64,000 nt of DNA from an uncultured delta proteobacterium. Lineage in GTDB: Bacteria; Desulfobacterota; Binatia; UBA9968. The position numbers were made by a program, and so were the translations under genes. Shown piece after piece: positions 1 to 64,000 of this stretch. Below the pieces are notes generated by a model. It had not been told where the DNA came from. It searched no databases and saw nothing but the letters and a program-made list of their open reading frames with translations. How positions within the stretch are numbered: position 1 is the first letter of the stretch; every line of letters starts with the position of its first letter. The DNA lies in assembly GCA_963760795.1 (NCBI GenBank), contig CAVXEP010000005.1, positions 32,001-96,000 of the forward strand. The letters are read 5' to 3'.

Positions 1-3000
1 GTCAGTTGCTGATGTTCAAATATAAGCGCCACCGCGTCCGGGCACCGCTTCGCCTGGGCTTCAAAAAGCTCATGAACGTATTTATCCGAAGGAAAATCTA
101 GCTGGGTGTCGTTCCACTTCTCGAGTAACTGCTGTCGCTCGGGCGCGCTGAGCAAAGCCAGCCGATCAATCGGTTGCTCGGGACCGGCGATAATGCTTTC
201 GAGCAGATTAAGAAAATGCTCGGTCATGCGAACGATTGTCCGCTCATCGAATAAATCCGTATTGTAGGAAAAATTACCGCGCAGCTGGCCACTGCTTTCT
301 TCCAGAAAGAGTTGTAGATCGAACCTTGAAATACCGCTGTCGAGGTCGAGCGGGGAGACTGACGTGCCGGAAAGCACAGGAGCGACGTGCGGCGTGTTCT
401 GGAAAGCAAATGCCACATCGACAATGGGACTACGGTTTAGCTGCCGTTCAGGATGGAGTTCTTCGACCAGTTTTTCGAAGGGTAGATCCTGGTGCGCATA
501 GGCCGCCAAACAGACCAGCCGCACTCGGTTCAACAACTCCAAAAAGCTTGGCTCGCCGGAAGTATCGACTCGAAAAACTAAAATGTTGAGGAAAAAACCA
601 ATGAGGTTCTCAACCTCAGCGCGATTCCGGCCGGCAACCGGGCATCCGATCGTGATGTCATCTTGCGATGTGTAGCGATGCAATAATGTCTGAAACGCCG
701 CCAGCAAAGTCATGAAAAGGGTTGCGCCGCGGTCGCGGCTGAGCCGCTTGAGCTTGGCGGAAAGGTCCAGCGAAAGGGTAAAGCATTGCTTCGCTCCGCG
801 ACTCGATTGAACCGGCGGGCGCGGCCGGTCCGTCAATAAATGTATGGGAGTCGTTCCGTCTAGCTGTCGGCGCCAATACTCCGACTGCTTCTGCATCAGG
901 TGGTTTTGCAGTCTGTCCCTCTGCCAACTGGCATAATCAGCGTATTGAATAGCAAGTTTCGGCAGCGAAACTTGCTTGCCTTGGCAAAACGCTTCATAGC
1001 AATCCGCCAGCTCGCGCCAAAGTACGCCCATAGACCAACCGTCGAAGACGATGTGATGCACAGCAAACAGCAAAACATGATCGTCATCGCTGCGACGAAG
1101 CAATGAAACCCGCAACATGGGACCACGACTCAGATCGAAGGGTTGCCGTGCCAGGGCGGCGCAATAGCGCCGCAACACCGCCTCGTCTTCAAGCACCGAT
1201 TTACGTTCGCCGAGATCGACTACGTTGAGCGAGGTAGTCAAGTTTGCCAGAACCTTCAGGTTTGGCTTACCGTCCACCGACTCGAAAACTGTTCGGAGAA
1301 CTTCATGGCGCGCGATAATTTCATTAAGACTTTGCTCCAGCGCGCTGATGTTCAGCTTGCCGGCGATCTGAAAAGCGCTAAGCAAATTGTATGCGGGATC
1401 TCCGGGATGGAGCTGGTCTAAAAACCAAAGTCGCTGCTGTGAAAAGGAAAGTTCTCGTGGCGGCTTGCTTGAGACAGAGCACAGGGCAGTTTCATTCGCA
1501 GGTGCCGAAGATCGCGCGGTCGCCTCAAGTAATCGAGCGATACCTGCAACGCTGGGAGATGCAAAAAGGTTCGCCATGGGGATTTCCCGTTCGAACGTTG
1601 CAGTTAAGCGGGTCATGACACGTCCCAAGGTTAACGAGTCGCCGCCGAGTTCGAACAAATTATCCTCGATCCCCACCGGCTCGATCCCAATACATTGGGA
1701 AAAGATTCGAGCGACGGTATTTTCTAAGTCGGTGCGAGGAGCGACAAATGGCGTATCGAGTTCCGGCCGGCGACTGTCCGGATCAGGTAACGCCCGGCGG
1801 TCGATCTTGCCGTTCACGGTTAACGGCAAAGCGTCTAGAAAAACGAACGTCGACGGAATCATGTACTCGGGCAGCTTGGTCTGCAGCAGACGGCGCATTT
1901 CTCTGGTGCTGGGTGCGGCTGGGGATGTGAGATAAGCGACCAATCGAGCCTCTCCCGAGTCCCTCACTTTTGCGACTACTACGGCATCTTGAATTCCCAC
2001 TTGCTCGCGCAGAGTTTTTTCCACTTCGCCGATCTCTACACCGTAACCACGAATCTTGACGCGGAAATCCTTGCGGCCCTTGTGGATAAGGCAGCCATCG
2101 GCAAGCATGAGGCCGAGATCGCCCGTGTGATAGATACGTTGATCGCCGTGTTCGGGGTCGGTTTTGAATTTCGCCGTGGTTAGTTCCGGATCACGCCAAT
2201 AGCCTGGCGATAGATATTTGCTACGAACTACGATTTCGCCGATTTCGTTGTAACCGACCGGATCACCTTGTTCGTCCAGCAATACGATTTCTTTATCTCG
2301 GGCAGCATAACCGACCGGAACGTCATCGCCGGGAACTTTGCTATCCCTCTCGATAAAATACTCGGCCAGCAAGTGTGTCTCACTAGAATTCAAACCGTTA
2401 ACTAAGAGACTGTATGCGGAGAAATATCGTTTATAGAGATCGACATCGGTTTTACAAACCGTTTCACTGCTCAACCTAAGCAATCGTAGATCGGGAAATC
2501 GCTCCGCTTCCGTCAGAACTTCGCAGAGGTTACGAAATAATGGAGCGGCAATTGGCAAGATCGTTATTTTCTCCTGCGCGAGCCAACGGCTCAGACCGCC
2601 GAACCCTTCTCTGTTAACGTCGAACGGCAAGAGCGCGGCACCATTCAACAAGGCACAAAAACTCCCGATGATGGCATTTGACGTACCGGCACAATAAGAT
2701 GTGGAATTCGGTCCTGGGCACAAAATCCGCCGGCATCGCTGCGTAACATCGAGATATGCAGAACCATCCTGTGATTAGTGATGACTCCCTTGGGGCGCCC
2801 GCTGGAGCCCGATGTGTGAACAATGAAGGCCAGCGTGTCAGGTAAGATTTCCTGGCAAAGATTGTCCAACGGAAGCCTGTCATCGACTGATTCGAGCTCG
2901 ATCACCGACTGACCGTCTCGCATGAGTTCATTGGCTAACGAAAGATTTTGCCGGTTGGTCATTGTTAAATCCGGCGAGCAATCGTCTAGGATCGCTTCGA

Positions 3001-3388
3001 GTCGCGCTTTGGGCAGCACAGAGTCTAGCAGCACGAAGAATCTGCCGGCTTTTAGTACGCCGATCATTGCCGCGATTTGCTCTACGCCTTTCTCAAACAG
3101 CAGCGCGACAGGCATGTCTCGGTTGCCGCGCTGCGCCGCTACGACTCGTGCGACTCGATTGGCGATCCTGTTTAGCTCCGCATAGGTGACAACTCGTTTA
3201 CCCGTCTTGATCGCGGTATGATCGGGGTATCGCTTTACGATCTTCTCAAATCGTGCCGGGATCGATGATTCGACTTCTTCAATGGGAAACTCGGCGAGCG
3301 TTCCCGACGGATGAAAACACCGATCCCGGATCGCCTGCTGCTCCGGCGGAAGTTTGCAGCTATTTTTAAGTGAATCCGTCATGTTCAT
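1..3388 (-). CDS. Non-ribosomal peptide synthetase, 5' part (A-T-C-start of second A); continues past the left edge; one apparent frameshift near 2690
   Basis: Manual minus-strand translation gives A-domain motifs IVHTSGSSGRPKG, YHTGDLG, GRKDFRVKIRG and LTVNGKIDRRALP; carrier-domain motif LFELGGDSL (~1640); condensation motifs SFSQQRLWFL, HHIVFDGWS, IGFFLNILV and HQDLPFEKLV; then PDAVALIFEHQQL at the edge. The frame is open from ~2690 to base 1, so the ORF track omits it. Confidence 0.93.
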
Positions 3389-3740
3389 ATCCAATTGAGT
3401 TCGTGCCCGTTCTTCAGCCAAAGGGCTTCATCCTCACTTCCGAGATACCCATATCCTAACTGAGAACGCGATCGAGCTTCAATGTTGAATATCAGTGAAA
3501 CAACTAATGTTTATGATGGTAAGACTATTCTTGTAGCGCGATTGCTGAGTGAATCGGCGATACGAAGAGGTAAATTAGCGGGATTGTAATGATAGCATCC
3601 GACCTTCATGCTCGATAAAGTCACCGCAAACTCCCGCATTGGATCAGAGTAGCAAAGGCCCCGGTCACGTCGAGACCCAATTCGAACGGCAGCTGCCATG
3701 ATTGATCCTCCCCATGAAATGTGATTTTTGTTTTGTTTAT

Positions 3741-3824
3741 CGTAGGGGCGACCCGCCGCCTGTCCTGAGCAAAGTCGAAGGGTGGTCGCCCGTCCGAGGG
3801 CAGACACATCGGTCTGCCCTGACG
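3741..3824. repeat. GTAG-type REP-like doublet with a second repeat element inserted in its first hairpin loop
   Basis: GTAG-GGGCGACC...GGTCGCCC hairpin whose loop holds CCTGTCCTGAGCAAAGTCGAAGGG (3759-3782), then the hairpin AGGGCAGAC-ACATC-GGTCTGCCCT (3797-3820). Confidence 0.7.
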
Positions 3825-3882
3825 ATGACGCGTCGTAAATCCCAAATTGAACCACTACAGCAACCTACCGGAGGATTGAACC

Positions 3883-5001
3883 ATGGCCAAGAACGGCTTC
3901 AAGATTATCGACAGCGACATGCATATCATGGAACCGCCTGATTTATGGGAGCGCTATATCGACAAAAAGTTCAAGGATCGCGCCCCGCGCGGCGTCGTCA
4001 GTCATAACGTCCGCGACCTGCGCATGGTTTATCCCGACGGCCGGGATTGGGCGCGCCAATCGCCGCGCGAAAGCGATGTCGCCAGCGGCCACAATTTCGA
4101 AAAGAATCAAAACACCTACCGAGTCGATGCCGAGCGCGGCTGGAGCGCGGAAGTGCAGCTCGAAGCGATGGATATCGAAGGCATCGACATCGCGGTTTTG
4201 TATCCGACCCGAGGTCTGCGCGCCTTGGTCATTGACGATATGGATGCGCCCTTCGCCGCCGCCATGGCGCGCGCCTACAACGATTGGCTATATGATTTTT
4301 GCAAGAAAGATCCAACGCGCTTGATCGGCGCGGCGATGATCTCACCCTACAATATGAATGACGCCGTCAGCGAGGCGCGCCGCTGTGCCGAATTGGGCTT
4401 TCGCGCGGTTTTTCTGCGCGCGGTACCGCTGGTCGATCATCAATGGGAAGACGACTATTACGAACCGCTGTGGGATGCATTGGAAGCGCTCAATCTCTCG
4501 GTGGGACTGCACGAGTCGACCGGAACGGGTAAAAAACAAGTGGGCCGGCGCCTCGAGCCCAATCTCATGCTGCGCCGGGTTTACGCTCAGCCCTTCGAGC
4601 AGATGATGGCGCTCGGCAACTTCTGCGCCGGCGGCGTGTTGGCGCGCCATGCCAAATTGCGCGTGGCATTTTTAGAAGCTAACTGCAGCTGGCTGCCCTG
4701 GCTGCTCTGGCGATTGGACGAAACCTGGGAGCTCGAAGGCGATGTTTGGGCGCCGGCATTGAAAATGAAGCCCAGCGAATATTTCAAGCGTCAATGCGTG
4801 GTATCCATCGAACCCGGTGAGATTACCGCGACTAATTTAGTCGACCAGTTCGGCAGCGGCCGGTTAGTTTTTTCGACGGATTATCCGCATGGCGATTCCA
4901 AATATCCCGAAGCGGTGAATCACTTCCTCAAGCTGCCCATCGCCGACGAGCACAAACGAAAAATTCTCTGGGACAATTGCGCCGCCTATTATGCGATGTG
5001 A
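3883..5001 (+). CDS. Amidohydrolase family protein (amidohydrolase_2 type)
   Basis: IIDSDMH, AMDIEGIDIAVLYPT, AYNDW, FLEANCSW and FSTDYPHGD motifs; GGAGG RBS. Confidence 0.9.
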   Translation: MAKNGFKIIDSDMHIMEPPDLWERYIDKKFKDRAPRGVVSHNVRDLRMVYPDGRDWARQSPRESDVASGHNFEKNQNTYRVDAERGWSAEVQLEAMDIEGIDIAVLYPTRGLRALVIDDMDAPFAAAMARAYNDWLYDFCKKDPTRLIGAAMISPYNMNDAVSEARRCAELGFRAVFLRAVPLVDHQWEDDYYEPLWDALEALNLSVGLHESTGTGKKQVGRRLEPNLMLRRVYAQPFEQMMALGNFCAGGVLARHAKLRVAFLEANCSWLPWLLWRLDETWELEGDVWAPALKMKPSEYFKRQCVVSIEPGEITATNLVDQFGSGRLVFSTDYPHGDSKYPEAVNHFLKLPIADEHKRKILWDNCAAYYAM

Positions 5002-5066
5002 CTCGGTGAATTGAAAAGGCGCGGCTCCAGCGTCCATTGGAACCCGGAGCCGCGCCATGGATGAAG

Positions 5067-5177
5067 CTATCGAGAATCGTAACCCCTGGAATAATCGCGG
5101 CGGTGATGCAACCAGTGGCAACCGGACGCCGAAACGACTCCCAACGCCAACAAGACCAATAGCGCGGTGGTTTTCAT
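5067..5177 (-). CDS. Very small predicted lipoprotein, 36 aa (MKTTALLVLLALGVVSASGCHWLHHRRDYSRGYDSR)
   Basis: Strong AAAGGAGG RBS just upstream of ATG 5177; basic n-region, hydrophobic h-region and lipobox-like ASG-C. Confidence 0.65.
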   Translation of the reverse strand: MKTTALLVLLALGVVSASGCHWLHHRRDYSRGYDSR

Positions 5178-5476
5178 GGTCCCTCCTTTCCTTGCCAGAG
5201 TTCTTGAGTGTAACGACTGAGCCAATTGTTTTTTCGTCATTGTCTGATTCCTTAACTTGTTAGACGGCGGCGCAGATAGTTCGCACCGGCGTCGACAAAA
5301 ACATTTCCCGCACAATCGGCGCGGCAATAGAGAAATGCTAGAGAGAAATAACCCGGCGGGAGATTCCAGTTACGGCGAAAGATAGCAGCGCAGACTTTTG
5401 CGTGAAGACGAAATTGCCCCGGCTACAAGCCAGGAGATTGTAAGTGCGTTGACTCGAAGTCGATTGGCTCTATTTG

Positions 5477-5502
5477 GTCATTCTCGCGAAAGCGAGAATC
5501 CA
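5477..5502. repeat. GTCATT...AATCCA palindromic repeat (single arm)
   Basis: GTCATTCTCGCGAAAGCGAGAATCCA hairpin, same pattern as the arms at 7317-7386. Confidence 0.6.
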
Positions 5503-5587
5503 GGTGACGACAGCGCGGCTATGACGGAACTTCTCTTAGCCTGCCTCGTCGGCACGAGAAAATTGCCAGTTGGCCTACTTCGGTGGA

Positions 5588-5860
5588 TCAATCCCGGTTG
5601 CGGCGATCGTCTTCGAAGCGCTGTTTCAAGCGGTCGCGGCGGTCCTGCGGCATGCGGTTCCAGCGGTCCCATTCCTCGCGCAGGTGTTCTTTGTCTTTCG
5701 GCGGCAGCTTTTCCCAGCGCTCATAATTGCGGCGAACATTGTCCTTCTCCTTGGGATTGAGCTTGCGCCAGTCATCGCCGGCGGCCAGGGCACTGGACTC
5801 AAACAAGAGAAATAACCCAAGGACGATTAGAAACAGTTTATGCGTTTTCATCTTTGTCAT
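5588..5860 (-). CDS. DUF3106-like exported protein
   Basis: Signal peptide followed by repeats of the W-x-x-L/M-x-P type (WRKLNPKEK, WEKLPPKDK, WNRMPQDRR); lies after the anti-sigma gene. Confidence 0.8.
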   Translation of the reverse strand: MTKMKTHKLFLIVLGLFLLFESSALAAGDDWRKLNPKEKDNVRRNYERWEKLPPKDKEHLREEWDRWNRMPQDRRDRLKQRFEDDRRNRD

Positions 5861-5873
5861 AGCCGCAGTTTAT

Positions 5874-6437
5874 TTACGCAACCGCCGGCGCCGCTCCCCC
5901 GTTATGAATATCGCTGGTCTTAGGCTCCGGCTTGCTGGCATCCAGTTCTTCAAGGGTGCCGAGCGATTCGAGAATTTCCAGCGATTTGAAGAATTCGAGC
6001 TGATTCGAGTCGACCAGCACCTCGGCGGGAATGCTCGGCGCCGGCGTATCGATGAATGAAACCAGGTCACTCTTTTCCAATACCAAGGCGATCGCCAAAG
6101 CCGCCACCGCCATCGTGCCGAAGGCAGGCATCAGCCAACCGTTCAGCGGTGCGAACCAATCGCTCCACCAACTCTGTCGCGCCTCATGGGCGTCCACCTT
6201 CGCCATGGTTTCACGAAAGTAACTATCCCAGAACGGCTGCGGCAATTCCGGCTGCGGCGCCATCTGCGGTAACACGCGGCCGAGATCATCGATAAAGTTA
6301 CGGCAGCGGCCGCACTGCGCCATATGCTGCTCCATCGCCGCGCGCTCGGCGGCGCCGCTCTCGCCGTAGTAGTAGAGCACCAAGTCTTCTTCGTAGTTTT
6401 TGCAGGCGCCTTCGAGCGGCGCAACGCGATTTTCCAT
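5874..6437 (-). CDS. Zinc-finger (zf-HC2) transmembrane anti-sigma factor
   Basis: HMAQCGRC (HxxxCxxC) motif and one TM helix, directly downstream of an ECF sigma gene. Confidence 0.85.
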   Translation of the reverse strand: MENRVAPLEGACKNYEEDLVLYYYGESGAAERAAMEQHMAQCGRCRNFIDDLGRVLPQMAPQPELPQPFWDSYFRETMAKVDAHEARQSWWSDWFAPLNGWLMPAFGTMAVAALAIALVLEKSDLVSFIDTPAPSIPAEVLVDSNQLEFFKSLEILESLGTLEELDASKPEPKTSDIHNGGAAPAVA

Positions 6438-6447
6438 GACCTTCTCC

Positions 6448-7023
6448 CTAAACGAACTCCACCAGGCTGTGGCGCAGTGCCGCTACCGCCCTGTGCAGAT
6501 ATACCCGAACGGTTCCTTCAGTGGTTTTCATCACCTTAGCGATATCGGCGATCGGCAGACCTTCCTGGTTCCGCAGTAGAAATGCCGTGCGCTGTTTATT
6601 GGGCATCGACTCCAAAGTTGCATTGGCGCGTCGCGTCGCTTCACCGGCGATCGCATGCTGATCCGGCAGATACTGGGTGTCAACCAACTGGCGCTGGCCT
6701 CCAGGTCCCTCGGCACTCTTGTCCAGCGACTCCCACATCACCCGGCCACTGCGCCGCGCATGATCCAAGCAGAGATTGACCACGATCCGATAGAACCAAG
6801 TATAGAAACTCGATCGGCCGTCAAAACGCTTGATGTTGACGTAGGCGCGCAGAAACGCGTCTTGCGATAGATCTTTGGCTGTCTCCGTATTACGCGTGAA
6901 GTTGTACGCGATATGAAACGCCTTTTCCATATAGCGCCGCACCAATACCTCGAAGCAATCGGTCTGACCCTGTTGAGACAAGGCCACCAACGCTTCGTCG
7001 CCGAGATCCTGCGTGCTTTCCAT
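6448..7023 (-). CDS. ECF RNA polymerase sigma-70 factor
   Basis: Region 2 (AKDLSQDAFLRAY, FYTWFYRIVVNLCLD) and region 4 HTH (IADIAKVMKTTEGTVRVYLHRA). Confidence 0.93.
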   Translation of the reverse strand: MESTQDLGDEALVALSQQGQTDCFEVLVRRYMEKAFHIAYNFTRNTETAKDLSQDAFLRAYVNIKRFDGRSSFYTWFYRIVVNLCLDHARRSGRVMWESLDKSAEGPGGQRQLVDTQYLPDQHAIAGEATRRANATLESMPNKQRTAFLLRNQEGLPIADIAKVMKTTEGTVRVYLHRAVAALRHSLVEFV

Positions 7024-7063
7024 GGCTATTCAACGGTGGTGGTCAAACCAGCCGCTTGTCTGG

Positions 7064-7090
7064 TTAGACGCCTCAGCCAGACAAAGGTTA
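7064..7090 (-). promoter_or_regulatory. Candidate autoregulatory ECF promoter
   Basis: Minus strand reads TAAC-N16-CGTCTAA, 40 nt upstream of the sigma ATG, matching the general AAC...CGT ECF pattern. Confidence 0.55.
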
Positions 7091-7316
7091 ACACCGCCGA
7101 TCTTCCCAGCGGAAATGGCTTAAGCTGCCGGATTGGTGTGATTTTCGATCGCAGCCACAGGGGCCCCGAACGACCGGAAGGTTGCACCAAAGAGTCACAG
7201 ATATCCTAGCGCGGGTCCAGCGCAGCCAAAGGGGAAAGAGTTTTTCACCACGAAGTGAATCATGATCTTACGCACGCCCACAGATAATGAAAATACCGGA
7301 AGCCATTCCTTAGACT

Positions 7317-7386
7317 CGTCATGCCGGCGCAGGCCGGCATCCAGGGGCGGGAGGAGGGATGGATACCGGCCTGCGCCGGTATGACG
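7317..7386. repeat. Palindromic repeat with 27-bp inverted arms
   Basis: CGTCATGCCGGCGCAGGCCGGCATCCA ... TGGATACCGGCCTGCGCCGGTATGACG; two mismatches between the arms. Confidence 0.75.
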
Positions 7387-7546
7387 GAACAGAGAGTCGT
7401 TATCGATGCGCAGATCATCGCTGCACGTGTATTTTCGAAGGAGGATCTAGCGTGCTAAAACCGCACCAAAGAAAACGATAGAACTCTGGAATTTGACTGC
7501 AAAGAGCACAAAGGGTGCAATAAAAATTCCGAGCGGAAGTCCGAGC

Positions 7547-7570
7547 GTAGGGGGCGTATGGCATACGCCC
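7547..7570. repeat. GTAG-type REP-like hairpin
   Basis: GTAG followed by GGGCGTATG-G-CATACGCCC. Confidence 0.55.
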
Positions 7571-7798
7571 TGGGGCGGCGGAGCGGCGATCACTTGGATA
7601 GGAAATTCACCCAGACGCTCTAATGGACAATGGTCCCCTGAAGAAAATTGTTATCGCGAAGGTCGCTGGCAGCGTTCAAGAAACCTTCCCAGCGACAAGA
7701 TTGTTAGCCGGCGTGAAATCTTTGCTGCCCGCTGGCTGCGCCGGCGATTAACTCGGGGCATGAGAATAGCAAGGAGCAAAACGCGCCCCCATACGCTC

Positions 7799-8460
7799 TC
7801 AATGACCGGATTGGCCGCTGATGCCGGTGACCTTGATACTGCCATGCTTGGATTTGTACTTGCGGTTGAGCGCGATGATCACACCGGTCAAACCTTCGAT
7901 GACATAAGCATTGCTCGCTGGTCCGGCGTCGTAGGCAGTGGCGCCGATGCGCTGGATGATCTCCATGACTTTCTGTTTCGCCTCGCCATTGTCGCCGCAC
8001 ACCAGCACGTCGCCCAGCGGCGAATCGACATCGCCGAGATCGACGGCGGAGATATTATGCAGCGCGCCGATCACCGGCGCTTCGTCGCCGAGAATCTGCT
8101 GCGCTTCCTGCAACGCCGATCCGGCGGCGGGCACGAAAGGCTTAACTTTATTCAGCGGCACCACCGTATCGATGATAATTTTCCCCGCCACCTGGCCTTT
8201 CAAATCCTGCACCATCTGCGCCTGGCCTTCGTAGGGGACCGCGATCACCACGAAGTTGGCGTCCTTGACCGCCGCTTGATTGGTCATGCCGATCATCTCG
8301 CCGGCGCGCAAACTGGGCCGCAAAGTTTCCACCGCCTTTTGGCTTTTTCGGCATCGCGCGAGCCGATGATAATTTTAACCCCCGGCGCGCCCAGGCGGAG
8401 CGCCAGGGCGCTGCCCAAGTTTCCCGTGCCGCCGACGATAGCTACAGTGAAGTTGTCCAT
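7799..8460 (-). CDS. npdG: NADPH-dependent F420 reductase; apparent frameshift near 8340
   Basis: N-terminus MDNFTVAIVGGTGNLGSALALRL...IIIGSRDAEKA joins VVIAVPYEG, IIIDTVVPL, ALHNISA and DVLVCGD across a slip in an A-run. Confidence 0.88.
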
Positions 8461-8474
8461 ATTATTTTTCTAAC

Positions 8475-9228
8475 CTAGCGAAAAAGATCTTCCGCCTCGG
8501 GGCGTAAGAGCTCCTGCACCGATCCTTCCTCGTTAATTTGTATGTCATAGCCGCGCACGATCACCACCGGCACACCGTCGCGCTTGCCCATCACCAACTC
8601 GGCGGCGGAAGCCAATTCATCGGCCACCGCCGCCACCGCCGCTTTGAGTTCGTAACCATGGCGATCCTTGAGACCGCGCTCATCCTTGATCGGATCGAGG
8701 CCGGCAACCCCGACCGCCACATCCACCGTGCCGACGCGCCAGGCGCGGCCGAAGCTATCGCTGACCACGATGCCGACTTGCTTGCCGGTCCGGCGCTGAA
8801 TCTCAGCGCGTATCCCGCGCGCCGAACGGTCGGCGTCCTTGGGCAATAGGGCAACTTGCTTGAGCCCGACATTGGACTGATCCACGCCGGCATTGGCGCA
8901 GACAAAGCCATGATGAGTTTCGACGATCAGCGCCCGGCCGCCGGTGCGAACGACTTTGCGGCTCTCGCCGAGAATGACTTCAATCAGTTCGGCTTCTTTA
9001 CCGAGTTCGCGCGCCAGCTCCCGCGCCCGTGCCGACGGCTGGACCGTTGCCAGCGCAATCATTTGGCCTTCGGCTTTGGAAACGATTTTTTGCGCCACCA
9101 CGAGAACATCGCCGTCGGCGAGTGGCCACTGCTGCCGCTCGCAGGCATCGCAAATAAGTTGCCCGAGGGAGTCGCCGGCATGAACCTCGCGCGATCCCCT
9201 CCAAGCCGACCAGCTCAACTCTTTTCAT
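8475..9228 (-). CDS. cofE: Coenzyme F420-0:L-glutamate ligase; apparent frameshift near 9190
   Basis: VVAQKIVSKAEG, CANAGVDQSN, SDSFGRAWR and ADELASAAELVMGK; ATG 9228 overlaps the cofC stop (ATGA). Confidence 0.92.
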
Positions 9229-9916
9229 GCCCCACCAGAGCCTTGGGCGAGCGGCGCGAGGCGCTCAGCGAGCAACTCCTGGGCAACCCGGGTCGACTCG
9301 CCGCCCTGATAACCATAGGCAAGAAACCGCTCGAGATCCTTCGGCTCGTCGATATCGAGAGCGATATGCTCGTTCTCGACAAAACGAGCCGGCAACCCTT
9401 GCGCGGCTACCTGGCCCATATGAAAAGTTGAAACTGTCATGGCCAAAGCGCAGTTGGATCACATCCGGCGGCGCCAACAACAGCGCATTGGTGCCAAGCT
9501 TGTCGTGGGACGGCACCAATAGAGCGATACGGCGCAGCCGCATCGACTGGAACCTGTGCCAGCACCGCTTCGACATCTGCGGCGCGCACCAGCGGCATAT
9601 CGCCGGGAATGATCAGCACCGCTTGGCAGCCCGCCTGCTTCAATTCGCGACGGGCGAAATCGACGGCGCTGGTTTCGCCGTTCTCGGCACTCTCGCGGAT
9701 CACTGCCGCACCCGCCGCAGCAGCGATGGCAGCAACCTTGTCATCGCCGGTGACAACAAAGGTTCCGGCAAGCCCGCGCGCCAGCCGCACCTGGCGCAGG
9801 ACATCGCGGAACATGGTTTCCGCCAATACTTCACGCGCCGCAACGCCCAGCAGCGGGCCCAAACGTTGCTTGGCGTTGTGAAAACCTTTCACGGGCATCA
9901 GAGCGGCGACATTCAT
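9225..9916 (-). CDS. cofC: 2-phospho-L-lactate/PEP guanylyltransferase; apparent frameshifts near 9530 and 9425
   Basis: PVKGFHNAKQRL, IIPGDMPL, GTNALLL, RFGHDSF and LDIDEPKDL are spread over three frames. Confidence 0.88.
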
Positions 9917-9934
9917 GGAAAGAAAATTCTTAGA

Positions 9935-10863
9935 CTATTTTTTGACCAAGGCCAAGACTTCGCGCGCCAGGCGCCTTTTGGCGGCGATATCACCCATGCG
10001 AATATTGGTGCAGCTCGGCATAACTTTGACTGCCTCGACCGCCGGCACGGCAGCACGATCTTCATCGGCAATCAGCAGCGTATCGAGAAAGTCGGCGTAA
10101 CAGCCAGCGACACCCGCAGCGGAAGCAGCGAAACCGCTGGCGACCATGAGCTTATGCGCCGGGCCGGAAATCGCCGCGCCACCGATGATCGGACTCACAC
10201 CGACCACCGGAGCGCTGAATCTGTTTGAGCGCCGCGCGAATTCCTGGAACCGCGAGAATCGGGCCGATGCTGGTGATCGGGTTGCTCGGACAAACGATGA
10301 TCGCCGCGGCGACTGCTGAATCGCGTCCAACACACCCGGCGCCGGCTGGCTTGCACGGCGCCGACGAAATGGACTGAAGTCACTTCGCGTGCCCAGCGCT
10401 CCTTGACGAAGAATTCCTGAAAGGAAAGCTCCCCCTGGGGCGTCCGCACGCGCGTCTCGACGCGGTCGTCAGACATCGGCAAGATTCTCGACTGAACTCC
10501 TAACCGTCGGCGAATGCGCTCGGTCACTTCAGACAGTTTCAGCCCTTCGTTGAGCAACTGGGTCCGCGTGATATGGGTCGCCAAATCTTTATCGCCGAGA
10601 TTGAACCACGCGTCATTGCCGAGCCGGCGCAGCTGCTCCAGCGCTGTGAAAGTGTCGCCGCGAATTCCCCAGCCCTTCTCACTGTCGCTCAAGTCCGCCA
10701 GCGTGTAAGTGATCGTGTCGATATCCGGCGATACGTACAGGCCGTGAAAAACCGCATCGTCGCCGGTGTTACAGATAATCGTCAGCTCGGCTGGATCGAT
10801 CTCAGCGGCCAAGCCTTCGATGAGTTTTGCACCGCCGGTGCCGCCGGTGAGAACGACCAGCAT
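9935..10863 (-). CDS. cofD: 2-phospho-L-lactate transferase; apparent frameshifts near 10345, 10312 and 10215
   Basis: LTGGTGGAK, NTGDD, SPDIDT, LGDKDLATH, SFQEFFV, CPSNPITSIGPIL and GVSPIIGG; ATG overlaps the cofG stop (TGATG). Confidence 0.9.
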
Positions 10864-12086
10864 CAGGAAAGCCTTGGGGAAGGTGAAGTAATGGAGTGCT
10901 GGAGTACCGGAGTGATGCCTAGCGGGCCGCCATTTTTGACCAAGCCATCGGCATCGCACAGCGGCTCGATGTAGGAACGAACACGCGCCGGCAGATACTT
11001 GTCCCCCTGGCGAATATACTCGGGATAAATCGGCAGCCGCGCTTTCAGTTCGAATCCCGCCTGCGCGCTTTTCTCCTGGAGCAAGCGCAGCGCCGGCCAG
11101 GGCGCCTCGGGATTGATAAAGTCCGGCGTCAGCGGCGACACGCCGCCCCAGTCGTTGATGCCGGCGTCGAGATAAAGCTCATAGCCCTCCGGCGTCAAAT
11201 TGGGCGGCGCTTGGATATTCATCCCACCGCCGAGGATCAAGCGCGCAAGGGCGATGGTCTTGCCCATGTCGTTTCTGGTCGCGTCGGGATGGCCGTGCAT
11301 CGGAGTCCTCGGTTTCGCGCGAAAATTCTGCACGATCACTTCTTGAATGTGACCGTAGCGATCGTGCAGCTCGCGAATTGCCAACAGCGAGTCAATTCTC
11401 TCCTGCCAGTTCTCGCCGATACCGATAAGGATTCCCGTAGTAAAAGGAATCCGCAACTCACCGGCCAATTCCAAAGTGCGCAGCCGCACCGCCGGCTTTT
11501 TATCCGGCGCGTTATCGTGAGCGGCGCCGGCCAGCAGCAACCGCTCACTGACGCTTTCAAGCATCAGTCCCATGCTCGGGTTGAATTCCTTCAGCCGTTG
11601 TAAATCGCCGCGCCCCATGACGCCTGGATTCGAATGCGGCAAAAGTCCGGTCTCTTCCAGCACAACGCGGCAAGCCTCGACTAGATAATCGAGGGTTCGC
11701 TGGTAGCCGCGCTCGGTCAAGAATTGTTTCATTTCCGGGTAAATCGCCTCGGGCTTGTCGCCGAGGCTGAACAGCACCTCCGTGCAGCCCAGCGCTTTAC
11801 CCTGGCGCACCGAGCGCAACACCTCATCAAGCGTCATGGTTTTCGCGCCCGGCTCATCCGGCGCTTTGCGAAAGGTGCAATAGCCGCAAAAGTCCCGGCA
11901 CAGATTGGTCAGCGGCACGAAAATCTTCGGCGAATAAGTGACGGTGCGACCCTTATGTCGGTCGCGCAGCTCGGCCGCGGTCGCCAGAAGTGCCTGCAAG
12001 GTATCTCCCTCGGCGTCAACCAAAGATAGCGCCGAACCACGGGATAAGAGTTTCCCCTGTCGGCAGTCTTGAAGAATCGTACGCAT
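10863..12086 (-). CDS. cofG: FO synthase subunit CofG (radical SAM)
   Basis: VTYSPKIFVPLTNLCRDFCGYC, LLPHSNPG, SMGLMLE, PFTTGILIGIGE and GINDWGGVSP...NPEAPWP. Start taken at ATG 12086; TTG 12107 is also possible. Confidence 0.92.
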   Translation of the reverse strand: MRTILQDCRQGKLLSRGSALSLVDAEGDTLQALLATAAELRDRHKGRTVTYSPKIFVPLTNLCRDFCGYCTFRKAPDEPGAKTMTLDEVLRSVRQGKALGCTEVLFSLGDKPEAIYPEMKQFLTERGYQRTLDYLVEACRVVLEETGLLPHSNPGVMGRGDLQRLKEFNPSMGLMLESVSERLLLAGAAHDNAPDKKPAVRLRTLELAGELRIPFTTGILIGIGENWQERIDSLLAIRELHDRYGHIQEVIVQNFRAKPRTPMHGHPDATRNDMGKTIALARLILGGGMNIQAPPNLTPEGYELYLDAGINDWGGVSPLTPDFINPEAPWPALRLLQEKSAQAGFELKARLPIYPEYIRQGDKYLPARVRSYIEPLCDADGLVKNGGPLGITPVLQHSITSPSPRLS

Positions 12087-12225
12087 CTGTTGTGTTTGAA
12101 TATCCAATTGACCGCCGGTATTCAAACCAGCGGCGAAGCGCGCCGAGCCGGCCAATTCCGGTTGCCCTTGAGACTTTCGCTGTGGTAGGTCTCGTGGTGT
12201 CGAGAAACTCGGGGAGGATATTACC

Positions 12226-13428
12226 ATGGACAACTTCGATAACGTTCTGGTCGTCGACGCGGACGGCCATGTTTATGAAGGAAATATCGACTTGCGACCG
12301 CGCATGCCGGAAAAGTGGCGCTCCCAGGCGCCGATTAACCTGAAAGACAACGAGGGCAACGGGCGCATGTTGCTCGAAGGCCGCATGTGGTCCGCCTCCC
12401 AGGGTCTCGGCCCCGGCGTCTCCGGTCCGATGACCGAGAAAGCACGCGGCTTTCGCGAAGGCATGGTCGACCCGCTGGCAAGGCTCAAAGACATGGACGC
12501 CGAAGGCATCGACGTCGCCATATTATTCGGCACCCAGATCGCCCTCACCGTCAACGGCTTGATGAGCAAAGAACTGTCCGCCGTGCTTTGCCACGCCTGC
12601 AACGATTGGTTGATGGAATACTGCTCGGCCGAGCCGAAAAGATTGCTCGGCGTCGGCCTGATTCCTTGCCAAGATCCCGCAGCCGCGGTGAAGGAATTGG
12701 AGTATTTGAAAAAAGCCGGCGCGGTCACGGCGATGCTGCCGACCAACGTCTACGGCTTGAACAACATGGGCGACAAGATGTTCGACCCGATCTATGAATG
12801 CGCCCAAGCCATCGGCATGACGCTGAGCGTCCATCCGCAAACCGGCCACGACGGTGTGCCCGGCGTTTCCGGCGTCATGGGCGCCGGCAGCGAGCGCTTT
12901 CGAAAATACGTCTACGTCCATATGACCGCGTTTCCCTTTGAACTGATGATCGCCATGATGCACATGATCGGCGAAGGCGTGTTCGATCGCTTCCCGAAAC
13001 TCAAGGTCGGCTTCATGGAGGGCGGCGCCGGATGGCTGCCGTTCTGGGCCGAACGCTTCGATGAACATATCGAAAAGCTCGCGCCGCAAATGCCCGAGTT
13101 AAAACGCCGGCCGAGTGAGATCATCAAAAGCAAGCAAATCGTCCTCACCTGCGAATCCGAAGAAACCGGTCTCGACCGCGTATTTGCCGCCAATGGCGAG
13201 GATACCGTGCTCTACGCTTCGGATTACTGCCATTGGGATTGCCACTTCCCCTACTCGGTGAAAGACGTGGTCGACAGCCAAGACCTGAGCTTCGCCCAGA
13301 AAGAAAAATTGCTTGGCAAGAACGCCGTTGACTTCTTCGAGCTGAAAAATCTGCCGAAGCCCAATGCGCTCAAGATCGCTCACACCAGCTGGGCCAACGG
13401 CGATCAACCTAAAGTCGCCATGGCCTGA
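12226..13428 (+). CDS. Amidohydrolase family protein
   Basis: VDADGH, DMDAEGIDVAILF, CNDW, FMEGGAGW and YASDYCHWD; GGAGG RBS. Confidence 0.9.
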   Translation: MDNFDNVLVVDADGHVYEGNIDLRPRMPEKWRSQAPINLKDNEGNGRMLLEGRMWSASQGLGPGVSGPMTEKARGFREGMVDPLARLKDMDAEGIDVAILFGTQIALTVNGLMSKELSAVLCHACNDWLMEYCSAEPKRLLGVGLIPCQDPAAAVKELEYLKKAGAVTAMLPTNVYGLNNMGDKMFDPIYECAQAIGMTLSVHPQTGHDGVPGVSGVMGAGSERFRKYVYVHMTAFPFELMIAMMHMIGEGVFDRFPKLKVGFMEGGAGWLPFWAERFDEHIEKLAPQMPELKRRPSEIIKSKQIVLTCESEETGLDRVFAANGEDTVLYASDYCHWDCHFPYSVKDVVDSQDLSFAQKEKLLGKNAVDFFELKNLPKPNALKIAHTSWANGDQPKVAMA

Positions 13429-13439
13429 GGAGAGCCGGC

Positions 13440-14495
13440 ATGGAACCCTTAGATTCTCAGCACCAAGGGCGCGCGCACCGGCGTTCACGTTCAACCCGTC
13501 GTCCGCTTTTTCTTACCCTTGCCCTTCGAGGGAGAGGGAAGGGTGAGGGTAAGAAAGCCACACTTCAAGCGTGTCTCCTCTTCGCCACCGTCATGCTCAT
13601 TGCAGGGATAGCCCAGGGGGCGGAGAGCCCATATAAAATCCGCATCGGTTTCCCCTCACTGGCGTTTTCTTACATGCCCTTCTACGTCGCCCAGGAAAAA
13701 GGCATCTACAAGAAATATGGCATCGAGTCTGAGTACATTCAAATGACGTCAGCGATACAGCCTCAAGCAGTGGTCGCGGGTAACATCAATTACTTCACCT
13801 CGGTCTCGACCGGTATTTCCGCCGCCGTTGCCGGATTACCGTTGGTCATCCTCATGAACTTTTGCGACGTGTCACCTTGGGTCCTGGTAACCCATAAAGA
13901 CATCAACAGGCCGCAGGATCTAGTCGGCAAAACCGTCGCGCTCTCGGGACTCCGCTCTTCGCCGTATTATTTCTTTCAAGCCTTTCTGAAAAAATCAGAA
14001 ATTAACGAGAAGGATGTCCAAACCATCTACACCGGCGGCACCGCTGACAGCTATCGCGCGTTGACCACCAACCGCGTTGTCGGCACGATCTTGACGCCGC
14101 CCTTCGACGACAAGGCGGTGTCGCTGGGCTACAAGAAGTTCATGCAGTTAGGCGAGCTGGCGGACATTCCGTACGTCGGATTGGTGGCCTCGCAGAACGA
14201 ACTCAAGACCAATCGAGAATCCGTCCGTCGCACCGTAAATGCCGTGATCGAATCGGTCGCCTGGCTGCGCGCCAACCGCGCCGACAGCGTCAAGATGATC
14301 GTCGATAAGTTCAAAGTAAACCAGCAGGAAGCCGAAGGCACCTACGCGACGCTGATTAAAATCTTGAACAAAGACAGCCGCATGAATCCCAAAGTCGCCC
14401 GTGGCTATCTCGACATTTTGCGTCAAGAGCGCCCCATCGCCGCCGACTACGATCCGATGAAACATACCGATTTCTCCTTGCTGCCGCGCAGTTGA
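13440..14495 (+). CDS. ABC transporter substrate-binding protein (NMT1/SsuA-like)
   Basis: Signal peptide ending AQG-A, then IRIGFPSLAFSYMPFYVAQEKGIYKKYGIE and DLVGKTVA; AGGAG RBS before ATG 13440. Confidence 0.85.
   Translation: MEPLDSQHQGRAHRRSRSTRRPLFLTLALRGRGKGEGKKATLQACLLFATVMLIAGIAQGAESPYKIRIGFPSLAFSYMPFYVAQEKGIYKKYGIESEYIQMTSAIQPQAVVAGNINYFTSVSTGISAAVAGLPLVILMNFCDVSPWVLVTHKDINRPQDLVGKTVALSGLRSSPYYFFQAFLKKSEINEKDVQTIYTGGTADSYRALTTNRVVGTILTPPFDDKAVSLGYKKFMQLGELADIPYVGLVASQNELKTNRESVRRTVNAVIESVAWLRANRADSVKMIVDKFKVNQQEAEGTYATLIKILNKDSRMNPKVARGYLDILRQERPIAADYDPMKHTDFSLLPRS
13512..13554. repeat. Palindromic CCCT...GGGAGAGGG...GGGTGAGGG repeat inside the 5' end of the SBP ORF
   Basis: TCTTACCCTTGCCCTT-CGAGGGAGAGGG-AAGGGTGAGGGTAAGA forms an imperfect inverted repeat and encodes LTLALRGRGKGEGK. 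Confidence 0.55.
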
Positions 14496-14512
14496 TACGC
14501 GACAATTGCGGC

Positions 14513-15175
14513 ATGCGGTTAATCGTTAGAAAAACCTTCGTCCTCGTCTGGCTAATCGGCGTTTGTCTAAGTGCGAGCCCCGTCTCCCGCGCCGGCGCGC
14601 AAACAACTCGGCATATCAAGGTCGTACTGCACTCCCAGCAGACCGAAAGCTTGAACCGCGACGGCGTTCAGGGCAGCGGCAGCGTGGTCATCCGCCGCGG
14701 CACTGTCAGTCCGTCCGGGCGCGTCATCGCCAACGAACGTCAGACCACAATCCAACGAACCACCGGGATATTTACTCTGGTGCTCGACGGCGGCGAGTCG
14801 ATCCTGACTGTGGCCACGCGGGTGCCGCAGAGCCAGGTGAGCTATTTTTACAACTACGCCCTTGGCGGCGGCTATGTCGAGCGGCGCATCGTCTTCAACG
14901 ATGTCGGCACGTCACTAAAGGTCCACGCTACCACGCTGGCCGAAGGTCAAATCAGATTACGCCTGACGCCGCGCATTAGTTATTTTTCGATCGAGCGGCC
15001 GGGAGCCATCGATTTCACCGAAGCAGCAACGGAAATCATTGTGCCCAACGGCCAACTGGTTTCACTCGGCGGGGCAACGAGCAGCATGCATGAAGTGACC
15101 CGGCAGATCTTAGGCTACCAGAACCGCTCCAGCAGCGACGAAAGCCATCTCCAAGTCAGCGCGACGATCCAATAG
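14513..15175 (+). CDS. Short secretin-like exported protein (secretin C-terminal beta domain only)
   Basis: Signal peptide, then VLDGGESILTV, DVGTSLKVHA, QIRLRLTPRIS and TEIIVPNGQLVSLGG, which follow the secretin domain pattern. Confidence 0.65.
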   Translation: MRLIVRKTFVLVWLIGVCLSASPVSRAGAQTTRHIKVVLHSQQTESLNRDGVQGSGSVVIRRGTVSPSGRVIANERQTTIQRTTGIFTLVLDGGESILTVATRVPQSQVSYFYNYALGGGYVERRIVFNDVGTSLKVHATTLAEGQIRLRLTPRISYFSIERPGAIDFTEAATEIIVPNGQLVSLGGATSSMHEVTRQILGYQNRSSSDESHLQVSATIQ

Positions 15176-15420
15176 ATTTCATTTGACCGTCACGCCAGTC
15201 CGCTGTACCTCCGTTGATGGGGGCACTCGCCCGATCGCAGTTGAAATATCACGTAGGGTCATTGTATGAACCGGCTTCTCGGACTTTTCCTTTTTTGTAG
15301 TTGCTTGACCTCCAGCGCCTTGGCCCAGCCAGCGGCAGAACCTGTGCGCGCGGGTTCGAGGCTTGACAAACCGCCCTCGCCTTGATGACCTAACAGCCTA
15401 TAAGCAAGGAGGATTCCCCC

Positions 15421-16515
15421 ATGCCATACAAAGGACACACGATTATCGACGGCGACGGTCATGTGATCGAGGACACCAAAGCGATCATCGATTACATGCC
15501 GCAATCCTATCGCGACAAATATGACACCCATCCATTTTTCAATCCCTTTCCGCCTCTCGACCATTTGCACTCGGCGAACATGCACGACTTTCCTCCCGGC
15601 GCGTTCAATAAAGTCGGCCCCGCCGGCTGGGTCGATTTTCTCGAAGATATCGGTATCGAAAAAACCGTGCTCTATACCACGCTCGGTTTGGCGTTCGGTA
15701 AGATCGTCAGCCGCGACTGGGCCATCGATGTCGCGCGCGGCTACAACGACTGGATTTACCACACCTACATGAAATTCAACCCGCGCTTCCAAGCAATGGG
15801 CTTGCTGCCGCTGCAGGAGCCGAGCGCAGCGGTGGAAGAACTGCGACGGATCATTAAAGAACTGGGCATGTGCGGCGCCATGCTGCCGTCCACCGGCATC
15901 CAAGCGCACTTGGGCGATCAGTGCTACTGGCCGATCTACGAGGAGGCCAACAAGCTCGGCTGCGCCATTGGCATCCACGGCGGCGCACATGAGAACCTAG
16001 GCCTCGATGATCTAACCCCATACGCCCCGGTGCACGCCCTCGGCCATCCCTTCGGCCAGATGATCTCTTTCGCCGGCATCGTCTTTAACGGTGTCTTCGA
16101 CAAGTTTCCCAACGTCAAGTTCGGCTTCATGGAAGGCGGCGTCGCCTGGCTGCTGATGTGCCTGGAACGCTTCGACCGTTCCTGGGAAACCCACATTCAA
16201 CGCGACCCGCGCAAGCGATTTCTCGATTTGAAGCCAAAGGAAAAAGTTTGCGAGTATATCGCCCGTCATGTCGACGCCGGTCGCATCTTCGTCGGCTGCG
16301 AAGGCGAAGAGCCGGATATCGCCCACGCGATTAAACGAATCGGCAACAAACCCTGGGTCTACTCCAGCGACTACCCGCACGAAGTCAACAACGAGTACTG
16401 CAAGCACGAAATCAACGAAATGCTGGAGAACCCGGACATCACCGAAGCCGACAAGGCCGCCGTCCTGCATGGCAACGCGCGGCGGTTTTACAACCTCGGA
16501 GCTCCGGGATTATAA
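15421..16515 (+). CDS. Amidohydrolase family protein
   Basis: IDGDGH, GYNDW, FMEGGVAW and YSSDYPHE; AGGAGG RBS. Confidence 0.9.
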   Translation: MPYKGHTIIDGDGHVIEDTKAIIDYMPQSYRDKYDTHPFFNPFPPLDHLHSANMHDFPPGAFNKVGPAGWVDFLEDIGIEKTVLYTTLGLAFGKIVSRDWAIDVARGYNDWIYHTYMKFNPRFQAMGLLPLQEPSAAVEELRRIIKELGMCGAMLPSTGIQAHLGDQCYWPIYEEANKLGCAIGIHGGAHENLGLDDLTPYAPVHALGHPFGQMISFAGIVFNGVFDKFPNVKFGFMEGGVAWLLMCLERFDRSWETHIQRDPRKRFLDLKPKEKVCEYIARHVDAGRIFVGCEGEEPDIAHAIKRIGNKPWVYSSDYPHEVNNEYCKHEINEMLENPDITEADKAAVLHGNARRFYNLGAPGL

Positions 16516-16537
16516 AAGCCAGGCGAAATTTTGCCCG

Positions 16538-16577
16538 AAAAACAAAAGGCGAGCCTCGCGGTTCGCCTTTTGTTTTT
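16538..16577 (+). terminator. Intrinsic terminator, possibly bidirectional
   Basis: AAAAACAAAAGGCGAGCC-TCGC-GGTTCGCCTTTTGTTTTT. Confidence 0.8.
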
Positions 16578-16736
16578 GTTACCATTTATGAACGGATAGT
16601 GACAAACGAACTGTGCACGGTTCTGATTATGTTTTGCCGAAAGAACTTCTTGACAACCCCTGGGGTCGCCGTGAAATAGTCAGTCCCACCGGGGAAATCG
16701 TGACTCGATTCCGTAAAAAATATTAGGAGAATTCCC

Positions 16737-17438
16737 ATGGCAACTCCATTAAGCATCGGCCTCATCATTCCGTCGGCCAATCGCCTGACCGAGCCGCAGT
16801 TCAACACCTACCTTCCCGCTAGCGTTGGCGCCTTTGTCACGCGCTTGCGCATGGCCGGTAAGCACCGCAAACCTCTGGCGGAGTTGAAGCCGTCGCTGAT
16901 CGAGGCCGCTGAAGCGCTGTCCGACGTAAAACCGAGCGTCATCGTGTTTCATTGCACGGCCAACTCGATGGAAAGCGGACTGGACCACGAAAAGGCGATC
17001 GTCGACATCATCAAGCAGGCCAGCGGTTGCCCGACCATCACCACCGCCCAAGCTCTGACCCAGGCGTTCGACCATGTCGGTATCAAGAAACTCGTGCTGA
17101 TCAGCCCCTACGTTCAGGCCACCAACCAGCTCGAAGTGAATTATCTGAGCGAGACTGGCTACACCGTGCTGCACGAGAAAGGACTGGCGCTCGACTCTCA
17201 AGCCTACTCAACGGTCACGCCGGAGGAATGGAAGAAAGTGGTGAATGAGAATCTGCGCAGCGACGCCGACGGCTATTTTTTGAGCTGCACCAATACCCGC
17301 ATGATCGAAACCATTACTGACCTCGAGCGCGATTTGGGTAAGCCGGTGATTAACAGCAATCAAGCGACGATCTGGGCCTGTTTGAATAAACTCGGCGTCA
17401 AGCACACCGACTCCCGCCTCGGCCGCTTGTTCAACTAA
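16737..17438 (+). CDS. Maleate cis-trans isomerase / arylmalonate decarboxylase family (Asp/Glu racemase fold)
   Basis: IGLIIPSAN, two Cys motifs FHCTA and LSCTN, ISPY, and KPVINSNQA. Confidence 0.87.
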   Translation: MATPLSIGLIIPSANRLTEPQFNTYLPASVGAFVTRLRMAGKHRKPLAELKPSLIEAAEALSDVKPSVIVFHCTANSMESGLDHEKAIVDIIKQASGCPTITTAQALTQAFDHVGIKKLVLISPYVQATNQLEVNYLSETGYTVLHEKGLALDSQAYSTVTPEEWKKVVNENLRSDADGYFLSCTNTRMIETITDLERDLGKPVINSNQATIWACLNKLGVKHTDSRLGRLFN

Positions 17439-17455
17439 CGAATAATTTCCCCAAT

Positions 17456-17504
17456 GGAGGGCGGACATTCCTGTCCGCCAGGCGGGTTGGAAAACCCGCC
17501 CTCC
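17456..17504. repeat. GGAG-type REP-like doublet, copy 1 of 3
   Basis: GGAGGGCGGACATTCCTGTCCGC...GCGGGTTGGAAAACCCGCCCTCC. Confidence 0.75.
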
Positions 17505-17546
17505 TTTGGGCTAGAAACCAGTAGGCGAATTTTTCAGCAGCCCACC

Positions 17547-17722
17547 CGGCAATGGGTAAGCACGGAGCAGTGAAGCCACCTGACTGTGCAGTCGCAGAGT
17601 TTTATTCATCCACCGCGCCGAGCTTTCGCGTACCTAGCGCTCTATCCGGATGCACCATAGTCCAATAAGTGCTCAGAGGCAGTGGCCCATTGGCTTCATT
17701 GCGGAGGGCTTGCCCATTGCCG
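17547..17722 (+). ncRNA. Candidate structured non-coding RNA (176-nt rod-like hairpin), family unassigned
   Basis: Ends pair as a 15-bp and a 12-bp stem separated by a 5x5 internal loop; the non-Watson-Crick pairs are G-U on the + strand; inner stems are possible. Lies between convergent genes. Confidence 0.35.
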
Positions 17723-17752
17723 TGCGTTCATTGCCAAACGCGGCATCTGAAC

Positions 17753-20011
17753 CTAGAAAAGCGTCGCACTTGCGTGCGTTGCCAAGGCGCCGATCAGCCT
17801 TTCTTTAAGCCCGGTATTGCGAATCTCGACTCTGACGTTGCGGATCGCCATGCCGAGCGCTTTGCGGCTGCCGACGACGATGACGAGCTTTTTGCCGCGC
17901 GTCACCGCGGTGTAAAGGATGCTGCGGTAGAGCATGATGTAGTGCGAAGTGTGCAGCGGTAAGATCACCACGGGATATTCACTGCCCTGGCTTTTGTGAA
18001 TCGAGGTCGCGTAGGCCAGACTGATCTCATCCCACTCGTCGGCCTCGTACTCGACGACTCGTTCGTCATAGTCGACGCGAATCTTGGCATCGTCGCGGTC
18101 GATGGAGACAATCCGTCCGAGATCGCCGTTGAAAACCGCCTTGTCGTAGTTGTTGCGCAGCTGCATGACCTTGTCGCGCACGCGTAAAGTCATACCCGGC
18201 CGCTCGATCGCTTGGCCGGTTGGATTGAAGAGCGCTTGCAAATCCCGATTGAGTTGAATCGTGCCGAGTAAGCCGCGGTGCATGGGCGTCAGGAGCTGCA
18301 CCGACTGGACGATCTGTTCCGGCGGCGCGCCGAGCCATTGCGGGATGCGCTCGCGCAACAGCTCTTTGATCGTTTCAAGAATCTCTTCCTCGCTCTCGCG
18401 GGCGATGAAATCGAAGTCGCGCCGCTCGCGCGCATCGGAAAACTCCAAGTTCTGTCCCTGGAGTATCCGGTGGGCATTGACCACGATCAAGCTCTGTTGC
18501 TCCTGGCGAAAAATGCGCCGCAGGGTCGCCACCGGAACCGACTGTGAATCGATCAAATCCTTGAGCACGCTGCCCGGCCCCACCGAGGGCAACTGGTCGA
18601 CATCGCCGACGAGAATTAAGTGCGTGTGCGGCTCGATGGCGGCCAACAAATGATCCATCAGCGCAATGTCGACCATGGACGCCTCGTCGACGATGATGAC
18701 ATCCACTTGCAGCGGCTTATCGGCATTGCGTTGAAAGCCGCCTTCGCGCGGATTGTATTCGAGCAGGCGGTGCAGTGTGGTGGCATCTTCGCCGGTACTC
18801 TCGGTCATCCGTTTGGCCGCCCGCCCAGTCGGCGCGGCGAGAGCGAAAGTAACCTTGGCGCGCCGCAGGATCGCCAGCAACGACATCAGCAAGGTGGTTT
18901 TACCCGTCCCCGGCCCGCCGGTGATGACAAAAACCTTTTCCTGCAATGCCCGTCGCGCCGCGCTGACCTGATCTTCATCGAGGTTGATCGGCAGGTCGGC
19001 GAACAGCGCACCACTCAACAGATCGATGGCGCCGCGCCTAACGCCCTGGTCTTTCTCCCACGGCCGCGGCCGCCGTTCGCCTTGGAGAAACGACGGAGTG
19101 GTCAAGAGCCGGGCAAGCGCTTGGGCTACTCTTTGCTCCGCCTCGAACAAATTCACCAGATAAACGCGGGTGAGGTGCGGATCGCGCTCGCTCTGCAAAA
19201 TGACCTCGCCGCGCTCAGCGAGTTTCTCCACCGCGATATCGATACGCTCGTCATCGACTTCGAGCAGTTGGCAAGCGCCTTTTGCCAGCGCGGTTAACGG
19301 CAAGTAGCAGTGACCGCGCTCCGACGATTCGCGCAACACATGCAGCACACCGGCCTGCACCCGCAGCGGAAAATCGCCGCGGATGCCGATATGGCCGGCG
19401 AGCCGGTCGGCGAGCAGAAAGCCGATGCCATGCACCTGCTGCGCGAGCGCATAGGGATTTTCTCTAACCTGAGCGACCGTGTCGGCGCCAAACACTCGAT
19501 AAATGCGCAGCGCCAGGGAAGCGCCGACGCCGTGCCCCTGAAGAAATACCATGACATCCTGCATGCCGCGCTGGGCCTGCCAGGCTTCCATGATCCGGCG
19601 TGCGCGCACCTCGCCGATACCGTCGACATCGAGAACCCGCAGCGGTTCTTCGGATAACACCCGCAGGGTCTCCAAACCGAAGGCGCCGACCAAACGCTTG
19701 GCGTAGGTCGGCCCGATCCCTTTGATCATGCCCGAGCCGAGATACTTTTCGATACCTTCGAGGGTCGCCGGATCGACCTTGGTCCAATGGTCGACCAGAA
19801 ATTGCAGGCCGTAACGGGCATGGCGCTTCCACACGCCGGTGACTTTGATCTCCTCACCTTCTGAAAGCGGAAACAGCACGCCGACCACCGTAGCGGCCGG
19901 TCCGCCGTCTTCGTCCAGGCGCGCCACCGTGTAGTGGCTCTCAGGATGCTGATAGGTGATCCGGCTGATGGTGCCCTGGATGGAAGTGAGTTCGTTCTGT
20001 TTATCCGCCAA
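17753..20011 (-). CDS. recD2: ATP-dependent RecD2-like DNA helicase
   Basis: IKGIGP HhH motifs, Walker A ITGGPGTGKT, VDEASMVD, GDVDQLPSVGPG, and YATSIHKSQGSE. Confidence 0.95.
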   Translation of the reverse strand: MADKQNELTSIQGTISRITYQHPESHYTVARLDEDGGPAATVVGVLFPLSEGEEIKVTGVWKRHARYGLQFLVDHWTKVDPATLEGIEKYLGSGMIKGIGPTYAKRLVGAFGLETLRVLSEEPLRVLDVDGIGEVRARRIMEAWQAQRGMQDVMVFLQGHGVGASLALRIYRVFGADTVAQVRENPYALAQQVHGIGFLLADRLAGHIGIRGDFPLRVQAGVLHVLRESSERGHCYLPLTALAKGACQLLEVDDERIDIAVEKLAERGEVILQSERDPHLTRVYLVNLFEAEQRVAQALARLLTTPSFLQGERRPRPWEKDQGVRRGAIDLLSGALFADLPINLDEDQVSAARRALQEKVFVITGGPGTGKTTLLMSLLAILRRAKVTFALAAPTGRAAKRMTESTGEDATTLHRLLEYNPREGGFQRNADKPLQVDVIIVDEASMVDIALMDHLLAAIEPHTHLILVGDVDQLPSVGPGSVLKDLIDSQSVPVATLRRIFRQEQQSLIVVNAHRILQGQNLEFSDARERRDFDFIARESEEEILETIKELLRERIPQWLGAPPEQIVQSVQLLTPMHRGLLGTIQLNRDLQALFNPTGQAIERPGMTLRVRDKVMQLRNNYDKAVFNGDLGRIVSIDRDDAKIRVDYDERVVEYEADEWDEISLAYATSIHKSQGSEYPVVILPLHTSHYIMLYRSILYTAVTRGKKLVIVVGSRKALGMAIRNVRVEIRNTGLKERLIGALATHASATLF

Positions 20012-20235
20012 AAAATACTCCCTATGGAGGCGATCCTACTTGAAAGCGGTCAAAGCGTAAATCGCAGCCCTTGCCTTTTCCCGGTGGGCCGCTAGAATTC
20101 CTATCAACCTCCATGCCCACTCGCAGCCCACGCCCGCGGCCCCGACAACATCGGTCGATTTGCTAGTACCACCACGCTGTTTTGCGCTTCGCTCGCTGCA
20201 TCGAAGCGCAAATCCCAAACGAGGAGACGGCATCG

Positions 20236-21549
20236 ATGACTCTCGATAATTTTTGGTTTCAAGCGATTTTGATCCTCGCGTTGATTTTCGCCAACGGCTT
20301 CTTTGCCGCTTCCGAGATCGCCATGATCGCCATGCGCAAAAGTCGCATCGAAGCCCTGGTCGACAAAGGGGTTAAGGCCGCCGCGGCGGTGGCCCGGCTG
20401 AAGGCCGACCCCGATCGCTTCCTCGCCACCGTACAGATCGGCGTCACCGTGGTCAGCTCCTTCGCCTCCGCCCTCGGCGGCGCCGCAGCCATCGGTTATC
20501 TCAAACCGGAGATCGAAGCTTTGCCGTTCGCTCTGGCTGCCCGCTGGGCGGATGCCATCGCGCTGACCATCGTCGTCTTGCCGATCACTTATTTTTCGCT
20601 GGTTCTTGGCGAGCTCGTGCCAAAATCTTTAGCTTTGCGGTTTTCCGAGCCCATCGCCTGCTTCGTTGCCCCGCCCATTGAATTGCTGGCGCGGGTCAGC
20701 GCGATCTTCGTCAGGTTCCTGACCGCGTCGAGCAATCTGGTACTCAAACTTTTCGGCGGCAAGGATGCCGGCAGCGTCAGTTTCATCTCCGTCGACGAAG
20801 TAAAATCATTGATTCGCGAAGGCGCCGCCAGGGGCATCTTCAACGAGACCGAGAAGGAATTGATCCATAGCGTATTTGAGTTTACCGACACGCCGGTCAA
20901 AGCGGTCATGAAACCGCGCACCGAGATCCATGCCATCGAAGGGCACGCATCACTGGCCGAGGTGGCAAAGAATTTTGTCGACAGCGGCTTTTCCCGCGTG
21001 CCGGTTTACGAAGGCGATCTCGATAAAGTTGTCGGCATTCTCTACAACAAAGATGTCTTCAAAGCTTTGCAGGAGCACAGCGACTTTCACGTGCGCGATC
21101 ATTTGCATCCGGCGTTCTTCGTCCCCAGCACCCTGCCGATCAGCGAACTGTTAAAACAGCTGCAACGGCGCCGCCTGGGCATGGCTTTGGTAGTCAACGA
21201 ATTCGGCGAAATCGAAGGTCTCGCCACGCTGGAAGACTTGATCGAGGAAATCGTCGGCGAGATCCGTGACGAATACGACCGCGAAGAACGCGGGCCCGTG
21301 GAGCGCCTGCCCGACGGGTCGATGGTGGTCGCCGGCTCGGCACTGCTCAAGGATCTCAAAATCGATTTCGACCTGCCATTCGAAGAATCGCCGGACTATC
21401 ACACCCTCGCCGGCTTACTGCTGGCGCGATTGAAAAGAATCCCGCGCGGCGGCGAATGGATCGATGAATTCGGCTACAAACTCACCATCGTCGACATGGA
21501 AGGCCGGCGCATCGTCAAAATCAAAGTCGAGAAAAGCATGGCGGCGTAG
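20236..21549 (+). CDS. Hemolysin/CNNM family protein (DUF21-CBS-CorC)
   Basis: NGFFAASEIA, LATVQIG, GELVPKSLA, GFSRVPVY and EDLIEEIVGEIRDEYD; GAGGAG RBS. Confidence 0.92.
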   Translation: MTLDNFWFQAILILALIFANGFFAASEIAMIAMRKSRIEALVDKGVKAAAAVARLKADPDRFLATVQIGVTVVSSFASALGGAAAIGYLKPEIEALPFALAARWADAIALTIVVLPITYFSLVLGELVPKSLALRFSEPIACFVAPPIELLARVSAIFVRFLTASSNLVLKLFGGKDAGSVSFISVDEVKSLIREGAARGIFNETEKELIHSVFEFTDTPVKAVMKPRTEIHAIEGHASLAEVAKNFVDSGFSRVPVYEGDLDKVVGILYNKDVFKALQEHSDFHVRDHLHPAFFVPSTLPISELLKQLQRRRLGMALVVNEFGEIEGLATLEDLIEEIVGEIRDEYDREERGPVERLPDGSMVVAGSALLKDLKIDFDLPFEESPDYHTLAGLLLARLKRIPRGGEWIDEFGYKLTIVDMEGRRIVKIKVEKSMAA

Positions 21550-21611
21550 AAACATGGGGCAATGGAGTATTGGGTGCGCCCAACACTCCATTACTCCATA
21601 ACTTCGGTTCT

Positions 21612-22028
21612 TCAGTAGCAGCGTATCTCGATCTCATTGCCGTCAGGATCGAGAAAATAGACTGAAGTCGCCTGGCCGCGCGCGCCCCAGCGCGACACCG
21701 GACCTTCGCGAATGGCGATCTGGTTTTTCTTTAGCTCTTCGATGACGCCGGCAAAGTCGCCAGCAGCGACAACTAAACAAACATGATTGAGGTTGCCGTC
21801 GACTTTTTCCGTAACCGATCGACTGTCAACGGGCTTACGCGGGAAAAGGTCGATGATCGTGGCGTCGTTGATACGCACGGACGGAAAACCGACCTTGCCG
21901 GCTCGGAACTGCTCGACCCGCTCGCCCTCCAGGCCCAAGACACCGGTGTAAAACTGCAAAGCCCGGTCGATGTCGCCGACATTGAGCACGATATGGTCGA
22001 GCGCGGTAATCTCAAAATGACCCATCAC
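21612..22028 (-). CDS. VOC (glyoxalase/bleomycin resistance) family protein
   Basis: LDHIVLNVGDIDRALQFYTGVLG, GPVSRWGARG and SVYFLDPDGNEIE. Confidence 0.9.
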   Translation of the reverse strand: MMGHFEITALDHIVLNVGDIDRALQFYTGVLGLEGERVEQFRAGKVGFPSVRINDATIIDLFPRKPVDSRSVTEKVDGNLNHVCLVVAAGDFAGVIEELKKNQIAIREGPVSRWGARGQATSVYFLDPDGNEIEIRCY

Positions 22029-22064
22029 GCAACTCCTTTCATCCGAGTAAGTATAATTTGCCGA

Positions 22065-23120
22065 CTATACTGCCATCGCCGCCAGCTCGTTTAATAAAGC
22101 CCGAACTTCCTTGGGCGTGCCCACGGTGATGCGCAAGCAGTCGCGCAAACCGGGCGCGTCGAAATAGCGCACCAAAATTTTTTGCCGCTTCAGCTTCTCG
22201 TAGACCGGTTGCAAATTTTTGCCGCGTTGGCGCGCCAGAATGAAATTTGTATGGGACGGATAGACCTGATAGCCCAAGCGCTTGAGCCCGCTGGCGAGCC
22301 GCTGGCGGCTGCGCTGAATGCGCGCGGCATTGCGTTGCATCCAGGCCAGATCCTGGAGCGCCGCGGTGCCGGCGACGATGCTCAAACGATCGAGATTGTA
22401 GGAATCGCGCACCTTGTTCATGCCGGCGATAATTTCCGCCGACGCGAAGGCGAGACCGATGCGCATGCCGGCCAGCGAAAACGACTTGGACAAGGTGCGC
22501 AGGACAATCAGATTGGGCAGCTGGTGAATTAAGGGAATCGCCGACGCTCCTTCGCTGGCGGCAAAATCGACGTACGCCTCATCGACCACGAGTATGCCGG
22601 CAACTGCGCCGGCGAGCTTGACGATCTCCGGCAGCGGCACCAGTGTCCCGGACGGCGCATTGGGATTGCAAAGAAGCGTCAGCGCCGCACCTTGGCGTAC
22701 CAGCTCTTGTGGAATTGAAAAATCTTCTGGAAAAGGTACGCGTACCGCGATTCCCGCCTGGATCTCGACCAGCGTATCATAGAGCGAATAGGTCGGAACT
22801 GGATAAGCGACCCGGTCGCCGGGGCCGACGAAACAGCGCAGCATCATCGACAACAGCTCGTCCGAGCCGTTGCCCGCCATGATATTTTCTATTTTGACGC
22901 CATAGGCGGCGGCCGCCGCAGCGCACAACGGATCGCTCAGCGGCAGCGGATAGAGCCGCAACGAAGCATCGATCGCCCGGCGCAAGGCGGCGTAGACTTT
23001 GGGCGATGGCGGATAGGGATTCTCGTTGGTGTTGAGTTTGATTATGCCATCGTCGCGCGGCTGTTCGCCAGGAACGTAGCCTGACATCGCCTGGATGTTG
23101 GCGCGGAAATAGTTGGCCAT
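22065..23120 (-). CDS. hisC: Histidinol-phosphate aminotransferase
   Basis: YVPGEQP, KLNTNENPYPPS, CNPNAPSG, VDEAYVDF and the PLP-lysine motif RTLSKSFSLAGMRIG. Confidence 0.95.
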   Translation of the reverse strand: MANYFRANIQAMSGYVPGEQPRDDGIIKLNTNENPYPPSPKVYAALRRAIDASLRLYPLPLSDPLCAAAAAAYGVKIENIMAGNGSDELLSMMLRCFVGPGDRVAYPVPTYSLYDTLVEIQAGIAVRVPFPEDFSIPQELVRQGAALTLLCNPNAPSGTLVPLPEIVKLAGAVAGILVVDEAYVDFAASEGASAIPLIHQLPNLIVLRTLSKSFSLAGMRIGLAFASAEIIAGMNKVRDSYNLDRLSIVAGTAALQDLAWMQRNAARIQRSRQRLASGLKRLGYQVYPSHTNFILARQRGKNLQPVYEKLKRQKILVRYFDAPGLRDCLRITVGTPKEVRALLNELAAMAV

Positions 23121-23374
23121 GGCGCGGGATTCTAACCACACCCACGAGTGATTTCAAATTGCCCTATGGGGCTAGACAGTCCAAGGGTTACCTTGCTTTA
23201 CCTTGGGCGTCATCTGAACAGAAATAAAGGTTTTTCGGCTGCCCCCTGAAAACATTTTTGTCCGGCCATTCCCGAAATTGTCCAGAAATCCTCGCGCTTG
23301 CAGAATTCTTTGCTGAATTGCTCATTATGCCAATTGTAAGTAGCTGATTTTCAAACGACGCAGGTTTCCATCGG

Positions 23375-23390
23375 TGGCATGTTTTTGGCT
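23375..23390 (+). promoter_or_regulatory. Candidate sigma-54 promoter for the coiled-coil/KaiC-like operon
   Basis: TGGCATGTTTTTGGCT has GG-N10-GC spacing with one mismatch in the -12 element, ~90 nt upstream of ATG 23478. Confidence 0.3.
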
Positions 23391-23477
23391 AAGCTTGATG
23401 CTCGCAGGCCCTCCCGACAATCTATCAATTTGATTTTGCGGAAGAGATTAAGGTGGCAACGAGCAGTATTAAATAAA

Positions 23478-26400
23478 ATGGACGCACCTAAATATCAAAA
23501 AAGTGATCCGGCGATTCTTCTGCTCAACGAGATCGATATCCTGTTGGCGCAGACGCGTCTGATGGAGCTCTACCTCAAGCAAGCGCAGGCGACGGCGGCC
23601 AATGAAAATGCGCGAATTCACGAACAGTATGAATCCCAGTTGGCGACCCTGCGCGCCGATCTCGCCGACAAAGAGCGGCAATTGCAACAACGCCCAGTCA
23701 TCGCCGTCGAGCGCAATCTGAGCGAAACCATCGAACTGCTGCAACGCGAGCTCGGCGAAAAGCAACAAATTCTTTCCAGCCAGGAAGTCACATTCCAGCG
23801 CTCAACTAGCGAAATCGCCGCGCTGCAAGGCCGTATCGCCCAACTGGAAGCCGACAACAGCGCTGCCGTAAGCGCCGCTCGCGCGTCCAACGCAATCCGC
23901 GAAGGCCTTACCGCCGACGTCGCCGCAATCAATCAGGAGCTGGAGAGAAACCGGCGCGAGTTGCACCACCAGCAGCTCGCCGCGTTGGAACTCGAAAACA
24001 GCTTGCGCGAGCAGCTGCAATTGCTGCAAACCCAAGTCGGCGAAAAACAAGCCTACGCCTTTAGCGCCGACGACAAACTAGGCAAAGCGCAGCAAGAGAT
24101 CGCGGCGTTGCATCAGCATCTGGGCTCGCTTCACACAATTCAAGATGAACTTCAGTCGAGAGCGGCGCGTGAGCTCGAACAGACGCGCGGCCGTTTTGAA
24201 AATGAACTGGCGAGCCTGCGCAGCGCCCTCGCCGAACGCGATCGCTCGGTGCTGCAGAACCAGGTCGCACTACTTGAAATCGAGCGGGGTCTAAGAAGCG
24301 AGATCGACACCCTGCGCAGCGAGCTCGAGCAAAGACAAGCCGCCCTCGGACTACAAGACGAAGATCTGCGCGCCGCCGGCGCGCGGATCTCTGCGCTCCA
24401 ACAAACAGTAGCCGACCTTGAGTTGGCCCATCGCCAAGCAACCGCCGCCACCGCAGAAATGGATATGCTGCGGCGCTCATTGGCCGAAGAGGTAGCGAAC
24501 CTCCAGCATGAGGTCGCGGTCAAAGAAAAGGAACTGACCCAGCGCTACGAAGCGGTGACCGCCGTCGAGCTCGCCTTGCACGGCCGGATACAAGTTTTGC
24601 AGCAGGAACTCGCACGCGCGCACGAAGCCTCGAATGCCCAAGAAGTCGCGCTGCAAAACCACGCCATTGAGACCGCCGCCTTACAAAGCCGTATTGCTGA
24701 CCTGGAACGCTCCCAAGCCGACACCAGTTCGATCGACGCCGCCCGCCAGCAACTGGAAAGCGATCTTAATCGCCTGCGCACAGCCCTCGGACAGAAGGAA
24801 TATTTACTGGCCGAACGTGAGCGCGCCATCAGCGATCTCGAGGCGCGCTTCGGCGCAGAAATCACCACGCTGCAGCAACAGCTGGAGCAAGAACGCAGCG
24901 CCGCCGCGCATACCCATGACGAAGTACTCCAAGCGCGCAGCGAACTCGCCGCCAGCCGCGAGAAACTTGAAGCCCAGCTCAGCCATAAAGACGCTGAAAT
25001 CGGCAGCCTGCGCGCCAGCGCCAATCAACAAAGCGAGCAACTATCCAACCAAGTTAATGACTTGCAGCGGCAACTGGCCGAAGGCGAAACTACCGTCGCC
25101 AACCTGGAAGCGCGCTTGGGCGTGGAAATCGCCACGCTGCAGCAACAGCTGGAGCAAGAACGCAGCGCTGCCGCGCGAACCCACGATGAGTTACTCCAAG
25201 CGCTCAACGAACTCGCCGCCAGCCGCGAGCAACTTAAAGCTCAGCTCCGCCATAAAGACGATGAACTCGGCAGCCTGCGCGCCAGTGCCTTTCAACAAAA
25301 CGAGCAACTGTCCAACCAAGTTAGTGACTTGCAGCGGCAATTGGCCGAGCGCGAAACTACCGTCGCCAACCTAGAAGCGCGCTTGGGCGTGGAAATCGCC
25401 ACGCTGCAGCAACAGCTGGAACAAGAACGCAGCGCTGCCGCGCGAACCCATGACGAGTTACTCCACGCCCGCAACGAACTCGCCGCCAGCCGCGAGCAAC
25501 TTGAAGCCCAGCTCCGTCATAAAGACGCTGAAATCGGCAGCCTGCGCGCCGGCGCCATTCAACAAAACGAGCAACTGTCCAACCAAGTTAGTGAGTTGCA
25601 GCGCCAACTGGCCGAGCGCGAGACGACCGTCGCCAACCTGGAAGCACGTTTGGGCGTGGAAATTACCACCTTGCACCAGCAGCTGGAGCAAGAACGCACA
25701 GCCGCCGCGCGAACCCAAGACGAACTACTCCAGGCGCGCAACAAATTCGCCGCCACTCGCGAACAACTTGAAGCCCAGCTCAGCCATAAAGACGATGAAA
25801 TCGGCAGCCTGCGCGCCGGCGCCATTCAACAAAACGAGCAACTGTCCAACCAAGTTAGTGAGTTGCAGCGCCAACTGGCCGAGCGCGAGACGACCGTCGC
25901 CAACCTGGAAGCACGTTTGGGCGTGGAAATTACCACCTTGCACCAGCAGCTGGAGCAAGAACGCACAGCCGCCGCGCGAACCCATGACGAGTTACTCCAC
26001 GCGCGCAACGAACTCGCCGCCACTCGCGAGCAACTTGAAGCCCAGCTCCGTCATAAAGACGCTGAAATCGGCAGCCTGCGCGCCGGCGCCATTCAACAAA
26101 GCGAGCAACTGTCCAACCAAGTTAGTGACTTGCAGCGGCAATTGGCTGAGCGCGAGGCTAGCGTCGCCAACCTGGAAACGCGCGTGGGCGCAGAAATCAC
26201 CACCCTGCACCAGCAGCTGGAGCAAGAACGCAGCGCCGCCGCGCAAACCCATGTCGAACTACTCCAGGCGCGCAACGAGCTCACCGCCACTCGCGAGCAA
26301 CTTGAAGCCCAGCTCCGGCATAAAGACGATGAACTCGGCAGCCTGCGCGCCAGCGCCATTCAACCAGAGCGAGCAACTGTCCAACCGCATCGATGAACTG

Positions 26401-28339
26401 CAATTTCAATTGGCCGAGAAACAGCTGTTGGCCGAGCAATACGCAATTGAACTCGATCATTTACGAACTTCCGTCACCAGGCTCAACGAGCAGCTCAACG
26501 AAGAAGCCACGAATCATGCGCAGGCCCTCGGCCTTTGGCAAGACTCCCAGGCCCAACACAGCACTGAGATCGCTCAGCTAACAACCGCGCGCGACGAGCT
26601 ATTATATAGTCAGACCGCGCTGGAAGTTCAGCTCGACCAGGCACGCGGCGCCAACGCCGCTTTGCGCGGCGAGCTGCAGGAATCGAGAAACCGCGTTGGC
26701 GAATTTGACGCGCTGCTAAAAAGCAGCCAAACCGCCATGGCCGATGTCGCAGCCGAGCGCGCTCGGCTGCGCACCGAACTGGAAAACCTTGACGCGCTCC
26801 ATAAGCAGACCAAGGCCGATGCCGCCCGCGATCTTGCCCAGGGCCGCGACGCCTTGGAAAGCGAACTCAGCGCCCTGCGCAACGAGCTGCAACAAAAAGC
26901 CTGGTCGCTGGCACAACACCAAGCCAGTGTCGAGAACCTGGCGCAGATCCACCGCGAGCAGATGCGCAAACTGGAAGCGCGGCTGACCGAGCAACAACCG
27001 GTCACGGAACAGCAGGCGCGAGAATTGGCACAGGCTGTCAGCCAAGCCAATGCCTTGCGGCTTCAGGTACGAAGAACTCCAAGCCGCCCTGCGCCAAGCC
27101 GAGGCCGACGGCGCAAGCCAGGCCGAGCAGATTCGTCAGGAATACGCCGCCCGGGTGGAAACCGTCAACTCGCTGCTGGAAACAAAGTCGGCGGAAATGG
27201 CCAACAGCGGCGCGGCCCGAGCCAACGTCGAAGAGTCGTTGCGTGGCGAACTCAGCCACCTGCGCAGCGAAATGCAATCACGCACCGCGGCGCTGCAGAG
27301 CCGGGAGGACGAACTCAACCGCGTGCGCGCGGAAATGACCTCGGTGCAGAATCGTCTCGTGCAGTTGGAATCGATCAGCGCGCGCACCGAAAGCGAAGCG
27401 CGCGAGATCAGCCAAGCCAAGAGCGGTCTGGAGAGCGAACTCACCGCCCTGCGCAACGAACTGCAACAAGGATCTTCCGCGGTGGCGCAACATCAGACAG
27501 CGATGGATGATCTTGCAGCGCGCCATCGCAGCCAGGTGGAACAACTTGAAGCGAATCTACGCGAGCAGCATAGAGCGAGCGAAGAGCATCGACAGGAAGT
27601 TGACCAAGCGCAAGCGCAGATCGCCCTGTTGCACAGCCGGATCGAAGAGCTGCAAAACGCATTGCAGCAGACCGAGTTGAGCGCCAACAGCCGCACCGAA
27701 CAGCTGCGCCAAGAGTATGCAGCGCGCGTCGATGCGCTCAAACGCGAACTGGGCGAACATTCCGCCCAGCTTCAGGACCGCGCCAGCGCTAATTCCGACA
27801 GCGAGCAAGTTCTACACAGCGAGATCGCCCGGCTGATCGGCGAAGCCCAAGAACGAAATCAGATCCTGGAAAGCCGCAACGATGAATTGGTGCGGGTTAA
27901 AAACGACCTGGACGGTTTGGCCGAGCGCTTCAGTCAATTAGAGTCGCACGCCGTCCAAGCCGAAAGTAGCGCCAGCGGTGAAGCCGCGAGTATGCGCATC
28001 GGGTTTCAGGCGCAGTTAGCGCTGCTGCAGGCCGAACTCAGTCAGAAGGAATGGGCCCTGGAAGAGCGCCAAGCGATCATCGCCGGAATCGAACAAGAAC
28101 ATCGCCGGCAGCTCGACGCCTTGCGCCAGCAGTTAGCCGAGGAAGAACAGTCAACCGTGCCGGCCGACAACGGATTTGTCATGGGCGATCCCAACTTGAC
28201 GGAAGCCCAGCGGGAAAAGCTACTCAAACTCGACGACATGGTCAAAGCGATGCGCACCGGTGAGGATCACAGCGTTCCAGCATTCTCGGGACGGCGTTGG
28301 CAAAGCGGCTTCGGATGGAAGCGGCGCTGGCGCTCGTGA
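23478..28339 (+). CDS. Giant coiled-coil protein, ~1,619 aa after correcting apparent +1 frameshifts near 26365 and 27069; contains six 89-aa tandem repeats
   Basis: Three ORF-track pieces (23379..26396, 25450..27510, 27050..28339) join into one E/Q/L/A/R-rich, proline-poor helical chain. No signal peptide, TM helix or ATPase motif is visible. Confidence 0.8.
24807..26409 (+). repeat. Six tandem 267-bp coding repeats
   Basis: Units begin at 24807, 25074, 25341, 25608, 25875 and 26142 (LAERETTVANLEARLGVEI...LSNQVSDLQRQ); 25529-25717 is identical to 25796-25984. Confidence 0.95.
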
Positions 28340-28384
28340 CGCCTGGTAAAATCTGGCTAACAGCCGAAAGCGGCAACGCGAAGG

Positions 28385-29149
28385 ATGACGATGATTCAAA
28401 CACAACGAGTAACCAGTGGAATCAAAGGCTTGGACCCATTGATCGAAGGCGGCTTCCCCAAGGGTCGGTCGATCCTGGTGACCGGCGAGCCAGGGACCGG
28501 TAAGACTATTTTTGCTCTCCAGTTTCTCGCCGAGGGATTAGCACGCGGCGAAAAATGCATCTTCGTCACCGCCGACGAAGGACCTCTGGACGTGCTCGAA
28601 CAAGCGGCGTCGATGGGTTGGGACTTCGAGCGCCATGCCGAGCAAAAAGATTTGTCGATCCTTAACGCCGGAACCTATTTAAGTTCACTGCCGGGCGCCG
28701 GCCGTGAGCGCCAATTCGACATTCAGAAAGCGGTGAGCGACCTGGCGATCTTCGTCAACCAGCTTGGCGCCGAGCGATTGGTTCTCGATCCCGCCGGGCC
28801 GTTTGTCCTGTTGCGCGACGTCGCCACACGTATCCAGGATCAAACCCGCTTGCTGATCAAATTGCTGCGTTCTTCGATGTCGACCACCAACCTTCTCACC
28901 TCCTATGCAGTACCGAGAACCGGCGAGCGCAGCATGCATGGCATCGAAGAGTACATGGTCGCCGGCGCCATCGTCTTGGAGATGATTTGGCGCAACGATG
29001 GCGCGATGGGGCGCAGCCTGATCGTCGAAAAAATGCGCTGTACCGATGTCAAACCGACCCAACTGGAGTTCGACATCGTCAAGGGTGAGGGTTTGGTGGT
29101 ACTGCCGAGGCCTGACTACCGGTCGCAGAAAATCTCTAGTCATGGCTGA
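28385..29149 (+). CDS. KaiC/RAD55-like RecA-fold ATPase (single domain, first)
   Basis: TSGIKGLDPLIEGGFP, Walker A GEPGTGKT, MGWDF, GIEEY and VEKMR. Confidence 0.9.
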   Translation: MTMIQTQRVTSGIKGLDPLIEGGFPKGRSILVTGEPGTGKTIFALQFLAEGLARGEKCIFVTADEGPLDVLEQAASMGWDFERHAEQKDLSILNAGTYLSSLPGAGRERQFDIQKAVSDLAIFVNQLGAERLVLDPAGPFVLLRDVATRIQDQTRLLIKLLRSSMSTTNLLTSYAVPRTGERSMHGIEEYMVAGAIVLEMIWRNDGAMGRSLIVEKMRCTDVKPTQLEFDIVKGEGLVVLPRPDYRSQKISSHG

Positions 29150-29924
29150 CGAATGCATCGCCACCGGCATCACCGGCTTGGATGCGCTGCTGCGCGGTGG
29201 AGTTAGCCGCGGGCGCACTTATCTCTTTGCCGGCGAAGCGGGCACCGGTAAAACCATCGCCTGTTTGCAGTTAGTCACTACGGGCCTCAAAGCTGGCGAT
29301 AAGGCGGTCTACGTTACCGTCGACGAACGACCTTCGGAGATCTTGGAGGCCGCCGCGGCATTGGGTTGGGATCTCCAAACCTATATCCAAGAAAAGCAAT
29401 TGATCATCCTCGACGCGTCGCCCTACTTCGGTGCCCGCGGCGGCGGCGAAAAAGGCATCGATCCGCAAAAGATCGTCGCCGATCTCGGCAATTATGTCAG
29501 ACGCCTGGGCGCGACGCTATTGATTATCGATCCGGTAACGCCGTTTAGTCTCCCCCCCGACGCCAGTAGTCCAGCGCAAGATCAAGCGCGCACGCTGATC
29601 CAACTGGTGCAAACGCAGATTAGCGTCACTAACATTTTCACGGCGCAGCGTTGCCCCGACGGCGGCCCATCGTCAAGTGTGGCGATTGAAGAACATCTCG
29701 CCACCGGTGTGCTGGTATTTAAAATGACCGAAACCGCAGCCGGCTATGAGCGCACGGTAACCGTCAAAAAAATGCGCAGCATCGCCACCGCACCGGTGAA
29801 ATACCGCTTCACAATGCAAAAAGACCAAGGCATCGTCCTCGACCTGCCCTGCAGCCTGGCTACCGCATCGAGCGCGACGCCACCCATGTTCGAATACTTC
29901 GATCCGTCCACGCTGCGAAACTAG
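29142..29924 (+). CDS. KaiC/RAD55-like RecA-fold ATPase (single domain, second)
   Basis: ATGITGLDALLRGG, Walker A GEAGTGKT, LGWDL, AIEEHL and VKKMRS; ATG overlaps the preceding ORF by 8 bp. Confidence 0.88.
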   Translation: MADECIATGITGLDALLRGGVSRGRTYLFAGEAGTGKTIACLQLVTTGLKAGDKAVYVTVDERPSEILEAAAALGWDLQTYIQEKQLIILDASPYFGARGGGEKGIDPQKIVADLGNYVRRLGATLLIIDPVTPFSLPPDASSPAQDQARTLIQLVQTQISVTNIFTAQRCPDGGPSSSVAIEEHLATGVLVFKMTETAAGYERTVTVKKMRSIATAPVKYRFTMQKDQGIVLDLPCSLATASSATPPMFEYFDPSTLRN

Positions 29925-29928
29925 CGGC

Positions 29929-29955
29929 CGGCGGGCGCGAAGAGCGCACCCGCCG
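29929..29955 (+). terminator. GC-rich hairpin after the second ATPase ORF (possible terminator)
   Basis: CGGCGGG...CCCGCCG stem; weak U-tract. Confidence 0.35.
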
Positions 29956-29992
29956 TTGGAATCCGCGATTTCTCCCGGTTCAAGCGGTTTTC

Positions 29993-30021
29993 TTGACAGC
30001 CCGCCGAAGGATGCTTAAATT
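29993..30021 (+). promoter_or_regulatory. Sigma-70-like promoter of clpB
   Basis: TTGACA-N17-TAAATT, 24 nt upstream of the clpB ATG. Confidence 0.55.
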
Positions 30022-30045
30022 CCCCGCAAGCTGCGGAGAAATCAT

Positions 30046-32673
30046 ATGAATTTAGAAAAACTCACCACCAAATCTCAAGAGGCATTGCGCGACGCCCAGT
30101 CACTGGCCGAGAAGCGCAACCACCAGGCCCTCGATGTCGAACACCTGCTTTTCTCACTATTTGGACAGAAGGAAGGCGTGGTCCTGTCGCTGTTGCAAAA
30201 GCTCGGCGTGCCGCTGACCCAGGTGACCGAAAGACTGCAAAAAGCCCTCGACCGTCTGCCTCAAGTGACCGGCGCCAGCGGCCAAAGCTATATCACGCCA
30301 CGGCTCAAGAAAGTCATCGAAAGCGCCGAGTCCGAAGCCGAAGCCTTGAAAGACGAGTATGTCTCCACCGAGCACTTGCTGCTTTCCATTGTGCAAGACA
30401 GCGGCGAAGCTGGGAAAGTCCTCAAGGAGCTGGGCGCAACTCGCGATAAAATTCTCAACGCCCTGGTCAGCATTCGCGGCTCTCAACGCATCACCGATCC
30501 GAATCCAGAAGAAAAATATCAGTCCTTGGAAAAGTATGGCCGCGATCTCACCGACCTCGCTCGCAAGGGCAAGCTCGATCCGGTGATTGGCCGCGACGAC
30601 GAGATTCGCCGGGTGATTCAAGTGCTATCGCGCCGGACTAAGAACAATCCGGTGCTGATCGGCGAGCCGGGCGTCGGTAAGACCGCCATCGTGGAAGGCC
30701 TCGCCTTGCGCATCGTCAACGGCGATGTCCCGGAAGGATTGAAGGACAAAAAACTTATCTCGCTGGATCTCAGCGCCTTGGTCGCCGGGGCGAAGTTCCG
30801 CGGCGAGTTTGAAGACCGACTCAAAGCGGTTTTGAAGGAAGTCACCGAGGCCAACGGCCAGATCGTGCTGTTCATCGATGAGCTGCATACATTAGTCGGC
30901 GCCGGCGCCGCCGAAGGCGCCATGGATGCATCGAATATGCTCAAGCCCGCCCTGGCGCGCGGCGAGCTGCGCTGCGTCGGCGCGACGACGCTGGACGAGT
31001 ACCGCAAACGAGTGGAAAAGGATCCGGCGCTGGAACGACGCTTTCAACAAGTCTACGTCGGCGAGCCTTCGGTGCAAGACACCATCGCCATCCTGCGCGG
31101 CTTGAAGGAACGCTACGAAGTCCATCACGGTGTGCGCATTACCGACCCGGCGATAATTGCCGCGGCGACGCTGTCGCACCGCTATATCAGCGACCGCTTC
31201 CTGCCAGACAAAGCCATCGACTTGATCGACGAAGCCGCGTCGCGGCTGCGCATTGAAATCGACAGCATGCCCATGGAAATCGACGAGGTCGAGCGCAAGA
31301 TCATGCAATTGGAGATCGAGCGCCAGGCACTCAAGCGCGAAGAGGACAAAGCGTCAATGGATCGTTTGGCGCAGCTCGAACGGGATATTCACAATTTGAA
31401 GGAGGCCTCGAGCGGTCTCAAAACTCATTGGCAGAATGAAAAAGCCGCCATCCAACAGCTGCGTGGCATCAAGGAAAAAATCGAAGCGACCAAGGTGGAA
31501 GAACAAAAAGCCCAACGCGAGGGCAACCTCAACAAGGCGGCTGAGCTGCGCTACGGCACCTTGACGCAGTTGCAGAAAGATAGCGATGCGGCCAATCAGA
31601 AACTCGCCGAACTGCAAACCCATCAGAAGATGCTCAAGGAAGAGGTCGACGCCGAAGATATCGCCGAAGTGGTGGCCAAATGGACCGGCGTTCCGGTGTC
31701 GAAAATGCTCGAAGGCGAACTCCAAAAGTTACTTAAAATGGAAGAGCGGCTAAAGCTCCGCGTCGTCGGCCAGGAGAACGCGATTATCGCGGTGTCCAAC
31801 GCCGTGCGCCGCGCCCGCGCCGGCTTGCAAGATAGCAACCGGCCGATCGGCTCGTTTATCTTTCTCGGTCCCACCGGCGTCGGTAAGACTGAACTCTGCC
31901 GGGCGTTGGCCGAGTTTCTCTTCGACGACGAGCAGGCCATCGTCCGCCTCGACATGTCGGAGTACATGGAAAAACATTCGGTATCGCGGTTGATCGGCGC
32001 CCCGCCGGGTTATGTCGGCTACGATGAAGGCGGGCAACTGACCGAAGCGGTGCGTCGCCGGCCTTACTCCGTGGTGTTGTTCGACGAAATCGAGAAGGCC
32101 CATCCCGACGTGTTCAACGCGCTTTTACAGCTGCTTGAAGATGGCCGCATGACCGATGGCCAAGGGCGCACCGTCGATTTTAAAAACACGGTCATCATCA
32201 TGACGTCGAACCTCGGCAGCCAGTACATCCAAGAGCTCGCCGGCAAAGACCGTAAGCAGATGGAAGACTATGTCGGCAACGCCTTGCGCGAGGCCTTCAA
32301 GCCGGAGTTTTTGAACCGGGTCGACGAGACGATCATTTTTAGCAGCCTCGGCCGCGAAGAGATCAAGTCGATCGTCGATATTCAGCTCAAACGGCTGCGG
32401 CAGAATTTGGCCAACCGCAAGATGGCGCTGGAGATCACCGCCCCAGCCAAAGCGTTGCTAGCCGACAAGGGCTACGATCCGGTCTACGGCGCGCGCCCGC
32501 TCAAGCGCACCATCCAGCGATTGATTCAGGATCCGCTGGCGGTTAAGATCCTCGCTGGAGAGTTCAAGGAAGGCGACACTGTGAAAGTCGAAGTGGAAGA
32601 CGACGAGCTCAGCTTCACCCATGGTCAGCCGCTGGCGAACGACGCGACCTTCGAGCAAAGGACCCTGCATTGA
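30046..32673 (+). CDS. clpB: ATP-dependent chaperone ClpB
   Basis: [22 protein letters not shown], middle-domain [15 protein letters not shown] and YGARPLKR; 875 aa. Confidence 0.98.
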
Positions 32674-32834
32674 GTCCATCGGCAAAAAAGATTCCCATCG
32701 GCCTGGCGAAAGTGCGCAAGGAACTGCCGCCGCCGGGAATAATCTGGAAAAGTAAAAAAGACGTTCTGCGTAAGCGCGCCAAAGCCGAGCTAAGCCGCGA
32801 ACTCAAAGCATCGCTGCGCGGCAGCCGATCATAA
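32670..32834 (+). CDS. Small basic protein, 54 aa ([54 protein letters not shown])
   Basis: TTG start overlaps the clpB stop (TTGA), AAGGA lies 7 nt upstream, and the ORF ends before the terminator. It falls below the ORF-track size cutoff. Confidence 0.55.
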
Positions 32835-32860
32835 TTACCGTCTGAAAAGAGCCGCTCAGG

Positions 32861-32897
32861 AGAGGGGGCAGCCGGCACCGGCCCGCCCCCTCTTTTA
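32861..32897 (+). terminator. Intrinsic terminator after clpB and the small ORF
   Basis: AGAGGGGGC...GCCCCCTCT stem followed by TTTAATTTTT. Confidence 0.65.
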
Positions 32898-32908
32898 ATT
32901 TTTAATTC

Positions 32909-34346
32909 ATGGCAGATTCAACTTTCAGCGACGAACAGCAACGCCATGCCCGGCTGGTGCTTTATCAAGTGTCCCTCGGTCTCGCCGTGGTGGCGATCAA
33001 CCACCGCGCCATTCAAGTCGCCTTGCCCACCCTCACCCATGTTTTTCATAGCGATCTGTCGTTCATTCAGTGGGTTTTGTTGGTCTATGATCTCTGCGTT
33101 ATCGGCTTGGTCCTGACGTTGGGCAGACTCGGCGACCTGTTCGGCCGCAAATGGATTTATATTTCTGGCTTTTTGATCTTCGTTCTAGGTTCGCTGTTTT
33201 GCGGTTTGGCGCAGTCATCCACTCAGCTAATTTTGTTCCGCGTGCTCCAAGGCATCGGCGGCGCCATGATCATGGCCAACGGCCGTGCCCTGGTCACCGT
33301 CAACTCGCCGGCGTCCGAGCGCGGCAAGGCGCTGGGCTTCACATCCATGGCGTTTCACGTCGGCTACATCACCGGCCCGACGCTGGGCGGCTTCATCATC
33401 GACGCGGTGGGCTGGCGTTGGGTGTTCTTTCTCACCGTTCCCATCGGCCTGACTTGCGCCTATTTCGGCTGGAAAATTCTCAAAGAGCGCACCGTCAGCG
33501 AAGGGCCGGTCCAAGTGGATTTCGCCGGTGCCGCGTATCTGCTGCTGACCAACATCTGTTTCCTCTATGCGCTCAACCGGCTGCCCCACCGCGGTATCCA
33601 CGACACCCTGGTCGTGGTCTTTTTCTGTCGTCGCCGCCGTGACGTTGTTTCTGTTCATTCGCACCGAACAAAAAGCAACCACGCCGATTCTGAGTTTATC
33701 TTTGTTCCGCAACCGGCTGTTCACTGCGGCCAATCTGAGCCTGTTCTTTTTGACTTCAACGCAGGCCGCCGTGAGCGTCTTGATCCCGTTTTATTTGCAG
33801 AACCTGATGGGCTTCACGCCGACCCAGATGGGCTGGATCTTGATCGGCGGCTCGGTCGTGATCATCGTGTTAGCCCCGGTGGCTGGCCGCCTGTCCGACC
33901 GCCTCGGCTCACGCATACTTTGCACCGTCGGCGCCGCGATCATGATCGTCGGCCAGTATTTCATCGGTTCGTTGACTCTACAATCGACGATTTTCCAAAT
34001 GGTCATGCCGCAAATATTGATCGGCTTGGGTTGGGCGCTGTTCAACTCGCCCAATCAGAGCGCCATCATGGGCACCGTACCACTCGATAAAGTCGGCGCA
34101 GCCTCGGGTATGACGCTCACTACGGCGAGAATTGGCGGCGCCATGGGCATCGCCATATCCGGCGCGATCATGACCTACGCCTTGGGCGCCAACGGCCTCA
34201 CCCCGGCGCAGATCGAGTCGCCAGCCAGTTGGGCCGCCGCGCCAGAGATATTTTTGAAATCGTTCAGCTTCACCACCCATTTGATCAATACCTTTGCGAT
34301 CTTCGCGGTGGTCTTCGCCGCCATGCGCGGCCCACGCAAAGATTAG
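32909..34346 (+). CDS. MFS transporter (DHA2/EmrB-like); apparent frameshift near 33622
   Basis: GRLGDLFGRK, FRVLQGIGGA, GPTLGG, WRWVFF and GRLSDRLGSR; the break falls in a T-run. Confidence 0.88.
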
Positions 34347-34357
34347 GCGACTGCGAA

Positions 34358-35804
34358 ATGATTCCGCCAACGCAAACCCATGAGGTAGTCCACTCAAAGC
34401 GCGCCTCGCGCTTGATTTTGTTGAGCGTCTGCCTCGGCCAGGCATTAGTCGGCCTCGATCAACGCGCCATCACCGTCGCCCTACCGACATTGACGACGAC
34501 GTTTAATACCGCCTTCACCACCATCCAGTGGACCATCCTGGTTTACGATCTGGTTCTAATCGGCCTGATCATCACCATGGGGCGGTTGGGCGATATGTTC
34601 GGCCGGAGGCGCTTTTACACCTTGGGCTTCTTGATCTTCGTCATCGCATCGGCGATCTGCGGCATGACTCAAACCAGCGGCCAGCTAATTTTTTTTCGCG
34701 CGGTTCAAGCCATCGGCGGTTCGATGATCGCCGCCAACGGCCGCGCCATCGTGTCGGTAAACTTGCCGGCGGAGGAGCGGGGCCGCGCCTTGGGACTGAC
34801 GTCGACGGCGTTTCACATCGGCTTTCTCATCGGCCCTGCACTTGGCGGATTTTTGATCGACGGCCTCGGCTGGCGCTGGATTTTTTATATCAACATGCCC
34901 TTTAGCCTGGCCGGCGCGTATTTAGCTTGGAAAGTCGTTCCCGAGACACGCATGCAGGGCAAAACCTCGGTGGATATCGCCGGCGCCGTGCTGCTGTTAT
35001 TGACCAATGGCTTGTTCATCTACGCCATCGATCAGTTGCCGCGGGTCGGCTGGCGCCATCCGGCGTTTTTTCTGACCCTGACGCTTGGCCGCCGTCGCGC
35101 TGGTCTTTCTCCTACGCGCCGAAAGCCGCGCCAAGCTGCCGATTCTCGTGCTGTCGATGTTTCGCGCCCGGCTGTTCAGCGCCGGCATCGCCAGCTTGTT
35201 CGTGCTCGCCGCCACACTGTCGGCAATTAATTTTCTCTTGCCATTTTACTTACAGAGCTTGCTGGGCTACTCGGCTTCGCAGACCGGCTGGATCATCGTC
35301 GCCGACTCGGTGATCATCATGGTGATGGCGCCCATCGCCGGCGCGCTATCGGACCGTCTCGGCTCGCGTTTGCTTTGCACCCTCGGCTGTTTGGCCGTTG
35401 CCATCGCGCAGTTCCTGTTGGCATCCCTCGACCTGCACGCGCCGCTGGTGCGCATCATGCTGCCGCTGGTGCTTTGGGGCATCGGCTGGTCGCTGTTCAA
35501 CGCGCCCAATCAACGGTCGATTTTAAGCGCCGTGGCGACAGATAAAATCGGCGCCGCCGCTGGCATGATCGCCACCAGCGCGCGCACCGGCGGCGCCATG
35601 GGTGTGGCATTGTCCGCGACACTATTCGGCTATCTCCTCGCCGGCGCCGGCTTAACCGCTAACCAAGTGAATTCGCCCAACAGCTGGCGCGCCGCGCCGG
35701 AGGTTTTTATGAGTTCTTTCTCGATGACGATTTACGCTTTGAGCATTTTCACTTTGTTCGCAGTGTTTTCATCCGCGGTCCGCGGCAGCAAACTCGAACA
35801 GTGA
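34358..35804 (+). CDS. MFS transporter (DHA2/EmrB-like), paralog; apparent frameshift near 35087
   Basis: GRLGDMFGRR, GPALGG, WRWIFYIN and GALSDRLGSR. Confidence 0.88.
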
Positions 35805-35879
35805 ACCGTCGGCTTGCGCTTGACAGGTAATGGTCCGCTCTCCTACTCTCGCGGCCATCACAGTTCACGGGAGGCGCCC

Positions 35880-36875
35880 ATGATTCGCCGGTCGGAATTA
35901 GTGAAGGTCACCTTCATCGCGCTCATAGTCGGCCAGCTTTTCCTCGGACCGCTGGTCAGCGCCGCCGAAGCGCCTGTGCTGCGCGGCGTCCATAACGCTC
36001 TGGGCGGCACCATGACGCCGCTGTTTGTCGCCCAAGAGCTAGGGTTATTCGCCAAACATGGACTACAGCATAGCCTCAATTATTTGCCGGCGACCACCGC
36101 GGTTCAGGCCCTCGCCGCCGGCAGCGAAGAGATCGGTTTCGTCGGCAACCAGTGCGTCGATGTCGGCCTCGAAGGCGCCGATACCATCTATGTCGCCGCC
36201 ACCGCGTCGCGTTTTATTTTTCAGCTCTACGGCGATCCGGCGATCAAGAGCGTGGCCGACTTGAAAGGCAAAGTCATCGCCGCCACACAGCCGGCCGCGT
36301 CCACCGACTACGCCGCGCGCATCTTGTTGCGTAAAAATGGGCTAACACCGGACAAGGACGTGAAAATTATATATGCCGGCAGCAGCCCGGCATTGTTGTC
36401 GATGTTAAAATCGGGCAACGCCGCGGCTGGCTTGATCAACGCGCCGGTGATCTATCAAGCGCAAGAACTCGGCATGAAGCCAATCGTCAACCTCACCGAG
36501 TTAAATATTCCGTTTATCTTCGTCGCGGTTTGCACGACCAAAAAAGTCATCCAGCAGAAACCCGATGCGATTATGCGCTATCTCAGGGCCTATACCGAAG
36601 CGATCTCGATTATCCTGCGCGACAAGGAAACCGCGCTCAAGATCATGGCCAAATACATGAAGATGGACAATCGCCAGTGGGTCGAGGCGGTCTATGACGA
36701 CATCGCGCGTGTATTGCAGCGCACGCCGTACATGACCAAGCCGGAAGTCCAAGCGGTGTTGGATGCCGTCAGAAATCCCAAAGGCACACAGGTCAAACCG
36801 GAAGACTTTTTCGACAACTCATTCCTGCAGAAAATCGACAATAGCGGCTTTATCAATGCGCTCTACGCTCGTTGA
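35880..36875 (+). CDS. ABC transporter substrate-binding protein (NMT1/SsuA-like)
   Basis: Signal peptide, PLFVAQELGLFAKHGL, DLKGKVIA, GLTPDKDVKII and FFDNSFLQKI; GGAGG RBS. Confidence 0.88.
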   Translation: MIRRSELVKVTFIALIVGQLFLGPLVSAAEAPVLRGVHNALGGTMTPLFVAQELGLFAKHGLQHSLNYLPATTAVQALAAGSEEIGFVGNQCVDVGLEGADTIYVAATASRFIFQLYGDPAIKSVADLKGKVIAATQPAASTDYAARILLRKNGLTPDKDVKIIYAGSSPALLSMLKSGNAAAGLINAPVIYQAQELGMKPIVNLTELNIPFIFVAVCTTKKVIQQKPDAIMRYLRAYTEAISIILRDKETALKIMAKYMKMDNRQWVEAVYDDIARVLQRTPYMTKPEVQAVLDAVRNPKGTQVKPEDFFDNSFLQKIDNSGFINALYAR

Positions 36876-36900
36876 TCTTTGCAACACCAGGGAGAAAAAG

Positions 36901-37906
36901 ATGAAACGCCTCCAGCGATCTCACCTCTGCCGTGCCACGACGCTCGCCGTGCTGCTCAGCTTATTGGTGCCAGCGAGCCGCCCGCTCAGCGCCGCCGAAG
37001 CGCCAAGCATGCGCATCGTCTACAACGCCCTCGGCGGTTCCATGGCGCCGCTGTGGTTGGGCCATGAGTTGGGCCTGTTCGCCAAGCATGGCTCTGCAAC
37101 ATAGCCTGAATTACTTGGCCGCGACGACCTCGGTGCAGGCGATCGTCGCCGGCAGCGAGGACATCGGCATGGTCGGCAATCAGTGCATCGATGTCGCCCT
37201 CGAAGGCGCCGACACCATCTACGTCGCCGGCAACATCAATCGCTTTGTCTTCCACCTGTACGGCGATCCGGCGATCAAAACCGTGCAGGATCTGAAAGGC
37301 AAAACCGTCGCGGCCACCCAAGCCGCCGCCTCCACCGACTACGCGACCCGCATCGTCCTGCGCCGTTCGGTTTGGTACCGGACAAGGATGTAAAAATTCT
37401 CTTCACCGGCAGCATGCCGGCGCTGGTGACGACGGTGAAGTCCGGCAATGCCGCCGCCGGCCTGATGTCGGCGCCGACGACGATTCAAGCCCTGGAGTTG
37501 GGCATGAAACCGATCCTCAACGTCACCGAGCTAAATATCCCCTTCGTCTTCGTCGGCGTCTGTACAACGCGAAAAATGATCCAGCAAAAACCCGATCACA
37601 TCAGCCGGTTTCTCCGCGCCTATATCGAAGCTCTGGCGATTATTCGCAGTGACAAAGAAACCACGTTCAAAGCCATGGGCAAGTTCTTAAAGACCGATAA
37701 CCGGCAAGTCTTGGAAAGCATCTACGACGACTACGGCAGCGCCTATCAACGTGTGCCGCTTGATGACCAAGCAGGAAGTCCAGGCAGTTCTCGATGTCGT
37801 AAAAAGCCCCAAGGGTGTCCAGGCCAAGCCCGAAGTATTTTACGACAACTCCTTCGTGCAAAAGATCGAAGCCTCGGGCTTTATCAATTCGCTCTATGCC
37901 CGCTAG
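36901..37906 (+). CDS. ABC transporter substrate-binding protein, tandem paralog; apparent frameshifts near 37092, 37366 and 37761
   Basis: Pieces in several frames align end to end with the upstream paralog (...FYDNSFVQKIEASGFINSLYAR, stop at 37904-37906). Confidence 0.8.
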
Positions 37907-37968
37907 CTGTAGAATGGGAACTATACATCGATCCGAAAAACCAACACGATCACGAAACACGAACAAGA

Positions 37969-39090
37969 ATGTCCTGGTTCCTCCACATCGACATGGACGC
38001 CTTCTACGCCTCGGTGGAGGAAGCGCTCGATCCGAGTCTGAAAGGCAAACCGGTCATCGTCGGCGGGCGTAACGGCCGCGGCGTGGTGACCTCGGCGTCT
38101 TACGCGGCGCGAGAGTTCGGCGTGCGCTCGGCGATGCCAGGGTATCAAGCGAAAACACTCTGCCCGCAGGGGATTTTTCTGCCGAACCGGCGGCGCACTT
38201 ATGTGGAATTTTCCGACAAAGTATTCGCCATCCTCGAACACTACTCGCCCGAAGTGCACAAGCTGTCCATCGATGAAGCGCTGGTCGATCTCACCGGCAC
38301 GGAGAGACTATTCGGTCCGCCGCTCAAAACCGCCGACGCGATGATCCGGCGCATCGAAAATGAATTGGCGCTGCCTTCCTCCGCTGGATTGTCGACCAAC
38401 CGGATCGTCGCAAAAATTGCCGCGACGTTAGCCAAACCGCATGGCCTGATCTACATTCCCGCCGGTGCTGAAAAAAACTTTCTCGAGCCCCAGGCAGTGG
38501 AGTTGATCCCCGGTGTCGGCCCCAAAACCCACAAGACCATGCTCCAGCGCGGCATCAAAACCATTGGCGAGCTATTGGCACGGCCTGAACTAGCCGCGCG
38601 CTATCTCGACCTCAGCGAAACTGCGGTACATCCCCACCACCACGATCATTCCATCGGCAATGAAACGACCCTGAGCACTCCGCTCAAAACCATCGCCGAA
38701 ATGGAGGAGGTGCTTTGGCAGCTGGTCGAAGAGGTCGGCGGCAGGCTCCGTCAAGAAGAGTCCTTTGCCCGCTGTTTGACGGTAAAAGTTCGCTATAGCA
38801 ATTTCCAGACGATCACCCGCTCGCGCACCCTTGCCTCGCCCACGTGCTTTGATAAAGAAATTTTTCAGGCGGTGAGCGACTTACTGCGCCAGAATATCGC
38901 TCAGGGCCGCGCGGTGCGTTTGTTGGGCGTGAGCGCCAGCGCGCTGCAAACTTCCGGCTGGCAGGAACCCTTGTTGAATCGTCAGCGGCGCGAATCTTTC
39001 GGACGTCTGTATCAAGCCATCGACAAACTGCGCCGCAAGTACGGCGAGCAGACCATCGGCGCCGCGACGCCGCGCAAACGTTCTAGTTGA
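37969..39090 (+). CDS. dinB: DNA polymerase IV (Y family)
   Basis: HIDMDAFYASVE, SASYAAREFGVRSAM, SIDEA, AKPHG, IPGVGPKT and VRLLGV. Confidence 0.92.
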   Translation: MSWFLHIDMDAFYASVEEALDPSLKGKPVIVGGRNGRGVVTSASYAAREFGVRSAMPGYQAKTLCPQGIFLPNRRRTYVEFSDKVFAILEHYSPEVHKLSIDEALVDLTGTERLFGPPLKTADAMIRRIENELALPSSAGLSTNRIVAKIAATLAKPHGLIYIPAGAEKNFLEPQAVELIPGVGPKTHKTMLQRGIKTIGELLARPELAARYLDLSETAVHPHHHDHSIGNETTLSTPLKTIAEMEEVLWQLVEEVGGRLRQEESFARCLTVKVRYSNFQTITRSRTLASPTCFDKEIFQAVSDLLRQNIAQGRAVRLLGVSASALQTSGWQEPLLNRQRRESFGRLYQAIDKLRRKYGEQTIGAATPRKRSS

Positions 39091-39135
39091 TTTTGCCGCT
39101 AAAGCTTCATACTGTTTTCCATCTCGACTAACATC

Positions 39136-40164
39136 ATGGCTGCCACGAACCATCCTTTTCTTGCCGCCTGCCGGCGCGAACCGACTTCATTCACTCCCGT
39201 CTGGCTCATGCGCCAAGCCGGCCGTTACATGGAAGAATACCGCAAACTGCGCGCCCAACATGGCTTTCTCGAACTGTGCAAGAAGCCCGATCTCGCCACC
39301 GAGATCACGGTCACGCCAGTGGAGAAGTTGAACGTCGACGCGGCGATATTGTTCGCCGATATCTTGTTAATCCTCGAACCGATGGGCGTCGGTTTGGAAT
39401 ACTCCAAAGGCGATGGCCCGGTGATCCATCGGCCGGTGCGCAGCGGCAAGGATGTCGACGGCTTATTAGATTTCAAGGTCGAGAGCGAACTCGCCTACGT
39501 CTACGAGTCGATTAAAAAGATTCGCAAAGAACTGAAAGTGCCGCTCATCGGCTTTGCCGGCGCGCCGTTCACTCTGGCGTCCTACTTGATCGAAGGCAGC
39601 GGCTCGCGCAACTATGTGCATACCAAGAAGCTTTTTTATGGCGCGCCGGAAGCGTGGAAGCGCTTGATGGAACGGCTGGCTAAACTCATCGGCGAGTATT
39701 TGAATTGCCAGATCGCCGCCGGCGCCCAAGCTGTGCAGATCTTCGATAGTTGGGCCGGCTGTCTGACGCCATCCGACTATGAGCAATTTATTCAACCCTA
39801 CACCAAAGCGGTGATCGACGCGGTCATTCCCGGTGTGCCGGTGATCAACTTCAGCACCGGCACCACCGGTTTGTTGAAGAACATCCGCGCCGCCGGCGGC
39901 GATGTCATCGGCCTGGACTGGCGTGTCAATCTTGACGACGGCTGGGCCACCGTCGGCCACGACGTCGCCGTCCAAGGCAACCTCGATCCGGTCGCGCTCT
40001 TCGCTGCGCCGAAAGAGATCAAAAACCGAGTGGCGGAAATCCTGCGCCGCGCCGGCGGCCGTCCCGGACATATTTTCAATCTCGGCCACGGCGTCCTGCC
40101 GGAAACGCCGGTCGATCATGTGATCGCCATGGTCGACGCCGTGCACGAACTGAGCACAAGGTAA
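39136..40164 (+). CDS. hemE: Uroporphyrinogen decarboxylase
   Basis: PVWLMRQAGRYM, AAILFADIL, GFAGAPFTLASY, QIFDSWAG and FNLGHG. Confidence 0.97.
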   Translation: MAATNHPFLAACRREPTSFTPVWLMRQAGRYMEEYRKLRAQHGFLELCKKPDLATEITVTPVEKLNVDAAILFADILLILEPMGVGLEYSKGDGPVIHRPVRSGKDVDGLLDFKVESELAYVYESIKKIRKELKVPLIGFAGAPFTLASYLIEGSGSRNYVHTKKLFYGAPEAWKRLMERLAKLIGEYLNCQIAAGAQAVQIFDSWAGCLTPSDYEQFIQPYTKAVIDAVIPGVPVINFSTGTTGLLKNIRAAGGDVIGLDWRVNLDDGWATVGHDVAVQGNLDPVALFAAPKEIKNRVAEILRRAGGRPGHIFNLGHGVLPETPVDHVIAMVDAVHELSTR

Positions 40165-40280
40165 TAGAAGAGTTGGAAAGATGGAGTACTGGAGTGTTGG
40201 AGTAATGTTAAATTCGAAGAACTCCCCGTCCGTCCCAACACTCCAATACTCCGACGCTCCATCACTCCATTGACCCCCCC

Positions 40281-41217
40281 ATGCCGCATCCGTACCAGGC
40301 CATTCTGCTCATCGCTTTCGGCGGCCCTACTTGCCCTGAAGAAATTCGCCCCTTTCTCGCCCGCGTGACTCAAGGTTTGCCGATTCCACCGGCGCGCCTT
40401 GAGGAAGTTGCCCACCACTACGAAGCGGTCGGGGGCAAATCGCCGCTCAACGAAATCACCTTTCGTCAGGCCAACGCATTGAAGAATTTATTGAGCAACA
40501 AGCTGCCGGTATACGTCGGCATGCGCAATGCGGCGCCTTTCTTCGTCGATACGTTGAAACAGATGGCAGCCGCCGGAGTCACGCGCGCCCTTGGATTCAT
40601 TCTTTCGTCACATCGCAGCGAAGCGAGCTGGGAGCGCTATCAGGAAAATATCGCCGACGCCCGCGCCGAGCTCGGCGGCAGCGCACCCGAAGTCGATTAT
40701 TGCGACGGCTGGCATGACCATCCGCTATTTATTCAAAGCTGGACCGAGCTGATTCAAACGGCGGCGAATGGAATCCATGCTGACCTGCGGCACAGCGACA
40801 CCGTTGCTTTTCACCGCCCACAGTTTGCCGACGGCCATGGCCGGTCGCTCCGCTTACGTCGAACAATTAACCACTAGCGCCCAGCTCATCGTGACTAAGC
40901 TAAGCCACCCGCAATGGTCGCTCGCTTATCAAAGCCGCAGCGGCAGACCGAGCGATCCCTGGCTCGAACCGGATATCGGCCAGGCGATCCGCGACTTTGC
41001 GGTGCGGGGCGAAAAGCAAATCATCGTCGCGCCCATCGGTTTTGTCTGCGACCATGTCGAAGTGCTCTATGACTTGGACATCGAAGCGAAAAAGATCGCC
41101 AACGACCTAGGGGTGAGGTTAATTCGCGCCAGCTGTCCAAACGACCATCCGACGTTCGTGCGCATGATGGCGGATGTCATTGCCGCCAAGATCAAATCCG
41201 TCGAGGATGCAGAATAG
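40281..41217 (+). CDS. hemH: Ferrochelatase (possibly coproporphyrin type); apparent frameshift near 40791
   Basis: FGGP, HYEAVGGKSPLN, FTAHSLP, YQSRSG...PWLEPDI and PIGFVCDHVEVLYDLD. Confidence 0.92.
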
Positions 41218-41273
41218 AAGATGGACGATCGCAATCCTCGGTCCTCAATTATCCATCCTCCACCGGTTTTTTC

Positions 41274-42702
41274 ATGCAGCGAATAGTCGTCATCGGCGCT
41301 GGCATCGCTGGTCTAGCCGCCGCTCACCGGCTCACGGAACTTGCCAGCGCTAATGAACGCAGCATCGACATAAAGCTGCTCGAAGCCTCAGGACGGCTCG
41401 GCGGCGCCATCGCTACCGAGCGCGTCGGCGAATTTCTCGTCGAAGCAGGCCCCGACTCGTTCATCACCGAGAAGCCTTGGGCGCTCAAGTTATGCGAGCG
41501 GGTCGGTCTAACCCATCGGCTGGTTTCAACGCAGTCGGCCTATCAAAAAATATTTATCGTGCACAACGGCAAACTGGTCGCGCTTCCCGAAGGATTCTTC
41601 TTGCTCGCGCCGACGCGCCTCTGGCCGTTTATCCAAACCCCGCTGTTCTCCTGGCCCGGCAAGCTGCGCATGGCGGGCGAGCTGCTTTTACCGCGCGGCG
41701 AATTGTCCGACGACGAAAGCCTGGGCGCCTTCGTGCGCCGCCGTTTTGGCAACGAAGCCTTGGAACGGGTCGCTCAACCGCTGGTCGGCGGCATCTACGC
41801 CGCCGATCCGGATAGGCTCAGCCTCGGCGCCACCATGCCGCGCTTCAAAGAAATGGAACGAGATCGCCGCAGCGTCATCTACGCCATGTGGTCGGCCCAG
41901 CGCCAGCGCGCCAGGCAAGCTGAAACCGGCAGCGGCGCGCGTTGGAGTCTATTCGTCACCCTCGCCGGCGGCATGCAGGAACTCGTCGACACTCTCGCCG
42001 CAGCGTCTGCCCGACGACAGCGTGCGATTGAACTGCGCGGCTAGACAACTGAAGCTTGGCGCCAACGGAAAGAGCTGGGAGGTTGCCGCCGGTGATAACC
42101 ATGTCATCGACGCCGACGCGGTAGTTCTCGCCACGCCCGCTTTTCGTGCCGGCGAATTGCTGAACCCCATCGACAGTAATGCCGCCGCCGAATTGAAATC
42201 GATTTCCTACGCCTCCACCGCCACCGTCAGCCTCGCCTACCGCCGCGAAGATTTTCCCCAAGCGCCGAACAGCTTTGGCTTCGTCGTGCCCGCCATCGAG
42301 CAGCGCAAGATCATGGCCTGCACATTCAGCAGCCTGAAATATCCCGGCCGCGCGCCCGAGGATAAGATTCTCCTGCGCGCTTTCGTCGGCGGCAGCTTGC
42401 AGCCGGAACTATTTGCCGCAAGCGACGGCGAGATGGAGAGCAGCGTCCGAGACGAACTGGCGAAGCTGCTCGGCGTCACCGCCACACCGATTTTTTCGCG
42501 CATCTGGCGCCACCCCAATTCAATGCCGCAATATCATGTCGGCCACGAAGCCCTGGTGAAACGAATTGAAGCCGCATTGCAACCATTCCCGACCCTCACT
42601 CTCGCCGGCAGCGCCTACCACGGCGTCGGCATCTCCGACTGCGTCCGCACCGGCGAAGAGGCGGCGGAAAAAGTTTTTGCCCGCATTCTTTCGACCTTAT
42701 AG
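41274..42702 (+). CDS. hemY: HemY-type proto/coproporphyrinogen oxidase; apparent frameshift near 42000
   Basis: VIGAGIAGLAAA, EAGPDSF, GIYAAD, GGMQ, MPQYHVGH and YHGVGISDC. Confidence 0.92.
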
Positions 42703-42770
42703 GGTGCGATACGCGCATCGTTGCGCGAATGGTACGCACAACGCAGCCAACAAGCTGACAAGCCCATTCT

Positions 42771-42797
42771 TGTCATTTCGCGCACAGCGAGAAATCT
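42771..42797. repeat. TGTCATT...AGCGAGAAATC repeat, copy 1
   Basis: TGTCATTTCGCGCACAGCGAGAAATCT; related copy at 51343-51368. Confidence 0.55.
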
Positions 42798-42899
42798 TTC
42801 TTCGGCTTTTTTCTTGACGCACGCACGAAAGCCGGACTATGAATCGGCTATCGGAGTGAGCACCGGGTTTTCTCCCATTGAAGAGGAACAGCGAACGCT

Positions 42900-43740
42900 A
42901 TGTTTATCATCGACTCACAAGTTCATATCTGGGCTCCAGAGACACCGGACAAGCCTTACGCCAAAGAAAACGCCTCGCCGCCCCATCGCGCCCATGCCCC
43001 TCGGCCACGACGAACTGTTGCGCGAGATGGACGGCGCCGGTGTCTCGCGTTGCATCCTCGTGCCGCCCACCTGGGAAGCCGACCGCAACGATACCTCGCT
43101 GGAAGCGGCGCGGCTCCACCCCGATCGCTTCCGCGTCATGGGCAAACTCGCGTTGACCAATCCCAACGGCCCGGCGTTGATGGCCACCTGGAAACAGCAA
43201 CCGTTCATGTTGGGTATCCGCATGGTTTTCAACCGCGGCCAGTCGGCGCAGTGGTTGAACGATGGCACCGCCGACTGGTTCTGGGATGCCGCTGAGAAAT
43301 ACGACATTCCGGTGATGACATTGGCACCGGCCGATGTGCCCAAGCTCGGCGAAATCGCCGAACGCCATCCTGGGCTGCGCTTGATCGTCGATCATATGGG
43401 GCTGAATTCGGTACTGCGCGGCAAACCGCTCGATCCGTCGGTCGATGCCGTGATCAAACTCGCGCGCCACAAGAACCTCGCGGTTAAAGTCTCCGCGCTG
43501 CCGTGTTACGTCAACGAGACTTATCCTTTCCCAACCCTGCACCCGCTGGTGCGCCGCGTCGTCGATGCTTTCGGTCCGCAACGCTGCTTCTGGGGCACCG
43601 ATTTGTCCCACCTGCCCTGTCCGTATAAACAAGTGGTGACGTTGTTCACCGAAGAAATGAAGTCGCTATCGTCGGCTGAGTTGGAATGGATCATGGGCCG
43701 CGCCCTGGCCGAATGGTTACGCTGGCCGCTGCCAAAATAA
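42900..43740 (+). CDS. Amidohydrolase family protein (lactonase-like); apparent frameshift near 42985
   Basis: IIDSQVHIW joins EMDGAGV, IVDHMG and FGPQRCFWGTD; GAGG RBS. Confidence 0.87.
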
Positions 43741-43756
43741 ACTGGAGGAATGAGCA

Positions 43757-44468
43757 ATGCAGATCATCAATCGCGATTTAGACATGAACAAAGACGGCGT
43801 GCCCTGGCTATCTCGCCCATCCCGAACGCAAAGAGCCCGGCCCCGGCATCATGATCGTGCATCATCACTATGGCTGCACCGGCAATATGAAAGTCAAAGT
43901 CTGCGACTACGCCAAGCTCGGCTACACGACGATCGTTCCGGACTTATATAAAATGCTCGGCGCCGCCGATGGCGTGCATGAAGCACAAAAGACCACCACC
44001 GACGGTCAGTTCACCGAGATCCTCACCCGCTCTTGGAATTATCTCACCAGCAGACCGGAGGTGGACGCCAAGCGCTGCGCCGTGGTCGGTTACTGCATGG
44101 GCGGCCGCATCGGCATTCACTTCGTTGCCGCGACGCCGAGCGCGCGCGCCTTCGTCGGTTATTATCCGTCGGTGCGCGATGAAGAGCCGAGCAAACTCCG
44201 GCCGCGTCATCCCAACGACGCGGTCAAAGATTTCAAATGCCCTTCGCAAATCTTCCTCGGCGGCAAAGACCATGTCGCCAGCATTCCGGTGCAGCAAAAA
44301 CTGATGGCGAGCTTCCAAACCAACGGCCAGCCATTGGACTGGCACTTCTTCCACCGCGCCGGTCACGGCTTTGCCATGGCCGACGGCGACTGCTACGATC
44401 CGGCATTAGCCGATCAGGCATGGAGTCTGATGGCGAATTTCCTCGGAAGAGAATTGGCAAACAGCTAG
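43757..44468 (+). CDS. Dienelactone hydrolase family protein; apparent frameshift near 43803
   Basis: GYLAHP, GYTTIVPDLY, nucleophile motif GYCMGG, and AGHGF. Confidence 0.88.
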
Positions 44469-44481
44469 CGAAGCGCGTAGA

Positions 44482-44952
44482 TTAGGAAATCGCATATACG
44501 AAGTTCGCCGCTTCACTGCGTTCGTGCCAGCCGGCTTTAAGATAAAACTGCCGCTGGTAGGATTCGCGGTTGCGCAGGTTAATCAGGGATAGCCGTTGAC
44601 AGCCGCGTGCCCGCGCGTCGACCTCGATGATTCTGAGCAGTTGGCGGCCCACCCCTTGTCCGCGCGCGTCATCGCGAACGAATAATTCAGAAACATAACC
44701 CTCTGGCCCCGCCATGAAAAGATAGGGCAGCCAGTGCACCGAACCATAGCCAGCGATCTCGCCATGGGGCGCTTCGGCGACGTAGATAGAGTGACTATCG
44801 TCGGCGAGACATTGCCGAAGCCGGCTTTCAACTTGCGTGACCGAGTCCTTGAACTCCCGGCTGCTGAACGCCTCGAACCATCCTATTCCTTGCAGCAATT
44901 TTGCGATCCCGGGTGCATCGTCGATCACGGCCTTTCTGATCGGTATCTCCAT
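44482..44952 (-). CDS. GNAT family N-acetyltransferase
   Basis: VSELFVRDDARGQGVGRQLL and FYLKAGW; GGAGGAG RBS. Confidence 0.9.
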   Translation of the reverse strand: MEIPIRKAVIDDAPGIAKLLQGIGWFEAFSSREFKDSVTQVESRLRQCLADDSHSIYVAEAPHGEIAGYGSVHWLPYLFMAGPEGYVSELFVRDDARGQGVGRQLLRIIEVDARARGCQRLSLINLRNRESYQRQFYLKAGWHERSEAANFVYAIS

Positions 44953-45050
44953 TGACTCCTCCGTTCTGATGGAGCGTCACAGACGCTCATCGTGAATGTG
45001 CAGCTAGCGCGCCCCTTGATTCGCGGCAAATCGATTTTGCCGGTGAAATC

Positions 45051-46229
45051 TTACACCACCTGACCGGCCGCCCATCCCGACGACCAGGCCCACTGGAAAT
45101 TGAATCCGCCGAGATGACCGGTGACATCGACGACTTCGCCGATGAAATATAGGCCGGCAACGATCTTCGACTCCATCGTAGTCGATGAGAGTTCGTCGGT
45201 GTTGACGCCGCCGAGGGTGACCTCCGCGGTCCGATAGCCTTCGGTTTCGCTCGGCCGAAAGCGCCAACTTTGCAGCCGCTCGCAGATCGCGCGCATGTCG
45301 CGCGCGGAATATTGGCGCAGCGGCCGGCTGCCCAGTTCGATGTCACACAACCGTTGCGCCAAGCGTTTCGGTAGGAATTCGCCGAGCACGGTTTTCAATT
45401 CCGCGTCCGGTCGCGCGGACTGTCGTCCTTTCAGCCAAGCGTCGGCATCGGTCAACGGCAGAAAGTTAATCGTTAGATCATCACCCGGCTGCCAATAGGA
45501 CGAGATTTGCAAAATCGCCGGACCGCTGATGCCGCGATGGGTGAACAACATCGCGTTGGCAAAACTTTGCCGTCGACACTCGACTTGCACAGGCAGGGCA
45601 ACACCGGACAGATCTTTGTATCGCACCAGGTCGTCCGCGCTGAAAACCAATGGCACCAAACCGGCGCGAGTCGTCGCGATGCCGTGGCCGAATCGCTTGG
45701 CGAGTTCGTAGCCAAATCCGCTGGCGCCCATCTTCGGCACGGACAGGCCGCCGCAAGCAACCACCAAAGACAATGCTTCGAATGAGCCCCGATTGCTCTT
45801 GATGACAAACCCCGCGGCGCCGCGCTCCACGCTGTTCACAGTGCAATCGGTCGCAATCCGTACGCCCGCCTGGCTGCATTCGTCGGTCAGCAGCTTGACG
45901 ACCTGGCGCGCCGATTGATCGCAGAACAGTTGGCCCAGCTCCTTTTCGTGATAGCCGATGCCATGGCGCTCCACCAGGGCGATGAAATCCCACTGCGTGT
46001 AGCGCGCCAGCGCGGACTTGCAGAAGTGCGGATTGGCCGAGAGAAAATTGTCCGGCGTGACGTTAAGGTTGGTGAAGTTACAGCGTCCGCCGCCGGAGAT
46101 AAGAATTTTCTTGCCGACGCGATCACAATGTTCGATGACGAGAACGCGCCGGCCGCGCTTGCCCGCCTCGATGGCGCACATCAAACCGGCGGCACCGCCG
46201 CCGATCACAACCACGTCGAATAGATTCAT
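45051..46229 (-). CDS. NAD(P)/FAD-dependent oxidoreductase, HI0933/BaiN family
   Basis: IGGGAAGLM, GKKILISGGGRCNFTN, FTHRGISGP, VTLGGV and GHLGGFNFQWAWSSG. Confidence 0.93.
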   Translation of the reverse strand: MNLFDVVVIGGGAAGLMCAIEAGKRGRRVLVIEHCDRVGKKILISGGGRCNFTNLNVTPDNFLSANPHFCKSALARYTQWDFIALVERHGIGYHEKELGQLFCDQSARQVVKLLTDECSQAGVRIATDCTVNSVERGAAGFVIKSNRGSFEALSLVVACGGLSVPKMGASGFGYELAKRFGHGIATTRAGLVPLVFSADDLVRYKDLSGVALPVQVECRRQSFANAMLFTHRGISGPAILQISSYWQPGDDLTINFLPLTDADAWLKGRQSARPDAELKTVLGEFLPKRLAQRLCDIELGSRPLRQYSARDMRAICERLQSWRFRPSETEGYRTAEVTLGGVNTDELSSTTMESKIVAGLYFIGEVVDVTGHLGGFNFQWAWSSGWAAGQVV

Positions 46230-46303
46230 CTAATGTAGTAGAAAACAGTGGAATCGCGGACCAGCTCCGATAGCCGAATAGATTCGTCGAGACCCGGACC
46301 CCT

Positions 46304-46606
46304 CTACTTGGCGCCCAAAGGATGATCGATGACAAAGCGCCGGCTGCCATCGCTCTGACGCCGCAGAACTTCAATGCTGTTGCCGCGCAACTCTACCGGT
46401 TGGCAATCCGGGCCGGAGCCTCGGAGCAGCCATTTACCGCGCAGCAACGCGGTGTCGCCGGATTCGATCAGGTAGGTCGTTTCCATTGTTAACGTTCCCT
46501 TGAAAGCTAGGTACTGATGCAGTGCGGTGCGCACCGCCTCGATGCCACTTATTGAATGGCCAGGTTGGGGAACAAAGGTTGCGTTGGGTTCATTCCCAAT
46601 CGTCAA
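46304..46606 (-). pseudogene. 5'-truncated SnoaL/DUF4440 (YybH-like) gene remnant
   Basis: EPNATFVPQPG...EVLRRQSDGSRRFVIDHP fits the family, but the N-terminal helices appear absent; no RBS, and it abuts the upstream stop. Confidence 0.55.
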
Positions 46607-47778
46607 ATTATTCCCTTCTCCTTGAACTCGGCGATCTGCTGGTCCGTATAACCCAGCGGCTTCAAGTACTCAGCGTTGTGTTCGCCCAACTCCGGCGGCG
46701 GCAACGGGTGGGGATTCTTGCTGTCGCTATACTGGTTCGGAAACGCCACCGTGCGAATGTTTGGTTTGCCGTTGCGTTCGATTTCGATCTCCAAACCCAT
46801 ATGTTTGATCTGCGGGTCTTGGAAAACTTCCTGCATGTTGTAGACCGGCGTGTGCGGCACGTCCTCGGCTTCGAGCCGTGCCATCCAGTGAGCGCGCGGT
46901 TTTTCTTTGAAGAACTCGCCGAAGGTTTTGGCGAGATCGTCGTAGTTCTTGCGCCGGTTGGGCCGTGTGTTGAAGCGCGGGTCGTCGATCAATTCCGCAT
47001 GGCCGGCGGCTTTGCACAATCCTTCCCAGAATTTCTGCGGCGACGAAAGGTGAATCGCGAACATGGCGCCATCGGAACCGGTGAACGCGTAGGTCTGCGA
47101 CTGAATGGGCCGGGTGTACGGACCGGGAATCTTTCCAGTGGCAAGCGAATCAGTCGCCGCGGCGATCAAGAACGCCAGGACGGAACCCGCCATCGTGGTA
47201 TCGACTTGCTGGCCCTTGCCGGTCTTCGCCCGCGCGGCGATGGCACCGAGCACGCCAATTGTAGCGAACATGCCGCTCAAGCTATCGGCGTAGTTGGGAC
47301 CGATGGGCCGGGGATTCTGCGCGTCCATCAGCAAGCTCAGCATGCCGCCCAACCCTTGGCCAACGGTGTCATACGCCGGCCGCTTCACGTAAGGTCCGGT
47401 CGGCCCGGTGCCGGTGATCGAAAGATAGATCACCCCCGGATTGGTCTTGCTCACGGTGTCGTAATCGATGCCAAGCTTTTTCATGACACCGGGCCGATAG
47501 TTGTCGAGAACTACGTCGGCAGTCTTGGCCAAAACTAGAAAGATTTCTTTACCCTCGGGAGTTTGCAGATTGAGCGTGATGCTGCGCTTGCCGCGATTGT
47601 AGGACCAGAAATTCGGCTCATCGCCGCCCAGGTCCCAGCCGCGAAAGGGATCGCCGCCCTTGGGATTTTCGACTTTAATAACTTCCGCGCCCATGTCGGC
47701 GAGCAACATCGCGCCGTAAGGACCGGAAATGAAATTGCCCAGCTCCAAGACTTTGATGCCATCCAAGCAACCGTTCAT
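46603..47778 (-). CDS. Family III (CaiB/BaiF) CoA-transferase
   Basis: LDGIKVLEL, LADMGAEVIKVE, NRGKRSITLNL, NYRPG, Asp in YADSLSG, and PPELGEH. Confidence 0.93.
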   Translation of the reverse strand: MNGCLDGIKVLELGNFISGPYGAMLLADMGAEVIKVENPKGGDPFRGWDLGGDEPNFWSYNRGKRSITLNLQTPEGKEIFLVLAKTADVVLDNYRPGVMKKLGIDYDTVSKTNPGVIYLSITGTGPTGPYVKRPAYDTVGQGLGGMLSLLMDAQNPRPIGPNYADSLSGMFATIGVLGAIAARAKTGKGQQVDTTMAGSVLAFLIAAATDSLATGKIPGPYTRPIQSQTYAFTGSDGAMFAIHLSSPQKFWEGLCKAAGHAELIDDPRFNTRPNRRKNYDDLAKTFGEFFKEKPRAHWMARLEAEDVPHTPVYNMQEVFQDPQIKHMGLEIEIERNGKPNIRTVAFPNQYSDSKNPHPLPPPELGEHNAEYLKPLGYTDQQIAEFKEKGII

Positions 47779-47820
47779 GCCATTCTTCCTTAAAAATGAA
47801 TTCTCGTCTTCGTTAGTAAA

Positions 47821-48997
47821 CTAGATAATTCCCTTCTCTTTGAACTCAGCGATCTTCGCCTCGTCGTAGCCAAGCGCTTTTAAAAACTCGCCATTGTTCT
47901 CGCCCAGCTCAGGCGGCGGAGAAGGAAACGGCGACGGCGTATCGCTGTGGGTCAATGGAAACTTCACGGTTTTGATCGTCGGCTTGTCTTTGCGCTCGAT
48001 GGCGATCTGCATGCCCATGTGTTTGACCTGCGGATCGTCGAAGACCTCTTTCAGGTTGTACACCGGCGTGTGCGGCACGTCGTTGGCTTCGAGCTGTTCG
48101 ACCCAATGGGCGCGCGGCTGTTCTTTGAAAAACACCGCGAAGGTCTTGTTAAGCTCGTCATAGTTGGCGCGCCGGTCCGGCCGCGACTTGAAGCGCGGGT
48201 CTTCGATCATCTCCGGATGGCCGACCGAATTGCACAGCCCTTCCCAAAATTTTTGCGGCGACGATAGATGAATCGCCAGCATGGCGCCGTCAGCGCAGGC
48301 GAACGCATAGGTCTGCGACTGGCGCGGCCGAGTGTACGGTCCGGGGATACGGCCGTGCGCCAGCGTTTCGGTCGCCGGCGCGTTCAGGAAAGCGAGGATC
48401 GATCCGACCATGGTCGCATCGACCTGCTGGCCTTTACCGGTGCGTCGTGCGCGCCACCAGCGCACCCAAAACACCCAGTGCCGAGAACATGCCGCTCAAA
48501 CCGTCGGCGTAGGCCGGCCCCACCGGCTTGGGATTTTTTGGGTCCATCAACACGCTCATCATACCGCCCATGCCCTGGCCCACGGTGTCGTACGCCGGCC
48601 GTTTCACATAGGGCCCCGATGGGCCGGTGCCGGTGATCGAGCAGCAAACTATTTTCGGATTGATCTTGCTCAGCGACTCGAAGTCGATGCCGAGCTTCTT
48701 GGTCACGCCGGGACGATAGTTGTCCATCACCACGTCAGACTGCTTGACCAGTCCGTAGAAGACTTCCTTGCCTTCGGGAGTCTGTAAATTCAGCGTGACG
48801 CTCTTCTTGCCGCGATTATAGGCCCAGAAGTTGGGCTGATCGCCGCCGAAATCCCAACCGCGAAACGGGTCGCCGCCCTTGGGATTCTCGACTTTAATAA
48901 CTTCCGCGCCCATGTCCGCCAGCAACATCGCGCCGTAGGGTCCGGAAATAAAATTGCCCAACTCCAAAACCTTGATGCCGTCTAAACAACCGCTCAT
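47821..48997 (-). CDS. Family III CoA-transferase, tandem paralog; apparent frameshift near 48447
   Basis: The N-terminus is nearly identical to the neighbouring paralog, and the two halves join at ARxxTGKGQQVD. Confidence 0.9.
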
Positions 48998-49145
48998 GCT
49001 TCTGTCTCCTTAATTAATTTCTTACTATCAGCCAATGCCTCTGTCCTCTTGGTATGTTACCTTTTTACTTTCCCCTTGCCTGTTGCCTATTGCCGTCTTA
49101 ATCCGATAATGAACTTTCATATCGCCCATTTCGCAGGAGAACAAG

Positions 49146-50510
49146 ATGGCAACACCTCCGCCGGTCACCGACCTGCTCGCGCGCTTTGTTAACGACACTG
49201 ACATGTCGACCATGTTCGGGAAAACTTTGGCCGATGCCAAGCTGCATATCCTCGACACCCTCGGCGTCGCCCTTGCTGGTGTATCCACAGAGGTAGCGGA
49301 GCTCGCGCTCGATTATTGCCAAGGACTCGGCGCGTGTAACGAGTCGTCGATCTGGGGCACCCCGGCAAAAGCCTCTGTTAGCACTGCTGCTTTCGCCAAT
49401 GGCCTGCTGGCCCACGCCCTCGATTACGACGACTGGGATGCCTTTATCCATGTCGGTCATCCGTCGAGTATGATCGTCGGCGCAGCGCTGCCGCTGGCGG
49501 AACATATCGGCGCTACCGGCAAAGACCTGCTCAAAGCCTACGTGCTCGGCATCGAAGTGATTTGTAAAATCGCCGCCAATGCGCCCAACGTCCAGGACCG
49601 CGGCTTTCACAGCACGCCGGTCTTCGGCAGCCTCGGCGCCACCGTCGCCTGTGCCAGCTTGTTGAAACTTCCCGTCGACAAAATCAAAGCCGCTCTCGGT
49701 ATCGCCGCCTCCGGCGCCGGCGGTATCCATCGGCAGCAAGGGTCGATGGTGAAACCGTTCCACGCCGGCAATTCCGCGCGCAACGGCGCCGAGGCCGCAC
49801 TACTGGCGAGCAAAGGTTTCACCGCCGACGCCGCCATCTTCGAGGCGCCGCGCGGCTTCTGCGACACCTTCTTCGGCCCGGAGACCTGCGATTATGAGAA
49901 AATGGTGGCCAACATCGGCGCACCTTACTTTCTCGATTCGCCCGGCATCGGCCTCAAATGGCACCCATGCAGCGCGCCGCAGTTCCTCGCCGCCGACGCC
50001 GCGTTACAATTGAAGCGTGAGCACAAAGTCAACATCGCCGATGTCGCCAAGATGGAAGTCAGCATTCCGCCCAAACGCTACGCGCGCCACTACTCAGCCG
50101 AGGTCAAAACCGGCCTGCGCGGCAAGTTCGCCATCAACTACGTCGTCGCCATGTGCTTTCTCGACGGCAAGCTCGAGATCGCCACTTTCACCGACGAGAA
50201 AGTCAATCGGTCCGAAGTGCAAGACGCCTTCAGCAAGGTTCAAGTCATCTGCGATGAGTCGATCCCCGAGCCCGGCCCCTACTGCCCGGTCAGCGTCGAG
50301 ATGAAAAACGGCACCCGTCACAGCTATACGGCAAAAATCGCCAAAGGCGACCCGCGCAATCCGATGACCGAAGAAGAAGTGACCGAGAAATTTCGCGGCA
50401 ACGCACGGCAGGCGATTTCACAGAAACAGACCGAAGCAGTGGTCGACGCAGTAAAACGGCTCGAATCGATGGACAACGTCAAGACGATCGTCAACCTACT
50501 CAAGCCGTAA
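49146..50510 (+). CDS. MmgE/PrpD family protein
   Basis: LDTLGVALAG, NGLLAHALDYDD, RGFH, KPFHAG, KWHPC and KGDPRNPM. Confidence 0.92.
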   Translation: MATPPPVTDLLARFVNDTDMSTMFGKTLADAKLHILDTLGVALAGVSTEVAELALDYCQGLGACNESSIWGTPAKASVSTAAFANGLLAHALDYDDWDAFIHVGHPSSMIVGAALPLAEHIGATGKDLLKAYVLGIEVICKIAANAPNVQDRGFHSTPVFGSLGATVACASLLKLPVDKIKAALGIAASGAGGIHRQQGSMVKPFHAGNSARNGAEAALLASKGFTADAAIFEAPRGFCDTFFGPETCDYEKMVANIGAPYFLDSPGIGLKWHPCSAPQFLAADAALQLKREHKVNIADVAKMEVSIPPKRYARHYSAEVKTGLRGKFAINYVVAMCFLDGKLEIATFTDEKVNRSEVQDAFSKVQVICDESIPEPGPYCPVSVEMKNGTRHSYTAKIAKGDPRNPMTEEEVTEKFRGNARQAISQKQTEAVVDAVKRLESMDNVKTIVNLLKP

Positions 50511-50513
50511 AAA

Positions 50514-50572
50514 GGAGCGTGGACATTCCTGTCCGCGTGTTTCTAAAGAGCGGGTTAGAAAACCCGCGCTCC
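50514..50572. repeat. GGAG-type REP-like doublet, copy 2 of 3
   Basis: GGAGCGTGGACATTCCTGTCCGC...GCGGGTTAGAAAACCCGCGCTCC. Confidence 0.75.
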
Positions 50573-50590
50573 ATTCGGGAGCAAAATAAC

Positions 50591-51263
50591 ATGGGTACAA
50601 TGACCCAAATCACCGCCCGCGACGGCCAGGTACCTCGATGCCTATCTGGCGCGGCCGGCAAATCAGCCGCGCGGCGCCATCGTCATCGCCCAAGAAATGT
50701 ACGGCGTCACGAGCTACCTGCGCGATACCTGCGATTTCTACGCTGCCCAGGGCTATCTGACCATCGCACCGGCACTCTACGACCGGCGCCAGCGCGGCCT
50801 CGTCTTGGAATACACCCAAGAGAATCACGATCTCGCCCAGAAGATCTACAAGAACTGGAATTGGGAGCACGCCCTCGACGATCTCGACGCCGGGAAGAAT
50901 GTTGTCTTAGAAGCCGGGAAAGTCGCCATCGTCGGCTTCTGCTGGGGCGGCACGCTGGCGTGGCTCGCCTCCTGCCGCCGCGACTACGCGGCCGCTGTCG
51001 CCTATTACGGTTCGATGATGCCGGACTTCGCGCTTGAGACCGCGCGCTGTCCCGTCATCGCCCATATCGGCAGCGCAGACACGACGATGCCGCAAGAACG
51101 AATCGAGCTCTTTCACCAAGCGCAGCCGACCGTTCCGATCAGCATGTATCCCGGAGCCCAGCATGGCTTTGACAATCCCAGCCGCGCCGACAGATTCCAC
51201 CCGGAAGCCGGCCAGCTCGCCCGCGAGCGCACCCGCGAATTCTTGGCGCAGCATGTGGGGTGA
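50591..51263 (+). CDS. Dienelactone hydrolase family protein; apparent frameshift near 50631
   Basis: ARDG-LDAYLARP, VIAQEMYGV, GFCWGG and YPGAQHGF. Confidence 0.88.
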
Positions 51264-51342
51264 AAAGAATGGAGTGATGGAGTGATGGAGTGTTGGACTC
51301 GGACACGGTCCGGATGGCTAAGCCAGCGACATCAACCCAACA

Positions 51343-51368
51343 TGTCATTGCGAGCGCAGCGAGAAATC
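51343..51368. repeat. TGTCATT...AGCGAGAAATC repeat, copy 2
   Basis: TGTCATTGCGAGCGCAGCGAGAAATC. Confidence 0.55.
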
Positions 51369-51546
51369 CCTTGATCAACTACCCGCGTGTTACTCCTGAA
51401 GAAAGTGAACGTATCTGAGCATCTCCGAGATACCCATCATTCCATAACTCCATCACTCCAACTCCTCATTCTGCCATCGACAACTATTTCCAACTGCGAT
51501 AGATCGAAATCGCACCAGCAGTCTTGTTCATCCCAGGAGGCTCGTC

Positions 51547-53668
51547 ATGGCCGGCAATCAACCTTTGGCGCCGCTCTTCGAAGCCGATCGTCTCGCCATC
51601 ATCGGCGCCAGCGACCGCAATCACTACGCCGTCAATGTTTTTAAGAATCTGCAGAACTTCGGTTTCGACACATCGAAAGTCGTGCCGATCAATCCAGGCC
51701 GTCCCGAAGTCTTCGGGTTGAAGGCTTATCCAAGCATACTCGACGTTCCTGGCGAGCTGCCGCTCGCGGTGATTGCCGTCAATACCCAGAATGTGCTCGC
51801 CGTCGTCGAGGATGTCGGTAGAAAAGGCGTCAAGGCCGCGGTGATTTTCGCCGATGGTTTCGCCGAAGGCGGCGAAGCGGGAATGAAGATCCAGCAGGAT
51901 GTCACCGCCGCGGCCAAAGCGGCGAACTTGAAGCTCCTGGGCCCCAACTGCATGGGCTTCGTCGCGCTCCGCTCTAAGCTCGGCATCTGGGGTGGCGAAC
52001 TGCCAAAGAACATCCGCCCCGGCAACATCGGCTGCATTTTTCAGAGCAGCGGCATGATGAATTTATTGATGAACTTCGGCGTCAAGCGCGGTTTGGGCTT
52101 TCACCTTTGCGCCAGCGGCGGCAACGAGATCGTCCTCAACTCCGCCGACTATCTCGCCTACCAGGCCGAATGTGCCGAGATCGACGTCATCTCCTGCTAT
52201 TTCGAAGCGGCGCCCAAAGAGCCGGAACGCTTCGCTGCCGCCCTCGACCGCGCGATAATCAATGGCAAAGCGGTCTTGATCCTGCGCGCCGGCCGCACCG
52301 AGCGCGCCAAGAAAAATGTCATCGCCCACACCGGCCAACTCGCCGGCTCGGCCGCGGCTTGGGACGCCTGCTTCGAGCAACATGGCGCGATCATCGTCAA
52401 CGATCTCGACGATCTCATCGACACTACGGCGCTGTTTGCCGGCGCGCGACTGCGACCGGACCAACATGAGCGCGGTGTCGGTTTAATGACGATCTCCGGC
52501 GGCGACTGCACGTTGCTCTGCGACATCGCCGACCAGGAAGGTCTCAATCTGCCGGAGCTGAGCCCGGCAACCCAGCAAGTCATGGTCGAAGCGCTGGACA
52601 AGCCCACCGTGCTCGGCAACCCCCTCGACGTCGAAGACTTGCAGCGCATGAAACCGGAGGGGTTCGACCGCTGCCTGGAGAAGTTTTTCGCCGAACCCAA
52701 CTTCGACATGCTCGGTGTCCGTTTGAATCTCCCCGAAGCGATCACGCCGTCGGCGGAGAAGCTGTACACGCAGATCTCCGCGCTGAGCAAAGCCAACGAC
52801 AAGCGCGTCTTCGTCCTCACCCGCGCCACCGAACCGCCGGCGCAAGTGTGGTACGACAAATTGAATAGCCTCGGCCTGACCTTCACCGGCGACTATCGCA
52901 AATCCGTCCGCGCCATGAGCCGGCTGCGCAAGAACGAACGCGACCGCGCCATCGGCCGCTTCGTGCCGCCGACGAGATCGAGTGCTCAACCGAACCGTCT
53001 ATCACTCGGCTCCGGCGTCGTGTCATACCGCGACACCGACAAGCTGCTGCAATCCTACGGCATCTCGCTCGCCCCAGGGTTAATGGCGCAATCAGCCGGT
53101 GAAGCGATCAGCGCCGCGGAAAAGCTCGGCTATCCCCTGTGTGCTCAAAGTCGCCTCAGTCGACATCCCACACAAGACCGAGTTCGGCGCCCTGCGCCTT
53201 GGCTTGGAAAACCGCGCCGCGGTCGAGAATGCTTACGAAGAAATGCTCATCAACGTGCGCATGAAGAAGCCCGACGCGAGAATCGAAGGTGTATTGGTGC
53301 AAAAGCAAATCAAAGGCGTCGAATGCCTGCTCGGCATCGACCGCGACGAACAACTCGGTCCGACCTTGGTGATGGGACTTGGCGGCGTCTTCGTGGAAAT
53401 CCTCGCCGACGTGCAAATTAGAATCCCGCCCATCAGCGCCGCCGAAGCCAAGCGCGCGCTGGAAAGTTTGAAAGGCGCCAAAGTCTTCACCGGCGTGCGC
53501 GGCGCAGCGGCGGCAGACCTCGACGCTCTGGCCGACATGGCCGCCAAGCTCTCTTGGCTTGCCCACGATCTCAGGAATGAGATCGCCGAGTTCGATTTGA
53601 ATCCAGTGGTGGTACTGCCAGCCGGTCAAGGCGCCTTCGCCGTCGACGCCTTGCTGGTGATGCGATAA
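51547..53668 (+). CDS. ADP-forming acyl-CoA synthetase (acetate-CoA ligase family, fused alpha-beta); apparent frameshift near 53137
   Basis: IIGAS, LLGPNCMG, QSSG, phospho-His motif AHTGQLAG, NPLD, and ATP-grasp motifs HKTEFG, GLGGVFVE and DLNPV. Confidence 0.9.
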
Positions 53669-53669
53669 A

Positions 53670-53740
53670 GGAGCGTGGACATTGGAGCGCGGACATTCCT
53701 GTCCGCGTTTTTTAATCGCGGGTTAGAATACCCGCTCTCC
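53670..53740. repeat. GGAG-type REP-like doublet, copy 3 of 3, with a duplicated 14-bp head
   Basis: GGAGCGTGGACATT-GGAGCGCGGACATTCCTGTCCGC...GCGGGTTAGAATACCCGCTCTCC. Confidence 0.75.
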
Positions 53741-53915
53741 TTTCACGATAAGACTTGCCGCAGCCACTTAAGAATCGCGTCACGGCACTGAAGATCATGC
53801 AACGTTGGGCATTTTAGTTGCGAAGTCACTTCCAGCGGAACTGGCGGCCCATGGACTTGAATTAACGACGATCGTCGATCAGGATGAGAGTCTGATTCGC
53901 CGCGAGGCAGCGCTC

Positions 53916-54323
53916 ATGTCCGAAGGAATCGTAATCGACGCCAACCCGCCACCCTCCCTGGTTAACACCACACACCTGATCTATGCCCTGCACGCCCTCA
54001 GTCTTCTGATCGGCATAACCACCGCTGCGACGATCATCGGCGCCTTCGTCTTCGGCCTTCCGTCGATTATCGCCGTCATCATCAACTACCTGAAGAGAGA
54101 CGAGGTGCGCGGCACCTTTCTCGAGTCACACTTTCGCTGGCAGATTCGGACGTTTTGGTTTGGCTTCCTCTGGTGTCTGATCGGCGGGTTTTTGTTTGTG
54201 ACTGTCATAGGCATTCCAATTGCGATAATGGTTTTCGTCGCCGCCGGCGTGTGGGTCATCTACCGAGTCGTTCGCGGCTGGCTTGCGCTGCGTGATCGAA
54301 ACCCGATGTACACCAACGGCTGA
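53916..54323 (+). CDS. DUF4870-like small membrane protein
   Basis: IIAVIINYLKR, ESHFRWQIRTFW and WVIYRVVRGW; several TM helices. Confidence 0.85.
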   Translation: MSEGIVIDANPPPSLVNTTHLIYALHALSLLIGITTAATIIGAFVFGLPSIIAVIINYLKRDEVRGTFLESHFRWQIRTFWFGFLWCLIGGFLFVTVIGIPIAIMVFVAAGVWVIYRVVRGWLALRDRNPMYTNG

Positions 54324-54338
54324 CCGCGGCTCCGCGCC

Positions 54339-55250
54339 TTGTTGCCGAAGCAGATTGTAGATCGAAGTTCGGTGGACTCATTGCAAAATCCAAAACCTGT
54401 CCTTAGCCAAGTCGAAGGATCGAAAATCCAATATACCGGTTGCACAATACCGCCCTCGCTCTCTTTATTGACAGCTACTTTCCTCTCGACGTTTTTGCTC
54501 CTCAACCTGCTCACAGTTACGCCAGCCCACTGCTGGTACGACAAAGGACACCGAATCGTCAGTTTGATCGCCCAGGCACATCTCACCGCCGGCGCGCGCA
54601 AGGAGATTGAAAGGATACTTCCAGCCAGCATGACCTTGGCGGACGCAGCCGTTTGGCCGGACCATGAGGGGCGACAAATACGCGAATTCGACCCCCTCCA
54701 CTACGTCCGTATTCCCGAGCAGGCTAGCGGCTACGATCGAGCACGCGACTGCCCGGACAGAAACTGTATGGTTGAAGCCCTCATCTGGTTTTCTGCGGCC
54801 GTCGCCGATAAGAACGCGCCGATCGTGACGAGGAGACTTGCCCTTCGCTATGTCGCCCACCTGGTGGGCGACATGCATCAGCCGCTTCATGCCGGCCGCG
54901 CCGCTGATCGAGGCGGGATCGATATCTCCGTGTCATATAGAGGCGCAACCACGAATCTTCACTACTTCTGGGATTCTAACTTGGTCGACCTGGAAACGGG
55001 CAATGAGGAGGAAATCGCCAAGCGGCTTACAGCGACTCTCACGGCAGCGGATCGCCTCAAATGGCAGGCTGGCGATCCCAAACAGTGGACCGATGAATCG
55101 TTGATGTTAGTCAGGTCGCACGCATACAACACCGGCGCCTCAGGCGAACTAAGCGATGATTACGTGGAAAAAGCCCGCCCGGTCATCCGAAGAAAACTTG
55201 CTCAGGCTGGAATCAGGTTGGCTTGGTTGCTAAATAACGCGTTGAAATAA
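54339..55250 (+). CDS. S1/P1 nuclease family protein, exported; start uncertain
   Basis: Mature N-terminal W-x-x-x-GH after a signal peptide, AVWPD, HLVGDMHQPLH, NLHYFWD and AGIRLA. Confidence 0.9.
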   Translation: MLPKQIVDRSSVDSLQNPKPVLSQVEGSKIQYTGCTIPPSLSLLTATFLSTFLLLNLLTVTPAHCWYDKGHRIVSLIAQAHLTAGARKEIERILPASMTLADAAVWPDHEGRQIREFDPLHYVRIPEQASGYDRARDCPDRNCMVEALIWFSAAVADKNAPIVTRRLALRYVAHLVGDMHQPLHAGRAADRGGIDISVSYRGATTNLHYFWDSNLVDLETGNEEEIAKRLTATLTAADRLKWQAGDPKQWTDESLMLVRSHAYNTGASGELSDDYVEKARPVIRRKLAQAGIRLAWLLNNALK

Positions 55251-55449
55251 CGACCCCGCCGAGTACCGAACACTCCCTTGACCACAATCTTCCCCTCCTC
55301 CGACACACTGCGCGGCTTAAGACGATTCACAACTAACGTTGCCAAACGTCTAAGCAGATGGCGCTTGACGTTGCCTTGGGGTGTTTCAGGAAACCACTCG
55401 ACCCCTCGGCGAATCCGAGGATACGATTGACGCCTGCGCTTAGGAGGTA

Positions 55450-56244
55450 GTGGTCATGATTGGAGAATCCACCGCTCAAACGCGGCTTTGCCCAGACTGC
55501 GCCAACAGTATCGCGGCAGATGCCGCGAATTGTCCTTATTGCAAGGCCGAGCTCTCATCGCAGTCTGCTCCGCAATGGCTCAAGCGCGGCGGACAATCAT
55601 CACAACCAAGAATTGGCCCGGAGAATCCCAAGAGATTCTCAATCCCGGCCAAATTTATCTGGATCGCCGCCATGCTCGTTGTGGCTGTGAACGCCTTTTT
55701 TGCCGGAGGCTACAGACAACGCAGCGAGCTCGCGCTGTCTTCTCAGGCCAACCTCAAGCAGCTCCAAGGGAAAGATCAAATGATTCAAAGTCAGGAAGGG
55801 CAACTTGCGCAAACGCGCCAACAACTGAACGATACCTCCAATCAGCTCGCCGAAATGAAGAATAAACTCGAGGCAAGCCAGAAAGAACTTTTGCTAGCAA
55901 AGCAACGCGTGAGTGCCGTGGCGCAGCAAATAGATCGTCCGACCGCGAGCCGGTCTCCGGTCGCTAAAAGAACTGCATCGCGCGCGACGGACACCGCTGG
56001 CTCGATGCCTCAGCCGGCGACGGCAACACAAACAGCCGCTCCGGGTGTCTATGAGACAACCCGAGCGACGTCGGTATATGAAAATCCGTCATCGACCGCG
56101 CGCATTATCTCGCAAATCGGCGGCGGAACCAGGATCAACGTCGTAAGTTCTGCCGCAGGTTGGCTGGAAGTGCGGTCCAAGCGCGGCAATCCTCCAGGCT
56201 ACGTACGCGCCGATGATGCGCGGGTGATCGGCGGAACGAGCTGA
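55450..56244 (+). CDS. Zinc ribbon - TM - coiled coil - SH3-like membrane protein
   Basis: CPDC...CPYC, one TM helix, Q-rich coil and C-terminal GWLEVRS...GYV; AGGAGG RBS. Confidence 0.8.
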   Translation: MVMIGESTAQTRLCPDCANSIAADAANCPYCKAELSSQSAPQWLKRGGQSSQPRIGPENPKRFSIPAKFIWIAAMLVVAVNAFFAGGYRQRSELALSSQANLKQLQGKDQMIQSQEGQLAQTRQQLNDTSNQLAEMKNKLEASQKELLLAKQRVSAVAQQIDRPTASRSPVAKRTASRATDTAGSMPQPATATQTAAPGVYETTRATSVYENPSSTARIISQIGGGTRINVVSSAAGWLEVRSKRGNPPGYVRADDARVIGGTS

Positions 56245-56604
56245 GAATTGCCCGCAAATAGGGCTCGGCCTGTAGTCAATTCACTGCCAAAACTTCAATT
56301 CGCTGCCAGTCGGGACCGGTTCGACCACTGTCAATTTCACTAGTCCGTGAGCCCACCCGGAGTGTGTTCTAAGACCAGACCGCAACCTTTTTGGCTCGGC
56401 GTTTGTTGTTCCACTAGGCGCTGCTTCCTTCCGCCGGGAAATCGCCTCGCACACCTCATACCTGTCATCGTCAGCGACAACGTCAAGACACAAGCCCGTA
56501 AACCCTTAACTTTCCCCTCGACATAGAAAATTGACTTTTATAATGTGGGCCGTGACGCGTTTTCGCCGCCGGTTCGGCAACTTATTTCCAGGAGGAACTG
56601 AACG

Positions 56605-57585
56605 ATGAATAACTTAATCCTGTCGATGATCTCACCGCTGCTGATCGGCGTGTTGTTGTTTCCCGGCAAAGCGGCATTCGCCCTCGATAAAATCAACGTC
56701 ACCCTGCCGTCCAAGTCGTTTCAGTTCATCATCTTTCCGCTCGCCAAGGAGCGGGGTTATATGAAAGAGGAAGGGATCGATCTCAATATCGTCGTCATGG
56801 CCTCCACCCCGGGCCTGCAAGCCGTGCTCGCCGGTGAAATGGATTTCACCGGTTCCGGCAGCAGCGCCCTGGTCGCCGTCACTCAAGGCAATGCGCCGCT
56901 CAAAACCGTCCTGGCGGTCACCGATCAGGTGCTGCAGTGGCTCATGGTCCGGCCCCAGTACAGCGCTTTCAAAGATCTAAAGAATAAAAAGGTCGCCGTC
57001 ACCGGCGTCGCCGCGGTGGCGACGTTTATGTTGAAAAAAGTTGCCCCGAAGTACGGCCTCGACGCCAACAAGGATTTGACCTTTCTCGCCTTGCCGCCGG
57101 GCCAGCGCCTTGCGGCGCTACAGACGGGGGTCGTGGATGGCGGGCTATTGAGTTCGGAGGAACGCTTTGCCGCCCTCGATCAAGGCATGAAAGAGATCTT
57201 GTATCTGGGCAAAGAAGTGAAAAATTCCTGGGGCACCATCGCGACCAACGACCAGTTCATCAAAGGCAAACCCAAGTTGATGCACGGATTCACGCGCGCC
57301 CTGCTCAAAGCTCTGCGCCTGGTCAAGCAGAACCGCGAGGTCGCGATGGATGCGATGATGAAGTTCTCCGAGTTAGACAGGGAATTGGCGGCGCGCACTT
57401 ACGACGGCATGATCGGAACTTTTACGACCAACGGCGTGGTCGACGAAGAAACCCAGAAAAACGATCTCGACATCGTTCGCGAGGTCCTCAAAGTCACCAA
57501 GGAAGTGCCCATCGAGCGCGCCTACGATTTCAGCTTTGCCAAGAAAGCCGATATCGAGCTAACCCAAGCGGGCTGGAAACCTTAG
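56605..57585 (+). CDS. ABC transporter substrate-binding protein (NMT1/SsuA-like)
   Basis: Signal peptide AFA-L, LAKERGYMKEEGIDL, DLKNKKVAV and YDFSF; AGGAGG RBS. Confidence 0.88.
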   Translation: MNNLILSMISPLLIGVLLFPGKAAFALDKINVTLPSKSFQFIIFPLAKERGYMKEEGIDLNIVVMASTPGLQAVLAGEMDFTGSGSSALVAVTQGNAPLKTVLAVTDQVLQWLMVRPQYSAFKDLKNKKVAVTGVAAVATFMLKKVAPKYGLDANKDLTFLALPPGQRLAALQTGVVDGGLLSSEERFAALDQGMKEILYLGKEVKNSWGTIATNDQFIKGKPKLMHGFTRALLKALRLVKQNREVAMDAMMKFSELDRELAARTYDGMIGTFTTNGVVDEETQKNDLDIVREVLKVTKEVPIERAYDFSFAKKADIELTQAGWKP

Positions 57586-57609
57586 AAACTCTTGCGGGTG
57601 GGGCGCTCC

Positions 57610-57682
57610 AGTAATACGAAGAGCACGAAGTTCGGAGTCTTAATTATGTGAAACCTTCTTGTCCTGAGCGCTCTTCGTGGTG
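57610..57682. repeat. ACGAAGAGCACGAAG...TTCGTG repeat, copy 1
   Basis: The 29 bp AGTAATACGAAGAGCACGAAGTTCGGAGT is identical to 62696-62724. Confidence 0.7.
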
Positions 57683-57762
57683 CAAAAAATAAACTGAAAA
57701 TTAAACATGATTTGCTCAAAAATCTGAAGGACCAGTTTCTAACGGAGGCAGATCGATTCAGC

Positions 57763-58521
57763 ATGGGGCAAAAATTTTACGTCGTATGGTCAGGACGGCA
57801 GACCGGTGTCTTCACGGATTGGGCGACCACGCAGCGGGCCGTGGACAAGTTTGCCGGGGCGCGCTTCAAGTCCTTCCCGACCCGTGCGGAAGCCGAGCAG
57901 GCCTTTGGCCGCGGCGGCTCCGCAAGCATTTCGCCCAAAACGGTGAGAAGGAAAAATGCCAGCACACCCGACAGCGCACGCCGAGCCGCGCATACCGCTC
58001 ATCAATTCGATGTCAGTATCTATTGCGATGGCGCCTGCGAGCCCAACCCCGGCAACGCCGGCTCCGGCATCGTGGTCTATCGAGCCGGCCAACTCGCGCA
58101 ATTGTGGTATGGCCTGTACAACCCCAGGGGGACCAATAATACCGCCGAACTGAACGCGCTCTATCACGCCTTGCGCATGGCCGAAACGGAAATTACGGCC
58201 GGTAACAGCGTCGAGATCTGCAGCGACTCGGCGTACTCCATCAATTGCATTCGCAGTTGGGCTCCAGGCTGGGAAAAGAAGGGCTGGAAAAAAGCTGGCG
58301 GCGAGATCAAGAACCTGGAGATCATCCAGGACTGTTACGCGATCTACCGGCGCATTAAAAAACAACTGACCCTCACCCACGTCGCCGCCCACGTTGGCAC
58401 CGAAGGCAACGAACTCGCCGACCGCATGGCCATGCTCGGCGCCCAGCTTAAAGAAAAAGAACTGCGGCAATATCAGGGAGAAATAGATATTCCGGCGCTG
58501 CTCAAGATCCGGGCCGGGTGA
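57763..58521 (+). CDS. rnhA: Ribonuclease HI with N-terminal hybrid-binding (viroplasmin-like) domain
   Basis: KFYVVWSGRQTGVFTDW...FKSF, then YCDGAC-NPG, TNNTAEL, SDSAYSI and HVAAHVGTEGNELADR. Confidence 0.9.
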   Translation: MGQKFYVVWSGRQTGVFTDWATTQRAVDKFAGARFKSFPTRAEAEQAFGRGGSASISPKTVRRKNASTPDSARRAAHTAHQFDVSIYCDGACEPNPGNAGSGIVVYRAGQLAQLWYGLYNPRGTNNTAELNALYHALRMAETEITAGNSVEICSDSAYSINCIRSWAPGWEKKGWKKAGGEIKNLEIIQDCYAIYRRIKKQLTLTHVAAHVGTEGNELADRMAMLGAQLKEKELRQYQGEIDIPALLKIRAG

Positions 58522-58638
58522 ATAAAGATCGGTTGGGATGAAGGCTGGTCGACGAACGAAACAGCTGCGCCCGTATGATACTTGATAGCACCGCGTTATT
58601 GCGATAAGCGGTGTCAGAAACTTGAGAGGAGAACTTCG

Positions 58639-59400
58639 TTGAAGCAAAAGTATTTCGATTGCCATTTTCATATCATCGACAAGAATTTCCCCGTCGTGCC
58701 CAATCAAGGGTTCATGCCCGACGCCTTTACCAGCGAGGATTATTTGGAGCGGGTCAAAGCGATCGACCTGTGCGGCGGCGCGGTGGTGTCTGGCTCTTTC
58801 CAGGAGTTGGATCAATCGTATCTATTTCACGCTCTAAAGTTCCTAGGCCCGACCTTTGTCGGCGTCACCCAAGTGCCGCAGACCGTGTCGGATCGGGAGT
58901 TGCAGGAACTCAACAACGCCGGGGTTCGCGCCGTCCGTTTCAACGTCAAGCGCGGCGGTTCGGAAGACGTCCGGCATCTGGAAGGCTTCGCCCGGCGCGT
59001 TCATAAGCTGGTCGGCTGGCACACCGAGTTGTATGTCGATTCCACCGAGCTTGCCGGTCTTTTCGATACACTCGTGTCGTTGCCGGCGGTCAGCATCGAC
59101 CATCTCGGTCTCTCCAAAGCCGGTTTCCCGACGCTGCTCAAACTCGCGGAAAAGGGAGTGCGGGTAAAAGCCACTGGCTTCGGACGGGTCGACTTCGACG
59201 TGCGCTCCGCCCTGACCGATCTGTACGCGGCCAACCCGCGGGCACTCATGTTCGGCACCGATCTGCCTTCCACCCGCGCGCCAAGGCCGTATCTCGATAG
59301 CGATTACACGCTGGTCTTGGAAACCTTAGGAGAAGAAAAGGCGGCGAATGTTTTTTATAAGAACGCGATTGAGTTTTACCGGCCGAAGCACGCTGGCTAG
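58639..59400 (+). CDS. Amidohydrolase family protein (2-pyrone-4,6-dicarboxylate lactonase-like)
   Basis: FDCHFHI, GVRAVRFN, IDHLG and MFGTDLPS; GAGGAG RBS before TTG 58639. Confidence 0.87.
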   Translation: MKQKYFDCHFHIIDKNFPVVPNQGFMPDAFTSEDYLERVKAIDLCGGAVVSGSFQELDQSYLFHALKFLGPTFVGVTQVPQTVSDRELQELNNAGVRAVRFNVKRGGSEDVRHLEGFARRVHKLVGWHTELYVDSTELAGLFDTLVSLPAVSIDHLGLSKAGFPTLLKLAEKGVRVKATGFGRVDFDVRSALTDLYAANPRALMFGTDLPSTRAPRPYLDSDYTLVLETLGEEKAANVFYKNAIEFYRPKHAG

Positions 59401-59522
59401 AGCTCGCCCTCTCATCAGGGGTGATGAATCAATCTCCGGCAGCCGGCGCAAGGATTTGTCGCTCTCATTTTTTTCTACCCGGCATTCTAGATTCACAGAG
59501 AGAAATCGCCCAGAATCAGTTT

Positions 59523-60527
59523 ATGGCTAGTCCGCTGATTTCTTTCTTAACCGGCCTCGGTTCGCGCCGCATCGTGGAAGCTGTCACACCGGCGCGTACG
59601 ATGGCGGATGTCGTATTGGCGCCGCACACCCGCCGCACCTTGGAGCAGGCGCTGGCGCAAGTGCGCAATTACAACTTGATTTTTAACCGCTGGGGCCTGG
59701 GCGAACGGCATACTTCGGGCCGGGGAATGGCGTTTAACTTCGCCGGACAGCCGGGCACGGGAAAGACGATCTGCGCCGAAGCGATCGCCTATGAGCTTGG
59801 TTTGAAGCTTCTCGTGGTCAATTATGCCGAGGCCGAGTCGATGTGGTTCGGCGAGACGCCAAAAAATATCGTCGCGACGTTCCGCGCGGCGGCTGAGCAA
59901 AATGCCGTCCTACTATTTGACGAGGCCGACGCCATCGCCATGCGCCGCTCCTCGGGCGCCGGGCTGCCGCATGAACGGGAAAGCAATCTCACCGTCAACG
60001 TTCTCCTGCATGAGTTGGAGTCGTTCAATGGCATCGTAATTTTCGCGACCAATCTGGCAGCGAACTTCGATCCCGCATTCGAACGCCGCATCCGCGCCCA
60101 TGTGCTGTTTGAGATCCCCGGACCGGAAGAACGCGCACGCATCTGGGAGCTGCAAATTCATCCGAAGAAGACTCCGTTGGCATCCGACGTTGATTTCCGG
60201 GTGCTCGGCGAGCGCTATGCGGTGAGCGGCGGCGATATCAAGAATGCGGTTCTCAAAGCCGCCGCCTTAGCCGCCGCCCAACCAGGCTCAGATTTGGCTA
60301 AACGCATTAAGCAGCAGGATTTCGCAGTCGCCATGGATGAGGTGTTGGCGGCCAAGACGGTGATGCAGCAGTCACTCTTCGCCGACACCCGGATTGCAGC
60401 AGCCGATGCCGTTAATGCGCGCGCGATGGAGCCGCTATGGCGCAGCGCAGTTTTCGCCGCCCTGGCGCTAGCCGGAATCGCCCTGATCACCGCCTTCGTG
60501 GCGGTAGCGTTGGCGCTCATGCATTGA
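59523..60527 (+). CDS. AAA+ ATPase with C-terminal transmembrane helix
   Basis: Walker A GQPGTGKT, pore loop SMWFGE, Walker B LLFDEAD, SRH ATN...DPAFERR, and hydrophobic tail AVFAALALAGIALITAFVAVALALMH. Confidence 0.88.
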   Translation: MASPLISFLTGLGSRRIVEAVTPARTMADVVLAPHTRRTLEQALAQVRNYNLIFNRWGLGERHTSGRGMAFNFAGQPGTGKTICAEAIAYELGLKLLVVNYAEAESMWFGETPKNIVATFRAAAEQNAVLLFDEADAIAMRRSSGAGLPHERESNLTVNVLLHELESFNGIVIFATNLAANFDPAFERRIRAHVLFEIPGPEERARIWELQIHPKKTPLASDVDFRVLGERYAVSGGDIKNAVLKAAALAAAQPGSDLAKRIKQQDFAVAMDEVLAAKTVMQQSLFADTRIAAADAVNARAMEPLWRSAVFAALALAGIALITAFVAVALALMH

Positions 60528-60749
60528 ATCATGATCTCGTGAATAATAGATCCTCATTCTCTTTTTCATAACGCTTCAGAAACCTCGTCACACGCTTACA
60601 GCCTCAAATAGGCCAGCCGCGGCCCACCGTCGGCTGTTTGTAATTGCCCGTTGATATCCGGCTCGTCCCAATGACGGGACACATACTTGCGTTATGTCTC
60701 ATAATTATCTTCGTAGCGATGTTTTCAGCTGAATTATCACGACTTTTTA

Positions 60750-60766
60750 TTGGTATCATATGTGCT
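60750..60766 (+). promoter_or_regulatory. Candidate sigma-54 promoter of the CsbD gene
   Basis: TTGGTATCATATGTGCT has GG-N10-GC spacing, ~36 nt upstream of the ATG. Confidence 0.3.
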
Positions 60767-60801
60767 TTTATTAGTGCTAGTTTACGGAAAGGAGACAGTA
60801 T

Positions 60802-61050
60802 ATGAACAGCAATCAATTTAAGGGCGAATGGAAACAATTCAAAGGCGAACTCAAGAGAAAATGGGCCGACTTAACCGATGACGATTTGTTAGAAGCCGAG
60901 GGCGGCTACGATAAATTCCTAGGGGTTATCCAAAAGAGATATGGCGATAAACAAGAAGAAGTAAAAAACTGGGCAGAAGATTGGTATTCAAAACGGGAGC
61001 GAGATGAGATCGCATCGAGAAAAGCCAGCGAGTCAAGAAACCAAAGGTAA
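60802..61050 (+). CDS. CsbD family stress protein
   Basis: MNSNQFKGEWKQFKGELKRKWADLTDDDL...GVIQKRYG; AAAGGAG RBS. Confidence 0.92.
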   Translation: MNSNQFKGEWKQFKGELKRKWADLTDDDLLEAEGGYDKFLGVIQKRYGDKQEEVKNWAEDWYSKRERDEIASRKASESRNQR

Positions 61051-61600
61051 AATAGGCGCTCTGGCCTGACGCTAACTGGCACCGCGCTAATCAAGAACCC
61101 GACCGTCGCGGCCGCCGCAAGAATAGAATATTGCGCTGCTCAAAATTTGAGCGCTGGCCGAGGTATATCAGGTGTCTCACGAACGGGACACATTCACGCG
61201 TTCTGTCTCAAATTAGAGATTGTCGATCTTTAAATAATCCATATAGTGTCTGTAGTTTTCCTGCAAATTTTTCCTCCATATCGATTTCAGCAGGTGTAAT
61301 ACCTGGCTCACAGTTCGGCCCGCTTTCCTAGAATCCTAAGCTAGGTAACGACGCCGTTCGCGATGTACGCCACCCGCGTACCTGGTGACCAACGCGATAT
61401 CGAATGAATCTTCGGCTGATTGGTTTACTAGCACCGACTTTGCAACTAGCGGTTACATGACTGTCAACAAAAGTTTACGCGGATTTAACCTAGAAAAGCC
61501 TTTTACCTGTTTAGATTCACTAAATAAACCTCTGGAACAGACGTTGCTTAAGCAAAACACCCAAGTACAGAAATACGTGCGATGGAAGGAAGCGAACGCC

Positions 61601-62386
61601 ATGAAATCGTGGGCCGATTTTAAAGGTATCATGCCCTACGCCAATGATTTATTCGAATTTTACCAGCCCCTACTACACTGGAAATCACGTATTTTCGGCA
61701 ATCGTTTCGATAAATTTCGCAGCGCGATTTTTCCTAACCTTGCTGGGCAGGCGCGGTCTTCGCAGCGCGCGCCGTTGCAAGCGCAACTCGATCGGGTGAC
61801 CAGCACAGAATTGGCGACCGATACCGGACCTCAAGCGCTAAGTATCAGCGACCTCAAGCCGGTTGCCGTTGTCAGCCAGGCGCAGCCCGATCTCGAACCT
61901 ACTATCGACTGTGGGATTGCTCGGTTGTTACAACGCGACATCGGCAAAAACCCGTCGCGGGACTGGCGCTGCCGGATCACACCCGAGTCGATGCAAACGC
62001 TGCTGGAGCAGTTGAAAACCATTGTCGCCAAACCGACTGAATTGCAGAACTTTCCCGAGATCGCTGAGTACGTTCAACGCTTCACCCAGGGAATCGCGAT
62101 CACCGACCAAGCCTTGGCCATGCAATCCTTGTTCAACAAGGAAGCGCGCGTTTCAAGTTTTCTTCTCTTCCTTTCACGCCACAAGCCAAGTCAATTGAAC
62201 GAATTATTTTTTACGCGCGCCGCAGGCGGATCATCGTCCGGCGGTCTGACACTCACGGCTAGGACAGCTCGGCACTTGGGACAGACCGAGCCAACGGAAG
62301 TTCACCGACCGACGTCCACCGTTTTGGCGCCATCCAAGGGCGCGGATTGCTTACCGCCGGGAATGACTCGCCAACCCTTGAGCTGA
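61601..62386 (+). CDS. Hypothetical protein, probably 3'-truncated
   Basis: Open frame with AAGGA upstream of ATG 61601; globular-looking up to FFTR, then a low-complexity tail that overlaps the opposing gene. Confidence 0.5.
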   Translation: MKSWADFKGIMPYANDLFEFYQPLLHWKSRIFGNRFDKFRSAIFPNLAGQARSSQRAPLQAQLDRVTSTELATDTGPQALSISDLKPVAVVSQAQPDLEPTIDCGIARLLQRDIGKNPSRDWRCRITPESMQTLLEQLKTIVAKPTELQNFPEIAEYVQRFTQGIAITDQALAMQSLFNKEARVSSFLLFLSRHKPSQLNELFFTRAAGGSSSGGLTLTARTARHLGQTEPTEVHRPTSTVLAPSKGADCLPPGMTRQPLS

Positions 62387-62508
62387 TAGCCGCACACCGC
62401 ACAGTAGCCGGTAATCGGATGCTCGCCATCGCTGGTAGCACTTTGCAGTACGTCAACGTAGAGGTAGTCGCGGCACTTGGGGCAGGATCGATGGAGGTAT
62501 TTCGCCAT
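62302..62508 (-). CDS. Small zinc-ribbon protein, 68 aa
   Basis: MAKYLHRSCPKCRDYL...GYCAVCGY carries two CxxC pairs. Confidence 0.6.
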   Translation of the reverse strand: MAKYLHRSCPKCRDYLYVDVLQSATSDGEHPITGYCAVCGYQLKGWRVIPGGKQSAPLDGAKTVDVGR

Positions 62509-62695
62509 GGCGACCGACACATATCGCGGCGAGCACCGGCGAGTCAACTTGTGCGATTGAGGCGACGTCAGTTCAAGCCAACGGCGTTAACAGCTTTCGA
62601 CTTTGGTCTACCGTAGTGCCTCCTTAAATGAAGTCACTTCTTCGATCTAACCATTGGTTTCGAACTACCGAAGGATTCCGCAAATTATCACCGAT

Positions 62696-62760
62696 AGTAA
62701 TACGAAGAGCACGAAGTTCGGAGTTGGGTCATCCGGACCCTTCGTGACCTTTGCGATGAG
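62696..62760. repeat. ACGAAGAGCACGAAG...TTCGTG repeat, copy 2
   Basis: 29 bp identical to 57610-57638, followed by CCTTCGTG. Confidence 0.7.
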
Positions 62761-62989
62761 TTTTACTTCCCCGATAAACTACCGACATCGTGAGACACTC
62801 CATTAGTTTCTAAGACCGGTCTTTCTACCTTCCTTGGTTCTCTGATTACTTGACAGTTTGTTCGGCCAAGGACTACAAGTGGATTTCTAAGCGATCTCAG
62901 ATTGAGGGGCTATGATCTCAGGCCCCGAGCGCGCTAACACCAGCATGGACAGCTAACGTGCAGTGACTGCAAACAGAACAGGAGGCGTC

Positions 62990-64000
62990 ATGAAAAAACG
63001 GACTCTCCCTGGCGAGTACTTTCTCATGCTCCTGGTCGTTCTAAACGGTGCGTCGGTTTCCGCGGGCCACGCGCAAAGCGAGTCCTTTTATAAGGGAAAG
63101 ACCCTCAAAGTCCTGGTCGGAACCACTGCAGGTTCCTTTTATGATATCTGGGCGCGCACGGTTGCCGCCCATTTGCCGAGGCACATCCCAGGCAATCCGG
63201 ATTCGCTCGTTCAGAACATGCCTGGAGCGGGCCACAAGATTGCCACCAATTACATGTATAACGTGGCCAAGCCCGACGGCCTGACGATCGTCGGATCCAT
63301 TTTACCGGGAGTGTACATGGACCAGCTCGCGGGGCGGCCGGAGGTCAAATATGATTGGGCAAAGTTTGTCTGGATTGGCTCACCGGTCAAGAGTGAATCC
63401 CAGATGACCATGCGCGCGGACGCGCCCTACAAATCCATCGACGACATACGCAAGGCGAAAGAGCCGCCGCGCTGCGGCAGCACCGGCACTTCCGGCACGG
63501 ACTATATGCTGGCCCGGCTTCTCGAAGAAATTATGCCGCCCCTCAAGATCCACTCCGTGCTGGGATATCCGGGCGGGCCGGAGCTCGATCTCGGCATTGA
63601 GCGAGGCGAAATACAGTGCCGGACCTTTACGATCGAAACGTTTTTCGCGCGCGAGCCTTATATTACGTGGAAAAAGAAGGGCTTCGTTCGCAACCTCTAT
63701 CAAACCGGACGAAAACGCGATGCGCGCATGACCGATGTGCCGACGCTATATGAGGTCATGGACGGTTATAAGATACCCGAGGCTGGCCGGCGCCTGGCAA
63801 CCGTGATCCTCGCCAACGGCACTCTGGGCAGGCCGATATTCACTTCCCCCGGGACGCCGCCGGATCGGGTAAAGATGCTGCGCGAAGCCTTTGGAAAGAT
63901 GGTCAACGACCCGGCTTTTCTGGACGAGGTCAAGAAAAAAAACTTCGAGCTTGACCCGATCAGCGGCGAAGAGCTGGAAGTCATCGTCAAAGAGGTCATG
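62990..64000 (+). CDS. Tripartite tricarboxylate transporter substrate-binding protein (Bug/TctC); runs off the right edge
   Basis: Manual translation from ATG 62990 (AGGAGG RBS): signal peptide, FYKGKTLKVLVG, HIPGNP, NMPGAG, AKPDGLTI, LGYPGG and PGTPPDRV. Confidence 0.9.
   Translation, partial: MKKRTLPGEYFLMLLVVLNGASVSAGHAQSESFYKGKTLKVLVGTTAGSFYDIWARTVAAHLPRHIPGNPDSLVQNMPGAGHKIATNYMYNVAKPDGLTIVGSILPGVYMDQLAGRPEVKYDWAKFVWIGSPVKSESQMTMRADAPYKSIDDIRKAKEPPRCGSTGTSGTDYMLARLLEEIMPPLKIHSVLGYPGGPELDLGIERGEIQCRTFTIETFFAREPYITWKKKGFVRNLYQTGRKRDARMTDVPTLYEVMDGYKIPEAGRRLATVILANGTLGRPIFTSPGTPPDRVKMLREAFGKMVNDPAFLDEVKKKNFELDPISGEELEVIVKEVM

Follow-up and report, generated by a model that had tools for sequence, protein, structure and literature searches.

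A candidate adaptor–switch module pairing a length-variable coiled-coil protein with single-domain KaiC-like ATPases in uncultured Binatia

In an uncultured soil bacterium, the gene for a giant coiled-coil protein (the coil) lies directly upstream of two genes for single-domain KaiC-family ATPases, and the order hisC<>coil–KaiC1–(KaiC2)–clpB recurs within one family of uncultured Binatia. Sequence comparison suggests that this pairing varies a known kind of system in a way not described before. The reading we tentatively favor draws on analogy with the archaeal ArlX–ArlH pair: the coil may serve a KaiC-like ATPase switch as an adaptor or tether that can expand in length. The sequence shows the gene structure, conservation of the linkage and of the protein's ends, purifying selection, and the catalytic motifs; rings, binding, membrane contact, and a signaling output are what this reading would add. 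To our knowledge, single-domain KaiC-like ATPases are widespread, yet in bacteria a partner is known for hardly any of them; the conserved gene linkage defines a candidate partner, and the coil's two short, sharply conserved ends are directly testable as peptides.

Layout of the locus

The unit occupies part of the window, the 64,000-nucleotide stretch analyzed here, between the divergent hisC gene and clpB.

22065..23141, − strand: hisC, histidinol-phosphate transaminase, divergent left border (TIGR01141, Pfam Aminotran_1_2)
23478..28339, + strand: coiled-coil gene, 4,862 nt, ~1,619 codons without two extra bases (ORFs, frames)
28385..29149, + strand: KaiC1, single-domain KaiC-family ATPase, 254 aa (PF06745, E 8.9e-56)
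29142..29924, + strand: KaiC2, single-domain KaiC-family ATPase, 260 aa (PF06745, E 7.8e-49)
29993..30021, + strand: sigma-70-like promoter match TTGACA-17-TAAATT 5′ of clpB (10/12 matches, consensus match only)
30046..32673, + strand: clpB, right border of the unit and conserved neighbor (TIGR03346)

Both border genes exceed their profile cut-offs (hisC, 334.3 bits against 276.55 for TIGR01141, with a Pfam Aminotran_1_2 match as well; clpB, 1409 bits against 1232 for TIGR03346). Genes annotated around the locus encode RecD2, CNNM/CorC, glyoxalase, hisC, clpB, and MFS products. The original prediction had described a self-contained unit between hisC and the clpB promoter, with the coil gene followed after 45 bp by two overlapping KaiC-family ATPase ORFs, and all of its elements were recovered: 45 nt separate the coil stop from the KaiC1 start, the KaiC1 and KaiC2 reading frames share 8 nt (ATGGCTGA), and a promoter-like consensus match precedes clpB, which begins 121 nt after KaiC2.

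Terminator-like sites are absent from the + strand at or between the three gene junctions of the unit; only two + strand matches occur in it, the first 5′ of the coil start (23182-23195) and the second, a weak match, within KaiC1 (28762-28775). RNA run X15 gives a hint of expression: its contigs cover stretches of both the coil gene and KaiC1, and none of the RNA contigs spans a gene junction of the unit. The overlapping KaiC1 and KaiC2 genes are probably co-transcribed.

Reading frame, rod, and conserved ends of the coil

Six features within the coil gene bear on its integrity and conservation.

23505..23600, + strand: conserved N-terminal helix motif (..DPAILLLNEIDILLAQTRLMELYLKQAQA..; 11 orthologs, AF2)
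24843..26386, + strand: 267-nt (89-codon) tandem repeat array, 5.8 copies, 90% match (TRF)
26361..26370, + strand: first frameshift site, CAACCAGAGC, where repeat copies are one C shorter; frame 0 to 1 (run contigs)
27066..27071, + strand: second frameshift site, frame 1 to 2 (run contigs)
27950..28291, + strand: conserved C-terminal coil module and linker (..FQAQLALLQAELSQKEWALEE.. and FVMGDPNLTEAQRE..; alignment A8)
28292..28336, + strand: basic Arg/Trp tail RRWQSGFGWKRRWRS, net +6, extreme C-terminus (alignments A2/A6, A8)

In the window, the coil gene falls into three frames (ORFs 23379-26396, 25450-27510, and 27050-28339) because of two extra bases, which produce +1 shifts at ~26364/5 and ~27069. 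The start is ATG 23478, as in orthologs, and the stop lies at 28339; with the two bases removed, the gene has 1,619 codons, reproducing the length first proposed (~1,619 aa). Contigs of other public runs (90-99% likeness) were compared at these sites. The base at 27069 is absent from every covering contig (X1, 4.8/4.8; X5, 3.43/3.43; RNA run X15, 7.69/7.69), and one base at 26356-26369 is absent from part of the X1 and X5 contigs. Since near-identical contigs of other runs lack a base at both sites, the extra bases are probably assembly errors. The coil ORF is uninterrupted in eight relatives, and the window's three in-frame pieces are stop-free outside the two single-base sites. As a separate observation, G018, a relative's assembly in few contigs, carries clpB in six pieces.

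The coil had been described as lacking both an SMC head and a transmembrane (TM) helix, and both points agree with our results: profile models found no head domain, and, with 19-residue hydropathy peaking at 1.11, no TM helix is present. Heptad periodicity reaches z 9.7-18.8 against shuffles, only 7 of 1,613 residues are proline, and net charge is −53 and −23 in the rod pieces and +6 in the tail. The DUF1664 and ADIP models place the coil above their whole-protein cut-offs, yet no individual stretch passes. An AF2 model of a 281-aa ortholog has long helices, helix breaks, and a disordered tail. The coil gene is under purifying selection (dN/dS 0.20-0.38; 0.22-0.38 against G019).

Length varies widely. 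The 267-nt repeat is present in 5.8 copies in the window, 3.2-3.7 in the nearest relative (G019), and ~2 in the next (G013). Complete orthologs with both conserved ends span 269 to 1,564 aa among library representatives and 281 to 1,685 aa among the loci read; a tail-bearing form of ~90 aa also exists, and across relatives with near-identical ATPases the range is about twenty-fold (~90 to 1,896 aa). Judged from this range and the differing copy numbers, coil length is barely constrained.

At the N-terminal end, L15, L16, E18, I19, L22, Q25, and E30 are invariant in 11 orthologs; the motif is helical in the AF2 model of the short ortholog, and the short amphipathic helix is kept in long coil forms. 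The C-terminal coil module and linker (27950..28291) served as the family search query. Within the tail, invariant residues are R,R,W...K,R,R,W in A2/A6 and W,K,R,W in A8. This tail is the coil's most widely kept part—present at the C-terminal end in 77 of the best 150 library representatives—and its strict motif occurs once in the bacterium's own genome. We define the coil family by [RK][RK]W-x(5-8)-K[RN]RW[KRH] at the extreme C-terminus together with a KaiC1-type gene downstream; the window coil has both (tail, 28292-28336).

The ATPases and comparison with known systems

Both ATPases score above the PF06745 (KaiC/RAD55) cut-off of 26.6 bits (189.3 and 166.6), in keeping with the family assignment made at the outset. 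Their earlier description as atypical holds for their single-domain form; they are otherwise typical. The motifs GEPGTGKT / TADE / LVLDP / EKMR in KaiC1 and GxxGTGKT / VDERP / LIIDP / KKMR in KaiC2 are conserved across orthologs, and we take them to be Walker A, the catalytic acidic pair (D-E), Walker B, and the conserved Arg/KMR region; by sequence, the catalytic motifs of both enzymes appear intact. KaiC1 orthologs share 71-93% identity (dN/dS 0.08-0.09) and are mostly 240-243 aa long; the KaiC1 start may lie at ATG 28391. KaiC2 is found in 16 of 20 related loci, and its C-terminal part has a conserved ..MFEYFDPS.. motif. For KaiC1, AF2 modeling reached a pLDDT of only 55. KaiC-like genes form their own clades, K1, K2, and K3.

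Among solved structures, KaiC CI domains come closest: a KaiC1 profile built from the ortholog alignment (A1) matches them in the PDB at E 7e-55, and KaiC2 aligns best to CI (113 bits vs 25 for CII). Circadian KaiC belongs to the same Pfam family but has two tandem domains, CI+CII (~500 aa), whereas the proteins here have 254 and 260 aa and are both CI-like; membership was rejected (NF006799/TIGR02655: 133.6 and 122.3 against 408; 91.1 and 106.8 against 546). The predicted absence of kaiA and kaiB is borne out at the locus, where neither is among the annotated neighbors, but not genome-wide: a kaiC–kaiB–kaiB cluster with a double-domain kaiC lies at G000:C29, the only place where the genome has kaiB genes. 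The archaeal single-domain proteins PH0186, SSO2452, and PH0284, also among the closest solved proteins (KaiC1 profile against the PDB, E 9e-42 to 1e-32), resemble KaiC1 and KaiC2 in size, in motifs, and in the single RecA-like domain predicted for the latter; the genes here differ in being bacterial, coil-paired, and in clades of their own. One source labels a homolog COG0467, “RecA-superfamily ATPases implicated in signal transduction,” and Makarova et al. reportedly proposed in 2017 that such ATPases act as signaling hubs.

Among coils, Scy/FilP, crescentin, and Ccrp, which we take to be comparable long bacterial scaffold proteins, share its cytoplasmic location, its richness in heptads, and length variation driven by repeats. 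The coil here is no sequence member of these families, has dedicated KaiC-like ATPase genes directly downstream, carries an invariant Arg/Trp tail, and is confined to one Binatia family; intermediate-filament-like identity of the crescentin type was rejected (PF00038, 16.5 bits; cut-off, 40). SMC, Rad50, and MukB share a very long coil and antiparallel-type composition, but SMC/Rad50 models gave 20-47 bits against cut-offs of 567-1,087, on coil parts only, with no head or hinge domains. GvpD was rejected as well, since the PF07088 match (24.4 bits; cut-off, 24) covers residues 26-63 only and no gas-vesicle genes are among the annotated neighbors. RadA/Sms was likewise rejected (TIGR00416, 30.9 and 25.8 against 403); a separate 496-aa RadA-like ORF lies at G000:C5:18592.

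The archaellum offers the comparison closest to our reading. As described in PMC5019145, ArlX (FlaX) is a membrane-anchored coiled coil whose non-coil C-terminal part binds the KaiC-like ArlH (FlaH); ArlH is a single-domain RecA-fold ATPase thought to form nucleotide-dependent hexamers, and PH0186 and PH0284 are described as hexameric rings (PMC5019145). The present module likewise combines a coil with a single-domain KaiC-like ATPase, and a second such pair adjoins chemotaxis genes. It differs in its bacterial host, in having no arlI/arlJ or pilus genes among the annotated neighbors, and in a coil that lacks a TM helix but has a basic Trp tail and is hypervariable in length. Identity with ArlH/FlaH was rejected (ArlH, 36.2 and 35.9 against 215; FlaH, 36.6 and 34.1 against 194).

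Linkage, proposed function, and alternative readings

Sequence searches restrict the coil family to one Binatia family. The coil C-terminal domain is matched at E<=1e-10 in 33 genomes of the family. In 32 of them, a gene of the KaiC1 type follows the coil directly on its contig; in the 33rd, coil and KaiC1-type gene sit at two contig ends. Approached from the other side, 17 of the 19 assessable loci found via KaiC1 have a coil upstream. The coil–KaiC1 linkage is conserved; conservation of the gene order was among the checks proposed with the original prediction. These counts are not independent, because all the genomes are kin, and clpB adjoins the KaiC-like genes downstream as constantly as the coil does upstream. 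In 16 additional loci of the hisC/clpB slot, drawn from the family's other genera, the coil was not seen in 10 and is short or broken in 3, while the ATPases remain; one locus keeps a 45-codon remnant. The sister family has no coil. Given ATPases that persist in this way, the coil is dispensable for their core function. ATPase homologs unlinked to coiled-coil genes had been named as evidence against a joint system, and the outcome is divided: linkage is kept in the 32 genomes and missing in those 10 slot loci. We found no paper describing a coil and KaiC-like pairing, and none of the known-operon or defense models among those searched fits the locus, which sustains the earlier impression that the system was undescribed.

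A second pair lies elsewhere in the genome: a coil of ~575-612 aa with the tail ..EKSGRWKVRP and no Pfam match adjoins a third KaiC-like gene, 113 nt downstream and 47% identical to KaiC1. CheY-like, CheD, CheA, CheW, and MCP genes adjoin this pair, which is kept in G013, G003, G019, G017, and G456; in G475, the hisC slot itself holds a coil of the second type. Homology between the two coil families is not demonstrable by hhalign (probabilities, 2% and 14%), and their tail similarity may be chance. In the sister family, where KaiC-like genes occur without clpB, the hisC slot is taken up by a KaiC-like gene together with genes for a receiver-KaiC fusion and a PAS histidine kinase. Such slot content points to a signaling role.

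Under the adaptor reading, the module would be a lineage-specific accessory of one uncultured Binatia family. The ATPases would form nucleotide-dependent rings, as their solved single-domain homologs suggest, and these rings may serve as a signal-transduction switch of the KaiC-like type. The coil, an acidic cytoplasmic rod whose length would drift freely through tandem duplication, could place this switch as an adaptor or tether; the rod would be an expandable spacer rather than a ruler. Its basic Trp-rich tail might grip the anionic inner membrane, as composition suggests, or dock on the ATPase. In working, the module would resemble ArlX–ArlH while standing outside that system's membership. 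A more specific version, to which we assign a modest chance, is a bacterial positioning device: a tail-held coil tether of freely evolvable length with dedicated KaiC-like ATPase rings, the counterpart of ArlX–ArlH. The invariant Arg/Trp tail would then hold the tether at the membrane or on a partner, and each genome would carry two paralogous versions, one wired to a chemosensory cluster.

A comparably modest probability attaches to neighbors without shared function, the coil being a cytoskeletal or polar scaffold protein in its own right, similar in kind to Scy, FilP, or crescentin, and the ATPases an independent signaling unit that shares the hisC–clpB slot by chance. Coil-free KaiC-like genes in the slot, seen in the sister family as well as in most of the family's own genera, would fit this, as would repeated coil loss or decay and the absence of coil–KaiC fusions (0 among 65 longer homologs). 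Tight spacing and adjacency in 32 of 33 genomes argue otherwise, together with the second pair at a separate locus and the second-type coil in the G475 hisC slot. The ATPase-regulated filament or molecular ruler originally proposed, with repeat-set length as the functional parameter, is unlikely. A long, nearly proline-free rod with recent repeat expansion, linked to ATPases, is what it would lead one to expect, but a coil of ~90-1,900 aa beside near-identical ATPases, copy numbers that differ between closest relatives, and helix breaks in the model of the short form weigh against a ruler.

Three further readings rank lower. In a ClpB-coupled stress module, rather improbable in our estimate, the disaggregase would be controlled or helped by the coil, e.g., in the role of a heat-labile sensor, and by the ATPases. 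That clpB lies directly 3′ of the KaiC-like gene(s) across the loci of the family speaks for it, though synteny among kin is weak evidence; against it stand the promoter-like site and 121-nt gap before clpB, the sister family's KaiC-like genes without clpB, and a second pair beside chemotaxis rather than chaperone genes. That the window's coil is a decaying pseudogene, with both frameshifts real and the protein no longer made, is very unlikely: the gene does lie in three frames and other genera do have broken short forms, but the extra bases are missing from near-identical contigs in three other runs, the pieces are otherwise stop-free, dN/dS against G019 is 0.22-0.38, and the six-piece clpB of G018 fits indel errors. 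Least probable of all is anti-phage defense of the SMC-like coil and ATPase kind (Lamassu-, Wadjet-, or PARIS-like). In PADLOC-DB 2.0, the coil weakly matches LmuB and JetC in their coil parts (E 1e-9 to 5e-3) and KaiC1 weakly matches mad8 (E 8e-7), but these matches are partial, limited to coil regions or the P-loop; profile searches found no nuclease or effector domain, and the locus is fixed between housekeeping genes family-wide rather than in a variable island. Known anti-phage systems were rejected on these matches.

If the link between coil and ATPases is true, the module would be a first case in bacteria of a KaiC-like switch joined to a coiled-coil scaffold. It would also offer a way into the role of these ATPases outside clocks and archaella, and a clean natural experiment on how far a coiled-coil spacer can lengthen or shorten and still function. 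Under the positioning-device reading, the hisC<>kaiC-like slot would provide a size series, from ~90 to ~1,900 residues, documenting growth by tandem duplication. Should the link be false, the locus would still be a well-documented new protein family, whose members are mislabeled “chromosome segregation ATPase” in several public sources.

Gene layout and reading frame of the unit

The interval between hisC and clpB (23142–30045 of the window) holds three plus-strand genes: a repeat-expanded coiled-coil gene with an Arg/Trp tail (the coil) and, 3′ of it, two ATPase genes, KaiC1 and KaiC2. The unit and its borders are laid out as follows.

Features of the unit (window numbering)
22065–23141, divergent, hisC; TIGR01141 above cut-off
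23478–28339, plus strand, coil gene from ATG to stop; start common to orthologues
28385–29149, plus strand, KaiC1; begins 45 nt past the coil stop
29142–29924, plus strand, KaiC2; overlap with KaiC1 is ATGGCTGA
29993–30021, promoter-like match TTGACA-17-TAAATT ahead of clpB
30046–32673, clpB; TIGR03346 above cut-off

The coordinates agree with the original prediction of two overlapping KaiC-type ORFs 45 bp after the coil gene, and the family matches confirm hisC and clpB as borders. A plus-strand search for terminator-like sites found none at or between the junctions of the three genes; the unit's only matches are a weak one within KaiC1 (28762–28775) and another 5′ of the coil start (23182–23195). 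Rfam gave no match in 22900–30100. RNA-run contigs did not bridge the gene junctions, and the stretches they leave uncovered carry no meaning. The neighboring stretches 17753–22028 and 32909–34090 encode housekeeping products, namely a RecD2-type helicase, a CNNM/CorC-type transporter with CBS domains, a glyoxalase-fold protein, and an MFS transporter, and contain no mobile-element or defense genes.

In the window, the coil gene lies in three frames (ORFs 23379–26396, 25450–27510, and 27050–28339), and its translation runs on sensibly across frames at ~26364/5 and ~27069. The first shift site has CAACCAGAGC where the repeat copies carry one C fewer. We mapped contigs of four public runs onto 26300–30100. 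At 27069, one base is omitted in all covering contigs (4.8/4.8 in X1, 3.43/3.43 in X5, and 7.69/7.69 in the RNA run X15; X7 is without cover at this position). At 26356–26369, one base is omitted in some contigs (3.5/13.2, 4.1/16.8, and 5.57/25.5 in X1; 6.2/9.75 and 3.55/14.9 in X5), and those that keep it probably derive from other repeat copies. Because the mapped runs may not be the window's sample, they document near-identical genes (90–99%) in frame and are not proof that the window is wrong. Eight relatives carry a single uninterrupted coil ORF; the gene is also split in two relatives, G017 and G019, both assembled in few contigs. The two frameshifts are very probably assembly indels, and the predicted gene of ~1,619 codons stands once two bases are discounted.

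G018, also assembled in few contigs, has its clpB region (9775–12428 of L043, G018:C13) in six ORF pieces, and this indel-rich assembly is a caution for every frameshift in similar ones. Its 521-aa KaiC1–KaiC2 "fusion" ORF is likewise treated as an assembly artifact, with KaiC2 spread over two frames beside the fragmented clpB.

Properties of the coil and the two ATPases

The first protein of the unit is a coiled coil. Its 3.5-residue hydrophobic periodicity stands out against shuffles in each of three pieces (z = 18.8, 9.7, and 14.4), and 7 of its 1,613 residues are prolines. Pfam and NCBIfam return coil-type matches only; DUF1664 (49.8 bits) and ADIP (35.4 bits) pass whole-protein cut-offs, with no single stretch doing so. 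The expected lack of an SMC head and of a TM helix was upheld: the SMC, Rad50, and Filament models score far under their cut-offs, and the top 19-residue hydropathy is 1.11, so no TM helix is indicated. A tandem repeat at 24843–26386 comprises 5.8 copies of a 267-nt unit (90% match). Two rod pieces have net charges of −53 and −23, and the final 15 residues, RRWQSGFGWKRRWRS, carry +6. A natural 281-aa orthologue was modeled with AF2 from an alignment of 11 (pLDDT 80, pTM 0.28); in the model, helices span 8–87, 102–227, and 240–255, and the tail is disordered. For residues 250–429 of the last coil piece, the ESM Atlas returned generic coiled-coil clusters alone (best score 0.91), which is not informative. 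A general sorting function for the Arg/Trp tail was rejected, since its own genome has a single occurrence of the strict motif and looser matches are mostly alternative-frame ORFs.

KaiC1 and KaiC2 match PF06745 (E 8.9e-56 and 7.8e-49, respectively) and align best with the CI half of solved KaiC proteins and with the archaeal single-domain proteins PH0186, SSO2452, and PH0284; all scores against the curated equivalog models for KaiC, ArlH/FlaH, RadA, and RadB are under cut-offs. Alignments of both keep Walker A, the acidic pair after strand 2, Walker B, and the KMR region. Given these conserved motifs and the CI-type alignment, both are ordinary single-domain KaiC-like ATPases that are probably active, and their earlier description as atypical was not borne out. 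A split KaiC, with KaiC1 as CI and KaiC2 as CII, is ruled out by CI being the best alignment for both; descent of KaiC2 from the receiver–KaiC fusion of the sister family is ruled out by the very long separate branch on which that domain sits. In KaiC2 orthologues, a variable linker precedes a conserved acidic/aromatic motif at the C-terminus, ..P-MFEYFDPS.. (window 29800–29921), and this motif could be a docking peptide.

A search for coil–KaiC fusions covered 65 KaiC1 homologues of 446–2,000 aa and found a coil domain in none; those listed are ~460–800 aa long, mostly ~500 aa, all with PF06745, and share at most 35% identity with KaiC1 across most of its length, apart from one at 41% across a third of it. 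The AF2 model of KaiC1 built from alignment A1 of its orthologues has a mean pLDDT of 55, and that alignment is too shallow to support a fold search. Complex prediction for KaiC1 of locus L035 (alignment A3) with the 281-aa coil (A2), run without controls, gave 0.00 and 0.00 against a mark of 0.32 and carries no weight either way.

Linkage among relatives and residents of the hisC slot

Of 24 genus relatives, 19 carry a KaiC1 orthologue of at least 73% identity. In all 12 loci taken from the genus (12/12), KaiC1 is preceded by a heptad-rich ORF and, farther upstream, by hisC, and clpB lies on its downstream side. A second set of 20 genome–contig loci with KaiC1 of at least 63% identity, several overlapping the genomes of those 12, retains the coil in 17 of 19 assessable loci (the others hold one short broken form and one 45-codon remnant) and KaiC2 in 16 of 20. 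In G021 (L015, G021:C6:16000–34000, ~633–12929), ~12 kb of unrelated ORFs, possibly a mobile insertion, appears to break the coil gene: an N-terminal coil ORF opens the locus, and a C-terminal piece of 315 aa stands right before KaiC1.

With the C-terminal 129 residues of the coil as query, matches were found in 37 of 90 family genomes, spread over 7 of 23 genera; within the genus, 24 of 30 genomes had one. Coordinate comparison puts a KaiC1-type gene directly downstream of the coil in 32 of the 33 genomes with a match at E ≤ 1e-10 (30 of 31 without the unpublished G004 and G462; two further unpublished genomes, G476 and G459, also enter the tallies, and none of our claims depends solely on these four). 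In G499, the coil and a KaiC1-type gene each lie at a contig end, and in G005 the coil is split across two contig ends. By this adjacency and by the shared hisC and clpB borders, gene order is conserved across these related genomes.

Beyond the family we searched samples, so absence holds for the searched genomes alone: among 400 sampled phylum genomes, the coil C-terminal domain gave weak coil-type matches alone, in 9 (E 8e-5 to 8e-4), and KaiC3, a third KaiC-like gene of the window's own genome, had a match at E ≤ 1e-30 in 1. Among 1.84 billion library representatives, the C-terminal profile matched 194 at E ≤ 1e-3, of which 124 pass E ≤ 1e-10 and 85 pass E ≤ 1e-30; the coil family is small. 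In public records its members appear as "hypothetical protein" or under misleading names prompted by the coil, for example "chromosome segregation ATPase," and we found no description of a coil paired with a KaiC-like gene in the literature searched.

KaiC-like genes of this group were present in 88 of 90 genomes of the family, with all 23 genera represented. Sixteen of 20 further loci represent the hisC/clpB slot, with a long coil in 3, a short or broken one in 3, and none in 10. The sister-family slot holds a KaiC-like gene, a receiver–KaiC fusion, and a receiver–PAS histidine kinase. In the tree, clades K1, K2, and K3 (of KaiC1, KaiC2, and KaiC3) and the sister family's gene form one unresolved group, with the receiver-fused domain far off. 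Since KaiC-like genes occupy the slot across genera, often without a coil, these comparisons together with the tree indicate that the ATPase is the slot's old resident and the coil a later, dispensable addition. In L026, L070, L071, L082, and L088, drawn from the sister family and some genera of the family, the KaiC-like gene is followed by the receiver–KaiC fusion (PF00072 plus PF06745/DUF7504) in the hisC-divergent slot.

Coil ends, a second pair, and a candidate role

Across 11 full-length coil orthologues, the invariant positions are M1, L15, L16, E18, I19, L22, Q25, E30, one rod leucine, and, in the tail, R, R, W ... K, R, R, W; among 15 C-terminal regions, the tail W, K, R, and W alone are invariant. 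Coil length ranges from 281 to 1,685 aa in the loci read, from 269 to 1,564 aa in the 18 of 150 representatives having an M start, the N motif, and the tail, and from 857 to 1,896 aa in 82 database homologues within the searched length band. Repeat copies number 5.8 in the window, 3.2–3.7 in G019, and ~2 in G013, and G463 has a ~90-aa form retaining the tail. Values of dN/dS (coil, 0.20–0.38; KaiC1, 0.08–0.09; KaiC2, 0.09–0.22; clpB, 0.06; hisC, 0.12–0.18) indicate that the coil gene is under purifying selection despite its length change. The original prediction thus survives in part: the unit is real, conserved, and undescribed, and the proposed filament or ruler with repeat-set length is unsupported and contradicted by length variation among relatives. 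Minimal coil genes were seen at L034:2400–2950, a 45-codon remnant retaining the N-terminal LLLNEIE motif, and at L076:2800–3600, an ORF of ~90 codons in which a short coil and the tail alone are retained.

The same genome carries a second pair.

G000:C3:80347–83000 (L025:8348–11015), minus strand, second coil and KaiC3

The second coil is heptad-rich (~575–612 aa), has no Pfam hit, and ends in ..KRAELREKSGRWKVRP (..SGRWKVRP), a tail retained even at 34% identity elsewhere in the protein. KaiC3 (240 aa, 47% identical to KaiC1) lies 113 nt downstream. The pair is divergent from a CheY-like receiver–CheD–CheA–CheW–MCP–MCP cluster, with histidine kinases near, and recurs in G013, G003, G019, G017, and G456; in G475, the hisC slot itself holds a coil of the second type. 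We do not claim homology of the two coil families (hhalign probability 2% for N-terminal and 14% for C-terminal ends). Two loci, whether co-inherited or convergent, thus have a basic-Trp-tailed coil gene directly upstream of a single-domain KaiC-like gene.

We tentatively consider the coil a candidate adaptor or tether whose ends would be its working parts and whose partner would be a KaiC-like nucleotide switch of signaling character—a reading that is plausible, if short of probable. The tail might bind the membrane, the ATPase, or another partner. As a working precedent, the archaellar scaffold FlaX/ArlX comes closest; we place the module outside that system because model scores are under cut-offs and archaellum genes are absent. 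KaiC-like ATPase modules with lineage-specific partners are a kind already known, and it is the pairing with a coil that is undescribed. Elsewhere in this genome (G000:C29:284186–286631, L094/L095), two kaiB genes (PF07689, 92 and 80 bits) follow a double-domain kaiC that the assembly has in several frames; this KaiBC cluster is unrelated to the coil–KaiC locus.
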